In this document: one piece after another, positions 1-50,270 of the stretch
Numbering within the stretch: the first letter of the stretch is position 1
How the letters are laid out: each line of letters opens with the position of its first letter
IMG/VR virus record: IMGVR_UViG_3300035130_000222
Span: 1 to 50,270 of that record
Strand: one strand, 5' to 3'
DNA: 50,270 bases
DNA from: a virus
The notes under the pieces: model-generated
Database searches by the model: none
Seen by the model: the letters and a program-made list of their open reading frames with translations, nothing else
What the model was told of the DNA's origin: nothing
Program-made: the position numbers and the translations under genes

Positions 1-135
1 CGTATATTGACCTCTCAACAACTTTAATTTTTTCATTATTTTCACGATAATCTTTCCTTGTTTTAACGAGAGGTCAAAAAGCTTACTATGTAATCGTATA
101 TTGACCTCTCAACAACTTTAATTTTTTTTCATTAT
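1..135. repeat. 94-bp tandem repeat: partial copy 1-33, full copy 34-129 with two extra T, start of another copy 130-135
   Basis: Same unit as 50083-50176 and 50177-50270. Each unit holds a 10-bp inverted repeat GAGAGGTCAA / TTGACCTCTC, e.g. 68-77 and 101-110. Confidence 0.9.
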
Positions 136-150
136 GCATATAAATCTTAG

Positions 151-198
151 ATAATAAAATTTTTTTTTCTATCAAACACTTTTTTTTTTTGCTAAATT
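151..198 (+). promoter_or_regulatory. Conserved late-operon upstream motif, copy A (ATAATAAAATTTTTTTTTCTATC ... T-run ... GCTAAATT)
   Basis: The 23-nt core is identical to 6662-6684, and the same architecture recurs at 49440-49487. Lies about 90 nt upstream of the protease/capsid operon. Confidence 0.55.
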
Positions 199-284
199 CA
201 AAAACTGTTTAATTTTAAATCATTTTAATAATTTGGAAAGATCAAGATAAGAAACCGATAAAATTTGAAGAGGCAAGCGAAAAA

Positions 285-1451
285 ATGTTTTATGACAATC
301 ATAAAAGTAATGATGAATCTGAATATAAGTCTTTTAATTTAGAAATTTTTGATGTTAAAAAAGAAAAAATAACATCAGATGATCAATCAGAAAATGATGA
401 AGAAATGGGTGTTTTTTGGGGATACATGGCAACAGAACATAAAGATCTTGATAATGATATTATCTTGCCTAATGCGTTTGATTTGACGTTAGAAAATTAC
501 AAAAAACAAAAAAAGCCTGTAAAATTGTTTTATCAACATGATACGTTATTTAGCAAACCAATTGGGATAATTCCTATTGATACAATATCAAAAGAAGGTA
601 AATATTGGAAAGTTAAGGGAGAGTTAAACTTAGATACTCAAGATGGAAGAGAAATTTATTCTCTAATGAAGCAAGGTGCGTTATCAGACTTATCAATCGG
701 ATTTTTCCTTAAAGATTTTGAGGAAACAGGATCTGGAATAAGAAAAATCAAAGAATTAGGACTTAAAGAGGTTTCTGTTGTTAATTATCCAGCAAATAGA
801 AAAGCAACAATAAACGAAGTTAAATTACTAGAAGAAAAAGCATCTACATCTTTTAAAGATTTACCGCTTGCTTCACGTGATAAAACGTGGGACTCAGATG
901 CAGCAATGAATCGTATTCGTAAATTTACAGATTCAGAAGAAAAACCAAGTAGCACATATAAAAATGCATTTTTTTGGTTTGATTCTGGAAATAAAGAAAA
1001 ATTTGGATCATATAAATTACCTTATGCTGATGTTGTTGACGGTAAGTTAACAGCTATCCCAAAAGGAATATTTGCTGCTGCTGCTGCAATGAGTGGAGCA
1101 AGAGGAGGTGTTAAATTACCTGATAAAGATATATCAGCAGTTAAAAATCATATAAATAAATACTATAAAAAAATGAATCTTGACAGTCCATTAAAAAATA
1201 AATTTGAAATTGAAGATGTAAAAAACATCAAAACAAAGAAAGAATTTGAAGATATCTTGAGAGAATCAGGAGTCTTTAGTAGACGAGCTGCGCTTTGTCT
1301 TGCTAGTTCGTTTAGTTATAAACAGAGTGATTCTGATTGTGGCTACGAAGACTACGAAGACTACGAAGAAAATTATGATACAGAAAAAAATGAATTAGTT
1401 TATAAAAAATTAGATGAATTAATTCATAATATTAAACAATTGAGAGGATAA
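285..1451 (+). CDS. Prohead maturation protease (HK97/S78-type N-terminal domain) with a long C-terminal extension
   Basis: The N-terminal half has the HK97 prohead-protease pattern (HKDLDNDIILPNAF ... LSIGF ... EVSVVNYPAN). It sits directly upstream of the capsid gene, with SD GAAGAGG. Confidence 0.8.
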   Translation: MFYDNHKSNDESEYKSFNLEIFDVKKEKITSDDQSENDEEMGVFWGYMATEHKDLDNDIILPNAFDLTLENYKKQKKPVKLFYQHDTLFSKPIGIIPIDTISKEGKYWKVKGELNLDTQDGREIYSLMKQGALSDLSIGFFLKDFEETGSGIRKIKELGLKEVSVVNYPANRKATINEVKLLEEKASTSFKDLPLASRDKTWDSDAAMNRIRKFTDSEEKPSSTYKNAFFWFDSGNKEKFGSYKLPYADVVDGKLTAIPKGIFAAAAAMSGARGGVKLPDKDISAVKNHINKYYKKMNLDSPLKNKFEIEDVKNIKTKKEFEDILRESGVFSRRAALCLASSFSYKQSDSDCGYEDYEDYEENYDTEKNELVYKKLDELIHNIKQLRG

Positions 1452-1456
1452 AAATT

Positions 1457-2749
1457 ATGCCAAACGAAATCCAAGAAAAAATGGACACGGCACTAGGTCT
1501 TATTGCTGATATCCAAGAAGTTAATAATCGTAATGCTAAAAATTTTAGTGATTATAACGAACAAATGAAAAAGATGAATGAAGATGTTACAAAAAATCTT
1601 GACGAAGTTAATACTTTAAAATCTGTTCAACAAAAAAATATTGAGCAATTAGAGAAAATTGAAAAGGCTTTATGTAACTTAAATAATTCATCTGGACAAC
1701 AAAACAAAATTTTAGAAGTCAAAACGCGTGATGAATTTACTAATTATTTACGCAAAGGAACTATGTTAAGCGAAGATTCTGTTTTGTATATTGTTGATGA
1801 CATCATTAAAAAAGGATTTATTGGCTTATCAGAAGATAAAAAACAAATGTTCAGGAAAGATTTGCAAGATCAAGTAGATCCAGATGGTGGGTATTGGGTA
1901 AGGCCTGAGATTTCAAATGTTATGATAAAAAGAATATTTGAAACATCTCCAGTTAGGCAAGTTGCATCTACTATTAATATAAGATCTGACGCAGTTGAAT
2001 ATATTGTCGATGATAATGAAGGAGACGGCGGATGGGTTGGAGAAACAGATAGCAGACCAAGTACAACTACACCACAAATAGGTAAACTAACTATTTATGC
2101 ACATGAGCTTTATGCGCAGCCTAAAGTAACTCAAAAAATGCTAGATGATGCTGGTTTTGATATTGAAGCATGGCTGCAAGGAAAAATAGTGCGTAAATTC
2201 ACGCGTTTGGAAAATAATGCATTTGTAGTTGGTAATGGTAATAAAAAACCAAAAGGTTTTTTAAGTTATCCTGCATGGACAACTCCTGGAACTTATGAAC
2301 GCGGTAAACTTGAGCAACTTACAAGTTCGACATCATTAACTTATACTGCTGATGATATTAAAGCTTTGCAAAATGCATTGATTGAAGATTATCAGCCTAA
2401 TGCTGTATGGGCTATGAACAGAACGACTTTTGGTTTAATTACACGTCTAAAAGAAGCTGTAACCGGACAATATTTGTTAGATCCTAATTCATTCAAAGTT
2501 GGCGATACTAAAATATTATTAGGTAGCAATGTTGTGTTTATGCATGATATCCCAACTATTGTAGCAAATTCGTTATCAATAGTTTATGGAGATTTTTCGA
2601 TTGGATATACTATTGTTGATCGCATAGGCGTCAGAATCGTTAGAGATATTTATTTAGCAAAACCATACATTTTGTATTATACGACAAAAAGAGTTGGTGG
2701 AGATGTAACTAATTATGATTCATTAAAAATCGGAAAAGTTAAACCTTAA
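1457..2749 (+). CDS. Major capsid protein, HK97 family
   Basis: N-terminal coiled-coil delta-like region followed by the typical HK97 core (GGYWVRPEIS ... SPVRQVAS ... KVTQKMLDDA). Position immediately after the protease. Confidence 0.85.
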   Translation: MPNEIQEKMDTALGLIADIQEVNNRNAKNFSDYNEQMKKMNEDVTKNLDEVNTLKSVQQKNIEQLEKIEKALCNLNNSSGQQNKILEVKTRDEFTNYLRKGTMLSEDSVLYIVDDIIKKGFIGLSEDKKQMFRKDLQDQVDPDGGYWVRPEISNVMIKRIFETSPVRQVASTINIRSDAVEYIVDDNEGDGGWVGETDSRPSTTTPQIGKLTIYAHELYAQPKVTQKMLDDAGFDIEAWLQGKIVRKFTRLENNAFVVGNGNKKPKGFLSYPAWTTPGTYERGKLEQLTSSTSLTYTADDIKALQNALIEDYQPNAVWAMNRTTFGLITRLKEAVTGQYLLDPNSFKVGDTKILLGSNVVFMHDIPTIVANSLSIVYGDFSIGYTIVDRIGVRIVRDIYLAKPYILYYTTKRVGGDVTNYDSLKIGKVKP

Positions 2750-2790
2750 TTTTTTTAATTTTATTTTAATTTTTTTAGGAGGATATAGAT

Positions 2791-3204
2791 ATGCCACAAC
2801 GAGATATGAGATCTAATGTTGCTAGTGACCTAGGTTTTTACGCAGCAATTAGTACTAATACTACGACAACGGGTCAAATTATAGATACTGCTGATTATGA
2901 TAGTGGTGTTATGTTTAGTTTTGCAGCACTAGCATACACAGACGGAACTTATACGCCGCTAATCACAGAATCTGATAATTCTGGAATGGCTGGCGCAACT
3001 CAAGTTCCTGACACAAATTTGATCGGCACAGAAGCTGCTGCTGCATTAAGTGCTGCAACAACTGTCGGTAGTTCAATGACAACTCTTGGCATTGGTAACA
3101 CAAAACGCTACGTGCAGATTAGTATTGTATCAACCGGTGTAACAACTGGTGCAACAATCACTGCAACAACTAGTAAAATGCCTGAGTTAAAACCTGCTGC
3201 ATAA
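2791..3204 (+). CDS. Small Ala/Thr/Gly-rich head-module protein (possible decoration or accessory protein)
   Basis: Strong SD (TAGGAGG). Its position after the capsid gene and its composition resemble small conserved post-capsid proteins. Function not established. Confidence 0.5.
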   Translation: MPQRDMRSNVASDLGFYAAISTNTTTTGQIIDTADYDSGVMFSFAALAYTDGTYTPLITESDNSGMAGATQVPDTNLIGTEAAAALSAATTVGSSMTTLGIGNTKRYVQISIVSTGVTTGATITATTSKMPELKPAA

Positions 3205-3334
3205 AAAAAAACAATTAATGGGCGAAAATTAAACATATTTATTTTATTTGCCGTTGATAAATTATGGTTAATAATTGCCTATTATTTCATTTTTAAGAAG
3301 CATAAACAAAATGTATAAATAATATGGGGGAAAC

Positions 3335-3616
3335 ATGAAAATAATTTCATTACGGACTGAAAAATGGGCATTTGAACCATGGGAGCCGCCGTTTGAACTA
3401 GAAAAAGATAAGCAATATGATTTACCTGAATCTAAAGCATTGTTACTAATTAAGTATAAATATGCGGAAGAAATCAAAAGTGATGATAGCGTCGAAGAAC
3501 AAAAAATGAACAGTGATGAGCATGAAAATAAAATGTTTAACGTTAAACATGAAGACAAAGGCAATTGCTCTTGCGATGAAGAAAAGCCGCGACGTGGTAG
3601 GCCTCCAAAAAATTAA
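3335..3616 (+). CDS. Hypothetical head-module protein with acidic body and C-terminal AT-hook-like PRRGRPPK
   Basis: SD-like GGGGGAAAC before the ATG and co-oriented in the head operon. RGRP core motif at the C-terminus. Confidence 0.5.
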   Translation: MKIISLRTEKWAFEPWEPPFELEKDKQYDLPESKALLLIKYKYAEEIKSDDSVEEQKMNSDEHENKMFNVKHEDKGNCSCDEEKPRRGRPPKN

Positions 3617-3642
3617 ATGCTAAATGTTAAAAAAGGTTAAAA

Positions 3643-4263
3643 ATGGAAAGAGCATATAGTTATCATATAATTACACCGCCTGCAACGACTCCCGTCACTC
3701 TTGCAGAAGTTAAAGAACATTTAAAGCTTGACCCAACTGATACATCACAAGATACATACTTAACATTTTTGATCAAAGCTGCAACAAAATTTGGTGAAGA
3801 TTATACGCGTAGAATATTTATTAATACAGGTTTCAGAACGTATCGAGATTTTTTTGAGTGTTGTATAAAATTAAGACGATCAAAATTGCAATCACTTGAT
3901 TTATATGAATATTTAGTTGACAGTTTATTTACAACAGTTACATCAACACTATATTATGTAACTGATGAAGTTGATTTTTCTAAAATTGTTTTAAAAAATG
4001 ATCAACATTATCCGATAGATATTGATGAACAATTACAAGCAATTAAAATTGAGTTTACGGCAGGCTATGGCACATCAGAAACTGATGTGCCTGATGACAT
4101 AAGACTTGCTTTGCTCAACCACTTAGCAGCAGTCTACGAAAACAAAGGTGATTGTGATCAAGCATCGATAATGAAATTATTACCTGCTACTAGCAATGCT
4201 ATTTATCAAATGTACCGCATTTACGATTTGGGTGTTTACAGTATCGCAGGAGAATGCGTTTAG
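3643..4263 (+). CDS. Head-tail connector protein (gp6-like)
   Basis: N-terminal pattern LAEVKEHLKLD ... DTYLTFLIKAATKFGEDYTRR is typical of the gp6-like connector family. Gene order fits. Confidence 0.7.
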   Translation: MERAYSYHIITPPATTPVTLAEVKEHLKLDPTDTSQDTYLTFLIKAATKFGEDYTRRIFINTGFRTYRDFFECCIKLRRSKLQSLDLYEYLVDSLFTTVTSTLYYVTDEVDFSKIVLKNDQHYPIDIDEQLQAIKIEFTAGYGTSETDVPDDIRLALLNHLAAVYENKGDCDQASIMKLLPATSNAIYQMYRIYDLGVYSIAGECV

Positions 4264-4336
4264 TTTTCTAAATTTATTAAAAAATGAACAGTTGCATTTT
4301 TTGCAACAGTTCAAAAAAAGCACAAGATGATATAAT

Positions 4337-4744
4337 ATGGCAGATTGTACAAAAATTAGACGCACAAGCAGGCGCATTTGTATTGGCGCTTTAAATCGTA
4401 AAATTATAATAAATGCTCGTCAAATTATGCCCCCATCATCAGGAAGTGTAGATTTTACGGAATCGTTTACAGTTGAAAAAGAAGTGTGGGCGCTTGTCGA
4501 AAGCGTCACAGGAAAAACAATTTTTGATAGCACAAATACTGAACAAGTTGTTACGCATAATGTATATATAAGATATCTTGTTAATATAACACCTGAAAAA
4601 TGGTTAAAATTTTTAGCTATTAATGGCACAGACGATGTTTATTTAAACATTTTGCGCGTTGAAAATTTAGATGAAGGCAATAAATTTTACAAAATGACGT
4701 GTAATTTGCGTGGAACTGTAGATTTACAAGTAAATGAAGCATAA
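4337..4744 (+). CDS. Head closure / head-tail adaptor protein (HK97 gp7 / SPP1 gp16-like)
   Basis: Size, position, and the motifs GALNRKIIIN ... VWALVESVTG ... THNVYIRY. Confidence 0.65.
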   Translation: MADCTKIRRTSRRICIGALNRKIIINARQIMPPSSGSVDFTESFTVEKEVWALVESVTGKTIFDSTNTEQVVTHNVYIRYLVNITPEKWLKFLAINGTDDVYLNILRVENLDEGNKFYKMTCNLRGTVDLQVNEA

Positions 4745-4808
4745 TTATGGTATAAAATAAGTTTAATTGTGAACTTTATGAAATAGCGGCAAGCGTCAAA
4801 GGATATTT

Positions 4809-5297
4809 ATGTTTGCAGTATGGGCAGACCCAAAAAATAAAGCTGTTGAAGTGCAAATCAGCAAACTTGCATTAACTCAACATCGTGCAATCAGACAAGC
4901 ATTTTATCGTATTGGTAAAGATTTAATCAAGGAATCAAAAAAAATGATACTTGCAAAGCCAAAGCACGGTCGTCTTTATAAATTGAGACGAAAAAAACAA
5001 ACTGTTTTGCATAGAGCATCAAGAGCTGGTGAAGCACCAGCAAGCTTTACAGGATCATTGTGGAAATCATTGGATTTTGACGTAATAGGATCAGATAAAA
5101 TGCAATTTGGCGCAAAACAAGAATTTCAGAATCGCAAAGGAAATCCCAAAGGCGTCACATATGCTAAATATTTGGAGAACGGAACATATAAAATGGCTCA
5201 AAGGCCATATTTGATCACGTCAATCAAAAAAAATCAAAGAAATATTAGAAATCATTTCGAATCAAAATTAAAACAATATTTAACTAAAAAAGTATAA
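4809..5297 (+). CDS. HK97 gp10-like neck / tail-completion protein
   Basis: Motif HRASRAGEAPASFTGSLWKSL is characteristic of the HK97 gp10 family. Position fits. Confidence 0.75.
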   Translation: MFAVWADPKNKAVEVQISKLALTQHRAIRQAFYRIGKDLIKESKKMILAKPKHGRLYKLRRKKQTVLHRASRAGEAPASFTGSLWKSLDFDVIGSDKMQFGAKQEFQNRKGNPKGVTYAKYLENGTYKMAQRPYLITSIKKNQRNIRNHFESKLKQYLTKKV

Positions 5298-5313
5298 AAA
5301 AGGTAAAAATAAT

Positions 5314-6405
5314 ATGAGATCATTGGATATAATTAAGCAATTACGTATAAATTTACCAAAATATACAAATTATTTTACAGATGAAATTAGTATTGTACAG
5401 ATAACAAGCAGTGGTTTGGTTGCAACTGTCGAAACAAGCGCAGCACATGGATTAATCACTGGTAATTATGTACACATTTCAGGAACTTTAGTCCCTAATG
5501 ATATAATTTTGCTTGAAAGTGACGATCATGGAATAGCAACAGCAACAACATCAAATGATCATGATCAAACAGAATCATTGCCTAATCAAACATTTAATAT
5601 CGAAATTATCGATGCAGATCAATCTGAATATAACGGTAGTCATGAGTTGTTAACCGTATCTAATAGAAGAAATATTACATATTCAATTGAAGGAACACCG
5701 ATAACTCCAGCAACTGGAGCAGCAAAATTATTAGAAGATTTAAAATACGGGTATAACGGTTGGCATCAAATAACTTATGTTGACGACACACATTTTACAT
5801 TTTCAATCCAAAAAGTTTTAGGATCTCCTGCATATGGAACTCCTATTTGTCGCGTACAACCAAGGATATCTGGAGGTGTAGATATTGATCGAATTTTAGA
5901 TGGATACACAAAACAAGATCCTAATAAATTGTGGGCTTTTTCTGTTTTGAGCAATAGAGTTGCAAATAAAGATCGTCAAACTATGACTGATGCAACAGTA
6001 AGTCCTGGAAAAGCTGAGGCATATAGACAATTAGTTATTCAACCAATCAGTATATATGTTCCAATTCCAGCGACGACAGAAATTGCAGCACGCGCAGCTC
6101 GTGATTTGGCAGACGAATTGCTACCTTTTTTGTGCAGAAGTTTATTAAGAACACGATTACCTTCAGGATTTGATCAACCTCCATATAGTGGTATTGTTTT
6201 TAGTGGAGATAATTTTTTTATTTATAACCATGCTTATTATGTACATGAGTTTACATTTGAAACAACTGAATATATCACATATTATGATACTATTGATGAC
6301 GGAAGAGGAGTTGCTTTTAGAGATATTGATGTTAATTATCTAAGTAGTTTCAACGATGAAATATTTATGACTGATTCGATTAATTTAGATGATATACCTT
6401 TATAA
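5314..6405 (+). CDS. Virion structural protein of unknown role, last gene of the head/neck operon
   Basis: Operon context. Carries a domain (ATVETS..HGL..G..V.ISG ... SEYNG ... TPATG) that is also present in the baseplate J-like protein. Confidence 0.5.
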   Translation: MRSLDIIKQLRINLPKYTNYFTDEISIVQITSSGLVATVETSAAHGLITGNYVHISGTLVPNDIILLESDDHGIATATTSNDHDQTESLPNQTFNIEIIDADQSEYNGSHELLTVSNRRNITYSIEGTPITPATGAAKLLEDLKYGYNGWHQITYVDDTHFTFSIQKVLGSPAYGTPICRVQPRISGGVDIDRILDGYTKQDPNKLWAFSVLSNRVANKDRQTMTDATVSPGKAEAYRQLVIQPISIYVPIPATTEIAARAARDLADELLPFLCRSLLRTRLPSGFDQPPYSGIVFSGDNFFIYNHAYYVHEFTFETTEYITYYDTIDDGRGVAFRDIDVNYLSSFNDEIFMTDSINLDDIPL

Positions 6406-6450
6406 TATCTTTTTTATTATCAAAAGCAATTATTGATGTTTTTATTATCA

Positions 6451-6488
6451 TTTTGACCATTTTTCCCATATGGTGAAAATGGTCAAAA
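6451..6488. repeat. 38-nt near-perfect palindrome (13-bp arms TTTTGACCATTTT / AAAATGGTCAAAA around CCATATGG)
   Basis: Read directly. Lies 46 nt after the stop of 5314-6405, in the 600-nt head-tail intergenic region. Confidence 0.85.
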
Positions 6489-6661
6489 TTGCATATAAAA
6501 GTGGGTGGCGACGAAATGTACGTTACATATTGCAAAAACATTACTTAACTAGTAATTTCATATCTTCAATTCATCATTGCTTGTTAACAGCAATAAAACG
6601 TAGCCATAATTAATCAATAATATATAATTAATTTTTAAAAAGAATAGCAATTTTAAATTAT

Positions 6662-6710
6662 ATAATAAAATTTTTTTTTCTATCTAATCCATTTTTTTTC
6701 TGTTAAATTT
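6662..6710 (+). promoter_or_regulatory. Conserved late-operon upstream motif, copy B
   Basis: 23-nt core identical to 151-173, followed by a T-run and GTTAAATT. Upstream of the tail operon. Confidence 0.55.
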
Positions 6711-6762
6711 TTGTATAAATTTTGATTATTATTTTATTTTAGCTAACAAAATATTTTAAATT

Positions 6763-6999
6763 ATGAATGATTTTCTAAGAAAGTATAAATTTCCTCTTGT
6801 TGTCAAATTAAATATTGACTTACTTAATTATAAAAAAGGTCAAAAATTGACTCTTACAAAAGATAATTCTGGAATAAAAATAACATCATATTGGCTTAAA
6901 AGACTTAAAGATTCAAAAATTGATAATTGCTTAACTATTTGTGATTCAGTGGTTAGAAGCATAAAAAATGAAAATCCTAAAAATATAAAATCTAAATAG
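6763..6999 (+). CDS. Hypothetical small basic protein
   Basis: Open frame between the late motif and the sheath gene. No clear SD and no recognisable motif. Confidence 0.3.
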   Translation: MNDFLRKYKFPLVVKLNIDLLNYKKGQKLTLTKDNSGIKITSYWLKRLKDSKIDNCLTICDSVVRSIKNENPKNIKSK

Positions 7000-7009
7000 A
7001 GGTAGAAAC

Positions 7010-8569
7010 ATGGCGATTTCAAATCCATCTGTAAATATTCAAATTTTACCTGCGACTCAAGTTGCACAAAATGAAGCACAAAAAATTTTATTTCTTGGCC
7101 AAAAACTTGCTGCTGGAACAGCTCCTGCTGGTGATTTAGTAGAAAATATTGATAATTCTAATGAGCAAAATACATTGTTTGGAGAAGGGTCGATATTAGC
7201 AACAATGATTACAGCAGCAAAAGCATATAATAAAATATCACGTTTTGATGCAATTCCGATTGACGATGATGGTAGTGCAAATGACGCGACTGGTGTTGTT
7301 GCTTTCAGCGGTGCGCCAACAGCAGCTGGAAGTATTTTGATCACTATAGGGAGTGAATTAAATCATACGTATACAGTATCAATTGTAACAACAGATACAC
7401 CAACAACAATTGGTGACAAATTAGTGACATTAATTACTGCTGATACTAGCTGTCCTGTAACTGCTGTAAATGTAACAGGAACTGTTACTTTAACTGCAAA
7501 AAATGGAGGTCTTGAGGGTAATTTTATATCATTAAGATATAGCGGAACAGTAGCTGGTGTTACGACTACTCTTACAGCATTTAGCGGTGGTGCTAATAAC
7601 CCTTCATTAGATAATGTATTAGATGTTGTTGCAAATTTACGTTATCAAACTATTGTTTTTCCATCAACTTATCTTATAAATGATACTAATAATAATATTA
7701 TCACTTTTTTAAATAATAGATTTAACATATCTGGAGATAAAATCTTAGACGGCGTTGGAATAATGGCTGTAACAGATACAGAAGCAAACTTAAAAGCAGC
7801 TACTTATGGCAATAACAGTCAAAACGTTACTTTTATAGCAAACAGAACTGTTCCAACTGATGCTGCAAGAAAAGGTTCTTCTTTAGTTGAGCTTGATTAT
7901 GTAATTGCATCTCAATTTGCAGCAATTAGAGCTTTGAGATTAACAACTGATGCTCCTATTGCAAATTATGTATATGCATCACAATCTGCAAATGATAATT
8001 ACGGCGGGATACATATATCAACATTACCTTATCACAATACTCCGTTTGTAAATTTACCTTTAATTGATAACGACTTGATGTGGCTTGATTCAGAAAGATC
8101 AGAATTAAAAGAAGCAGGTTGGACTATATTGGGTAACAATGTAGGAAATACATCAATAATTGCTGATAGTGTTGTAACTAGATATAAACAAGATGCTGCA
8201 GGAGATACAGATTTAAGTTATAAATATTTAAACTATGTAGATCAAGCATCAAATGTTCGCGAATATTTTCATAATAATTTAAAAACAGCATTTAGACAAA
8301 CAAGATTATCATTAGGAGATTTGGTTCCTGGTTATAATATGGCTAACGAAGGTATTATAAGGTCTGAATGCATGAAATTATATGCTGAATTAGCTGATTT
8401 AGCGCTTGTTCCAGCTGGAGAAACTGCAATTAAATTATTTAGAGATAATTTAACTATTACTATAACAGAAATCGAAGGAAAAGTTACTATTGTTATGCTT
8501 GATCCTGTTGTTACGCAATTACGTCAAATAGTTGCAACAATGCAATTAACATTTTCTTTAAATAGTTAA
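7010..8569 (+). CDS. Tail sheath protein
   Basis: About 520 aa. First gene of the tail operon, followed by a tube-sized gene, a chaperone pair and the tape measure. SD AGAGGTAG. Confidence 0.7.
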   Translation: MAISNPSVNIQILPATQVAQNEAQKILFLGQKLAAGTAPAGDLVENIDNSNEQNTLFGEGSILATMITAAKAYNKISRFDAIPIDDDGSANDATGVVAFSGAPTAAGSILITIGSELNHTYTVSIVTTDTPTTIGDKLVTLITADTSCPVTAVNVTGTVTLTAKNGGLEGNFISLRYSGTVAGVTTTLTAFSGGANNPSLDNVLDVVANLRYQTIVFPSTYLINDTNNNIITFLNNRFNISGDKILDGVGIMAVTDTEANLKAATYGNNSQNVTFIANRTVPTDAARKGSSLVELDYVIASQFAAIRALRLTTDAPIANYVYASQSANDNYGGIHISTLPYHNTPFVNLPLIDNDLMWLDSERSELKEAGWTILGNNVGNTSIIADSVVTRYKQDAAGDTDLSYKYLNYVDQASNVREYFHNNLKTAFRQTRLSLGDLVPGYNMANEGIIRSECMKLYAELADLALVPAGETAIKLFRDNLTITITEIEGKVTIVMLDPVVTQLRQIVATMQLTFSLNS

Positions 8570-8617
8570 AAATATTTAAAAATCTAATAAAAAATAGATA
8601 ATTTTGAGGTAAATATA

Positions 8618-9022
8618 ATGACAGAATTAATACAAAAAGTTTTATCAAATCCAACTATTAGAATAGATAATATTGTTATTGTTCCAAAAGCAAATACAAC
8701 TATGATTAATAATGGTTTTGGTGAAAAAAAAGTTACTGGTATATCAAGTGGTGGAGGAACATCAGGGATAGCTGTATCTGAAGATGTATCAACACGAATA
8801 GGTAAAATAAAATTTGCATTATTTACTACTCCTCAAAATTTAGAATATTTGCGAACATGGCAATCTGTTGATATAGCTGTTGGCGTATCTATTTCAGTAT
8901 CTGAAGGTACTTTTAGTGTAAGTGGGCAAAATTGCGTTGTTATAAATAATCCTGATGCTAATATTGGCGTTGATGAATCTTTCGAAGTTGAGTTTCATTG
9001 CAGACAACTCGTTCAAAGCTGA
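8618..9022 (+). CDS. Tail tube protein
   Basis: 134 aa, immediately after the sheath gene, with SD GAGGT. Call rests on gene order. Confidence 0.65.
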   Translation: MTELIQKVLSNPTIRIDNIVIVPKANTTMINNGFGEKKVTGISSGGGTSGIAVSEDVSTRIGKIKFALFTTPQNLEYLRTWQSVDIAVGVSISVSEGTFSVSGQNCVVINNPDANIGVDESFEVEFHCRQLVQS

Positions 9023-9108
9023 TATTAATACAAATTCATCACTTTATTTTTATTATTTTTATCAATTATATTAATTATAATTATAATATTATTATTTAGG
9101 AGGTTTAT

Positions 9109-9588
9109 GTGTTCAAAGATAAAAAACAAATTGAATTTATTTTATCAAATGAAATAATTTATCAACACGAAGGTATTGAAAAAAAAACAAATAAATTAAT
9201 TCTTATTGCTCCATCAGCTAATCATAAAAAATCAACATTAAAATTAAAAAAATATATGACTGATGTAATCATAGAATTGCAATTTAGAAATAAATTAAAT
9301 TCTGATGATATTAAAAAACTTGAAAAAGATACAAATGTAAATGATGAAATAGACGGCAAACAATTATTAACTATGATATACGGAATATTACCTCTTGAAA
9401 AAGTAGAGTTATTCTATGACGTATTTTGGGATATAATGTGCAAAAATTTATGCTTTATTGATGGCAATGTACCTTTGAATAATTTATTAAAAGAATCAAT
9501 AAGTGAAGATGATGAACAAGATATCATGGCAGCGTATTTGGAAAATTTTATTACTCCACCATGGAAGGAAGCACGCAAGAAGAAATAA
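9109..9588 (+). CDS. Tail assembly chaperone (gpG analogue), GTG start
   Basis: Strong SD TAGGAGG before the GTG. Position immediately upstream of the tape measure. Overlapped at its 3' end by a -1 frame ORF. Confidence 0.65.
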   Translation: MFKDKKQIEFILSNEIIYQHEGIEKKTNKLILIAPSANHKKSTLKLKKYMTDVIIELQFRNKLNSDDIKKLEKDTNVNDEIDGKQLLTMIYGILPLEKVELFYDVFWDIMCKNLCFIDGNVPLNNLLKESISEDDEQDIMAAYLENFITPPWKEARKKK

Positions 9589-9746
9589 TGTTTGAAATAT
9601 GCAAAATTATTTATTTCTTCAATGGTGGATTTAGTTATAAAGAATTGCAAAATATGCCTTTGCCAGAAGTTTTTGACATAATACAAAATATGAAAAAAAT
9701 ACAAAATGGAATTGAAACTGAATTAAGAAAAAATAATATAAGGTAA
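9109..9746 (+). CDS. Predicted -1 frameshift fusion chaperone (gpGT analogue)
   Basis: The -1 frame is open from 9507 to 9746. A canonical X_XXY_YYZ heptamer A_AAT_TTT sits at 9543-9549 in the zero frame, inside the overlap. Confidence 0.5.
9543..9549 (+). other. Candidate -1 programmed ribosomal frameshift slippery heptamer A_AAT_TTT
   Basis: Zero-frame codons are GAA AAT TTT ATT (E N F I, matching the given translation). The heptamer fits X_XXY_YYZ. Confidence 0.5.
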
Positions 9747-9756
9747 TTATTTAAAA

Positions 9757-11214
9757 ATGACTTATGACGTATCATATACAATTACAGCAGTAGATAGATT
9801 TAGTCAAACAGCAGCTAGAATTGTTAGATCAATGGGAAATATAACAAGAAAAGCTATGTTACTAAGACAGAAAGTTAAAGATGCTGGTGATTCAATGGTA
9901 CGAACTGGAAAAGCTTTAACTGCTGGTTTAACTCTCCCAATTGCTGGTTTTGGCATTGCAGCATTAAAAGCTAGCGCAAATATGGAAACAATTACTGCTA
10001 AATTTACTACAATATTCCATTCTTCAAAAAAAGCTAAAGAGTTTGTGCAAAAATTAATTGATTTTACTGCAAAAACACCATTTCGTATTCAGGGTATGGC
10101 AGGTGCAGCAATTCAATTGATAAATTTTGGCGTTAGTGGAAAAAATGTTTTAAAAGTATTAAAACAACTTGGTGATATAGCTGCAGGAGCAAAATACGGT
10201 GATATAGAAACTCTTGCGCAAATTTACGGTATAGTACATCAAACAGGAAAACTTAATACTCGTGAATTAAGGCAAATGATGCACCAGGGAATAGGTATGA
10301 CAGATGTTTTAGGAAAAATTGCAAAAGAACATGGGCATATTTTAAAAAATGTATTAAAACAAGCAGAAGCTGGTTATATTAATGCTAAAGTTTATGATGA
10401 ATTATTAGATAAATTAACAAAAGGAAGCGGAGTTTTTGCAAATGCAATGTTAATCCTGATGGGTACATTAAAAGGATTGACAAGCACATTACTTGATAAT
10501 GTTACACTTACATTAGCACCAATTGGTGATTTAATAGTTGATGCATTAGATTTAAAAACAAATATGTTTAATTTAATTAATGCGCTTGGAAGAATTAGAA
10601 AATCAGTTGTTGTTTTTGAAAAAACACATCACACATTAGCAAAAATATTAGTATATGTTGGATTAATTATTGCCGCTATTGGACCTCTTTTTGTGACAAT
10701 GGGTGTATTAACATTAGCAATATCAGCAGCATTTGCACCAATCACTCTTGCAGTTATTGCTGTAATTGCACTTACTGCTGCATTTGTTGGTTTGTACATG
10801 AGAAGCAAAGATTTTCGCGACGTTGTTAATCAATTATATGCAATATCAAAGGCAATATGGCCATTTTGGAGTTTTATTATTAAAGGATTGCTTGAAGGAC
10901 TTGGAGATGCACTTTATTTAATCGGGCAAATGCTTACAAAATTAAACGTTTATTATTGGATAGCAAAAGCTATTTATGCAATTTTTCATAAAAAGCATCA
11001 TGCTGTTAATCAACAAACAGGAACACAAACTGTTATGCATCAAACAATGATGCATAATATGATGGGTGCTTTTTCTTTAAAACCTCAAACTGTAACATCA
11101 AAAATGCATATATCACTAAATGACCCTGGTAAAATGGTTAATAATATTACAACAAAAGGAATGCAGCATACTTATTTTGATTTGGGAAACAACATGGCGT
11201 TCTCACGGATGTAG
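9757..11214 (+). CDS. Tail tape measure protein
   Basis: TP901-type core region (TAKTPFRIQGMAGAAIQLINFG ... LGDIAAGA), hydrophobic central segments, and position after the chaperone pair. Confidence 0.85.
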   Translation: MTYDVSYTITAVDRFSQTAARIVRSMGNITRKAMLLRQKVKDAGDSMVRTGKALTAGLTLPIAGFGIAALKASANMETITAKFTTIFHSSKKAKEFVQKLIDFTAKTPFRIQGMAGAAIQLINFGVSGKNVLKVLKQLGDIAAGAKYGDIETLAQIYGIVHQTGKLNTRELRQMMHQGIGMTDVLGKIAKEHGHILKNVLKQAEAGYINAKVYDELLDKLTKGSGVFANAMLILMGTLKGLTSTLLDNVTLTLAPIGDLIVDALDLKTNMFNLINALGRIRKSVVVFEKTHHTLAKILVYVGLIIAAIGPLFVTMGVLTLAISAAFAPITLAVIAVIALTAAFVGLYMRSKDFRDVVNQLYAISKAIWPFWSFIIKGLLEGLGDALYLIGQMLTKLNVYYWIAKAIYAIFHKKHHAVNQQTGTQTVMHQTMMHNMMGAFSLKPQTVTSKMHISLNDPGKMVNNITTKGMQHTYFDLGNNMAFSRM

Positions 11215-11222
11215 GTGATTAT

Positions 11223-12413
11223 ATGTCTGTTTTTGACACAACTTACCCAGCTGACTTTAAAGGCGTTGGTTTTATCTATGTAAGCGGGACAATCACTGCA
11301 GGTAGAAAAACTGTAACACACGAATATCCAAATAAAGATTTTAGATATGTTGAAGATTTGGGCAAAAATTTACGGATTTTTAGCATTAACGGATTGGTGC
11401 ATGGTGAATTATATACCGTAAAAAAATTAGCACTCGAGCAAGCATTAAGCAGCAAAGATATTGGGATATTAACACATCCCTTTCTAGGTATGATTAATTG
11501 TGAGTGTACAAGTTATACAGTAAGCGAAGAATTTGCAAACACTGGAATAGCAAATTTCACAATGAATTTTTCAGAAGCTGAAGAACCGCTTTATCCGACT
11601 GCTGATATTAATAATATTGCAAAAATAGCAAATTTATACGACGAATTATATGATTTTATCAATAGTGATTTTAATAGTCAGTACTCTGTAAATTTTAATC
11701 GCAACATAATTAGATCTGCTGACAAATTGCTCAATTTATCATCACAACTTAATGCAATTAGCAGAAATACAGCTGCATTAAATACAAGTAATACTGATTT
11801 TCGCGAGATTTTGAGAACATTTGATAATAATGTGTACAGAACAGCATCAAATACAGATGATGATGCAGGCGAAAATATATCTAATTTAATATCAAATTTT
11901 GACGCATTATCAGACGATGGTGCAACAAGATTTAATGCTAGCTTAAAATTTATACAGTTCGGCTTGACTGATCAATTTGTGACTGCAAATACTTCAGAAT
12001 CTGAAGAAAATAAAAAAAATAATAAATTAATCAATGGGACAATTAATGCGCTTGCTTTTTGTAATTTAGTAGATTCTGCGACAGATATTGATTATCAAAC
12101 AGATAATGAATTAGATAATATTGCAGGAACTCTAGATGAATCATACGATTATTTATTGAACAGTTCTAACGATATATTATCAAACGATCTTTTAGATAAA
12201 ATTAATGAATTGCGGAATCAAGCTCGTGTATTTTTTGAGCAAAGACGTTTAATTGTTAATAAAATTATTGAAATTGAGACAAAAACGATTCCCATGACTG
12301 TTTTAGCATTCAATTATTATGGTAATACTGATAATTATGATGAATTATTAGACATTAATCTATCTTATAATCCATCGCGCATAGAAGGGACTGTGAAAAT
12401 TTTAGAAGCATAA
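11223..12413 (+). CDS. Mu gp43 (N) / DNA circulation-like tail protein
   Basis: N-terminal FKGVGFIYVSGTITAGRKTVTHEYPNKDFRYVEDLG matches the DNA-circulation N-terminal pattern. Gene order is as in Mu. Confidence 0.75.
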   Translation: MSVFDTTYPADFKGVGFIYVSGTITAGRKTVTHEYPNKDFRYVEDLGKNLRIFSINGLVHGELYTVKKLALEQALSSKDIGILTHPFLGMINCECTSYTVSEEFANTGIANFTMNFSEAEEPLYPTADINNIAKIANLYDELYDFINSDFNSQYSVNFNRNIIRSADKLLNLSSQLNAISRNTAALNTSNTDFREILRTFDNNVYRTASNTDDDAGENISNLISNFDALSDDGATRFNASLKFIQFGLTDQFVTANTSESEENKKNNKLINGTINALAFCNLVDSATDIDYQTDNELDNIAGTLDESYDYLLNSSNDILSNDLLDKINELRNQARVFFEQRRLIVNKIIEIETKTIPMTVLAFNYYGNTDNYDELLDINLSYNPSRIEGTVKILEA

Positions 12414-12456
12414 AAAACATAATGATATTGCAAAATATTGTAAATTAGGGTGAATA

Positions 12457-13554
12457 ATGTCTGAAATTCATTTGGAAGTTAATGGTAATTTATACACAGG
12501 ATGGGAGACTATTAGAGTAACAAGATCTCTTGATAAATTTTGTGGATCATTTTTTTTCACAACATCATCATTTAAAAATAATGTTTTTCCAATTTTTGTT
12601 GGAAATATTTGTAAAATTTACGTAGAAAATTCACTTGTAATGACAGGATGGATAGAAAAAATTGACACTACATATGATGTGCAAAATCATACAATAACTA
12701 TAAGCGGTAGAGATATAACATGTGATATTGTTGACAGTCAACCTGATATGTCAAAAATTGAATTTAAAAAAGCAGATTTAATAACTATAACAAAAAAAAT
12801 ATTAGAAATATTAAATTTACAAGATATTAAAATAATTAATAGATTTAATTTAAAAAAATTTTCTGGTGTTTCTGGTGATTCTATAGGAACAACAGCGTAT
12901 GATTTTTTATCAAAATATGCAAAAAAATCACAGGTATTATTAACTACAAATGGAAATGGATATATTGTTTTTGAAAGAGCAAAAAATGAAATTTATAACA
13001 CAGTATTATCAACAGATAAAAATGCATTAGCAACAATACTCAATTCTTCATGCAGTTATGATAACACTAAAAGATTTTATCATTATAATTTATCAACATC
13101 TGCATCAATAAATGATTTTATTGGTAAACCATCAGAAATGATTAAAATTAAAGCTGATGCATATGATAAGGAAATAAGAAAATCAAGAATATTATATATT
13201 GAGCCTCCTGATAATAGCGATCAAGATGAAACTGAAGATACTGCGAAATGGGAAGCTAATTTTAGGCGCGCTAATTCAGTTATATACAATTGCGAAGTTC
13301 AAGGATTTATTCCTAAACTTGACAATGAAATATGGAAAGTTAATAAGTTAGTAAAAGTATTTGATCAAAGTGCCGGATTAGATGGACAGTCAATTGATGC
13401 TAATTTATTAATTACAGAGGTAACATATTCTCAATCTGTAGATGATGGATCAAAGACTAATTTAATATTAATGATACAAGATGCATTTACGTTACAAGTA
13501 AATAGACCACAAAAAAATAAAAAAAGTGGAAAAGTTCAAGATGATTTTAATTAA
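12457..13554 (+). CDS. Baseplate hub protein (Mu gp44 / P-like)
   Basis: Size and position between the DNA-circulation-like gene and the spike gene. Confidence 0.6.
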   Translation: MSEIHLEVNGNLYTGWETIRVTRSLDKFCGSFFFTTSSFKNNVFPIFVGNICKIYVENSLVMTGWIEKIDTTYDVQNHTITISGRDITCDIVDSQPDMSKIEFKKADLITITKKILEILNLQDIKIINRFNLKKFSGVSGDSIGTTAYDFLSKYAKKSQVLLTTNGNGYIVFERAKNEIYNTVLSTDKNALATILNSSCSYDNTKRFYHYNLSTSASINDFIGKPSEMIKIKADAYDKEIRKSRILYIEPPDNSDQDETEDTAKWEANFRRANSVIYNCEVQGFIPKLDNEIWKVNKLVKVFDQSAGLDGQSIDANLLITEVTYSQSVDDGSKTNLILMIQDAFTLQVNRPQKNKKSGKVQDDFN

Positions 13555-13579
13555 TTATTAATTTAAACGGAGAAATATA

Positions 13580-14071
13580 TTGTTAAAGTATTTTTTAAAA
13601 TTAATAAAAAATATTATTAAAGTTGGATATGTATCAAATAGTTTACCTGATACAGGTCAATTTCCAAAAGTCCAAGTTGAATATCCAAACAAGCATGGAG
13701 ATGCATTTGTTATTAATCCGTATGGATTATACACACGGCTCCCCGTTGGAGTACAAGCTATAATTTTTGCTGTTAATGGGAATGACAATAATAGGGCGAT
13801 TATAGGATGCAGCAGAGATGAAAGGTTTAAAAATCTTGAAGAGGGTGAGGTACTTATTGGAAATGTGATAAAAAATACTTATGTCAAATTTAAAAATGAT
13901 GGATCTGTAGAGATATATACAAGTGGAAATGTTAATATAAATGCTGCGCAAACAAATTTAGGTAGTGGTGGTAATCAAATAGCAAGGCTTGGAGATCAAA
14001 TAACTGTAAATATTGGAGGAACTGATTATTATGGTACAATCACAAGCGCTGGCACAAACACATCAATTTAA
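13580..14071 (+). CDS. Baseplate spike / assembly protein V-like (Mu gp45), TTG start
   Basis: OB-fold-like N-terminus (KVQVEYPNKHGDAFVINPYG ... PVGVQAIIFAVNGNDNNRAIIG) typical of gpV/gp45. SD ACGGAG. Confidence 0.7.
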   Translation: MLKYFLKLIKNIIKVGYVSNSLPDTGQFPKVQVEYPNKHGDAFVINPYGLYTRLPVGVQAIIFAVNGNDNNRAIIGCSRDERFKNLEEGEVLIGNVIKNTYVKFKNDGSVEIYTSGNVNINAAQTNLGSGGNQIARLGDQITVNIGGTDYYGTITSAGTNTSI

Positions 14072-14119
14072 GATGTATTTAATAGATTTTAAAAAAAATA
14101 TTTTTTATGAGTATATATT

Positions 14120-14593
14120 ATGGCTTTTGTAGATTTTAAATTAATAAAAAATAATTACGGATTATATGATATTAATTTTATAGATGGAGATATAGAAATA
14201 ACACAGGGATTTGAAACATCATTGCTAATGACTGTTTTATGTGAGAGAAGAGCATCAGCAAGTGAGATATCAATAGCACAAAAAAGACGTGGATGGTGGG
14301 GTAATGCATTTTTAGGATATAATAATTTTGAGCAAGGATCTAAATTATGGTTATTATCACAAGCAAGAGCTGATCAGTTAACACTTAATAATGCAAAAAC
14401 TTTTTTAAATAATGCGCTACAATGGTATATAACAGATAGTTTATTATCAAATTTTACAGTTGATACATCATATAATGCGCAAAAAGAATTATTAATAAAA
14501 ATTTCTTTAATAATTAGTAGCGATATTGTTCTGTCTAAATATTTTAAGTTGTGGCAAAATACTATACAAGAATTAGAAAATGATATTAATTAA
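14120..14593 (+). CDS. Mu gp46-like baseplate protein
   Basis: Motif GFETSLLMTVLCERRA ... RRGWWGN is typical of the phage GP46 family. Confidence 0.75.
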   Translation: MAFVDFKLIKNNYGLYDINFIDGDIEITQGFETSLLMTVLCERRASASEISIAQKRRGWWGNAFLGYNNFEQGSKLWLLSQARADQLTLNNAKTFLNNALQWYITDSLLSNFTVDTSYNAQKELLIKISLIISSDIVLSKYFKLWQNTIQELENDIN

Positions 14594-14668
14594 AAGATAT
14601 AAAATAAATATTTTTTTTATTAATATATTTTATTAATATAAGTTTATGAATTATATAAATATACAATA

Positions 14669-15985
14669 ATGAGTATTATTTTTCCTGAAAATCGACAATC
14701 AGTTACAGATAGGCTTTTGTCTGATGTACAAAACGAACTGCCTGTTTTAAATCCATTTTTACGAACATCGTATATTAGAGCTTTATGTGTTGGGATATCA
14801 GGAAGAATTTTTGATTTATACAAACAAGAATCTCAAATAAAAAATGAAATGTTTAGTCAAACAGCAAAAGATATAACTTTTCTGAGGCAAATTGGATTAT
14901 TAAAAGGAATTGATGTTAATCCTGCAAGCACAGCATTAGGATTTATTACAGCAACAGGGTCAATAGGATCAACAATAACGCTTGGAACTATTTATCAAAA
15001 TGAAAGCGATATCCAATATGAGGTTATAAATGGTAATTATAATATTACCCAACATATATATAATGTTGGAATAACAAGAAGCGGAATAATAGCTACAGTA
15101 ACAACATCTATAAATCATAAATTAGCACCTAATATCTCTGTTACAATAGCAGGAGCAAACGAATCTGAATACAACGGTACATTTACAATTTTGGAAACAA
15201 CAGAAAATACATTTACTTATACTGTGTCAGGATCTCCTGCAACACCGGCTACTGGAACTATTACAGCAACATCAAACGTTGCAAGCGTTGAAATTCAGTC
15301 TGTTGAAACTGGTCAGGATAAAAATTTAGATAGCGGTGCAAAATTAACATTATTATCACCGATTGTTGGTGTTGATGATGATGCTTATGTTCAAGCTGGA
15401 AAAATAGCAGGTGGTGAAGATGAAGAAGAGATCGAATCTTACAGAGCTAGAGTTCTTGATGCTTATGCTAATCCTATATCTAATTTTAATGATGCTGATA
15501 TAACAAAAACATTAAAGGAAATACCTTGGATAACAAAAGTTTGGACTTTTGATGCTTATCCTGTTGCAGGAGAAATTGAAGTATATTTTATACGCGCAAA
15601 CGATGACGATATTATCCCAACTCCTGCAGAATTACTTGAAGCAAAAACTGAGCTTTTAAAAATAAAAACAGCACCAATGCTTGATGATGATGTTAATGTT
15701 ATTGCGCCAACAAAAGTTCCTGTTGATTTTGTATTTACAGATTTAGTGCCAAATTCACAATCGATGCAAAATACAATCAAAGAAAATTTAATTCAATTTT
15801 TTAAAGAAATTCCTGATGTTAGTATTGATTTAATAGAAGATGCTTATAGATCAATTATTTATCAAACAATTAATCCAGAGACAGGAGAACATGTAGAAAG
15901 TTTTACATTATCATCGCCTGTTGGTGATATCACAATATCGCATGGGCAGCTTGCAGTGTACAATTCTTGTACATTTTTAACGTAG
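14669..15985 (+). CDS. Baseplate J-like wedge protein (Mu gp47) with an inserted SEYNG domain
   Basis: Size and gene order. The N-terminal and C-terminal segments are typical of Baseplate_J. The insert resembles a domain of 5314-6405. Confidence 0.8.
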   Translation: MSIIFPENRQSVTDRLLSDVQNELPVLNPFLRTSYIRALCVGISGRIFDLYKQESQIKNEMFSQTAKDITFLRQIGLLKGIDVNPASTALGFITATGSIGSTITLGTIYQNESDIQYEVINGNYNITQHIYNVGITRSGIIATVTTSINHKLAPNISVTIAGANESEYNGTFTILETTENTFTYTVSGSPATPATGTITATSNVASVEIQSVETGQDKNLDSGAKLTLLSPIVGVDDDAYVQAGKIAGGEDEEEIESYRARVLDAYANPISNFNDADITKTLKEIPWITKVWTFDAYPVAGEIEVYFIRANDDDIIPTPAELLEAKTELLKIKTAPMLDDDVNVIAPTKVPVDFVFTDLVPNSQSMQNTIKENLIQFFKEIPDVSIDLIEDAYRSIIYQTINPETGEHVESFTLSSPVGDITISHGQLAVYNSCTFLT

Positions 15986-15994
15986 AAAATAGTA

Positions 15995-16636
15995 ATGGAA
16001 ATATTACCACAACAAACAACTTTTATTGTTAACACAGATGAGCAAATCACACAATCACTTGCTGATTATTTGCCAAATGATGATATTTTCAGATCAAAAA
16101 ATATACAAGGATCTAATTTAAGATCGCTTTTACAAGCATTTTCATCCGAATTTATGCGTGTTGAGGCAAAAATTAAAGAATTGGCAGACGAACACTATTT
16201 ACCTTACACATATAATTTAATTGATGAATGGGAAAGGCAATTAGGAATTCCTGATGAGTGTTTTAATCCTAAAAATAAATCAATTGAAGAGCGTAGGCAA
16301 TATGCAATTGCAAAATTTGCATTAATGAATTTGACATCAACACCAGATTTTATCGCGCTAGCTGATTTTTTTGGTGTCAGAATAGAGATATTAAACGGAT
16401 ATCAACATAGTAATTTTTTTCCGTTTACATTTCCAATTTATTTTTTTGGGTCAATTAAAGAAGCAAAATTTACAATGATTGTACATTTTCTTGACATAAA
16501 TAGACCGTCAAATGTATTCCCGTTGACTTTTCCCATAACTTTCGGTGAAGAAACGCTTGCTAATTTAATTTTATGCATTTTTAACAAATTAAAACCTGCA
16601 CCAGTCAAAATTGTAGCTAGATATAGAGATGATTAA
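15995..16636 (+). CDS. Mu gp48 / P2 gpI-like baseplate protein (DUF2313-type)
   Basis: Motif LIDEWERQLGIPDEC is typical of this family. Follows the J-like gene. Confidence 0.75.
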   Translation: MEILPQQTTFIVNTDEQITQSLADYLPNDDIFRSKNIQGSNLRSLLQAFSSEFMRVEAKIKELADEHYLPYTYNLIDEWERQLGIPDECFNPKNKSIEERRQYAIAKFALMNLTSTPDFIALADFFGVRIEILNGYQHSNFFPFTFPIYFFGSIKEAKFTMIVHFLDINRPSNVFPLTFPITFGEETLANLILCIFNKLKPAPVKIVARYRDD

Positions 16637-16686
16637 TAAGATAAAAGGTAACTATTCACCAAAATTTTGCTTGAGTTTTAAATTTA

Positions 16687-16781
16687 GGGGCGCATCTACC
16701 TCCCGCGCCTCTATCCCTGTGCGCTAGTCGTCACAAAATCAATCCGAAAATCTCTGGTACAATCGCCCTGCGCCTACTGCA
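16687..16781. other. GC-rich non-coding island (four GCGC cores, imperfect direct repeat CCxGCGCCTxx) in an otherwise AT-rich genome
   Basis: Read directly. No ORF of 60 aa or more on either strand across 16637-16939. GGCGCA (16689-16694) can pair with TGCGCC (16769-16774). Confidence 0.6.
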
Positions 16782-16939
16782 AACTCTATATTCTAAATAC
16801 TATTATTTGCTTTGTTTCATTCATCCTTTAAAAATTCGCTGAATAATTACGATAAAAGTATAAATAAAATTTTTTATAATTGAAGCATATATCATTTAAT
16901 GTACAATTTTTAATTATTAATTATTTAATGAGATAACGC

Positions 16940-18178
16940 ATGAGAGATGTACCAAGTAAATCGACAGGTGATATATATACAGCAGTTGAATTTAATGAGG
17001 GTGAAAATTCAGAATTAAAAAATTATGTTTTAAATAGTATTCAGTCGTTCTCACCAACAGATCTAAACCAAATGTCAAAAGGTGCTGCAAATTATGCATC
17101 AAAAGCATTTCATGGCGTTGATTCAGGTACAGCAAATCATTATATAATTAACGCAATATCTCCGATGCAAGCACCAACATTAGTAATGTCCGAAGGATCT
17201 AGATTTACATTTTATGCTGCTAATACAAATACGGCAGCAAGTGATTTACAAGCTTTTAATGATACAATTGCAAGGCCTATTCAAAAATATGATGGTACAG
17301 GTTTAGATCCTGGTGATATTGTTGCAGGCAGACTTGTTGAGGTAACTGTTAAAGGTGGTGCTTATATTCTTCAATCGATAGAAGATCCATTTTTGCGTGA
17401 AAGTTTGCCATTATTTAATGGAATATATGGATTATTCACAAATCCAAACGCAGCGAATCCAACAACTCATATTGATATAGCACCTGGAACTTTTAGAGAT
17501 ACGTTAAGTTATCAAGCATATACGCTTGCAGGAACATTTATCAAACGTCTTGATCAAGTTTGGGTTGCTGGATCTGGAAATGGTGGGCGTGCAAGTACTG
17601 TAGCATTATTGCCAAACACGTGGTATCACTTATTTGGAATAGCAACAACATCTTTTACAGTAGATTTTGGTTTTGACACATCAATTACTGCGACAAATTT
17701 ATTAGCAGATGCAACAGGATATACAGCATATAAACGTATCGCATCAGTTTATACCGATGGGTCATCAAATATTGTTAATTATATTGCTGGATCATTTCAC
17801 GGATCAGGATGTAACTGCGCTGATAGAGTTCACTACTGGATTACACCTGTTACTGATTATAATATAACAAATCCTGGTACGTCTGCTGTAGTTGTTGCAT
17901 TGCCAGTTCCTCCTGGAATTTATTGCGAAATGATTTTAAATGCATATTTATCTTCTCCAACTGTTGGATGCATAGGGTGGTTAACAAATGTATATCACGC
18001 CGATCTTGCTCCTGGAGCTGCTGGAGCGCCGTTAGGTAATATCACTGCTGATAATGCTAGCGCAAATGTTTATACATATAAAATAATTACAGATACAGCG
18101 CAACAAATTAGATATAGATTGTCAACATCTGATGCAAATACAAATTTAAAATTATCAGTTATGGGATGGGTTGAATAA
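16940..18178 (+). CDS. Tail fibre / receptor-binding protein candidate
   Basis: First gene after the baseplate block. The N-terminus (TAVEFNEGENSELKNYV) resembles fibre N-termini and the C-terminal part is Gly/Ala/Thr-rich. Confidence 0.55.
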   Translation: MRDVPSKSTGDIYTAVEFNEGENSELKNYVLNSIQSFSPTDLNQMSKGAANYASKAFHGVDSGTANHYIINAISPMQAPTLVMSEGSRFTFYAANTNTAASDLQAFNDTIARPIQKYDGTGLDPGDIVAGRLVEVTVKGGAYILQSIEDPFLRESLPLFNGIYGLFTNPNAANPTTHIDIAPGTFRDTLSYQAYTLAGTFIKRLDQVWVAGSGNGGRASTVALLPNTWYHLFGIATTSFTVDFGFDTSITATNLLADATGYTAYKRIASVYTDGSSNIVNYIAGSFHGSGCNCADRVHYWITPVTDYNITNPGTSAVVVALPVPPGIYCEMILNAYLSSPTVGCIGWLTNVYHADLAPGAAGAPLGNITADNASANVYTYKIITDTAQQIRYRLSTSDANTNLKLSVMGWVE

Positions 18179-18214
18179 TAAATTTTTTTATAAATTATAA
18201 AAATAGGTATAAAT

Positions 18215-18568
18215 ATGAGCAAAGTTACACAGTATTTAACATCAATAATTGAACCGCTTACTGCAATAATATTAAGCGGTCAAACTACAAGTGATATTGT
18301 AAAATTTTATGGATCAACTCTTAAAACAATAATTTTACCTGCTTCATTTGACGGAACATCATTAACTTTCAAAGTATCTTATGATGGCATAAGCTTTTTT
18401 GATTATTATAATGTTAATAACATACAAGTTAGTATTACATGCACAGCAGGACGCGCGTATGGAGTTCTTGCAAATGATTTTAACTCTATTTATGCATTAA
18501 AAATTGTTAGTAATGCATCAGAAACAGCAGATAGATCAATAATATTATTGCCGAGAAGCTACGGGTGA
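18215..18568 (+). CDS. Hypothetical tail-module protein (possible fibre accessory protein)
   Basis: Lies between the two fibre genes and is co-oriented. No motif recognised. Confidence 0.45.
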   Translation: MSKVTQYLTSIIEPLTAIILSGQTTSDIVKFYGSTLKTIILPASFDGTSLTFKVSYDGISFFDYYNVNNIQVSITCTAGRAYGVLANDFNSIYALKIVSNASETADRSIILLPRSYG

Positions 18569-18631
18569 TTTTAAAAGTTATATTTAAAAGTTATAAAAAA
18601 TAAAATATTTAATATAAGGTAATATAAAAAT

Positions 18632-20254
18632 ATGGGAAGTTTATTAGTAGGATTGTTAGATACAATTGGTGGTGGAGGAGGAAGTTTACCACCAAAAATA
18701 ATTAATGTACCCGCGGATTTTCCTACCGTTATTGAAGCAAATGCAGAAATTGGAAGAATTTATATTGCTGCATCAAATGTTACTGATAATGATCTAACAA
18801 AAACAAACACAGGCCAATCTTTTCTCTCCGGTGAAGAATTTGTATGGGATGGAATTTCAGCTTATGTCAAATTAGGTGCTAATGCATTATGGCTTGATAG
18901 TGGTAGCACTTATACCATGACAAATGCAAGAAATTTGGATATGCAAGGTCAAAATATAGTAAATCTAAATAATTTAGGAACAAATCTTTCAAGAGTTAGT
19001 GCTGGATGGTTTACAGCATTAACTACTGATAATATTAATTTAACTGCATCACCAAATGCTCAAATGTCAGTAAATAATAATCTGTTAATTGAAGCTAATG
19101 CAGAAATAGATTTACAATGCACAAATCATATTGTATTAAATACTCCAAATGCACAGATTTCTGTGAATAGTATTAGTAGCGGAATTGGCATAAGCGCACA
19201 AAATTTTGATATTAATTTAAGTACTTCTTCATCTGGCAATATTAACTTAAATAGTGCTGGCAATGTTAATATTACTGCTAGTGGTATTACTATATCTGGA
19301 GATGCTACGTATGGTAGTACAGGATTTTTAAAATTACCGGCAGGCACAACTGGTGAACGTCCTGGAACACCTGTCAATGGAATGACGCGTTATAATAGCA
19401 CAACTAATTCATTTGAATTTTATGAAAATGGGTCATGGCGTGGTTTAGGTGATTCGGAAACTATTTGGCAAGTATCGTCTGGTGTAATATCAAAAATTAA
19501 TACGACAGATAAATTATTACTAGACTTTGCCACTAGTGGATCAATTTCGTTCCCTGTTTATGCAAAAGTAGTCTATCGCGGAAATTCGACATCTCCGAAT
19601 TCTTCAGCAACATGCGCTTATTATACTACTGATGATAATACTTATCCGTGTATGGTACAATCAGCGTATAAAGATGGCGAGCAGCATATTGCGTTTGGTG
19701 CTTATTTTAATCACACATTTGACTGGGTCAGCACACATGCTACTAGTAACTATGTTATTGAGCGCACTCCCACAGAATTACAATTATACGGAGATGCAGG
19801 TGTTCCGAAAGGGCTTCCGACTATATTTGATACGATGATGGCATTTAACGCAATTACTAAAGAAGTTAAATCAACTTATATTTATAACAAAACTGTCACT
19901 TCTAGCAGAGATGTAGAAGTAGAAAGCGATGGAACTCTAGGATATGTTTCTTCAATAAAAGCTATAAAAAAGAATTTAGACCCTGATTTTAATTATGGAT
20001 GGGTTTTTGATTTGCCAGTTTATGCTTTTAATTATAAGAAAAAAGATCCAAAAACTAAAAAATTTATGGATAATGAAGTCAATCCAGAACGACAATATGG
20101 TTTACTTGCAGAGGATGTAGAACAAATAAATAATGAATTTGTTTTTTATGATGATGATAATAATTTATGTGGTGTACATTATAAAAAATTTATACCGATA
20201 TTATTGAAAATAATCCAAGATCATGATAAAAGAATTCAAGAGCTATCACTATAA
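18632..20254 (+). CDS. Tail fibre with C-terminal intramolecular chaperone (peptidase S74-type) domain
   Basis: Fibre motif PAGTTGERPGTPVNGMTRYNSTTNSFEFYENGSWRGL. C-terminal pattern YGLLAEDVEQIN ... VHYKKFIPILLKIIQDHDKRIQEL is typical of endosialidase-chaperone domains. Confidence 0.8.
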   Translation: MGSLLVGLLDTIGGGGGSLPPKIINVPADFPTVIEANAEIGRIYIAASNVTDNDLTKTNTGQSFLSGEEFVWDGISAYVKLGANALWLDSGSTYTMTNARNLDMQGQNIVNLNNLGTNLSRVSAGWFTALTTDNINLTASPNAQMSVNNNLLIEANAEIDLQCTNHIVLNTPNAQISVNSISSGIGISAQNFDINLSTSSSGNINLNSAGNVNITASGITISGDATYGSTGFLKLPAGTTGERPGTPVNGMTRYNSTTNSFEFYENGSWRGLGDSETIWQVSSGVISKINTTDKLLLDFATSGSISFPVYAKVVYRGNSTSPNSSATCAYYTTDDNTYPCMVQSAYKDGEQHIAFGAYFNHTFDWVSTHATSNYVIERTPTELQLYGDAGVPKGLPTIFDTMMAFNAITKEVKSTYIYNKTVTSSRDVEVESDGTLGYVSSIKAIKKNLDPDFNYGWVFDLPVYAFNYKKKDPKTKKFMDNEVNPERQYGLLAEDVEQINNEFVFYDDDNNLCGVHYKKFIPILLKIIQDHDKRIQELSL

Positions 20255-20321
20255 ATAATTCAAGAGCTATTGTTTAAATTATATACTATTGGTAGAAATT
20301 TAATAAAAAAAGGAGATTAAT

Positions 20322-20522
20322 ATGTATTATAAAGTACCACAGCAAATTGTAGCAAAATTATTTGCTTATTTTAAAGAAGAAAAAAATCTGCCTAATATTT
20401 CATGGAGTGAGATACAGATTATATGTTCTAATTTTTTACCTTTGGAAAATGTTGAACAAGATAATAAAAATGACAAAAAAGGTATTTCTAACGCAGAAAA
20501 AATGAAAAATGGCAAAAGTTGA
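20322..20522 (+). CDS. Hypothetical small protein at the start of the lysis cluster
   Basis: Strong SD AAAGGAG. Overlaps the amidase start. Confidence 0.45.
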   Translation: MYYKVPQQIVAKLFAYFKEEKNLPNISWSEIQIICSNFLPLENVEQDNKNDKKGISNAEKMKNGKS

Positions 20523-20967
20523 ACAAATAATTGTACATTGTTCTGATAGTAGATTTGGTAATTCTCAAACAATTAGAGAATGGCATATTGCAAGAGGTTG
20601 GCGAACGATAGGGTATCATTTTGTTATATTAAATGGACAGATAACACCTGATTTTTATTTAGAATCGTTAAACGGATCAATAGAATGTGGTCGTATTTTA
20701 GATGGTGATAATTATTTATATTCATCTGAAATTGGTGCGCACACATTAGGATATAATAAAACAAGCATTGGTATTTGTTTAATTGGTATTAAAATTTTTA
20801 GCAAAAATCAAATTAATTCTTTATATAAGTTGTGTTCTGAATTAAAAGATCATTTTAAAATTCCAATTGATAAAATTATCGGTCATTATGAGGCAGAAAC
20901 AGCAAATGGTAAAACGTGTCCGAATATTGATATTGCTGATTTTAGAAATAATTTAACAAATTATTAA
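20509..20967 (+). CDS. N-acetylmuramoyl-L-alanine amidase endolysin (Amidase_2 / T7-lysozyme-like)
   Basis: IIVHCSDS ... GYHFVI ... GAHTLGYNKTSIGICLIG ... IIGHYEA ... KTCPN, i.e. the His/His/Cys zinc triad arrangement of T7 lysozyme. Confidence 0.9.
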   Translation: MAKVEQIIVHCSDSRFGNSQTIREWHIARGWRTIGYHFVILNGQITPDFYLESLNGSIECGRILDGDNYLYSSEIGAHTLGYNKTSIGICLIGIKIFSKNQINSLYKLCSELKDHFKIPIDKIIGHYEAETANGKTCPNIDIADFRNNLTNY

Positions 20968-20989
20968 TATAGGATATTAAATAATTAAA

Positions 20990-21544
20990 ATGTGGGACAA
21001 AATAAAAACAATAATAGGTACAATAGCGCCAACAATAGCTACAGTTATAGGATCACCATTAGCAGGACTTGCTGTAAATGAATTATGTAAGATTTTAGGG
21101 TTAAAAGATAATGCTACAAGTGCTGATATATTAGAATCATTGCAAAAAGCAACACCAGAACAATTACTTGCTATAAAAAAATCAAATGCTGATCTAAAAA
21201 TAAAATTAAAAGAACTTGGAATCGAAGAAAATAAAATGTATTTGCTTGATATTGCTGATGCAAGGTCAAGAGAAATAGAAATAGCAAAAACAGGAAGACA
21301 TGATTATACAACATCATTTTTAGCTATATCTCTTACAATAGGATTTTTTGGACTATTAATAATATTAATGAGATATGACATAAGAAATAAAGACATTTTG
21401 CAAATAATGTTAGGTTCGCTTGCAACTGCATTTATAGGTATCTTCAATTACTACTTTGGCACATCTAAAAGCTCATCAGAAAAAAATAAAATTTTAGAAA
21501 ATACGATAAATAGAAAAAATGAAAAAAATTATATAAATAATTAA
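20990..21544 (+). CDS. Holin candidate (3-TM GTA-type holin-like)
   Basis: Gly/Ala-rich amphipathic N-terminus, a central coiled-coil region, then two clear TM helices. Lies adjacent to the endolysin. Confidence 0.6.
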   Translation: MWDKIKTIIGTIAPTIATVIGSPLAGLAVNELCKILGLKDNATSADILESLQKATPEQLLAIKKSNADLKIKLKELGIEENKMYLLDIADARSREIEIAKTGRHDYTTSFLAISLTIGFFGLLIILMRYDIRNKDILQIMLGSLATAFIGIFNYYFGTSKSSSEKNKILENTINRKNEKNYINN

Positions 21545-21592
21545 TATGTTTATATATGTTAATATATATTAAATAGAATTAATAACAAAGCA

Positions 21593-21886
21593 ATGAGGGA
21601 TATAGTAAGAAAAATGAACCCATATCATACTTTAGCAGCAGGCAATACATTATTATCAATATTAAAAGGTAGCACTGAAGAGATAGCAATTACAATATTA
21701 TTTATAGCGTTGATCATCATAGGATTGCAAACTAATAAATTAAATAAAAACAAAGCAAACAAGTCATACGTTGATGAAAAAATAGAAGACATGGAACATT
21801 CTTTTGAGAAAACACTTGATTTGATACAAAAACACAACTCAGAAACAATTAGTTTGATAACAAAAATGATTGATTCAATCAAATAA
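21593..21886 (+). CDS. Single-pass membrane protein (lysis accessory candidate)
   Basis: One TM segment (IAITILFIALIIIGL) and the last position in the lysis cluster. The true start may be the internal Met (MNPYH). Confidence 0.45.
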   Translation: MRDIVRKMNPYHTLAAGNTLLSILKGSTEEIAITILFIALIIIGLQTNKLNKNKANKSYVDEKIEDMEHSFEKTLDLIQKHNSETISLITKMIDSIK

Positions 21887-21954
21887 CAATCAAACAACAA
21901 GCTGTTGATTTTATTATATATTTTCTTATTTTTGCTTATTTTTGCTTATTTTGA

Positions 21955-22518
21955 TCAAATGAAATTCATTCCAAATTTGTTAATAACACTTTTTGCGTCT
22001 AACACATTGTTCATTTTATGTGCATTTTCAATTAATTTTTCACCTGAAATTTTAGTCTTAAATAATCTGTTAATAAAATTTATTATTAGATACTTTAATC
22101 GATCAATAAATCTTATTTCATCATGATCGTGTTTGATAATATTTTTTGACAAATCATTAATTGTTATTTTTAATGATTCTGTTTTATTTTTAACGTTACC
22201 ATCGTTTGCTTTTAATTGTAAAATTTTTCCTTTTGTATCTTTGTACAAGCTTATAGTTTGTTGTATTTTTTTGCTTTTTTGTAAAATATTTTTTTGCGTA
22301 TATCTTGATTGTCTTTTATATCTAACGTCAATTGACGAATAAATATATGTGTTTGTTAGCATAGCATCTTTTTTTTGCAAAAATAATATTTTTTTGTCTA
22401 GAAGCATTATAATATTATTTATTAAGCAGCTTATATCAAATTCAAAATTAACATAATCGCGTTTATTATTGTTTTTATTATTAAAATAATTAACCTTTTC
22501 AACAAAAAAATTACTCAT
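21955..22518 (-). CDS. Hypothetical protein, last gene of the leftward early operon
   Basis: Longest frame in this interval. Lys/Asn-rich composition typical of real genes here. The + strand ORFs opposite it are low-complexity. Confidence 0.5.
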   Translation of the reverse strand: MSNFFVEKVNYFNNKNNNKRDYVNFEFDISCLINNIIMLLDKKILFLQKKDAMLTNTYIYSSIDVRYKRQSRYTQKNILQKSKKIQQTISLYKDTKGKILQLKANDGNVKNKTESLKITINDLSKNIIKHDHDEIRFIDRLKYLIINFINRLFKTKISGEKLIENAHKMNNVLDAKSVINKFGMNFI

Positions 22519-22566
22519 ATATTGATGTCCTTTTTGTTTTGTTAATTAAAATAAAAAAATTATTTT

Positions 22567-22752
22567 TTATTTTTTTGGGTCACTCAATAACTTATATCCA
22601 AAAAATGTTCCTTTTTTATGATCATAATTAATATTATTTTTAAAAAAAATTTTACATGCTTCATCAAAAGTCTGTGCTTCAATTTCTCCTAAAAATCTAA
22701 TTCCATCTTTTTTTTTAGTTGGATCAGTTATCCATATCTTGTGAACACTCAT
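22567..22752 (-). CDS. Small hypothetical protein, paralogue of 22724-22951
   Basis: Start reassigned to the internal ATG preceded by SD GAGGTG. Shares the pattern IWI ... F.(D/E)AC..FF with the upstream gene. Confidence 0.5.
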   Translation of the reverse strand: MSVHKIWITDPTKKKDGIRFLGEIEAQTFDEACKIFFKNNINYDHKKGTFFGYKLLSDPKK

Positions 22753-22951
22753 AAAAATCACCTCGTTTTGAATTATTAGCATCTTTTTCTGTTTGATAAA
22801 TATTATAACTTTTGTAAGTATTAGTATATTTATCGTAATATACATCTTTTTCAAAAAAATTTCTACAAGCATCTAAAAAAGATATGCCATAACCTGTTCC
22901 AGCAAAATATGCTTTTTTATCACCTATTTTTATCCAAATATTATATTTCAT
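22724..22951 (-). CDS. Small hypothetical protein, paralogue of 22567-22752
   Basis: The ATG (MKYNIWIKIG) lies within the tracked ORF. Similar to the downstream neighbour. Confidence 0.45.
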   Translation of the reverse strand: MKYNIWIKIGDKKAYFAGTGYGISFLDACRNFFEKDVYYDKYTNTYKSYNIYQTEKDANNSKRGDFYECSQDMDN

Positions 22952-23045
22952 TTTTAAATACACTTAACTAATTTCAAAAATTTGTAAGGTCATAATTTGT
23001 ACTCATTTTTTTATTCAGCTTCAGCTTTCATATGTTTCATTTATA

Positions 23046-23438
23046 TTAATGTATCGTTGTATTATTTTTGAACAAATCTTTCTCTGTTTTCTTTTTTTCT
23101 TTAATATCTTCTTCTTTTCCTTCTTTTTTTGCTGATGTTTCTTCATCTTCGACAATAAAATACGATTCATATAGATTAAGTCCAAAAATGAACATTTTTC
23201 CATCATTTGTTTTGAGTAAATATTTAGCAATATTTTTCATGCTTGCTAAATATTGTTTTTTTGTTGCGAATTTTTCATGAAAATTAAAAGCTAATTTGTC
23301 TAAAAAAAATGCAATTTTTTGTGAGTCAAATTGTGATAATATATACGCTAGATTATCAATTAAATTATAAGCCTCGTTTTTATTAATATCTTCTATATTC
23401 CCGTTAATGAGATTAATAACTATATCTTGATAGCTCAT
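23046..23438 (-). CDS. Hypothetical protein with a Lys/Glu-rich C-terminus
   Basis: Operon context with SD-like GAGGAATATTTT before the ATG. No motif recognised. Confidence 0.5.
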   Translation of the reverse strand: MSYQDIVINLINGNIEDINKNEAYNLIDNLAYILSQFDSQKIAFFLDKLAFNFHEKFATKKQYLASMKNIAKYLLKTNDGKMFIFGLNLYESYFIVEDEETSAKKEGKEEDIKEKKKTEKDLFKNNTTIH

Positions 23439-23452
23439 AAAATATTCCTCCT

Positions 23453-24085
23453 TTATATTACAGTTAACAAAACAGGTGTTGCCATCGAATAGTCAAAAAT
23501 AAATTGAATATTCATATATTTAATTTTATCTGACATTTCATCAGCATTTTTTTCTATTTTTTCTGTCTCAAGAGCTTTTTCAGCAATCCTTGCAAGCCAG
23601 CTATATAGCCCTTCATTATCAGATTCTCTAGTTTCTTTCCAGATTTTTTTTAATCGCAAAGATGCGCGATCGATCGCATGTTTACTTATATCAATTATCG
23701 GCATTGTTGCACCTCTCATTTTCAATTCAGCATCTGCATATTCTTTTTCTTCCGGAACCCTTGTTATTAAAATATTTTTATATTTTTTGCTATTTTGCAA
23801 CTTATAACCGTGAGTATTAATTTTATTTATATCTTTTTCGCTTTCTTTATTTTCTCTATTTTCTTTGCTTATTTCATTTTTTATGTTTTTTACGTTTTTT
23901 GCGTTTTTTGCGTTTTTTGCGTTTTGTGGACAAATAACATAATAACTTTTATATTCACCATTTATATTTTTATTGATAACAGTTTTTGTTTTATAATGTT
24001 CATTGTAAGCATAGCCACATCTTCCACATTTAATATTACCTGCTTTTTTATAATCATTAAATCTTAACCGTTCATATTTATCCAT
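23453..24085 (-). CDS. Hypothetical protein with N-terminal zinc-ribbon-like CxxC ... CP and an NAKNAKNAKNVKN repeat
   Basis: Start placed at the Met overlapping the csrA stop (AATGGATAA). The tracked ORF extends further upstream to 24172. A 9-nt tandem repeat lies in the DNA at about 23888-23925. Confidence 0.45.
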   Translation of the reverse strand: MDKYERLRFNDYKKAGNIKCGRCGYAYNEHYKTKTVINKNINGEYKSYYVICPQNAKNAKNAKNVKNIKNEISKENRENKESEKDINKINTHGYKLQNSKKYKNILITRVPEEKEYADAELKMRGATMPIIDISKHAIDRASLRLKKIWKETRESDNEGLYSWLARIAEKALETEKIEKNADEMSDKIKYMNIQFIFDYSMATPVLLTVI

Positions 24086-24323
24086 TCTGCTCGCCTTGAT
24101 TGTTCTGCTCATCATACTCATTCTGTTCATTTTGTTCATTAATTTGATCAAAAATTTCCTCACGATGAACACTTAAATTTTCATCTGCTGTTATTGAGAT
24201 TTTGACGCGTCTGCCTTTGATTGCTACAACTGTTATATCAATAAAATGATCGCCAATGATGATCTTTTCAAATTCTCGCCTAGTTAGCACCAAAGTTGTT
24301 TTTTTGTTTTGTTTAGTATTCAT
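24078..24323 (-). CDS. csrA: CsrA/RsmA-family RNA-binding translational regulator homologue
   Basis: LVLTRREFEKIIIGDHFIDITVVAIKGRRVKISITADENLSVHREEIF aligns along its whole length with the CsrA consensus (LILTRR.GE...IGD.I.ITVL...G..VR.GI.AP....VHREEI). Start set at the ATG with SD GGAG. Confidence 0.85.
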   Translation of the reverse strand: MNTKQNKKTTLVLTRREFEKIIIGDHFIDITVVAIKGRRVKISITADENLSVHREEIFDQINEQNEQNEYDEQNNQGEQNG

Positions 24324-24349
24324 ATAATATCTCCATATCAGTTTATATT

Positions 24350-25393
24350 TTAACCACAATCTTGTTCAAAAAACAATCTACTTTCTTCTGATAGTTGTTG
24401 TTTTACTTCTGGTTTTACTTCTGGTTTTACTTCTGGTTTTACTTCTGCTTTTTCATTTATATTTTTATCTGCATTATTTTTTGAATTATTTATAATGTTT
24501 TGATTAATATTTATAGATGCACTTTTTTGTTTTAAATCTTCTAGCAATGCTTTACTTTGAGTAATGTTTTCATTAAGTTGTTTTTTTTCATCTGTATCTG
24601 TAAGCGCATTTTTTACATTAATAAAATCTGATGATTTATCAACACCTGTTAATTCTAAATATTCATCATAAATTACTGCGCTATCACATTCAGAACTACT
24701 AGGGACATATTTTAAAATATGCCGTATTATTGATTTTAATGCCATTGCTTCGTAGCCAAATTGCCACGCCATCGGAACTTTTCCGCTTCTCTTTGTTGCT
24801 ATTGCTTTAAGTTTTTTAATATCTGCATTCCACAAATACCTTCTAAATTTATTATTATTTTTATTAGTACAAATTGCATAAACAGCAATAAGGTCACGTT
24901 CAGAGTCAAAATCATCAGGCTTAGGATAAGGCAAATGATGAATTGATGGTGTATCACCACTTTTAATTTTAAACTCGTCCCATGTATAAATGCAATCAAA
25001 TTCTATATTTTTTATGTATTTTGATCTATATGCAAGATCCAGCAATCCTTTGTACATTAATTGCAATTTACACTCATATACATTTGTTCTGTTATTTTTA
25101 TAACGAGCAAAAAAAGCTTTTCCAAACGAATCACCAGGTTCAATTCCCCATTCTGCGGCTTTTAAAATTGATTTTTCAACGCTAAGTAATGTACATTTAA
25201 GCAAATTATCAGCATCTTCATTCATCACAAAAGCTGTTTGACAGACGCGTAAAAATCTCTCAGTAGAATCTTTTCTTTTACGCATAAATTCAGGTAACGC
25301 TTTTTCTACTTGAGCTATAAATGGTTTATCATGAGTTATTGCAGTTTGTAATATATCAAATGATCTAACTGGTGCGTTTCTATCAATACTCAT
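24350..25393 (-). CDS. recT: RecT-family single-strand annealing recombinase
   Basis: RecT-like core (CTLLSVEKSILKAAEWGIEPG ... LQLMYKGLLDLAYRS). C-terminal EVKP x4 repeat. An exonuclease gene lies upstream in the same operon. Confidence 0.85.
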   Translation of the reverse strand: MSIDRNAPVRSFDILQTAITHDKPFIAQVEKALPEFMRKRKDSTERFLRVCQTAFVMNEDADNLLKCTLLSVEKSILKAAEWGIEPGDSFGKAFFARYKNNRTNVYECKLQLMYKGLLDLAYRSKYIKNIEFDCIYTWDEFKIKSGDTPSIHHLPYPKPDDFDSERDLIAVYAICTNKNNNKFRRYLWNADIKKLKAIATKRSGKVPMAWQFGYEAMALKSIIRHILKYVPSSSECDSAVIYDEYLELTGVDKSSDFINVKNALTDTDEKKQLNENITQSKALLEDLKQKSASININQNIINNSKNNADKNINEKAEVKPEVKPEVKPEVKQQLSEESRLFFEQDCG

Positions 25394-25431
25394 ATAAATA
25401 CTCCTTTAATTTAAGCGATAAAATAAATTAT

Positions 25432-25935
25432 TTATTCATCATTATCATAATCATAATCATCATCATCATAATCATCATCAATAATAATAATATCAAGATC
25501 ATCACTTATTTTTATACGCATTAATTGTTTATCAATTATATTCATGATATTATCGTAACAATCATCAATACGATCTTCTATTGTTGATTCAATCCATAAT
25601 TGATTATCAATCGGCGCGATTGCAGTTACAACAAGTGCATTATAATAATTTTTATATATAAGACTGTTTTTTCTATCGATTTTACAATGATAAAATTTAT
25701 CATTATCTTGTATATTATATTTTTTTAATAATTCACAAAAATTGACAGAACAATCTTGTAATAATGTATCTATAGTAAAACTGATATGCATATCTTTTGT
25801 TTTAATATTTATTGCAATAACTATATTACGTACATAATATTTATAATCAAGTGAAAAAAGTGAAAAATATGAGTAATTTTCATTTACGTCAAATACATCA
25901 ATACATTTTTCTTTAACTATCTCAACTTTAGTCAT
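25432..25935 (-). CDS. Hypothetical protein with an extremely acidic Asp/Tyr C-terminal tail
   Basis: Operon context. Tail is IIIIDDDYDDDDYDYDNDE. Confidence 0.55.
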   Translation of the reverse strand: MTKVEIVKEKCIDVFDVNENYSYFSLFSLDYKYYVRNIVIAINIKTKDMHISFTIDTLLQDCSVNFCELLKKYNIQDNDKFYHCKIDRKNSLIYKNYYNALVVTAIAPIDNQLWIESTIEDRIDDCYDNIMNIIDKQLMRIKISDDLDIIIIDDDYDDDDYDYDNDE

Positions 25936-26242
25936 TATTATTTACCCAAAATAACCGTGCGCTAATTAATAGTTGATAAAAAGCAAAAATATCTTGACAT
26001 TATAATTAATTAGCGCATAAACTTTTTATAAACATTGTATTTTTATAACAACTCCGTTAATATTATTAATATTTAATCTATAGCAATCATACAAATATTT
26101 GCACATTTTGTCAAGAAAAATCTTATTATAATCAGCAAATTTTAGTAGTTTCTTCTTTTTCTGTTACAATTTGATCAATTAAAAATATAAATCAGCGATG
26201 CTATTGTTACAGACAAAACAAAAAACTCAAAAACAATACTTC

Positions 26243-26260
26243 TTAAAATGTACATTTTAA
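26243..26260. promoter_or_regulatory. 18-bp perfect palindrome TTAAAATGTACATTTTAA (same ATGTACAT core as the 30789/30812 sites)
   Basis: Read directly. Lies in the 533-nt non-coding gap inside the leftward operon. Confidence 0.55.
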
Positions 26261-26468
26261 ACCTCATTAAAAGAATATTTAAAAATATTTATTAAGCAAA
26301 AATATAGCTATAAAAATTAATATAAATACACAATAAATTTCAATAAATGTTATAAACCATGTATCAATAATCATAAATTATTCATCCAGCATATTATTAT
26401 TACAACAACAAGAATCATTAGTGATATTATTAATGAAATACAGCATGAATTAATTATCATATTATTTA

Positions 26469-27446
26469 CTATTTCAGTTTATTATAAAATCGTCTATATT
26501 TTATTGTATAACTACAATCTCTTGCAACATCAGGATATTTTTCTTTTAATTTATTATTATCAATTCTTTCGCTTGTAATTGTTGGACACGTAAATATTGT
26601 TTGATGCGCAAGATTATTAATGATTTCAGCATCTTCAATGTTTAACAACAATTCTTTTTTATATTTTTTTATTTTTCTCTCTAAATCATTATATTGTTTT
26701 TGTAATTCAGTCATTTCTATATATTTATCAATGATATCATTATTTATAATGATTTCTTTTTGTTTTATTGCATTTTTGTAAAGTTCTTTTACATCATCAT
26801 AAGTTTGCGGCTTAGGAGGAATCTTTTTTTGTATATGATTAACCCAGAAATTTTTTGCATTTTCAATTATATGATTTTCAAAATCATGATCACGATTATA
26901 TTGATAAACACACATCGGCAAATGATTACCAAATCTCACTAAAATATATGCTTTTGTTGAATTATAAATTGCGCAATAATAAGCAACTTGAAATAAATAT
27001 TGTGCAGGAATTTGTCCTCGTTTTTGTTTTAATTGATTATTGCTGATCAAATTATAATTGATATCATTAACAGGATCGCCCCACTCGTCATGTGTTCTGC
27101 ATATTGATTTTGCTTCTAATATATAGATTTCATCAAGATCAAACGCAATTCCATCGACATTTGCAGCAAGAAAATCATATTTATCGTGATATCGTATTGG
27201 TACATTTTGTTTTACTTTTAAGCAGATTTCGCGCTCAAATTTTGATAGTAAGATAGGTTCATCTTCATTACCCCAATCAATATAATTATTATCAATTGTA
27301 TTTCCGTTTTGTTTTATTTCATCTGATGTTTTTTCATTGTAAATATCAAGAGCTGTTTTCCATTTGTTATATCCAAAAATCGCGCTTATATCTGATCCAC
27401 CAATATAATTTTTTCTATCTTTAAGTTGTTGTTCAGTTAATGCCAT
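26469..27446 (-). CDS. YqaJ / lambda-exonuclease-family 5'-3' exonuclease (PD-(D/E)XK)
   Basis: N-terminal RKNYIGGSDISAIFGYNKWKTALDIY is typical of the YqaJ viral recombinase family. Paired with RecT. Confidence 0.85.
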   Translation of the reverse strand: MALTEQQLKDRKNYIGGSDISAIFGYNKWKTALDIYNEKTSDEIKQNGNTIDNNYIDWGNEDEPILLSKFEREICLKVKQNVPIRYHDKYDFLAANVDGIAFDLDEIYILEAKSICRTHDEWGDPVNDINYNLISNNQLKQKRGQIPAQYLFQVAYYCAIYNSTKAYILVRFGNHLPMCVYQYNRDHDFENHIIENAKNFWVNHIQKKIPPKPQTYDDVKELYKNAIKQKEIIINNDIIDKYIEMTELQKQYNDLERKIKKYKKELLLNIEDAEIINNLAHQTIFTCPTITSERIDNNKLKEKYPDVARDCSYTIKYRRFYNKLK

Positions 27447-27462
27447 TTAATTTTTCCTTATA

Positions 27463-27630
27463 CTAAGATAATCTTTCATTTAAAAATGTAACCTCATTTT
27501 GTAAATCATTAACATCTTCCATTAGTTGTTTAATAACAGCTCTTAAATTGTTAATATCATTTTCTAAAATTTTGTACTCTTTTTTATATGCGCGCATAAG
27601 TGTACCTATAAAATCATCATCTAAACTCAT
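27463..27630 (-). CDS. Small coiled-coil protein
   Basis: Start reassigned to the internal ATG with SD AAGGA. Heptad-like sequence (ILENDINNLRAVIKQLMEDVNDLQNEV). Confidence 0.45.
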   Translation of the reverse strand: MSLDDDFIGTLMRAYKKEYKILENDINNLRAVIKQLMEDVNDLQNEVTFLNERLS

Positions 27631-27763
27631 AATAATTGTCCTTTTACTAATACAAAAAATGTGCGAGCAAATACTAAAAAAGGATGGTTTTTTTAACCAG
27701 CAGTTGTTAAAAAAAAAATATTTAACTCGCACACACATAATTATACATTATATATAAACATTG

Positions 27764-27979
27764 TCAAGATATTTTTGCTTTTTTATTTTTATTGTTTTTA
27801 TTATTATAACTATTATTATCGCAAATATCTGCAATATAATATTTTAAAATAGGCATATCGCTAGGTGCATCTATACCAATTCTAATTTTATTTTTCGATA
27901 ATTCTAATAATGTTATTTTTATTTCACCATGTTTACCAATTAAAAAAACTTCTTTGGCTTTTTGTGTTTTAATTAGCAT
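27764..27979 (-). CDS. Divergent CsrA-like protein
   Basis: MLIKTQKAKEVFLIGKHGEIKITLLELSKNKIRIGIDAPSDMPILKYYI follows the CsrA beta-strand pattern, but the conserved HREEI is replaced by LKYYI. Confidence 0.65.
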   Translation of the reverse strand: MLIKTQKAKEVFLIGKHGEIKITLLELSKNKIRIGIDAPSDMPILKYYIADICDNNSYNNKNNKNKKAKIS

Positions 27980-27994
27980 TCCTTTGCTCCTTAA

Positions 27995-29224
27995 TTATAT
28001 TTCGCTTAATAAAATAATATTATCTTGTTTTTTATCAAATTTATTATTATCAACTTGTGCTGTAATTATTTGAAATCCTGCTTGTAATAAATCATTTATA
28101 AGTTTTGTTTGATGTTGCTCATCTAATAATTCAAAATCATCGATAAATCTTACTTTTAAATCTGGGTTTTTTGCAACATATAAATTTGCAACAATTAACT
28201 CAAGCTCACCTTTGCTAAAATGAGGCTCTTTGATCGGTCGATTTTTTAATAACAATTGTCCTTTATCATCAATAGATAAATCATTGAAACCAAGATTAAA
28301 TGATTGTATATAGTCAAGACGCTCTTGTTGTATTTTATTTTGTTGATCTTTATTTTCATACAAAGATTTTTCAAGTTCGATTTTTTTTGTTTGTTTTTCA
28401 TTAAAACGTTCATATTCCAATGCTTTATAATTAATTTCTTCTGAATTTTTAATTTTTTCATCAATAGCTTTTGCTTCTATAATTATATCATTAACTTCAT
28501 CATTGAGCGTTCTTAAATCAGGAAATTCTTTAATTTTATTATTAATTTCTTTTAATTCATTTTCTAATGCTCGTTTTTTTGCAAAAGTATTTTCAATTTC
28601 TTTTAAAAATTTATCTTTTCCTAAATATATGTTTCTTAAATTATTTTTCTTTTCAATTAATTCTGAAATAGATATTTTTTCAACTTTTTCTACATATTTT
28701 ATTTCACCTAAATTTTTTAAATCACGATTAATTAAAGTATATTCATTCTTTAAATTTTCTATTTTATTATCGAATTTTTCTGTATTAATACCTAATAAAA
28801 GTGCTTGTTGTTTACTATCTAGTTGAGTAAAGTTTTTTGTACTTAAAAAAGCAACTGATAATAAATTATTAAGCCAATCATTACTTAATTCATAATCATC
28901 AGGCGCTTGAAATGTGATTTTATTTGAGGCATCTGAAATTTTATTTTTAACAATAATTTCAGCATTTTTTTCTGTATCTAAAAGTGTTAATTCAATATCA
29001 GCACTTTTGGCACCATTTGCAATAAATCTGAATCGTTCACCGATTAGATTATCGTTTTTTGATTTTTCAGCAATTCCTTTGAGACATGCCCAAATTGCTG
29101 TCAATCCTACTGTTGTTTTTCCGGAGCCATTCATTCCGACAAGATGTGTAATATTGTTATTAAATTCACATGTAAAATCTGTGAATTTTGCGAAATTTTT
29201 AAGTTTTAGATTTTTGATCTTCAT
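27995..29224 (-). CDS. SMC/Rad50/RecF-like ATPase with a central coiled coil
   Basis: N-terminal LKLKNFAKF ... LVGMNGSGKTT (Walker A), a long Lys/Glu-rich coiled-coil middle, and C-terminal VRFIDDFELLDEQH (Walker B-like). Confidence 0.75.
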   Translation of the reverse strand: MKIKNLKLKNFAKFTDFTCEFNNNITHLVGMNGSGKTTVGLTAIWACLKGIAEKSKNDNLIGERFRFIANGAKSADIELTLLDTEKNAEIIVKNKISDASNKITFQAPDDYELSNDWLNNLLSVAFLSTKNFTQLDSKQQALLLGINTEKFDNKIENLKNEYTLINRDLKNLGEIKYVEKVEKISISELIEKKNNLRNIYLGKDKFLKEIENTFAKKRALENELKEINNKIKEFPDLRTLNDEVNDIIIEAKAIDEKIKNSEEINYKALEYERFNEKQTKKIELEKSLYENKDQQNKIQQERLDYIQSFNLGFNDLSIDDKGQLLLKNRPIKEPHFSKGELELIVANLYVAKNPDLKVRFIDDFELLDEQHQTKLINDLLQAGFQIITAQVDNNKFDKKQDNIILLSEI

Positions 29225-29600
29225 TTGTGATTAACTCCTTTATTTCTAAAATTTTGTCAACAAAAAATTGCATTAAATATGCAATCCATTCTTGCGTATT
29301 TATATTTAACTCAAGCTCATAATCATCAATTATAAACATTAACAGATGAATGCATTCATGCACAATAATCGACATTTTTACATTAGTGTCAAAAAACACA
29401 TAATATTCACGATTATGCGCAAAACAAAAAGCTTCTGTATCTAATAAATTTATTTTTTCTTTTGAAAGAAATTCATATGTTGATGTTGCAAATTCTTTCC
29501 ATGTATCGCAAAAATAAACATTTATCCTGCATCCGTACATCTCAACTTTAAATGTTTTTTTATAGTTAAATGTACATTCATATTTATCTATTTTATTCAT
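29199..29600 (-). CDS. Putative HExxH zinc-metallopeptidase-like protein, paralogue of 39028-39465
   Basis: HECIH motif followed by QEWIAYL. The same architecture occurs in the second copy (HESIH ... QEPFAYL). Confidence 0.5.
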   Translation of the reverse strand: MNKIDKYECTFNYKKTFKVEMYGCRINVYFCDTWKEFATSTYEFLSKEKINLLDTEAFCFAHNREYYVFFDTNVKMSIIVHECIHLLMFIIDDYELELNINTQEWIAYLMQFFVDKILEIKELITNEDQKSKT

Positions 29601-29625
29601 TTTTATAATCTTATTAAAATAATTA

Positions 29626-29835
29626 TTAGAAATGATCTGGCATTATAACTAATAATACAGCAATTACTATAACTAAAAACAAAATCAAGAATAAAAATGC
29701 ACCCCAAATTGGTGCAAAAATCCACAACCATCCCCAGTTTATTACATGAGTTAATTTTAATGTTAAAAACAAAAAAAATAATAACGTAACAAACTTTGAA
29801 ATTCGTAATGTACTTATTTTTACATCAATTTTCAT
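29626..29835 (-). CDS. Small two-TM membrane protein
   Basis: Two hydrophobic helices (FVTLLFFLFLTL and FLFLILFLVIVIAVLLVI). Confidence 0.55.
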   Translation of the reverse strand: MKIDVKISTLRISKFVTLLFFLFLTLKLTHVINWGWLWIFAPIWGAFLFLILFLVIVIAVLLVIMPDHF

Positions 29836-29871
29836 AATTCATATTCTCATTATTTAGCAAATTTAAAAAAG

Positions 29872-30336
29872 TTAAATTTTGAAGCTAAAGCTTCTTTCTT
29901 TATTATCCGCATCAATATGTTCTTGTATATCCCTGTCATAAGCATGCGGATCTACTTTTAATTGTATAGCATCGTTAATATCATCACTGATTTGCAACAT
30001 ATATTTATCAATTAAAGATTCAACAAATCTAGCTTTAAAAAATGCATGTAAATTTGTCGAAGTTGGTTTTAATATATTTTTTATCTCATCAGCAGAAAAT
30101 ATAAATATAATCTCTTCAGCAGATATTAAATATTTATCATTATAATCAATATGCTCTAATATTAGAGCTAACTTTTCATCATCATCTAAATCATGCCATC
30201 TTTTTTTTGCTAAAGCATAATCATCAATTAATTGTCTATATAGATTATATTTTTTTTGTTTATTAAATAATTTATCAGATATCTCTTTATTTGTTGCTTT
30301 ATCGTTTAAAGCGTTAATTACACTAATATGTACCAC
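29872..30336 (-). CDS. Hypothetical protein, GTG start
   Basis: Strong SD AAGGAGG upstream of the GTG. Operon context. Confidence 0.55.
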   Translation of the reverse strand: MVHISVINALNDKATNKEISDKLFNKQKKYNLYRQLIDDYALAKKRWHDLDDDEKLALILEHIDYNDKYLISAEEIIFIFSADEIKNILKPTSTNLHAFFKARFVESLIDKYMLQISDDINDAIQLKVDPHAYDRDIQEHIDADNKERSFSFKI

Positions 30337-30471
30337 GTTATACCTCCTTATACTTTATTCATATACATAATAAAACCGTCAAATTTTGATACTAACAAAA
30401 TTAAATTTTTGTTATGTTGATTATTGTTATAATCAGCTCAAAACTCGACGGTAAAACAATACTAATACAGT

Positions 30472-30765
30472 TTACTGTTTTTTGTCAAGAGATTTTTTAT
30501 AATTTTCTGATATTTTTTTTATTGACGGACAGATATTTAAAGCAATAATTTGATAATTAAAGATTTTCTCGACGATTTGTGAAACATTGATTGGCAACAA
30601 ATCATCATTTTTTTTTATATCTTTATAACGCCAGAACTGAATATTTGATGCGTTGCAATGAATATACTTGCTTATTAATTGTGCTAATTTTTTTGCAGTC
30701 CCTGCAAGTTTAATCGCTTTCAATAATTCAGCATGTTGTTTTAATTGCTTAAATTGTTTTTTCAT
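30472..30765 (-). CDS. Cro / YdaS-like helix-turn-helix regulator, first gene of the leftward operon
   Basis: GTAKKLAQLISKYIHCNASNIQFWRY ... LPINVSQIVEKIFNYQI ... CPSI fits the YdaS/Cro-type pattern. Lies next to a divergent promoter region with palindromes. Confidence 0.6.
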   Translation of the reverse strand: MKKQFKQLKQHAELLKAIKLAGTAKKLAQLISKYIHCNASNIQFWRYKDIKKNDDLLPINVSQIVEKIFNYQIIALNICPSIKKISENYKKSLDKKQ

Positions 30766-30788
30766 ATCATTTACCTGCTACGAATTAA

Positions 30789-30819
30789 ATGTACATTATT
30801 TGATTAACAAAATGTACAT
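30789..30819. promoter_or_regulatory. Two ATGTACAT palindromic operator candidates (30789-30796 and 30812-30819) in the divergent early control region
   Basis: Read directly, with 23 bp centre-to-centre spacing. A TATAAT lies at about 30893 for the rightward operon. Confidence 0.55.
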
Positions 30820-30944
30820 TGTATTACAAAAATAATTATTATTGTTAGACGCAAAAATAAAAAATTTTTTTGTAAGAAAAATCTTATATTGCGAGTATAA
30901 TACAGTATACTGCTTTAATATTTTTTTTTCAACAAAAAATAAGG

Positions 30945-31946
30945 ATGACAAATATGGCTAAAAAAAGATCAATAAAACCAGAATTTTGGGCGTCTGAACA
31001 AGTGATGAATTGTTCAAAAAATGCACGTTTATTATTCATTGGATTATGGAATTTTTGTGACGATAATGGAATACATCAGTACTCGTTTAGATGCATTAAA
31101 GCAAAAATTTTTCCAGCTGATTCTGATACTGAATCAGAAATTGAACAATTGCTGAATGAGCTTGAAAAAAACAATTTGATCAAAATATATACTGTTAATG
31201 ATAAAAAATATTTAAAAATTTCTGGCTGGCATCATCAAAGTATAGCACGTCCATTTTATAAATTTCCAGATGAAGACGGGAATAAGCCATTGAATAAATG
31301 GGAAAAAATCGAAAATATTCATGAGCAGTGCTCAAGCAGTGCACAAGCAGTGCCTGAGCAGTGCTCAAGCAGTGCACAAGCAGCGCCTGAGCAGTGCTCA
31401 AGCAGTGCACAAGCAGCGCCTGAGCAGTGCTCAAGCAGTGCACAAGCAGTGCCTGAGCAGTGCTCAAGCAGTGCACAAGCAGTGCCAAAGCACTGCGGTA
31501 ATGGTTATGGTTATAATACAGATCTAAGTTTTAAACATAACTCAAATGTAAATAATCAAGATAAAAATTTTAAAGAGAGTAAAAACGCGCGTGTACGCGC
31601 TTCTTTTACTGTTTTAAAAAACAACAGCGAATTTATTGCAAAATTTGATAAATTTTATGCTGTGTATCCTTTGCACAAATCAAAAGAGGGAGCGCTAAAA
31701 GCATTTGCTCAAATAAATCCTGACAATGATCTACTCGATAAAATTTTAATTGGAGTAGAAAATTATAAACAAGAAATTATTTTTATGAATATTGATAAAA
31801 AATATATTAAACATCCGTCGACATGGCTAAATCAAAAATGCTGGCTTGATGAAATTGATTTAACGCAACAACAATCACAACAAAAAAAATTAACTAATCA
31901 ACAACAGTTTGTTGCTAATTTAAAAAAAATAGCAGGAGAAAATTAA
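30945..31946 (+). CDS. Replication initiator / replisome organiser (lambda O-like role), containing tandem repeats
   Basis: N-terminal IKPEFWASEQVMNCSKNARLLFIGLWNFCDDNG and C-terminal FYAVYPLHKSKEGALKAF ... HPSTWLNQKCWLDE are patterns seen in phage replication-initiation proteins. An alternative start at 30954 has better SD spacing. Confidence 0.65.
   Translation: MTNMAKKRSIKPEFWASEQVMNCSKNARLLFIGLWNFCDDNGIHQYSFRCIKAKIFPADSDTESEIEQLLNELEKNNLIKIYTVNDKKYLKISGWHHQSIARPFYKFPDEDGNKPLNKWEKIENIHEQCSSSAQAVPEQCSSSAQAAPEQCSSSAQAAPEQCSSSAQAVPEQCSSSAQAVPKHCGNGYGYNTDLSFKHNSNVNNQDKNFKESKNARVRASFTVLKNNSEFIAKFDKFYAVYPLHKSKEGALKAFAQINPDNDLLDKILIGVENYKQEIIFMNIDKKYIKHPSTWLNQKCWLDEIDLTQQQSQQKKLTNQQQFVANLKKIAGEN
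31323..31487. repeat. Five tandem 33-bp repeats, i.e. 15 copies of AGCAGTGC at 11-bp phasing. Candidate origin iterons inside the initiator gene
   Basis: Read directly. GC-rich relative to its surroundings. Encodes EQCSSSAQA(V/A)P x5. Confidence 0.85.
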
Positions 31947-31949
31947 TTA

Positions 31950-32429
31950 ATGGAAAATTTAAAAAAACGTACATTAAAAATATTTGCAACGTTAACAGCA
32001 ATTTACGGAAGTGCATGGTGCAATCAATTTAGCGACGAAAGTATTTTAAATTTAGCAATAAAAATTTGGACTAGTGAATTAAAAAAATTTAACGACAACG
32101 AAATTAAATTTGCAATTAAAAAATGCATGCAACATGATTATCCACCAACTCTTCCAGTTTTTGCTAAAATGTGCAGCATCGAAAAATCAGATTTAAACTT
32201 AACAACTGCAGAAATATCATTTTTGACGCATGACAAAACGTATGCAGAAATTGTAAAAAAAATTGACAAGTGGAACTTTGTGCGTTTATCAGCAGATGCT
32301 GCGTTAAAAATCTACAAAATTTTATATCGCGATCACATTGATAAAAAAATAAACAAAATAAACGAAAATTTTACAGAAAAAATTGAATTTATTAAACAGC
32401 GCATATCTGATCAAAAAATGATTTTGTAA
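31950..32429 (+). CDS. Lambda P-like replication protein (helicase-loader candidate)
   Basis: The pattern IFATLTAIYGSAW ... IKIWTSELKKFNDNEIKFAIKKCMQHDYPPTLPVFAKMC parallels the lambda P N-terminal region (QLLATFPASL ... RRQWVLAF ... RPFLPSPGQFVAWC). Follows the O-like gene. Confidence 0.5.
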   Translation: MENLKKRTLKIFATLTAIYGSAWCNQFSDESILNLAIKIWTSELKKFNDNEIKFAIKKCMQHDYPPTLPVFAKMCSIEKSDLNLTTAEISFLTHDKTYAEIVKKIDKWNFVRLSADAALKIYKILYRDHIDKKINKINENFTEKIEFIKQRISDQKMIL

Positions 32430-32716
32430 AATAACGCGCTAAATTTTTGCATAATCAAACGATAATTAATTTATGCTACATAGCTATTACTATAAGCAAA
32501 AAAACACGATACACGCAATATTTAGCAGAAATTTGCTAATAATTTATATGCATTGACGCTTGTTTTTTAAATTTGTTTTAAAAATGCGATTTTAAGCAAC
32601 AATTTTGTTAAAAAAATAAACAATTTTATGGTGAAAAGTTGTGCGTAATTTTTTCTCACAATTTTTTTGCGCAATAAATATACATATGTTTAATTAAAAA
32701 AATTTAAAGAAAAATC

Positions 32717-32795
32717 TTGACAATATCAGTTAAGTTGATACAATGTAATTAAGCTCATAAATAATTATGAGCTGATTAAAAAAGGAGTACAAATC
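32717..32795 (+). promoter_or_regulatory. Early promoter cassette 1: TTGACA - 16 nt - TGaTACAAT, then a 22-bp palindrome AGCTCATAA-ATAA-TTATGAGCT at about +1, then SD AAGGAG
   Basis: Read directly. The same cassette recurs at 37207-37285 and, without the -35, at 38791-38861. Confidence 0.7.
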
Positions 32796-32975
32796 ATGAA
32801 AAAACTAACACAAGCAGAAATCGATGCGAAGTTAAAAAACGATGATAAAGATTGGCGAAAGTTGGATTTAAGTGGTGCTGATTTAAGTGGCGCTGATTTA
32901 AGAGAGGCTGATTTAAGAGAGGCTGATTTGTGGAATGCTGATTTAAGTGGTGTTAAAAAAGGAGATAACGCATGA
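32796..32975 (+). CDS. Pentapeptide-repeat protein 1 (59 aa; leader plus about 5 repeats plus tail). Not in the supplied ORF track
   Basis: The ATG follows the cassette SD. Translation: [63 protein letters not shown] overlap with the next gene. Confidence 0.75.
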   Translation: MKKLTQAEIDAKLKNDDKDWRKLDLSGADLSGADLREADLREADLWNADLSGVKKGDNA

Positions 32976-34051
32976 AAAAACTAACACAAGCAGAAATCGA
33001 TGCGAAGTTAAAAAACGATGATAAAGATTGGCGAAAGTTGGATTTAAGTGGTGCTGATTTAAAGGGAGCTGATTTAAAGGGAGCTGATTTAAGTGGCGCT
33101 AATTTAACTGGAATTGATTTAAGTGGCGCTAATTTAGTGTGCGCTAATTTAAGGGGAACTAATCTAAGAGAAGCTAATTTAAGAGAAGCTAATTTAAGAG
33201 GAGCTAATTTAATGCGCGCTGATTTAAGTGGCGCTGATTTAAGTGGCGCTGATTTAAGTGGCGCTAATTTAGTGTGCGCTAATTTAAGGGGGACTAATCT
33301 AAGAGAAGCTAATTTAAGAGGAGCTAATTTAATGCGCGCTGATTTAAGTGGCGCTGATTTAAGTGGCGCTGATTTAAGTGGAACTGATTTAAGAGAGGCT
33401 GATTTAAAGGAAGCTGATTTAAGTGGAACTGATTTAAGAGAGGCTGATTTAAAGGGGGCTGATTTAGAAGGCGCTGATTTAAGTAATGCTGATTTAAAGT
33501 GCGCTGATTTAAGTAATGCTGATTTAAAGTGCGCTGATTTAAGTAATGCTGATTTAAATGAAGCTGATTTAATGCGCGCTAATTTAAGCTGTGCTTATTT
33601 AAAGGGAGCTGATTTAAGTGGAACTGATTTAAGAGAGGCTGATTTAAGAGAGGCTGATTTAAGAGATGCTGATTTAAGAGATGCTTATTTAAGATGGGCT
33701 AATTTAAGTTGTGCTGATTTAAGTGGCGCTAATTTAAGTGGCGCTGATTTAAGAGATGCTGATTTAAGTGGCGCTGATTTAAAAGAGGCTAATTTATTTG
33801 GCGCTGATTTAAGGGAGGCTAATCTAAGAGAAGCTAATTTAAGTGAAGCTGATTTAAGGGGCGCTGAGTTAAGTTGGGCTAATTTAAGGGGCGCTGAGTT
33901 AAGTTGGGCTAATTTAAGGGGCGCTGTTTTAAGAAAGGCTTTTTTAAAAGGGGCTAATTTAAGTTGCGCTGATTTAAGAGAGGCTGATTTAAGAGATGCT
34001 GATTTGTGGAATGCTGATTTAAGTGGTGTTAAAAAAGGAGATAACGCATGA
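32972..34051 (+). CDS. Pentapeptide-repeat protein 2 (359 aa)
   Basis: Continuous A(D/N)L(S/R/K)x pentapeptides. Shared leader and tail. ATGA overlaps on both sides. Confidence 0.85.
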
Positions 34052-34482
34052 AAAAACTAACACAAGCAGAAATCGACGAAAAATTAAAAAACGATGATAA
34101 AGATTGGCGAAAGTTGGATTTAAGTGGTGCTGATTTAAGATGTGCTAATTTAAGTTGCGCTGATTTAAGATGTGCTGATTTAAGAGGAGCTAATTTAATG
34201 CGCGCTGATTTAAGTTGCGCTAATTTATTTGGCGCTGATTTAAGGGAGGCTAATCTAAGAGAAGCTAATTTAAGTGAAGCTGATTTAAGGGGCGCTGAGT
34301 TAAGTTGGGCTAATTTAAGGGGCGCTGAGTTAAGTTGGGCTAATTTAAGGGGCGCTGTTTTAAGAAAGGCTTTTTTAAAAGGGGCTAATTTAAGTTGCGC
34401 TGATTTAAGAGAGGCTGATTTAAGAGATGCTGATTTGTGGAATGCTGATTTAAGTGGTGTTAAAAAAGGAGATAACGCATGA
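34048..34482 (+). CDS. Pentapeptide-repeat protein 3 (144 aa)
   Basis: As above. The C-terminal 83 aa are identical to the end of protein 2. Confidence 0.85.
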
Positions 34483-34928
34483 AAAAACTAACACAAGCAG
34501 AAATCGACGAAAAATTAAAAAACGATGATAAAGATTGGCGAAAGTTGGATTTAAGTGGTGCTGATTTAAGATGTGCTAATTTAAGTTGCGCTGATTTAAG
34601 TGGTGCTGATTTAAGTGGTGCTGATTTAAGAGATGCTGATTTAAGAGATGCTGATTTAAATGGGGCTGATTTAGAAGGCGCTGATTTAAGGCGCGCTAAT
34701 TTAAGAGATGCTGATTTAAGAGAGGCTGATTTAAAGGGCACTGATTTAAAGAGCGCTAATTTAAGGGGGACTAATCTAAGAGAAGCTAATTTAAGTTGCG
34801 CTGATTTAAGAGAGGCTGATTTAAGCGGAGCTGATTTAAGAGAGGCTAATTTAAGCGGAGCTGATTTAAGAGAGGCTGATTTGTGGAATGCTGATTTAAG
34901 TGGTGTTAAAAAAGGAGATAACGCATGA
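34479..34928 (+). CDS. Pentapeptide-repeat protein 4 (149 aa)
   Basis: As above. Confidence 0.85.
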
Positions 34929-35509
34929 AAAAACTAACACAAGCAGAAATCGATGCGAAGCTAAAAAACAATGATAAAAACTGGCAAAAGTTGGATTTAA
35001 GTGGTGCTGATTTAAGAGGAGCTAATTTAATGCGCGCTGATTTAAGTGGCGCTAATTTAAGTGGCGCTGATTTAAGAGATGCTGATTTAAGAAAGGCTTA
35101 TTTAAGATGGGCTGATTTAAGCGGAGCTGATTTAAGCGGAGCTGATTTAAGAGATGCTGATTTAAGGCGCGCTGATTTAAGAGAGGCTGATTTAAAGGGC
35201 GCTGATTTAAAGGGCGCTGATTTAAGGAGCGCTGATTTAAAGTGCGCTAATTTAAGAGATGCTGATTTAAAGGGCACTGATTTAAGTGGCGCTAATTTAA
35301 GAGATGCTGATTTGAGAGAGGCTGATTTATATGGCGCTTATTTAAGATGGGCTAATTTAAGTTGCACTGATTTAAATGGCGCTGATTTAAGGAGCGCTGA
35401 TTTAAGAGATGCTTATTTAAAGGGCGCTGATTTAAGAGAGGCTGATTTAAGAGAGGCTGATTTGTGGAATGCTGATTTAAGTGGTGTTAAAAAAGGAGAT
35501 AACGCATGA
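34925..35509 (+). CDS. Pentapeptide-repeat protein 5 (194 aa)
   Basis: As above. The leader variant is NNDKNWQKLD. Confidence 0.85.
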   Translation: MKKLTQAEIDAKLKNNDKNWQKLDLSGADLRGANLMRADLSGANLSGADLRDADLRKAYLRWADLSGADLSGADLRDADLRRADLREADLKGADLKGADLRSADLKCANLRDADLKGTDLSGANLRDADLREADLYGAYLRWANLSCTDLNGADLRSADLRDAYLKGADLREADLREADLWNADLSGVKKGDNA

Positions 35510-35994
35510 AAAAACTAACACAAGCAGAAATCGACGAAAAATTAAAAAACGATGATAAAGATTGGCGAAAGTTGGATTTAAGTGGTGCTGATTTAAGATG
35601 TGCTAATTTAAGTTGCGCTGATTTAAGAGAGGCTGATTTAAAGGAAGCTGATTTAAAATGGGCTAATTTAAGTTGTGCTAATTTAAGTTGCGCTGTTTTA
35701 AGGGAGGCTTTTTTAAAAGGGGCTAATTTAAGTGGAACTGATTTAAGAGAGGCTGATTTAAGAGAGGCTGATTTATGGGGAGCTAATTTGGAATTCGCAA
35801 ATTTAAGGCGCGCTAATTTAAGAGATGCTGATTTAAGCGGAGCTGATTTAAGCGGGGCTAATTTAAGCGGAGCTGATTTAAGAGAGGCTGATTTAAGATG
35901 TGCTGATTTAAGCGGAGCTGATTTAAGAGAGGCTAATTTAAGCGGAGCTGATTTAAGAGAGGCTGATTTAAGTGGTGCTAATTTAACTGAATAG
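35506..35994 (+). CDS. Pentapeptide-repeat protein 6 (162 aa), lacking the shared C-terminal tail
   Basis: As above. Ends in ANLTE, followed by a normal SD for 36014. Confidence 0.85.
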   Translation: MKKLTQAEIDEKLKNDDKDWRKLDLSGADLRCANLSCADLREADLKEADLKWANLSCANLSCAVLREAFLKGANLSGTDLREADLREADLWGANLEFANLRRANLRDADLSGADLSGANLSGADLREADLRCADLSGADLREANLSGADLREADLSGANLTE

Positions 35995-36013
35995 TAAAAG
36001 AGGAGTACAAAGC

Positions 36014-36220
36014 ATGAGTAAAACAAAAGTTGATAATGTTTACATATTGACATCTGATGGAATCACAGTAGAAAAATTTCACATCAGAGATTTAGAAAAA
36101 GCAAAACAAAAAGCTGAATATTTAACAAAGATCCATGATGATGGATATAAATATACAATTAAAATAATTAATGAGTATGTTGATGATCGCGGATTTGGTT
36201 ATAAACGCTTAGCTAAATAA
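36014..36220 (+). CDS. Hypothetical small protein
   Basis: SD AGAGGAG. Same operon as the pentapeptide array. Confidence 0.55.
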   Translation: MSKTKVDNVYILTSDGITVEKFHIRDLEKAKQKAEYLTKIHDDGYKYTIKIINEYVDDRGFGYKRLAK

Positions 36221-36234
36221 AGGAGTGAAAAAAG

Positions 36235-36477
36235 ATGATAAATGAAATAATTATTGATGCGCAACAAATAGCTGATGATTTTATTTTATTGTTAGATAAA
36301 AAACAAAAAGTAGATCTAATGAAAGGAATATTACCTGCTGCTAGATTGCACGGATATTTAAAAGCAATTAAAAGAAGATGTGGGTTAGAAAATTTATGTA
36401 AACAGGCACAAGATATTTTTGAAAAAGATATTATTGTTGCAATTTTAAATGAGGGAAATTTTTATGAATGCAATTAA
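36235..36477 (+). CDS. Hypothetical small protein; a disrupted paralogue lies at 39455-39704
   Basis: SD AAGGAG. Similar to the second copy (IIIDAQQIADDFILLLDKKQKVDLMKG vs IIMDATQIAQNFIQLLDKNQKIELMRG). Confidence 0.55.
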   Translation: MINEIIIDAQQIADDFILLLDKKQKVDLMKGILPAARLHGYLKAIKRRCGLENLCKQAQDIFEKDIIVAILNEGNFYECN

Positions 36478-36565
36478 AATTAAAAATAACGAAAAACAAA
36501 ATAAAATATCTTTGTCTATTGAAGAAAAAGATAAAAAACTTATTAATGTAGAATGTGATTTTTAA
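36464..36565 (+). CDS. Possible 33-aa ORF
   Basis: ATG preceded by GAGGGA at good spacing. Otherwise unsupported. Confidence 0.25.
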   Translation: MNAIKIKNNEKQNKISLSIEEKDKKLINVECDF

Positions 36566-36593
36566 ATTAACTTAGTTAAGAGAGGTAATAACT

Positions 36594-36950
36594 ATGAATG
36601 ATAATTTTGAACAGTTCGAACGTATAGCATTTAGTCATATAAAAAAAATACATGAGTCGAATGTAAATTTAGATAATATTTTGAAAAAAATTAAGCAATT
36701 AATTGATGAACGCAAACAAATTGATTTTTTTGATGATAATATAGAATCATATTGCGATATATTAAACAATTCGAAAAAAATTTTGTTAATTGTTTTTGGT
36801 AATAATGATTTGTTATTGCAACATTATGCGATCAGAGAATGGGCTATTAGATATATCAGAGAATCTGTAGAAGAAAAAATGACAGAAGAAAAAATTATTA
36901 CTATTACGGATAGAATTATTAAATATTTAGAAAGAACATATGAGTTATGA
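36594..36950 (+). CDS. Hypothetical protein
   Basis: SD AGAGAGG. Operon context. Confidence 0.5.
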   Translation: MNDNFEQFERIAFSHIKKIHESNVNLDNILKKIKQLIDERKQIDFFDDNIESYCDILNNSKKILLIVFGNNDLLLQHYAIREWAIRYIRESVEEKMTEEKIITITDRIIKYLERTYEL

Positions 36951-37147
36951 ATATAAATGATGATATAGAAGAAATGATTAACATAATCAAGTGGAGATTT
37001 GATGCTTATGTTACTGATTATTTTACATCAATAACATGTTTATATAATAAAAATAAAATACCAAAAAAAAGGTACGAGTGGCTGATTAAAAAACGGCCGC
37101 ATGAACTATTTGATGAATTATTTAATAAGTATTATTCTGATAATTAA
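36947..37147 (+). CDS. Hypothetical small protein
   Basis: ATGA overlap with the upstream gene. Confidence 0.5.
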   Translation: MNINDDIEEMINIIKWRFDAYVTDYFTSITCLYNKNKIPKKRYEWLIKKRPHELFDELFNKYYSDN

Positions 37148-37206
37148 TGCTTAATAATTAAACACATAAAAGAACAAAAAAATTTAAAAAATATCGCAAA
37201 AAAGTC

Positions 37207-37285
37207 TTGACAATATCGTCTAAGCTGATATACTGTAATTAAGCTCATAAATAATTATGAGCTGATTAAAAAAGGAGTATAAATT
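37207..37285 (+). promoter_or_regulatory. Early promoter cassette 2: TTGACA - 16 nt - TGaTATACT, the same 22-bp palindrome, SD AAGGAG
   Basis: Read directly. Near-identical to cassette 1 and identical to cassette 3 from ATCGTCTAAG onward. Confidence 0.7.
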
Positions 37286-37531
37286 ATGATTCAAATACCA
37301 TTATGGTTATCATTTTTTATAACAATAATAGGGATTACATCAATTATATGTTGCTGTATAGGGATTATATTTTTGATGCATAGGTGCGCTAAAAATAGTT
37401 TACTTGCAAAAAAGATTGATATGATCACTTTAATCACATCATCTTTTTTAAGTATTGTAATGATCATTATTATAATGATCTGGCTAGCGTTGATTTTATT
37501 ATATGGTCATGCGCTGAATTTTTTAATTTAA
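37286..37531 (+). CDS. Small multi-TM membrane protein
   Basis: Hydrophobic helices throughout. First gene after cassette 2. Confidence 0.6.
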   Translation: MIQIPLWLSFFITIIGITSIICCCIGIIFLMHRCAKNSLLAKKIDMITLITSSFLSIVMIIIIMIWLALILLYGHALNFLI

Positions 37532-37549
37532 CATTTTAAGGTATAAATT

Positions 37550-37795
37550 ATGACGCTTTTTTACGATAACAGTCAAGAGGAATTAACGACACTAGGTAAA
37601 TTTATGACATTTATTACAGCTATATTAATAATAATATTTACTATTAGAATTATTGGCACTTCTTTACAAAATAATGAAGCATATTTACGCTATTTATGGA
37701 TAGATAATTTGCAAAATGAGCATAATCAAGTTATTTATGTGCCCACTGAGACAAATTTGCCGATTTTAGAAGCTAGTAGATTAAATAAACATTGA
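37550..37795 (+). CDS. Small single-TM membrane protein
   Basis: TM segment FMTFITAILIIIFTIRIIG. SD AAGGT. Confidence 0.55.
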   Translation: MTLFYDNSQEELTTLGKFMTFITAILIIIFTIRIIGTSLQNNEAYLRYLWIDNLQNEHNQVIYVPTETNLPILEASRLNKH

Positions 37796-37805
37796 AGGTA
37801 AAAAA

Positions 37806-37946
37806 ATGAAACGACGACAAAATGAAACATATAATGAATATAAAAAAAGAAGAAAAAGAGAACAAGAATATATAATAGAGCATTTGAAAGGTAAGCTGTT
37901 TTATGATTCGTCAAATGACAAACATTATAAAAAAAATAAGAAATAA
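37806..37946 (+). CDS. Possible 46-aa highly basic protein. Not in the ORF track
   Basis: ATG preceded by GAAGGT. Translation: MKRRQNETYNEYKKRRKREQEYIIEHLKGKLFYDSSNDKHYKKNKK. Confidence 0.35.
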   Translation: MKRRQNETYNEYKKRRKREQEYIIEHLKGKLFYDSSNDKHYKKNKK

Positions 37947-37980
37947 TCTTTTTTTAATTAAAAATATGGAGGTTATTATT

Positions 37981-38289
37981 ATGAACATGGGTGTTGAAAT
38001 TAAAGAAAAACGAATTGCAAAAAATATATCAAAGCGCAGATTAGCACAAATTGCAGGAATTAGCAGCACATGGATTGATAAAATAGAAAACGGGTATGAA
38101 CCAAAAAAGCAAAAACATGTTATTTTTGCAAAAATTTTACGTGCATTTGATAAAATTGATGATATGTATTATGAAAAAAGTGCAAGACAAAGATTGATTT
38201 ATGAAGATAAATTAAGCAATAGATTAACTATTATATTAAAAATGATGGATGATAATTATAATAGAGCTAAAATGAGAGATGTATTTTGA
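37981..38289 (+). CDS. XRE-family helix-turn-helix regulator
   Basis: IKEKRIAKNISKRRLAQIAGISSTWIDKIENG is a classic XRE HTH. Start reassigned to the ATG after SD GGAGG. Confidence 0.7.
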   Translation: MNMGVEIKEKRIAKNISKRRLAQIAGISSTWIDKIENGYEPKKQKHVIFAKILRAFDKIDDMYYEKSARQRLIYEDKLSNRLTIILKMMDDNYNRAKMRDVF

Positions 38290-38395
38290 TATGAAAGACA
38301 ATGAAAAATATGATAATTATAATCTTGATCAAAAATTATTGCATGATAAATGAACTATTTTCTGATATGTATGATTAACATAGGTGATAGATGAA

Positions 38396-38626
38396 ATGAA
38401 AATAACGTCTGAAAAAATAAAACAATTGCGACAAAAACTTAAATTAAAACAAAAAGAATTTGCAAATTTGATAGGTATAACGTGGCAATATTTGTCTGCG
38501 CTAGAAAATAATAAAAAAAGCATCTCTCATAGAGTTGCAATTTTTGTACATTTACTTGATACTCTTGATTTAAATGCAGAAACAGCAAGACATTTTTATA
38601 AGAGATCATGCTTACATAAAAAATAG
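38396..38626 (+). CDS. XRE-family helix-turn-helix regulator
   Basis: IKQLRQKLKLKQKEFANLIGITWQYLSALENNKKSIS is a classic XRE HTH. Confidence 0.7.
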   Translation: MKITSEKIKQLRQKLKLKQKEFANLIGITWQYLSALENNKKSISHRVAIFVHLLDTLDLNAETARHFYKRSCLHKK

Positions 38627-38790
38627 ATAATTAAAAATAAATATGAAAATAAATTTTTCTAACAAATATTATTTTAAAAAAAATAAAAGACGTAATAAAA
38701 ATATTTTAAAATATATTGTATGGCTAAATAATCATGATAAGTTAATTCATTTGTGCGATGAGTATTATCTTATGATTGAAAAAAATCAAC

Positions 38791-38861
38791 ATCGTCTAAG
38801 CTGATATACTGTAATTAAGCTCATAAATAATTATGAGCTGATTAAAAAAGGAGTATAAATT
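38791..38861 (+). promoter_or_regulatory. Early promoter cassette 3: extended -10 TGaTATACT, the same palindrome and SD; the -35 is degenerate
   Basis: About 70 nt are identical to cassette 2. The TTGACA is replaced by ATCAAC. Confidence 0.55.
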
Positions 38862-39035
38862 ATGAAGTATATAACACAACATGCAGACAAAGAAACTGCG
38901 CTAGCTGCTGTAAAACAAGATGGGTGGGCACTCCAATTTGCGAGCGGCGAGCTAAAAAATGATAAAGATTTTTTCTTTGATTTAATAAATTTTGTTAAAA
39001 CATATAGCATTGAAAAGGAAATTAAAAATGACTAA
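38862..39035 (+). CDS. Small DUF4116-type repeat protein (57 aa). Not in the ORF track
   Basis: The ATG follows the cassette SD. TQHADKETALAAVKQDGWALQFASGELKNDKDF matches the AVKQ(D/N)G.AL.(Y/F)AS..L..D repeat of DUF4116. Confidence 0.6.
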   Translation: MKYITQHADKETALAAVKQDGWALQFASGELKNDKDFFFDLINFVKTYSIEKEIKND

Positions 39036-39465
39036 ACGACTTACTTTAAAAGATTTTAAACATATTAAAATAGATATTTATGATTTTGATCTCTATATCT
39101 TATTTAATAAAAATTGGAAAAATTTATTTGCTAATTTTCTCGAAGAAAATCATAATTATTATTTAGATATAGATAAATGTGGATATGCACTAACAACTTT
39201 TATTAAGGATATTCATAGAATATATTTAATTTTTAATGAAAATCCAAACGCGAATTCAGTGATACATGAAAGCATTCATGCTGCTCTTTATATTATTTAT
39301 CAACTTGACATTAATCTTGATAAAAATAATCAAGAACCATTCGCATATTTAGCTTCTTTCATTGCAACGAAAATTTGTGAAATTTCTTTTAATATTCATA
39401 ATAATAAATCTTTTTTTACAAAAGTTCTTTCAAACTTAAAAACAGGAGACAAGAATGATGACTAA
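39028..39465 (+). CDS. Putative HExxH metallopeptidase-like protein, paralogue of 29199-29600
   Basis: HESIH ... QEPFAYL. Start moved to the ATG with SD AAGGA that overlaps the upstream stop. The tracked ORF begins at a TTG at 38992. Confidence 0.5.
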   Translation: MTKRLTLKDFKHIKIDIYDFDLYILFNKNWKNLFANFLEENHNYYLDIDKCGYALTTFIKDIHRIYLIFNENPNANSVIHESIHAALYIIYQLDINLDKNNQEPFAYLASFIATKICEISFNIHNNKSFFTKVLSNLKTGDKNDD

Positions 39466-39704
39466 TCATATAATTATGGATGCAACACAAATAGCGCAAA
39501 ATTTTATACAGCTATTAGATAAAAATCAAAAAATTGAATTAATGCGTGGAACTATTCTATGAGGAAAATTCAACGGATATATAAAATTTTTAAAAAGAAA
39601 ATATAGATTTGATAATATGCATAAATATTCTCAAGATTTTTTTGAAAAAGAAATTATTATAGCAATTTTAATAGAGAGTAGTTTTTTAACGGAGGAATTA
39701 AATC
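39455..39704 (+). pseudogene. Disrupted paralogue of 36235-36477 with an in-frame TGA at 39560-39562
   Basis: MMTNHIIMDATQIAQNFIQLLDKNQKIELMRGTIL*GKFNGYIKFLKRKYRFDNMHKYSQDFFEKEIIIAILIESSF aligns with the 80-aa protein across the stop. The 3' limit is approximate. Confidence 0.5.
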
Positions 39705-39980
39705 ATGAAAAAACTAACGCAAGCAGAAATCGAAGAAAAATTGAAAAATGATGACAAAGATTGGCGAATTCTGGATTTAAGCGGTACTGAAACACAACAT
39801 GCAGACAAAGAAATCGCGCTAGCTGCTGTAAAACAAGATGGTTTAATGCTTAGATATGCAAGCGCTGAATTACGAGCAGATAAAGAAGTTGTGCTAGCTG
39901 CTGTAAAACAAAATGGTTTAGCACTTAGATATGCAAGCGATGATTTGCAAAAAATAGTAAAAGATGAGTATAATTTATGA
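39705..39980 (+). CDS. Chimeric protein: the pentapeptide-array leader fused to two DUF4116-type repeats
   Basis: [27 protein letters not shown], then TQHADKEIALAAVKQDGLMLRYASAELRADKEVVLAAVKQNGLALRYASDDL. Confidence 0.75.
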   Translation: MKKLTQAEIEEKLKNDDKDWRILDLSGTETQHADKEIALAAVKQDGLMLRYASAELRADKEVVLAAVKQNGLALRYASDDLQKIVKDEYNL

Positions 39981-40257
39981 ACTATAAACAAGAAGACAAA
40001 GAATTTGCAGAATTATTTGATCATGTGGTAAATTATATCTAGAGTTAACTCTTTTTAGAAGAGAAACATTGATGCAGTTACAATTAAACGAAACAACTAA
40101 AAAAGTGTTAAAAGAAAACAATATATATATTTAAAAATACTAATTATATTTAAACTTTAAAAATCTTTACGTAAAGTTTTTTTACCTAAAGAATCTTTAC
40201 TTAAGCTAAAATTTAAAAGAATATATTATTATGTTTATAATCGAGGGTAAATAAAAC

Positions 40258-40539
40258 ATGCATAGAAAAATAATGAAAAGACGAAAAATTAAAAACTCAG
40301 AAAATTTTAAAAGAAATATCAAAAAAAATAAAAAAGATGAAAAATTTAATATTGATAATTTACATATAGAAAAACAAATATATAATTATTATATAATTTT
40401 TGATAAATTTGGAAAACCACTATGGAAGAAATATTTAATTGAACAAGAAAATAAACAGATTAATAATTTTGATGTGATTAATATAAGCCAACCATCAATT
40501 TTAAAAAATGTAAAAACAATTACATCAAATAATTTATAG
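40258..40539 (+). CDS. Hypothetical basic protein
   Basis: SD-like GAGGGT upstream. No motif recognised. Confidence 0.45.
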   Translation: MHRKIMKRRKIKNSENFKRNIKKNKKDEKFNIDNLHIEKQIYNYYIIFDKFGKPLWKKYLIEQENKQINNFDVINISQPSILKNVKTITSNNL

Positions 40540-40549
40540 AGATAAAAAA

Positions 40550-40729
40550 ATGCAATCAAAATCTGCGAAAGCTTTCATGTGTATGCAAAATTTTAGCAAT
40601 AAATATTGCAAAAATTGTAAATTATTTAATACATCTAAATGTAAAGTTACACCAAAAATTCTTTATTATATATGTTATTTTTCATTAAATAATTTAAAAT
40701 GTATATGTGATAAATTTATAGAAAAATAA
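40550..40729 (+). CDS. Possible 59-aa Cys-rich protein. Not in the ORF track
   Basis: Translation: MQSKSAKAFMCMQNFSNKYCKNCKLFNTSKCKVTPKILYYICYFSLNNLKCICDKFIEK. Several CxxC-like pairs. Confidence 0.35.
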   Translation: MQSKSAKAFMCMQNFSNKYCKNCKLFNTSKCKVTPKILYYICYFSLNNLKCICDKFIEK

Positions 40730-40886
40730 ATTTAATGTCAATAATTTATAATTATTTGTTAATCAGCATGTGCAATTAAAAAATATTCAGTTATCTATTG
40801 CATTTATTGCACTCATATTGTTACTCATGATTATTTTTCAAACCATGCTGTTGCACATATATTAGCACTATCTTTTATTTTCTTAT

Positions 40887-41246
40887 TCATAATATTTTTG
40901 TTATATATTGACAATAAAATTGATCTCGATCATTTTTATCTATGCAAGAACTATCACAATAATACATTATCTCTTTATTATATTTATATCGAAATTTAAA
41001 AATTGTAATAAATATTATATATGTCTTAAAAAATCTTTCATTTAAATTTTCATAACTTGCAATAGGAATTTTGATTTCTTTTTTATATGCAAGATCATTT
41101 TTTAAATTAATAAAACCAACAAAATTATTATAATATTTATCGAAAAGTAAAAACCGCTTTCCGTCAAATAATAAACGTTTATTACTAAATGGAAGTAATG
41201 GCAATACAGAATCAATTATTTTTTTGTTATAAGTTATTGTTTTCAT
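40887..41246 (-). CDS. Hypothetical protein in the leftward island
   Basis: Co-oriented with 41313-41819. No motif recognised. Confidence 0.45.
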   Translation of the reverse strand: MKTITYNKKIIDSVLPLLPFSNKRLLFDGKRFLLFDKYYNNFVGFINLKNDLAYKKEIKIPIASYENLNERFFKTYIIFITIFKFRYKYNKEIMYYCDSSCIDKNDRDQFYCQYITKIL

Positions 41247-41312
41247 ACTTTTATTTTGATATCATTAATTACTCATAATTATTTCTCAAATTTATGCAAC
41301 ATCATCATTTTA

Positions 41313-41819
41313 TTAAGAAATAATTACACCAATAACAATAAAAATAATCATTAATACAACAATAATCGCACAACCTGATCCAATTAAGCCAAATCCTGTT
41401 TTTAACATATTTTTTCTAAATTTTTTAAAGCAACTTTCTTTTTTTTGAACTAAATAAGAATTTTGACAAAGATAACTGTTGAGCAAATAATATACATTTG
41501 TTTTAAAATTATCTATATCTGCTTTTTTTGCTAGATTAAAAATATATAATTCGATTTGTTTATCATTGTTAAAATAATGTACTAAAGATAAACTATCAAA
41601 AGGCTCGTTTTTTGCCAAAAAATATTTAATTCCCGCAAAAATCGCGCGATTTATTTTTGTTGAAAAATGATATATGTCAATCGGTAATACACCATGTTTG
41701 CGTAAATAATTAGTAAATTCATCACGAATTTCAAAAAGCAATGAATTATCTGTTAATAATGATCCGAGAACTGATTGTTCAATATCCACATCCACAATAT
41801 TATAAATAGTCATAGTCAT
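41313..41819 (-). CDS. DnaB-helicase N-terminal-domain-only protein with a C-terminal transmembrane anchor
   Basis: VDIEQSVLGSLLTDN ... FSTKINRAIFAGIKYFLAKNEPFDSLSLVHYF parallels E. coli DnaB IEAEQSVLGGLMLDN ... FYTRPHRHIFTEMARLQESGSPIDLITLAESL. No ATPase motifs. The C-terminus GLIGSGCAIIVVLMIIFIVIGVIIS is a TM helix. Confidence 0.65.
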   Translation of the reverse strand: MTMTIYNIVDVDIEQSVLGSLLTDNSLLFEIRDEFTNYLRKHGVLPIDIYHFSTKINRAIFAGIKYFLAKNEPFDSLSLVHYFNNDKQIELYIFNLAKKADIDNFKTNVYYLLNSYLCQNSYLVQKKESCFKKFRKNMLKTGFGLIGSGCAIIVVLMIIFIVIGVIIS

Positions 41820-41934
41820 GTTTCCTGCATAAATTAAATATTATATTAACAAGAGCCATAACAATAGCCATCGCGATAGTTATAGCTAGAGCAGCAAATG
41901 TCAAGATTTATTTTAACACAAAGACATAAAAATG

Positions 41935-41967
41935 CAAGAAAATCACAAGAAAATCACAAGAAAATCA
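41935..41967. repeat. Three tandem 11-bp repeats CAAGAAAATCA
   Basis: Read directly. Lies in the divergent intergenic region between the leftward island and the packaging operon. Confidence 0.85.
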
Positions 41968-42195
41968 ATTGGGCAATCTTTTTGTGACAATTGTGCTGAC
42001 GCAGCATTTATTAAAAATACGGCGTCGTTACTTTTGATTAAAAAATGGTCAGTTAGCAAATAAAAGTATAATATTATACAGTAAAAAATCAATAAAAATT
42101 TGTTTTATTTTTTTAAAAAATATATTATTCTTATTGTTAAATTTATGACAATAATTATCCTGTTTTATTTTTAAACAACTAAAGCGGGTGATAAC

Positions 42196-42420
42196 ATGAC
42201 AATTGATGCTGTACAAGCTATTGGAAAAAACAGAAAAGAGTTGATTACTTTTATGTCAAATTTTTGGATAAATGCTAAATTAGTTGCTAAATTATTAAAT
42301 CTCAAACCTGACACGATTTATCAAATGAGATTTGGCAGCAGAGAAATTTCGCAAGAACAAATAGATTTTTTAAAAAAAAGCTATAAAGAATATATGTATA
42401 AACAACTTGAAAAGTTATAA
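42196..42420 (+). CDS. Hypothetical small protein (possible HTH), first gene of the packaging operon
   Basis: SD-like AGCGGGTG. The segment LVAKLLNLKPDTIYQMRFG is HTH-like. Confidence 0.45.
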   Translation: MTIDAVQAIGKNRKELITFMSNFWINAKLVAKLLNLKPDTIYQMRFGSREISQEQIDFLKKSYKEYMYKQLEKL

Positions 42421-42433
42421 GGATTTTATTTAA

Positions 42434-43597
42434 GTGAAATTTGTTGAATATTCATCTATTAAAAATATCAATGATAGTAAATTTATTGATAAAATTTATA
42501 ATCAATGCTATGGTGATAATTTATATATTGTTTTAGAAAAAGCGCATGGCGCTAATTTTGCAATTTATTTTGACGGTAAGCAATTCAGATGCGCGTCAAG
42601 AGATAGATTTCTTAATTTTATATTAAATTTAGATGATGAAAACATTTTACAACTAGATGAGTTTAATCGAGTTTGTGAAAATTCTGAAGGTTTTTTTGGA
42701 TATAAATATATTTTATATTTTATCTTGCCTAGAATTGTAGAGTATTATAAATTTTTAAAAAATTTTGAAAAAATAGATCAGCTTATTATTTATGGAGAAT
42801 TAATAGGAGCAAATTATCAGCACGATGATTTTAAAATTATAAATAAAAAATATAATCTGAGAAAAGTTCAAAAAGGTGTATTTTATTCTCCAGTTCCAAC
42901 TTTTTATATTTTTGATATAAAAATCAATAATAAATATTTAGGATATTATAAGTTTGAGAATGTTTGCGCTAGATTTTTTTCAAAAAAATTTAAAATTAAT
43001 GATAATGATAATGAGTGTCAAAAAATATTTAAAAAATATAGTATTTGTTATGCATATAAATTATTTAGCGGATCATTGAAAGATTGCATCAAGTTTAATA
43101 ATGAATATGAATCATCAATACCTAGCATTCTTGGATTGCCAAAAATTGATAATAATATATGCGAAGGTAATATTATTAAGCCTGTTAATGATCTATATTT
43201 AGCATGTGGATCTAGAATTATATTAAAAAATAAAAATATTAAATTTGCTGAAAAACAAAAAGAGAAAAAAAATAGTATAAGAATAGAAGATATATCAGAA
43301 CAAGCTCAAAATTTATTAGATATATTATTAACATATGTTAATATGAATAGATTAAATAATGTGATATCGCATATTGGAGAAGTTACAATTAATGATTTTG
43401 GTAATTTGATGAAAGAATTAAATAAAGATATTTTAGATGATTTTTATTATTATTGTGCTGAGAATAATTTTGATTATCTTACAAAAGATGAACAAAAATT
43501 TTTACGCAAAGAATTAAATAGAAATTGTGCAAATTTAATAAAAGAATATTTTACGAGTAATAAACAATTAATTTTAAAACAAAGACAGCAGAAGTGA
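42434..43597 (+). CDS. Rnl2-family ATP-dependent RNA ligase, GTG start
   Basis: Nucleotidyltransferase motifs in order: I LEKAHGANF, III IIYGELIGANY, IV CEGNIIKP, V RIILKNKNIKF. The lysine position (about aa 36) is like T4 Rnl2. Confidence 0.75.
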   Translation: MKFVEYSSIKNINDSKFIDKIYNQCYGDNLYIVLEKAHGANFAIYFDGKQFRCASRDRFLNFILNLDDENILQLDEFNRVCENSEGFFGYKYILYFILPRIVEYYKFLKNFEKIDQLIIYGELIGANYQHDDFKIINKKYNLRKVQKGVFYSPVPTFYIFDIKINNKYLGYYKFENVCARFFSKKFKINDNDNECQKIFKKYSICYAYKLFSGSLKDCIKFNNEYESSIPSILGLPKIDNNICEGNIIKPVNDLYLACGSRIILKNKNIKFAEKQKEKKNSIRIEDISEQAQNLLDILLTYVNMNRLNNVISHIGEVTINDFGNLMKELNKDILDDFYYYCAENNFDYLTKDEQKFLRKELNRNCANLIKEYFTSNKQLILKQRQQK

Positions 43598-43603
43598 TGA
43601 AAT

Positions 43604-44878
43604 ATGCGAATAGAACAAGTTGACATAAAAAAAATAAAACCATATGAGAATAATCCAAGAATCAATAAAAAATCTATTGATAAGGTTGCTAATAGTTTAT
43701 TAGCATATGGTTGGAGACAACCAATCGTTGTTGATAAGAATATGATTATTGTTGCTGGTCATACAAGATTTTCTGCTGCAAGGCAATTAAAATTAAATAA
43801 AGTGCCTGTGCATATCGCAGATAATCTTAATGAGCAACAGATAAAAGCATACAGATTGGCTGATAATAGATCTGCTGATGACTCAGAATGGAATTTTGAT
43901 GCATTAAAAATAGAGCTAGAATCTTTGATTGATTTTGATCCACAAGTTGATTTAGCTATTACAACATGTTTTGATCAAAGCGAAATAAATTCTATTATGG
44001 AAGATGATAAATTAAAAACTGATCTAGATAAAAATGATGAGATTTTATTTGAAAATAATAGTTTTGATCTTGATAAAATTGTAACTAAAGAAGGTATGGT
44101 TTGGGTGTTGGATAAACATAAAATAATTTGTGGTGATTCAACTAAAAAAGAAACATTTACTAAATTATTTAATAACTCAAAAAATGATAATATAGATAAA
44201 GCAGATATGATATTTACTGATCCTCCATATAATGTTGATTATGAAGGGCATAAAAAAATAAGAGATAAAATATCTAATGATAAAATGACAGATGATAATT
44301 TCTTTTGTTTTTTAAAAAATGTTTTTGATAATATATATAATTTTATAAAAGATGATGCATCATTATATATTTGTTATTCAACTTCTGAAACATCAAATTT
44401 TTTAAAAGCATTAGATAACAATAAATTTAATATTATAAATATTATTATATGGGCTAAAAATCATTTTGTTATAAGTTTTGGTAGGTATAATAGACAATAT
44501 GAGCCTATTATTTATGCTTATAAGAAAAATAAAACAGATAAATGGTATGGTGATAATACACAATGTGATTTATGGAATTTTAATGTTTATAAAAGTTCTA
44601 GTTTACATCCAACGATGAAACCAGTTGCTTTAATAAAAAAATCGTTAATCAATAGTAGTAAAAATAATAATGTTATTTTAGATCCATTTTTAGGTAGCGG
44701 ATCAACATTAATTGCATGTGAAGATATGAGTCGTATATGCTATGGAATTGAATTAGAACCTAAATATGTAGATACTGTTATTCAAAGATGGCAATTTTTA
44801 ACAAAAAAAGATGCTATGTTAGAAAATGGTCGATCATATAATCAATTAAAGGATATGTTGAAAAATGACAAGCGGTGA
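43604..44878 (+). CDS. ParB-like nuclease domain fused to a beta-class N6-adenine/N4-cytosine DNA methyltransferase
   Basis: N-terminal IKPYENNPR ... VAGHTRFSAARQL (ParB-N), then TDPPYN (motif IV) before DPFLGSGST (motif I). Confidence 0.8.
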   Translation: MRIEQVDIKKIKPYENNPRINKKSIDKVANSLLAYGWRQPIVVDKNMIIVAGHTRFSAARQLKLNKVPVHIADNLNEQQIKAYRLADNRSADDSEWNFDALKIELESLIDFDPQVDLAITTCFDQSEINSIMEDDKLKTDLDKNDEILFENNSFDLDKIVTKEGMVWVLDKHKIICGDSTKKETFTKLFNNSKNDNIDKADMIFTDPPYNVDYEGHKKIRDKISNDKMTDDNFFCFLKNVFDNIYNFIKDDASLYICYSTSETSNFLKALDNNKFNIINIIIWAKNHFVISFGRYNRQYEPIIYAYKKNKTDKWYGDNTQCDLWNFNVYKSSSLHPTMKPVALIKKSLINSSKNNNVILDPFLGSGSTLIACEDMSRICYGIELEPKYVDTVIQRWQFLTKKDAMLENGRSYNQLKDMLKNDKR

Positions 44879-45236
44879 ACACCCAAATTGTAGACGTGCT
44901 GACAAAAAAAATTTAAAACCTTTTAAAAAAGGTGAGAATATAACGCACGGAAAAACTGGAAAAAGAATATCAACACGATTAAAAGAAATCCTAAATAAAA
45001 ATTTAACGCTAAAAAATCCTTTTACTCATGAAATGGAAAAAAAAACAGGCAGTGAATGGGTTGCGTTAATGATAGTTGCGCATGCGTTAAAAGGTAATTC
45101 AAAAGCAATGGAAATTTTGCTTGATCGCACAGAAGGAAAAGTATTAAGCAAAGTTGATATGTCAGTATCTGAATCAATGTCAATTCAGATAATTAAACAG
45201 CAAATACGTTTAAAAAATGATAAAAACTGCAAATGA
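44865..45236 (+). CDS. Terminase small subunit candidate
   Basis: Immediately upstream of, and overlapping, the large terminase gene. Basic N-terminus with NLKPFKKGENITHGKTGK. Confidence 0.45.
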   Translation: MTSGEHPNCRRADKKNLKPFKKGENITHGKTGKRISTRLKEILNKNLTLKNPFTHEMEKKTGSEWVALMIVAHALKGNSKAMEILLDRTEGKVLSKVDMSVSESMSIQIIKQQIRLKNDKNCK

Positions 45237-46710
45237 ATTTAAAAATGAATTTAATTGTAGTCAGGACATATATGATGCAGCAATTTATGCGATACGTCTT
45301 GAAGATAGCTTTTATGAATTTTATAAAGAAGCATGGTGTGTTTTGCATGATAAAAGTATTCCATTAATTAAAATCCCATTAGTTAAAATTTTATGCGATC
45401 ATTTACAGACTTTGTACGATTGGCATGCTGGTAAAATAACTGATATAACATTTAACCGTATAGCGATTGCAGTCCCGCCTGGTTTATCAAAAAGTCTAAG
45501 TGTTTGCGTTGCATTTCCTGCGTGGGTATGGACAAAGGAACCATCTGCTAAATTTATGAGTGGTTCTTACAATGAATCATTTGCAACAAGAGATGCTCGT
45601 CGCACAAGAGATTTAATTAAAAGTGAGTGGTATCAATATTTGTGGGGTGATGTATTTAAAATTAAAGACGATCAAGATTCAAAAAAATATTATGAGAATG
45701 ATTGCGGCGGAGAAAGATTAGCATTTGGAACAAGAGGAACATTTACAGGTATCAGATGTGATTTTGCATTGTTTGACGATCCGTTAAAAATTCAAGACGC
45801 ATATTCAAAACTTGAGCGAGAAAAAATAGGAAAACTTGTTGGAAATGCTCATACAAGATTTAAAAACCCACAAACTGGAGTAATTGTAGTTATACAACAG
45901 AGATTACATGTTGATGACCCGATAGGGAGGCTTTTAAATAAAAAAAATGAAAAATGGGATTATTTGTGTATGCCAATGGAATGTGACCCATCAATAAGAT
46001 GCAAGACTCAAATTTTTGAAGATAAAAGAAAAGATGGTGAATGTTTGTGGCCTGAAAGATTCACAAAAGATTTTTTAAAAGCTGAAAAGGAAAGCATGGG
46101 ATCTCGTGATTATAATGCTCAAATACAACAACATCCAGAAAGTGAAAGCGGAAGCATTATTCATCGCGAATGGTTTAGATATTACAAGGAGTTACCTGCT
46201 GAACGTAAATTTAGAATACAAGCATATGATACAGCTTTTAAAATAAAAAAGACAAGCGATTATTCATCATGCATAACAATAGATTATATACCTCCGTATT
46301 TTTACATTGTCGGATATTGGCGCGAAAAAGTTGAAATGCCAGAATTAAAACGAAAAATACAAAACTTATATGCTAAATATAACCCTGATCAAGATATTTT
46401 AGAAGACAAGGCATCTGCACCGTCAGCTGTTCAAGAGTTAAAAAGATATACAACAATTCCGTTTAAGTTAATTAACCCACAAGGAAATAAAGAGTCAAGA
46501 TGTTATGCTGTTAGTCCAACTTTTGAAGCTGGAAAAATATTATTTCCTGATGTGTCATTTTACCCAGAAGCTGCTGAATGGCTTATTGATTTTGAAGATC
46601 ATCTTGTAAGATTTCCTAGCGAAACACATGATGACGATGTTGACGCACTAACATTGGGAATAATTTATCTTAAAGATAAATTTAAGCAACCAAAATTATA
46701 TTCTCTTTAA
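45217..46710 (+). CDS. Terminase large subunit
   Basis: Walker A-like VPPGLSKS, Walker B-like CDFALFDDP, and the C-terminal nuclease motif HDDDVDALT. Followed by the portal gene. Confidence 0.85.
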   Translation: MIKTANEFKNEFNCSQDIYDAAIYAIRLEDSFYEFYKEAWCVLHDKSIPLIKIPLVKILCDHLQTLYDWHAGKITDITFNRIAIAVPPGLSKSLSVCVAFPAWVWTKEPSAKFMSGSYNESFATRDARRTRDLIKSEWYQYLWGDVFKIKDDQDSKKYYENDCGGERLAFGTRGTFTGIRCDFALFDDPLKIQDAYSKLEREKIGKLVGNAHTRFKNPQTGVIVVIQQRLHVDDPIGRLLNKKNEKWDYLCMPMECDPSIRCKTQIFEDKRKDGECLWPERFTKDFLKAEKESMGSRDYNAQIQQHPESESGSIIHREWFRYYKELPAERKFRIQAYDTAFKIKKTSDYSSCITIDYIPPYFYIVGYWREKVEMPELKRKIQNLYAKYNPDQDILEDKASAPSAVQELKRYTTIPFKLINPQGNKESRCYAVSPTFEAGKILFPDVSFYPEAAEWLIDFEDHLVRFPSETHDDDVDALTLGIIYLKDKFKQPKLYSL

Positions 46711-46798
46711 CAAAAAGATAAAATCCTTTATAAAAAAAAATAGATGTGTAAACTATATACTATTTATATATCTATCCTATAATAAATAAGGCGCTCTC

Positions 46799-48223
46799 AT
46801 GAAATTAAAAAATTTTTTTAAAATTCCTTTTTTTAAAAATTCAAAAAATAAAAGTAACAAAAATAATAAAAATATTATTGATATTGATTTATCAGAGACA
46901 TGTCCATCAACTTACAGAAGGCAATCATATATCGATTGGCTTATTTGTAAAAATGAAACGCAATTAGCTGCAACAACAGCAATTAAATATTTTTTCATGT
47001 GCGCTCCGTTATTTGACGGTATAGATAGAATTTCTCAAGCAATTTCTGAAATTAAACCACTTGTTTATGATATGCGACTCAAAAAATTTATTTTAGATCA
47101 TCCGTTAAATAAATTATTACAAAAACCTAACTATACAATGAATGGCGCAGAATTTATGTACGCAATATCAACGTTTATGTTGTTGACAGGCAACAATTAT
47201 ATGTTTGGTGATGGAATTAACAAAAATAAACCTCCTATGCAATTATTTTTACGCCCACCTCAAGCTGTTGATTATTTTTTAGGAACAGATGGACAGATTA
47301 ATTCTTACACAGTTCAATTAATGAACAAATTAACACAATATCAAAAAATAGTTGATATAAATTATGGATTTAGATATATAAATGAGACAAATAATATCAC
47401 ATCTGAATTATTTCATTTTAAAAATTTTAACCCAGATTGTACATTATTTAATCTCAAAGGAAATTCAGTGCTAAATTCGATTTATTACGAAATTGAACAA
47501 TATATCGCATCAGGGAGGCATAATTTATCGTTGCTTAAAAGAGGTACAACAATCAGCGGTGTTTTTTTCAGTGAAGATGATTTGTCAGACAATGCATTTG
47601 AGCAACTTAAAGCACAAATCAACGAATACTATTCTGGAGATCAAAATGCAGGAAGACCATTTTTGGCAGTTGGAGGGTTAAAATTTCAACCGAATCAACA
47701 ATCAAATAAAGATATGGATTTTAATGCGTTAACAAAAAATGTTACTGCAACTATATATAATATATTGCGCATTCCGTTGCCATTAATTGCATCTGATACA
47801 ATGACGCTTGCAAACCTTGAAGCGTCAATGACAATTTTTTATAAAAATGGTGTGTTGCCGTTGGTAAAGCGTATTTACGCTAATCTAACACAAGCTTTGC
47901 TCTCAAAATACCCAAACTCAGAAAATTTAATAATTTGGTACAATGCTAACGATATTCCAGCGCTGGAAAGTGAAATTATAGAAAATGTAAACAAAAAGAA
48001 GGATTTGGGCGTTTTAACTGCTAACGAATTAAGAGATGAGCTAGGTAGAGATCCGTTAAACGGGGGTGACGATCTATATCAACCTGCCAGCAACGTGCCA
48101 TATGCTAGCAAGACAAACGACATATTAGATGTTCAAGACAATAAACCTGATGAGTCAAATAAACCAAAAATTGATCAAAATAAACAACCGTCTGATGACG
48201 AACAAGGAAGCAATGATGCTTAA
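46799..48223 (+). CDS. Portal protein (HK97-type)
   Basis: Size, position and the central conserved region (LLKRGTTISGVF ... NAGRPFLAVGGLKFQP). Confidence 0.8.
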   Translation: MKLKNFFKIPFFKNSKNKSNKNNKNIIDIDLSETCPSTYRRQSYIDWLICKNETQLAATTAIKYFFMCAPLFDGIDRISQAISEIKPLVYDMRLKKFILDHPLNKLLQKPNYTMNGAEFMYAISTFMLLTGNNYMFGDGINKNKPPMQLFLRPPQAVDYFLGTDGQINSYTVQLMNKLTQYQKIVDINYGFRYINETNNITSELFHFKNFNPDCTLFNLKGNSVLNSIYYEIEQYIASGRHNLSLLKRGTTISGVFFSEDDLSDNAFEQLKAQINEYYSGDQNAGRPFLAVGGLKFQPNQQSNKDMDFNALTKNVTATIYNILRIPLPLIASDTMTLANLEASMTIFYKNGVLPLVKRIYANLTQALLSKYPNSENLIIWYNANDIPALESEIIENVNKKKDLGVLTANELRDELGRDPLNGGDDLYQPASNVPYASKTNDILDVQDNKPDESNKPKIDQNKQPSDDEQGSNDA

Positions 48224-49022
48224 TGCGACACAAAATGAACGCACAAAAGAAGCACAAAAACAGCACAGGTTAAAATTAACGCTTGAACTTGCATTGTACG
48301 GTTCTTTGTTACCAATTTTTCGCGGTTTTTCGACTGATTTGCGCAAACATTATGCAAAACATGGCAATATGATTCATACGCATGATTTTAGAGCAGATGT
48401 AAAAAAAAAATTAGAAAAACACTATAATAAAGTATCTGAAAAATTTGCGAAAACAATAGTCAATAAAATTGGTAAGCCTGATAATCATGATCAAATTATA
48501 GTCTCAATTTTAACAAAAACTGATATACATAATCAGTTGCGAGCTGCTGAAAGTGCAAAAATTATTGCAAACACTACACATCAAGATATGATCGAGTCAA
48601 TTATACAAGCAATAAACGAAGTTAAAACAAAAGGTGAACAAATAACGTCAAAAAACGTTGCAAATATTGCTGAAATCAGACTAAAGAAAAAAATGCATGG
48701 TAGATTAACGACAATTGCAACAACTGAGACTAATAATCCTGCAGAACATACTAAACAAACTGAAATTGATTACTTAAATCATCATGATGCAATCATTAAA
48801 AACGAAAAAATTAGAGAAAAAACAAAGAAAAAACAATGGCTTGCAATTTTAGATAAAGTTACACGTGAAACACATGCAGAATCTGACATGCAGATAGTTG
48901 ATTTTAACGATGCATATATTGTTGATGGCGAAAAATTAATGTATCCAGGAGATATGAGTTTGGGCGCATCAATTGGTAATACTATTAATTGTAGATGTTC
49001 ATCTATCATTATAATAGATTAA
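48213..49022 (+). CDS. Head morphogenesis protein (Mu F / SPP1 gp7-like)
   Basis: C-terminal WLAILDKVTRETHAESDMQ ... YPGD ... NCRCS is typical of Phage_Mu_F. Start set at the ATG after SD AAGGAAG that overlaps the portal stop. Confidence 0.75.
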   Translation: MMLNATQNERTKEAQKQHRLKLTLELALYGSLLPIFRGFSTDLRKHYAKHGNMIHTHDFRADVKKKLEKHYNKVSEKFAKTIVNKIGKPDNHDQIIVSILTKTDIHNQLRAAESAKIIANTTHQDMIESIIQAINEVKTKGEQITSKNVANIAEIRLKKKMHGRLTTIATTETNNPAEHTKQTEIDYLNHHDAIIKNEKIREKTKKKQWLAILDKVTRETHAESDMQIVDFNDAYIVDGEKLMYPGDMSLGASIGNTINCRCSSIIIID

Positions 49023-49083
49023 AAAGAGCAAAAATTTTAAAAATATTTTGACAAAATTTTATAATTAATTATGATGATCTAAT

Positions 49084-49100
49084 CATGCATGCATGCATGC
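49084..49100. repeat. (CATG)x4 + C alternating pyrimidine-purine palindromic tract
   Basis: Read directly. Lies just downstream of a TTGACA - 16 nt - TATGAT promoter-like pair (49048-49075). Confidence 0.85.
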
Positions 49101-49439
49101 AAACATGAAGCATTTTTGTTATATTTTATAAATAATTGAGTGAGTATGAATAAGACTCTTAATATCTCATGAAGTTTATTTTGTATAATTTTTGCGTATT
49201 GGTGCAAATTGATCCTCGCATACTAGACGATATGCAAATAAAATGTGGAAAGATCTTGTGTGCATGCGCCAATTTTGAGCTATAAATGAACACACCAAAA
49301 AAAACTACATTTTATTATTGTTTTTTAATCGTAGGTAAGATGGTTATGTGAATATTATTAATATACCATTTACATTTATGATTTTGTCAAAAATATTTTT
49401 TTAAAATTAATATTAAAACTTTTGCTTAAGCTATAGATC

Positions 49440-49487
49440 ATAAATAAAATTTTTCTTTCTTGATAGTGCTAATCTTTTTGCTAAGAT
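49440..49487 (+). promoter_or_regulatory. Conserved late-operon upstream motif, copy C (ATAAATAAAATTTTT ... GATAG ... T-run ... GCTAAGAT)
   Basis: Same architecture and spacing as copies A and B. Lies about 70 nt upstream of 49555. Confidence 0.45.
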
Positions 49488-49554
49488 CTGATTTAACAGG
49501 TTCTCTTTTTAATATAAGTGAATTAGTTTTGTAATAAAAAATTAAGGAGATTTT

Positions 49555-49821
49555 ATGAAGAAAAATTTATTAAACATAACAGAAATTTTGAATATGTTCT
49601 GGGAAGCGCCGAATATGGCTTTATTTGATCAACACATCATTAGTGCTGTTTTACAAAGATCAACCGCTTCGTTAGAGCGCGATCGATTTATTGGAACAGG
49701 ATTACCGTTTAAAAAAATTGGCAAACTTGTCAGATATAAAAAACAAGATGTCCTTGATTGGCTACAAGAAAATGCTCCAACGATCAATTCTACAACACAA
49801 CACCGAAACATGAGGGGGTAA
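49555..49821 (+). CDS. AlpA / excisionase-type small winged-helix DNA-binding protein
   Basis: SD AAGGAG. ASLERDRFIGTGLPFKKIGKLVRYKKQDVLDWL matches the AlpA/MerR-like small regulator pattern. Confidence 0.6.
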   Translation: MKKNLLNITEILNMFWEAPNMALFDQHIISAVLQRSTASLERDRFIGTGLPFKKIGKLVRYKKQDVLDWLQENAPTINSTTQHRNMRG

Positions 49822-49836
49822 TACGAACACAATAAA

Positions 49837-49867
49837 AAAAGTCGCTGACTCTCACCAGACGACTTTT
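49837..49867 (+). terminator. Intrinsic terminator candidate after 49555-49821
   Basis: AAAAGTCG ... CGACTTTT stem, with inner CTG/CAG pairing, followed by TTTT. Confidence 0.5.
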
Positions 49868-49997
49868 CATCATATACGCACAAATTATAACTTAAATAAC
49901 AAAACTGTCAAACCTTTTCCACCATATTGATTAACAAATATTTTTTTTACAAAATTTTTTAATTGACTATTCAAATTTTACACACTAAACTTATTAA

Positions 49998-50066
49998 GTT
50001 CATTGGATAATTATTGTTCGTTTTTACTCCTGGAAGGCTTATGACGTGTTCATAAGCCTTTTTTTA
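49998..50066 (+). ncRNA. Candidate small RNA of about 70 nt (boundaries approximate)
   Basis: TTGACT (49963-49968) - 17 nt - TAAACT (49986-49991) upstream, a strong terminator at 50034-50069, and no ORF. Contains TTTTTACTCCT, complementary to the cassette SD region. Confidence 0.3.
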
Positions 50067-50069
50067 TTT
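50034..50069 (+). terminator. Strong rho-independent terminator
   Basis: 11-bp perfect stem AAGGCTTATGA / TCATAAGCCTT, 5-nt loop CGTGT, then TTTTTATTT. Confidence 0.8.
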
Positions 50070-50082
50070 CAGATTATTTTTT

Positions 50083-50270
50083 CATTATTTTCACGATAAT
50101 CTTTCCTTGTTTTAACGAGAGGTCAAAAAGCTTACTATGTAATCGTATATTGACCTCTCAACAACTTTAATTTTTTCATTATTTTCACGATAATCTTTCC
50201 TTGTTTTAACGAGAGGTCAAAAAGCTTACTATGTAATCGTATATTGACCTCTCAACAACTTTAATTTTTT
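50083..50270. repeat. Two full copies of the 94-bp tandem repeat (50083-50176 and 50177-50270)
   Basis: Read directly. Continuous with the copies at 1-135 if the contig is circularised. Confidence 0.9.

Follow-up and report, generated by a model that had tools for sequence, protein, structure and literature searches.

An array of six overlapping pentapeptide-repeat genes with a common leader in a tailed-phage genome

The window, which is the whole stretch of 50,270 nucleotides that was analysed, is a complete genome of a tailed phage of a Gram-negative-type bacterial host. It carries six genes for pentapeptide-repeat proteins (PRPs) which, judging from the layout of their overlaps and Shine-Dalgarno (SD) sites, are a polycistronic operon of the translationally coupled type. 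No comparable array or leader was found in INPHARED, IMG/VR, GTDB genomes, JGI metagenome contigs or protein collections, in line with the earlier note, whose author was aware of no such array in a phage. PRP genes were already known in phages; the new elements here are the six coupled paralogues, their common leader and the tail carrying a ribosome-binding site (RBS). The explanation that we prefer, tentatively and as something short of probable, is that of a coupled operon, built by recombination, whose products are beta-helix rods acting as DNA-mimic decoys.

The six ORFs lie on the plus strand within 32796-35994 (Table 1), with the coordinates and lengths of the earlier note all verified, and their 3.2 kb amount to 6% of the 50.1-kb packaged genome. 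All six begin with the same leader or one that barely differs from it, ORF5 deviating at three residues, and ORF1 to ORF5 share a common tail, as had been described. Indeed, the 28-nt junction AAAGGAGATAACGCATGAAAAAACTAAC occurred exactly five times, versus 0 expected by chance, and each of these five identical junctions is an ATGA stop/start overlap with AAGGAG located 7 nt upstream of the ATG, inside the upstream ORF; the tail thus supplies both the SD and the start of the next gene. Fusion across the junctions by programmed frameshifting was also considered and rejected: between the A-run and the next ATG, the -1 frame contains TAA stops and the +1 frame a TAA stop. Since both alternative frames carry stops at each junction, the products should be separate proteins. 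ORF1, just below the customary threshold of 60 aa, is annotated by NCBI (MGD9276286.1), which lists six CDS between the genes flanking the array; its product is probably a minimal unit of 1.5 coils, too short to form a rod or to fold on its own. The lengths do differ, but the term "graded-length set" proved generous, the series consisting of a stub (6 units), four mid-sized proteins (23-33 units) and a long one (66 units).

Table 1. Features of the array and of the region surrounding it (positions in the window).
Feature	Position	Strand	Description
Sigma-70-type promoter	32717..32744	+	TTGACA-16-TACAAT, TG extended -10; 11/12 matches
5'-UTR cassette, copy 1 of 3 (45 nt)	32745..32789	+	palindrome 9+4+9 at 32752-32773; SD AAGGAG at 32782-32787
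ORF1	32796..32975	+	59 aa: leader, 6 pentapeptide units, KKGDNA tail; PF00805 4.2e-12
ORF2	32972..34051	+	359 aa: leader, 66 units, tail; PF00805 1.9e-143
ORF3	34048..34482	+	144 aa, 23 units
ORF4	34479..34928	+	149 aa, 24 units
ORF5	34925..35509	+	194 aa, 33 units; variant leader (N16, N19, Q21)
ORF6	35506..35994	+	162 aa, about 28 units; ends ...ANLTE, without RBS-bearing tail
Four small ORFs	36014..37147	+	68, 80, 118 and 66 aa; no family match
Promoter and UTR cassette, copy 2	37207..37279	+	near-identical promoter 37207-37234; UTR from 37235; precedes ORF at 37286
UTR cassette, copy 3	38811..38855	+	-35 region damaged; precedes DUF4116 ORF
DUF4116 ORF	38862-39035	+	57 aa; behind third UTR cassette copy
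ORF7	39705..39980	+	91 aa; array leader fused at 39790/39791 to DUF4116 repeats; PF13475 5e-21

Tandem Repeats Finder detected a 15-nt period with 193.5 copies over 33041-35986, and we counted 179 in-register units, which agrees with the roughly 170-180 units in about 3.2 kb estimated earlier. The central residue is Leu in 179/179 units and residue i-2 is Ala in 163/179, the remainder being Thr, Val or Ile. The five-residue register is unbroken across the six ORFs, with no internal stops or indels; runs of at least eight contiguous A(D/N)LXX repeats were found in ORF2 to ORF6 (23-66 units), while ORF1 has just 6. The core codons are nearly invariant (GAT 115/115, GCT 162/163 and TTA 167/179), whereas the remainder of the genome encodes these residues by mixed synonymous codons, and a 9-nt core, GCTGATTTA, is conserved in its nucleotides, synonymous sites included. 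Variation is concentrated in two surface codons per unit, with 46 peptide unit types. Together, the DNA-identical core codons and the confinement of variation to the two surface codons indicate rapid turnover of the repeats. An exact repeat of 382 bp was also observed (33788-34169 = 34219-34600), and ORF3 arose through it, by a tandem duplication of 431 bp that extends across a junction. No reverse transcriptase, as would be expected of a diversity-generating retroelement, was found in Pfam and PHROGs searches of most large ORFs, including the neighbours of the array.

The Pfam family PF00805 (Pentapeptide) matched all six ORFs, with E-values from 4e-12 to 2e-143, which bears out their proposed pentapeptide-repeat identity; no other Pfam family was reported for ORF1 to ORF5, and ORF6 had two weak sub-threshold extras. 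The anticipated quadrilateral beta-helix was confidently predicted for the two ORFs that were modelled. The AlphaFold model of ORF4 (pLDDT 95.4) was characterized by a helix at residues 6-14, followed by a strand every five residues and a disordered C-terminal tail, and that of ORF2 (pLDDT 90.2) by a continuous beta-helix of about 16.5 coils. In these models, both proteins appear as right-handed quadrilateral beta-helix rods, bare and acidic, that share an N-terminal capping helix and have no further domain. From their numbers of units, lengths of roughly 30-80 Å would be expected for the five longer proteins. In a Foldseek search, the ORF4 model aligned with PDB 2j8k (TM 0.83, rmsd 0.5 Å, 46% identity) and grouped with Np275/276, HetL, Qnr and MfpA; NleL matched as well. 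Designed "beta1" solenoids were among the nearest PDB matches. All six proteins are acidic, with a pI of 4.5-5.3 and a net charge ranging from -2 in the weakly acidic ORF3 to -21 in ORF2, and several coils carry a net positive charge. No signal peptide is present, the leader being hydrophilic. No PADLOC defence-system model matched ORF2, ORF4 or ORF6.

Membership of the Qnr or MfpA families was ruled out. Among the NCBIfam models, the best Qnr score was 141.9 versus a cut-off of 240, with the subfamily models far below 425-500, and the top MfpA score was 121.8 versus a curated cut-off of 360. The C-terminal alpha-helix needed for a head-to-head dimer of DNA size was absent in the ORF2 and ORF4 models, and loops A and B of the Qnr type were absent from the unbroken register of the six ORFs and likewise from the models. 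Given these sub-cut-off scores, and with neither helix nor loops, the proteins are generic PRPs, and the link drawn earlier to Qnr, MfpA and AlbG is reduced to the level of the fold, every NCBIfam Qnr and MfpA model lying far under its curated cut-off.

The viral origin given for the DNA held up, the element being a phage, and its "Pacearchaeota" label at NCBI is probably a binning error. The phage was seen in essentially one population. It also encodes an orphan ParB-methyltransferase and an Rnl2 RNA ligase. The array is located directly behind the replication genes and, from this position only, we infer that it is expressed early. The near-consensus sigma-70 promoter reported in front of ORF1 is present as a motif, but in a genome so rich in AT the match by itself does not reach significance: matches of at least 11/12 numbered 8 genome-wide, versus 5.3 ± 2.1 in simulated sequences. 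Its credibility comes from the repetition of the whole promoter/UTR cassette, which makes the promoter likelier to be real: the 45-nt UTR cassette occurs in three exact copies, versus 0 expected. The UTR RNA is predicted to form a hairpin (-13.3 kcal/mol, z = -3.2) in which neither the SD nor the AUG is paired. Since the next promoter cassette does not begin until 37207, the four small ORFs downstream of ORF6 probably belong to the transcription unit of the array; a degraded paralogue of the 80-aa gene was also observed in this downstream region.

ORF7, absent from the first reading of the sequence, is the seventh ORF to bear the leader, so that these 27 residues head ORFs from two unrelated repeat families. 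The leader is under purifying selection (pN/pS 0.15, p = 0.0017). The body of ORF7 is 96% identical to its paralogue and its leader 86% identical to the PRP leaders, and by this comparison ORF7 looks like a recent chimera, in which case the selection signal may stem from the PRP context. The occurrence of the leader on a DUF4116 protein hints at a role beyond capping.

According to the preferred explanation, a sigma-70 promoter with a 5' hairpin would drive the array operon, the same cassette heading two neighbouring accessory operons, and ribosomes would reach each following gene by terminating and reinitiating at the ATGA overlap, with the SD of each downstream gene encoded in the KKGDNA tail of the preceding one. 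Unequal recombination and slippage, acting on the 15-nt units and on a ~130-nt tail-plus-leader module, may have produced the array and may still be altering it; such recombination would keep the scaffold codons identical and leave variation to two surface residues per unit. The rods may be cytoplasmic decoys that bind host DNA-binding proteins by mimicking duplex DNA, a speculative role but the most likely one. Candidate targets include a type II topoisomerase and a DNA-targeting defence or repair nuclease, and several paralogues with different surfaces could provide a higher dosage and a wider target range. The acidic pI, the site after the replication genes and the early or replication-region location of other phage PRPs speak for decoys; the missing dimerisation helix, the sub-cut-off Qnr scores, the net charge of only -2 in ORF3 and the positive coils speak against them.

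Some alternatives concern the nature of the array itself. That the assembly strung an array together from strain variants or collapsed repeats seems quite improbable to us. The 127-bp terminal overlap of the record does suggest a short-read assembly with k = 127, two exact repeats (382 bp and 173 bp) are longer than k, and other assemblies are interrupted in this area: short-read Logan contigs end at both of its edges, and a second JGI contig (99.9% identical) ends inside it. Yet this independent contig reproduces ORF1 to ORF3 before ending, and at k = 127 the non-unique parts are only the 382-bp duplication (junctions J2/J3) and 173 bp at J5. The junction 127-mers are all unique at J1 and J4, and 77/124 are unique at J5, which means that reads join tail to leader in at least four contexts. 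Moreover, a 49-nt unique segment in the 431-bp loop demands at least one ORF3, and a mis-join within identical junctions would reorder the genes and leave the proteins unchanged. As most of the array is unique at k = 127, the protein set is robust; the copy number of ORF3 (at least one) and the gene order are uncertain. It is also hard to credit that the 15-nt repeat works at the level of DNA, for instance as a protein-binding array or structural DNA, and that the ORFs are incidental. The conservation of the 9-nt core even at synonymous sites would suit such an element, as would the long ORFs on the minus strand, but strong Pfam matches come from the plus frame only, and starts, SD sites and stops are regularly placed. 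In addition, unrelated phage PRP genes exhibit the same single-codon core pattern with other codons, which points to repeat turnover rather than to a shared DNA motif. A more substantial alternative, though still distinctly unlikely, is that the array is largely a by-product of runaway repeat recombination, which copied and broke up a single functional PRP gene and left several copies, ORF1 for certain and ORF3 perhaps, with little or no use. The DNA-identical core codons imply young repeats, ORF3 stems from an exact 382-bp duplication, ORF1 has few units, the same region contains the chimeric ORF7 and the degraded paralogue of the 80-aa gene, and in the closest terminase relatives PRP genes are absent from the 10 kb upstream of the terminase, a region of small accessory genes. 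Set against this, all 179 units are in frame, the SD, start codon and leader are intact in every copy, the leader is under purifying selection, and 3.2 kb is costly for a packaged genome; the investment of 6% of a size-limited genome argues that the proteins are useful to the phage.

Other alternatives concern what the proteins do. They might be protein-binding scaffolds that serve host takeover by capturing or sequestering host proteins on their variable surfaces, like the PRP domains of PipB2, NleL/SopA and HetL. We consider this somewhat unlikely, although it is the strongest competitor: NleL and HetL also match the fold, PipB/PipB2 and HetL models outrank those of Qnr and MfpA (all under their cut-offs), the variation lies in two surface codons with many unit types, the dimerisation helix is missing, and PRP arrays act as recognition surfaces in bacterial NLR-like sensors. 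A role related to DNA would suit the acidic charge and the neighbourhood of the replication genes at least equally well. There is, in our view, a slim chance that the leader is a targeting signal instead of, or besides, a cap, for example a capsid-targeting sequence for co-injection. Such a signal would account for one leader on two unrelated repeat families and for its low pN/pS; the phage encodes a prohead protease, and the internal proteins of T-even phages, a diverse set of anti-restriction proteins, have only a capsid-targeting sequence in common (PMC3012670). In the AlphaFold models, by contrast, the leader helix packs against the first coil in the manner of a normal N-cap, similar caps occur in other phage PRPs, the genes lie in an early/accessory region behind sigma-70 promoters and away from the head genes, and the selection on the leader may reflect its PRP context if ORF7 is a recent chimera. 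An improbable extension of the decoy explanation is a natural "accordion" of counter-defence decoys, in which recombination among cassettes, made up of a shared promoter/UTR, a shared leader and repeat bodies differing in length and surface, would continually give rise to new DNA-mimic or protein-trap rods and the leader would be a movable address tag (e.g. for capsid loading and co-injection with the DNA); if true, the leader would be transferable to repeat proteins of other kinds, as in ORF7 with its DUF4116 repeats.

With six coupled paralogues and a common cap, this is the most elaborate phage PRP locus found here, and its proteins, alike in scaffold, form a ready-made range of lengths and surfaces for experimental work. 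If the proteins are DNA mimics or protein traps, they would make up a new class of phage proteins devoted to counter-defence or host takeover, and the locus would show how translational coupling and repeat recombination build such protein sets. Moreover, repeats as regular as these (Leu 179/179, no loops) may interest designers of beta-solenoids.

Among known systems, the topoisomerase-protecting PRPs are the sole PRPs with an established DNA-mimic mechanism: MfpA and Qnr bind gyrase as DNA mimics (PMC10886550, PMC8145042), and the C-terminal helix that mediates their dimerisation is described in the same two reviews. Qnr, MfpA, AlbG and EfsQnr resemble the array proteins in the Rfr fold, the acidic surface and the cytoplasmic location, but share only 13-33% identity with them in structural alignments. 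Most PRPs have functions that are unknown or not related to DNA (PMC8145042). The best structural match, Np275/Np276 of Nostoc punctiforme (2j8k, 2j8i), has no known function; it exhibits the same N-terminal alpha-helical cap and uninterrupted helix of type II turns, and consists of adjacent PRP ORFs thought to be derived from a single gene (PMC8145042). That split resembles a simple interruption, as the intergenic DNA still codes for in-frame repeats, whereas here every gene has its own leader and cap, SD and ATGA overlap; moreover, Np275/Np276 is cyanobacterial and the array viral.

Ocr and ArdA, DNA-mimic anti-restriction proteins of phages and plasmids (PMC7261183, PMC2731889), share the proposed mode of action: elongated and acidic, they are produced early in infection and serve as decoys to DNA-binding enzymes. 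Their folds are unrelated. The T4 internal proteins are diverse small proteins sharing only a short N-terminal leader, at least one of them being an injected anti-restriction factor (PMC3012670). The array leader has no sequence similarity to the T4 leader and is a predicted structural cap. In T4, a counter-defence gene was amplified in tandem despite the packaging cost (PMC9391042; on segmental amplification in viruses, see also PMC13096335). The likeness to T4 tifA lies in recombination producing tandem repeats of a small accessory gene in a size-limited genome; the T4 copies are identical and come from laboratory selection, whereas those of the array have diverged in length and surface and are translationally coupled, and the counter-defence role of the T4 gene is only conjectured for the array.

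The literature yielded no functionally characterised phage PRP. PRP genes were present in 488 of the 50,697 phage records (~1%), always as one or two genes. In cultured phages, they include orf232 of the P22-like phages L and ST64T, CKA15_017 of a Listeria P100-like phage, gp016 of Caulobacter phage RW, genes of E. coli phage vB_EcoP_P64441 and the Rheinheimera Barba phages, and the ORF31L/32L pair of Microcystis phage MaMV-DC; the PHROGs families of phage PRPs include phrog_31265, 7713, 923 and 15350. These proteins belong to the same repeat family and fold, often lie in early or replication regions, and are made of codon-homogeneous units that change in 15-bp steps; indeed, a single 15-bp unit separates the PRP gene of phage L from that of ST64T (bioRxiv 10.1101/2020.10.05.325894). 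The Rheinheimera and Caulobacter RW proteins have an extra globular C-terminal domain of ~70 aa. Unlike the array, the cultured-phage genes are single, or at most two with ordinary intergenic spacers, and none has six coupled genes, a shared leader or an RBS-encoding tail; other phage PRP genes contain 7-17 unit types, compared with 65 in the array.

The earlier note had claimed six ORFs in this region of the window, and all six (ORF1 to ORF6, hereafter the array) lie on the plus strand exactly where it placed them; the NCBI annotation of the same contig likewise contains six CDS across the array. Tandem Repeats Finder reported a 15-nt period over 33041-35986, with 193.5 copies. In the register layout of the array proteins, a near-identical leader of 23 aa is followed by pentapeptide units with zero indels; the unit centre is Leu in 179 out of 179 units and position i-2 is Ala in 163 of them. 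The common tail attributed to ORFs 1-5 was also found, as one 17-aa C-terminal sequence, the KKGDNA tail, in all five. At the five tail-to-leader junctions (J1 to J5), the 28-nt sequence AAAGGAGATAACGCATGAAAAAACTAAC occurs five times exactly, versus zero expected, and supplies AAGGAG 7 nt before an ATGA stop/start overlap, in line with the proposal that the tail encodes the Shine-Dalgarno sequence (SD) and the start of the next gene. Between the A-run and the next ATG, the junctions carry stop codons in both alternative frames, so a frameshift cannot fuse the array products, and this candidate was ruled out. The array is an operon-like set of six pentapeptide-repeat protein (PRP) genes; it is real and was accurately described, but the locus is richer than was seen at that stage.

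Positions in the window of the array genes, the 5'-UTR cassette copies and two further genes
Feature	Position	Strand	Description
5'-UTR cassette copy 1	32745-32789	+	promoter 32717-32744
ORF1	32796-32975	+	59 aa, leader + 6 pentapeptide units
ORF2	32972-34051	+	359 aa, leader + 66 pentapeptide units
ORF3	34048-34482	+	144 aa, leader + 23 pentapeptide units
ORF4	34479-34928	+	149 aa, leader + 24 pentapeptide units
ORF5	34925-35509	+	194 aa, leader + 33 pentapeptide units
ORF6	35506-35994	+	162 aa, leader + about 28 pentapeptide units
5'-UTR cassette copy 2	37235-37279	+	promoter 37207-37234
5'-UTR cassette copy 3	38811-38855	+	damaged -35 region
57-aa DUF4116 ORF	38862-39035		behind cassette copy 3
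Amidase_2 endolysin	20509-20967

All six ORFs matched the Pfam Pentapeptide profile, with E-values from 4e-12 to 2e-143, and the beta-helix expected from such repeats was predicted by AlphaFold for both proteins that were modelled. According to these models, ORF2 and ORF4 form N-capped acidic beta-helix rods. The ORF4 model (pLDDT 95.4, pTM 0.87) was characterized, from the N- to the C-terminus, by a helix at residues 6-14, one strand per five residues and a disordered KKGDNA tail. ORF2 (pLDDT 90.2) was modelled as a single uninterrupted helix of about 16.5 coils; confidence dips slightly at residues 68-71. The PRP fold rises by about 4.8 Å per coil, from which the rods would be roughly 30-80 Å long. 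All six proteins are acidic (pI 4.5-5.3, net charge -2 to -21), with a net-positive charge in some coils. Their leader is hydrophilic, so a signal peptide does not export them.

Among PDB structures, the best Foldseek match to the ORF4 model was the Np275/Np276 fusion (TM 0.83, rmsd 0.5 Å, 46% identity), followed by designed beta1 solenoids and HetL, and more weakly by Qnr, MfpA, AlbG, and EfsQnr. The likeness to Qnr, MfpA, and AlbG that had been pointed out earlier thus holds for the fold but does not extend to family membership. Gyrase-acting PRPs are defined by a C-terminal helix that leads to a head-to-head dimer, and Qnr also has two loops (PMC8145042, PMC10886550). The dimerisation helix was absent from the ORF2 and ORF4 models, Qnr-type loops were absent from the array proteins, and all of these proteins scored far below the curated cut-offs of the NCBIfam models for Qnr, MfpA, HetL, PipB, and PipB2; membership of the MfpA or Qnr families is not supported on these grounds. 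The only NCBIfam cut-off exceeded was that of the short Alr5209 model, solely through summed repeated partial matches. The array proteins are generic PRPs, which may possibly act like MfpA. PADLOC gave no defence-system match for ORF2, ORF4 or ORF6.

The window begins and ends with the same 127 nt, which indicates that it is a complete genome, assembled as a circle of about 50.1 kb; its GC content is 21-37% in 2-kb windows. Its structural and packaging genes include those for a prohead protease, major capsid protein, tail sheath, tape measure, large terminase, and portal. Further genes code for an Amidase_2 endolysin, an Rnl2-type RNA ligase and a ParB-N6 methyltransferase. The ligase and the ParB_N-N6 DNA methyltransferase (42434-43597 and 43604-44878), located directly upstream of the terminase genes, are candidate counter-defence functions. 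A leftward operon encodes RecT, a YqaJ exonuclease, an SMC-like ATPase, and two CsrA-family RNA-binding regulators (24078-24323 and 27764-27979, both on the minus strand). A rightward operon, with a replication initiator and a P-like helicase loader, ends at 32429, just upstream of the array. Within the initiator gene (30945-31946), five 33-nt tandem repeats encoding PEQCSSSAQAV were observed at 31322-31486, versus four copies in a second JGI contig; these iteron-like repeats may place an origin within that gene, resembling the lambda O arrangement. A 168-aa ORF on the minus strand (41313-41819), matching only the N-terminal domain of DnaB helicase, lies amid the otherwise rightward accessory region. 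No Rfam family was matched.

In the NCBI deposit, the contig belongs to a 'Candidatus Pacearchaeota archaeon' MAG (proteins MGD9276285-MGD9276311, locus tags PVJ67_038xx-039xx). An archaeal virus was ruled out by the Amidase_2 endolysin, CsrA, the sigma-70 promoters and the SD sites, and the label is probably a binning error or contamination. The host is a bacterium, as indicated by the murein amidase, CsrA, sigma-70-type promoters and strong SD sites, and by the endolysin, capsid and terminase, whose best matches were to phages of Gram-negative bacteria; its identity could be narrowed to a low-GC bacterium of Gram-negative type.

The near-consensus promoter reported before ORF1 is not significant as a match alone (8 sites matching at least 11 of 12 positions genome-wide, versus 5.3 ± 2.1 in simulations), but the 45-nt segment after it recurs in exact form at two other sites. 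Each of the three copies of this 5'-UTR cassette contains an SD and a perfect 9+4+9 palindrome, AGCTCATAA-ATAA-TTATGAGCT, at the predicted transcript start; the corresponding hairpin (-13.3 kcal/mol, z = -3.2) leaves the SD free. Copies 1 and 2 lie behind near-consensus extended -10 promoters, that of copy 2 being TTGACA-16-TATACT with a TG extension. Two HTH genes (37903-38289 and 38384-38626) are located between copies 2 and 3, and the hairpin could serve one of the HTH proteins as an operator, or else stabilise the mRNA at its 5' end. Overall, the cassette copies look like a small regulon of accessory operons.

A seventh leader was found in ORF7 (91 aa, 39705-39980), where it is fused at 39790/39791 to DUF4116 repeats; these share 96% identity with a stretch of the 57-aa ORF that follows cassette copy 3. 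In the leader, ORF3 and ORF7 differ by 6 synonymous and 4 non-synonymous changes (pN/pS 0.15, Fisher p = 0.0017), which indicates that the leader peptide sequence is constrained; since ORF7 looks like a recent chimera, the PRP genes may be where this constraint chiefly operated. The 80-aa gene downstream of the array (36235-36477) has a degraded paralogue, 71% identical, at 39437-39722, immediately upstream of ORF7 and split into two ORFs (39455-39562 and 39617-39751). The accessory region is a mosaic of reused modules.

Codon use in the repeat scaffold of the array was nearly invariant: GAT for Asp (115/115), AAT for Asn (49/49), GCT for Ala (162/163), and TTA for Leu (167/179). Elsewhere in the genome, across eleven large structural genes, GCA made up 53% and GCT 37% of Ala codons, GAC accounted for 15% of Asp codons, and 41% of Leu codons were other than TTA. 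Nearly all variation within the array falls in unit nucleotides 7-12, which correspond to the two surface codons. Such uniformity might reflect selection on the 15-nt repeat as a DNA-level element or motif. Other phage PRP genes also have single-codon cores, but with different codons, by which this explanation was ruled out, leaving it a negligible probability. Since, in addition, the PRP gene of phages L and ST64T differs by one 15-bp unit (bioRxiv 10.1101/2020.10.05.325894), single-codon cores read as a general signature of fast unit turnover, presumably through slippage and unequal recombination. ORF3 arose through a 382-bp exact duplication of 431-bp period. The array contains 65 DNA and 46 peptide unit types, versus 7-17 in other phage PRP genes, and is far more diversified than those compared. 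No reverse transcriptase was found in profile scans of most large ORFs of the window, those beside the array among them, and a diversity-generating retroelement was excluded on this basis.

The evidence for the array comes from one phage population and one short-read assembly. We infer that the 127-bp overlap is a remnant of a k=127 assembler on a circular contig. The terminal direct repeat (1-127 and 50144-50270) shows a 94-nt periodicity within it, the initial 20 nt of the window recurring at 95, 50144, and 50238; this fits a k=127 overlap from circular assembly that fell in a short tandem repeat. That the array itself is an assembly artefact is improbable. Logan contigs of the same phage end at 32773 and resume at 35943, and the genome is non-unique at k=127 only at 33788-34170, 34219-34600, and 35456-35628. 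The 127-mers across J1 and J4 are all unique, as are 77 of the 124 at J5, so reads must join tail to leader in at least four different contexts, and a 49-nt unique segment within the 431-bp loop requires ORF3 to be present at least once. The second JGI contig is 99.9% identical, with ORF1-3 unchanged, and ends inside the array at position 34540. The protein set is robust; the uncertainty concerns ORF3 copy number and gene order.

We propose that sigma-70 transcription of the array would start from the reused cassette, with translational coupling of its genes through the tail-encoded SDs and ATGA overlaps, and that the array may have grown and diversified by unequal recombination. The rods could, more speculatively, be cytoplasmic decoys for host DNA-binding proteins. 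This would be the most likely function, since DNA mimicry towards type II topoisomerases is, to our knowledge, the only established cytoplasmic mechanism for the PRP fold, the proteins are acidic and encoded beside replication genes, and 3.2 kb in a size-capped phage genome would not persist unless they brought an advantage. That the models lack the dimerisation helix keeps this reading tentative. Traps for proteins through something other than DNA mimicry, to which the same rods and diversified surface codons could be put, are rather unlikely. It is more doubtful that the array is a largely neutral by-product of the recombination visible in its repeats, given the cost of 3.2 kb and the constrained leader. 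A targeting-leader or injected-protein system, suggested by the shared leader, seems as improbable as an artefact.

No phage array of this kind was known to the earlier note, and none emerged here: the leader, junction and flanking gene are without relatives in the collections searched. Megablast of 12 kb against INPHARED gave no match, the junction pattern was absent from IMG/VR, and the leader alignment matched nothing in IMG/VR, GTDB genomes or JGI metagenome contigs. The flanking 159-aa gene had no relatives, and ORFs 2-6 were absent from the protein collection by exact look-up. An exhaustive HMMER search with ORF1 retrieved 59,111 generic PRPs, matching the repeat part only. The terminase had no close relative in GTDB genomes; its closest relatives keep the methyltransferase-terminase-portal synteny (methyltransferase-TerS-TerL-portal in L019 and L021), and in these relatives, of 46% identity and below, the 10 kb preceding the terminase held no PRP genes.

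PRP genes occurred in 488 of 50,697 phage records (tblastn), BFVD includes about 30 structure clusters of viral PRPs, and several PHROGs families are PRPs, all annotated 'unknown function'; viruses contribute about 1.4% of Pfam PRP sequences (PMC8145042), and no functional study of a phage PRP was found in the literature, nor any paper mentioning the sample identifiers. The array is a novel form of phage PRP genes, a kind that is known but uncharacterised. In the records inspected, other phages carry a single PRP gene or a pair, either adjacent or apart, and these frequently lie in early or replication regions. Two of the PRPs that were translated, from Rheinheimera and Caulobacter RW phages, have a C-terminal globular domain, which the array proteins lack. 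The 'pentapeptide2' gene of Rheinheimera phage barba_12-7J (1318-2295) encodes about 35 units of another five-residue repeat, NTGNR/NTGNW; contrary to its annotation, the product does not belong to the A(D/N)LXX pentapeptide-repeat proteins. Among the nearest published analogues of the array are the split PRP gene pair Np275/Np276 (PMC8145042); T4 tifA, a counter-defence gene amplified in tandem (PMC9391042); and the T4 internal proteins, whose common feature is a capsid-targeting leader only (PMC3012670).

Follow-up and report, generated by a model that had tools for sequence, protein, structure and literature searches.

The 168-residue protein P0001, encoded by an uncultured bacteriophage on the minus strand at 41313..41819 of the window (the whole stretch of 50,270 nucleotides that was analysed), is a diverged DnaB N-terminal domain (NTD) by sequence profiles and a modelled structure, and it carries a predicted C-terminal transmembrane (TM) helix in place of a helicase motor. 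This anchored layout, seen once and with no relative in the databases searched, is a new architecture of a known domain class. At a probability of roughly 35%, we favour the reading that P0001 is a putative membrane-tethered mimic of the helicase collar, which would capture a partner of the DnaB NTD and interfere with the replication of the host or of rival phages.

Sequence evidence for a DnaB N-terminal domain

Four routes (Pfam, NCBIfam, hhalign and structure) agree in assigning P0001 to the DnaB NTD. The Pfam profile PF00772 matched residues 10-103 over profile positions 5-91 of 103, with an E-value of 1.9e-9 and a score of 37.9 bits (cut-off 23), and PHROG 19, a DnaB-like helicase family, matched at 1e-5. 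All eight NCBIfam matches were to DnaB families, with a phage DnaB model first, at scores of 12-23 bits against cut-offs of 385-884 that belong to full-length models. Comparison by hhalign with a reference profile of 33 proteobacterial DnaB N-termini, built from fetched genomes, gave a probability of 97.2% and an E-value of 4e-11 over residues 10-99, and it is at about residue 99 that sequence homology to DnaB ends. The best match in a sequence search of the PDB was Vibrio cholerae DnaB, with marginal E-values.

Residues 14-25, EQSVLGSLLTDN, form the EQSVLG..L.DN signature, the most conserved motif of the DnaB NTD, and the DnaB core residues F52 and D75 are also kept. The domain is nevertheless strongly diverged, scoring 38 bits compared to 75-135 bits for the NTDs of helicases. 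No match to PF03796 (DnaB_C/RecA) was found in P0001 or anywhere on the contig, and Pfam searches up to an E-value of 10 returned no DnaG C-terminal family for P0001.

Predicted fold and missing elements

Modelling with AF2 from the single sequence of P0001 gave a pLDDT of 45, while modelling with an alignment of DnaB N-termini gave a pLDDT of 79.3, with values above 90 over most of residues 10-110. The latter model consists of five head helices, a long helix (residues 102-141) and, after a turn of low confidence, a final helix (residues 151-167). Its fit to DnaB is partly circular, as the input alignment was made of DnaB domains: the top Foldseek matches, both in the PDB and among viral structures, were all DnaB helicases, and VIA-align superposed residues 3-135 on residues 24-149 of E. 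coli DnaB (7t22_A) with a Z score of 14.5 and an rmsd of 2.5 A over 120 residues. An alignment-free model from the ESM Atlas (pTM 0.63) gave TM-scores of 0.64-0.67 to clusters of DnaB NTDs over residues 3-136/145. Across DnaB NTDs, the VIA-align Z scores were 11.5-14.5, compared to 4.8-8.8 for the C-terminal helicase-binding domains of DnaG (5z51, 4ehs, 6cbr and 2lzn), which share the fold superfamily of P0001 and are the natural partners of the DnaB collar. As modelled, P0001 is nearer to the DnaB NTD than to these homologous DnaG domains.

The globular head of the domain is encoded at 41511..41792 on the minus strand (residues 10-103), and the long helix, encoded at 41397..41516 on the same strand (residues 102-141), overlies the last part of the head and the first hairpin helix of DnaB, up to residue 149 in the E. 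coli protein. P0001 thus has the same head and long first hairpin helix as the DnaB collar (PF00772; PDB 7t22, 1jwe and 1b79; V. cholerae 7qxm), and differs from it in several respects. Helix 2 of the head is followed by a 12-residue insertion, and the head lacks two segments conserved in canonical DnaB, the GG loop and PSxANxxxYA. The helical hairpin, from whose two helices the NTD dimer of helicases builds its four-helix bundle, is incomplete, with the first helix only; the TM helix replaces the second and leaves no room for a second soluble helix. The chain ends at residue 168 with neither a linker helix nor a RecA-type ATPase, and P0001 therefore cannot unwind DNA.

C-terminal membrane helix

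The predicted TM helix, FGLIGSGCAIIVVLMIIFIVIGVII, spans residues 143-167 (41319..41393, minus strand) and is followed by one residue. The maximum of the Kyte-Doolittle hydropathy in 19-residue windows was 3.41, over residues 149-167, and all windows before residue 141 were at or below 0.7, with no N-terminal signal or TM segment. A basic juxtamembrane patch, KKESCFKKFRKNMLK, occupies residues 126-140 at the end of the long helix, and the 20 residues before the TM helix hold seven K/R and one D/E. Such a hydrophobic tail was present in only one of the 48 phage ORFs of at least 100 aa, that of P0001. The protein is predicted to be tail-anchored in the inner membrane with its DnaB-like part in the cytoplasm, a topology based solely on hydropathy and the positive-inside rule.

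The original prediction, made before any database search, had described a DnaB NTD with the EQSVLG..L.DN signature, no RecA-type ATPase and a terminal TM helix. All three elements were borne out, the last of them by hydropathy, and the profile search and structure comparison that had been named beforehand as one of the refuting tests both support the DnaB NTD. The functional proposals of that prediction (a decoy for DnaG or DnaB, exclusion of other phages, recruitment to the membrane) are reasonable as hypotheses.

Gene model and genomic island

The P0001 gene starts with an ATG at 41819 and ends with a TAA at 41313-41315. A second ATG at 41813 gives a 166-aa form (P0002), which is the start chosen in the public protein set. 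A Shine-Dalgarno-like AGGAAA, read from the sequence at 41821-41826 on the minus strand, precedes the two ATG codons, with spacings of 1 nt and 7 nt, respectively. The reading frame is open for 175 codons in DNA of 21-24% G+C, where about 9% of random codons would be stops. When the surrounding 2 kb were shuffled 500 times, the open length averaged 65 codons and never exceeded 126. The gene also follows the order GC1 > GC2 > GC3, a pattern shared by the genes for terminase, capsid and initiator. The open length far beyond that of the shuffles and the GC content by codon position indicate that the frame is coding and did not stay open by chance. We regard it as a genuine accessory gene of a bacteriophage.

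Downstream of the P0001 gene, and in the same orientation, lies a 119-aa ORF (40887..41246, minus strand) that yielded no family match and no confident fold. None of the PADLOC defence-system models matched P0001 or this neighbour. The two genes form a leftward island flanked by plus-strand genes, as originally predicted, directly upstream of the block that encodes the Rnl2 ligase, the ParB-methylase and the terminase. The island lies in the stretch of lowest GC in the phage genome (21%). Its accessory position is indicated by this low GC and by the distance of the P0001 gene from the replication module, which lies 9 kb away on the opposite strand.

A divergent intergenic region (41820..42195) separates the island from the rightward late block. 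Upstream of the P0001 gene, it contains three exact tandem copies of CAAGAAAATCA at 41935-41967 and 2.1 copies of a 12-bp unit at 41847-41871, repeats that may be putative operator or iteron-like sites. A promoter and terminator scan returned 17 sites compared to 21.8 expected, with no terminators and no convincing promoter in 41820..42195.

Phage genome and replication module

The ends of the window are identical, with positions 1-127 repeated directly at 50144-50270. This 127-bp terminal repeat indicates that the window is the complete genome of a myovirus, about 50.1 kb in size and either circular or terminally redundant. It encodes a head protease and capsid (285-2749), a tail sheath (7010-8569), a tape measure and baseplate (9757-16636) and an Amidase_2 endolysin, an N-acetylmuramoyl-L-alanine amidase (20509-20967). 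RecT (24350-25393) and RecE/YqaJ (26469-27446) are encoded on the minus strand, followed on the plus strand by a replication initiator (30945-31946) and a P-like helicase loader (31950-32429), the latter with moderate support (phrog_109, E-value 2.5e-7). A pentapeptide-repeat array lies at about 32972-35994, and beyond the island are the Rnl2 ligase (42434-43597), the ParB-methylase (43604-44878), the large terminase (45217-46710) and the portal (46799-48223). PHROG scans, which covered most ORFs of at least 90 aa and missed six short ORFs, found no helicase, primase or polymerase gene. This agrees with the earlier claim of a lambda P-like loader in a phage without a helicase of its own, and the combination of an initiator and a P-like loader with no helicase found implies that the phage uses host DnaB.

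A role of P0001 in lysis was rejected, as the tail operon closes with the amidase and adjacent genes at 20.5-21.9 kb. It is also unlikely that the P0001 gene was left in place by a swap of replication modules, since 9 kb and a change of strand separate it from the module and nothing helicase-like follows downstream.

Elsewhere in the genome, a sigma-70 promoter at 32717-32795 (TTGACA-16-TGaTACAAT, TG-extended), followed by a palindrome and an AAGGAG ribosome-binding site, precedes the pentapeptide-repeat array. An ABC/AAA_15 ATPase (27995-29224, minus strand) resembles PtuA, GajA and AriA in its N-terminal part only, with a best E-value of 5e-14. Its gene overlaps a phrog_1365 gene (29199-29600, minus strand), a second paralogue of which lies 10 kb away (38992-39465, plus strand), and the ATPase and the phrog_1365 protein may form a putative phage-borne defence or counter-defence pair.

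Rarity and relatives

Apart from itself, P0001 had no homologue in collections of 5.8 and 1.8 billion proteins (phmmer-type searches, representative set), and none was found in viral and genome contigs; three other contigs encode a protein identical to P0001. Searches of phages by tblastn with P0001 gave marginal matches only, to full-length helicases. A scan of IMG/VR seeded with an alignment returned 15 relatives, all of them helicases of 419-518 aa and none with a TM segment; the nearest relatives are the NTDs of these full-length phage helicases, with 25-33% identity over the head. Among the other short PF00772 proteins retrieved, a non-exhaustive survey made up mostly of partial helicase fragments, a TM segment was present in 0 of 57, and the maximum hydropathy was 1.59. 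In 192 genomes of Legionellales and Pseudomonadota, PF00772 occurs almost only once per genome, in full-length frames.

Clusters of the ESM Atlas show that stand-alone phage DnaB-NTD proteins of about 100-117 aa exist. These proteins are motor-less, like P0001, and are its nearest Atlas clusters, with a feature score of 0.87 that is below the reliable range. They are shorter than P0001, with a head only by length and no known membrane anchor, and sequence kinship between them and P0001 was not detectable.

Proposed function and alternative readings

Phages disable or borrow the host replisome by means of small proteins. The DnaB NTD fold dimerises within the NTD tier, docks the C-terminal domain of primase and contacts DnaA, and the reading of P0001 as a collar mimic is the most economical because these are the known jobs of the fold. 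The partner captured by P0001 would be a protein that usually docks on the N-terminal tier of DnaB, and it would be kept at the membrane; the candidates are the C-terminal domain of DnaG, the NTD of DnaB subunits or an initiator. Such binding would disturb the assembly of the host's primosome or that of a competing phage, and meanwhile the initiator and P-like loader of the phage would bring host DnaB to the phage DNA. If P0001 clusters in the membrane, perhaps through contacts between its TM helices, this would offset the low affinity that a collar domain on its own is expected to have. Slightly less probable, and put forward tentatively, is the proposal that P0001 represents a new kind of phage factor for replication interference or hijack, one that would imitate the docking tier of DnaB and sequester primase or DnaB subunits at the membrane. 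We know of no phage protein that copies the docking tier of a helicase and fixes the copy to the membrane.

Precedents exist among phage proteins: Ped1 of PaoP5 binds the host helicase DnaB (PMC13728149), and 77ORF104 binds the helicase loader DnaI (PMC4887207). Both are soluble proteins with folds unrelated to that of P0001 and do not imitate the helicase itself, and they show that phages target this step of host replication. The simple version of the collar-mimic reading, in which P0001 is a decoy for DnaG, is weakened because P0001 has one hairpin helix only and has lost two head segments. The main caution comes from Helicobacter pylori, where a DnaB NTD equal in extent to that of P0001 showed very weak binding to the C-terminal domain of DnaG, whereas the NTD with the full linker bound well (PMC2761005). 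That construct (PDB 3gxv), which dimerises, matches the soluble part of P0001 in extent and differs from P0001 in being an artificial, soluble fragment. Conservation cannot vouch for the function of P0001, as the protein is a singleton. Owing to the doubts over binding, an exapted scaffold and a neutral leftover, both described below, are serious rivals of the collar-mimic reading.

P0001 could instead be a positive tether that recruits host primase or the DnaB-loader complex to a membrane site of phage replication, a role suggested by analogy that we regard as rather unlikely. The anatomy of P0001 would fit this role equally well, and the phage must borrow host DnaB and DnaG. Membrane-anchored phage replication has a precedent in p1 and p16.7 of phi29 (PMC4974454), small membrane proteins that fasten parts of the replication machinery to the membrane, as P0001 putatively would. 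The likeness is one of analogy only: their folds are unrelated to that of P0001, and p16.7 binds DNA and the terminal protein and is anchored at its N-terminus. The doubts over binding competence raised by the lost segments and by the H. pylori NTD apply equally to a tether. Interference was ranked above the tether because the P0001 gene is an isolated accessory gene, placed outside the replication operon in a separate, oppositely oriented low-GC island, and because no related phage has such a gene, which argues against a core replication function.

A target outside the replisome is given a similarly low probability. P0001 may be an exapted scaffold, with the DnaB-NTD fold built into a membrane protein that would act, for example, in exclusion, in an abortive response or in signalling together with the 119-aa neighbour. 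The strong divergence of the domain, with its head insertion and two deletions, is consistent with such reuse, as is the pairing of the gene with an ORF that matches no family, whereas the retention of EQSVLG..L.DN, F52 and D75 speaks against it. Neither island gene matches a defence-system model, which also argues against this role, and the lysis cassette, with its amidase, lies elsewhere.

Lambdoid replication modules swap between the loader and helicase genes, and P0001 might be a neutral leftover, the recombination-truncated 5′ end of a phage DnaB gene with a chance hydrophobic tail and no selected function. We consider this less likely again. The singleton status of P0001, the full-length phage helicases that supply its nearest relatives and the lowest GC of the genome in this region would all be expected of such a remnant. 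On the other hand, the gene is not beside the replication module and has no trace of a linker or RecA domain downstream, and an unselected frame of 168 codons would stay open with a probability of about 8e-8 at 9% stops per codon. The tail is composed as a genuine TM helix would be and is flanked by a basic patch, unlike random AT-rich coding, and head residues were modelled at pLDDT above 90, which are further points against a remnant.

Helicase-primase coupling is considered an antibacterial target. If, as the collar-mimic reading holds, P0001 binds primase or DnaB, the protein would offer a small, naturally occurring means of probing or blocking this coupling, and the known single-domain copies of host replication proteins in phages, whose number is growing, would gain a member. 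Should it bind neither, it would be an example of a helicase fragment reused as a module of a membrane protein.

Host of the phage

The contig had been binned with a 1.06-Mb archaeal genome that contains Ribosomal_S28e, MCM (300 bits) and a ThrRS with an archaea-specific editing domain. No DnaB was found in this genome, and P0001 is the sole match to PF00772 in the whole bin. This binning, of which the original prediction had no knowledge, makes the host part of the question. The bacterial-type DnaG of the archaeal bin is complete (595 aa, with Zn ribbon, DNAG_N and Toprim) and is encoded a few kb from the ThrRS (contig C10, L116:4541-6328 (+) and L116:11685-13421 (+), respectively). The 240-aa C-terminal region of this DnaG matched nothing, and no similarity to the DnaB NTD or to solved helicase-binding domains was found in it.

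Other features of the contig point to bacteria. The N-terminal 110 residues of the initiator share 50-58% identity with prophage-like genes in Legionella/Legionellales, Coxiellaceae and other Gammaproteobacteria, and the best matches of TerL are to phages of Proteobacteria. The GC content of the phage is 28.4%, compared to about 32% for the bin, and the tetranucleotide correlation of the phage contig to the bin is weaker than that among the other contigs of the bin. Searches for spacer-like or att-like sequences common to the phage contig and the rest of the bin returned low-complexity A/T matches only. By these sequence criteria, the host of the phage is most likely a bacterium and the contig mis-binned, since the phage has a sigma-70 promoter with AAGGAG, an amidase that acts on peptidoglycan, a DnaB-dependent loader and proteobacterial matches of its initiator and TerL. 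The same features, the deviating composition, the lack of shared spacer-like sequence in the search and the absence of similarity to a helicase-binding fold in the archaeal DnaG make it very improbable that the DPANN-type archaeon of the bin is the host and that P0001 is a viral adaptor capturing the bacterial-type DnaG of that archaeon, a reading suggested by the binning with a genome that has archaeal markers and no DnaB, by the complete DnaG near an archaea-type ThrRS and by the sole PF00772 match. A homologue of the same phage initiator domain was also present in JBEKIG010000076.1, a 1670-bp contig of a Nitrososphaeria archaeon MAG, which is probably another phage fragment binned with an archaeon.
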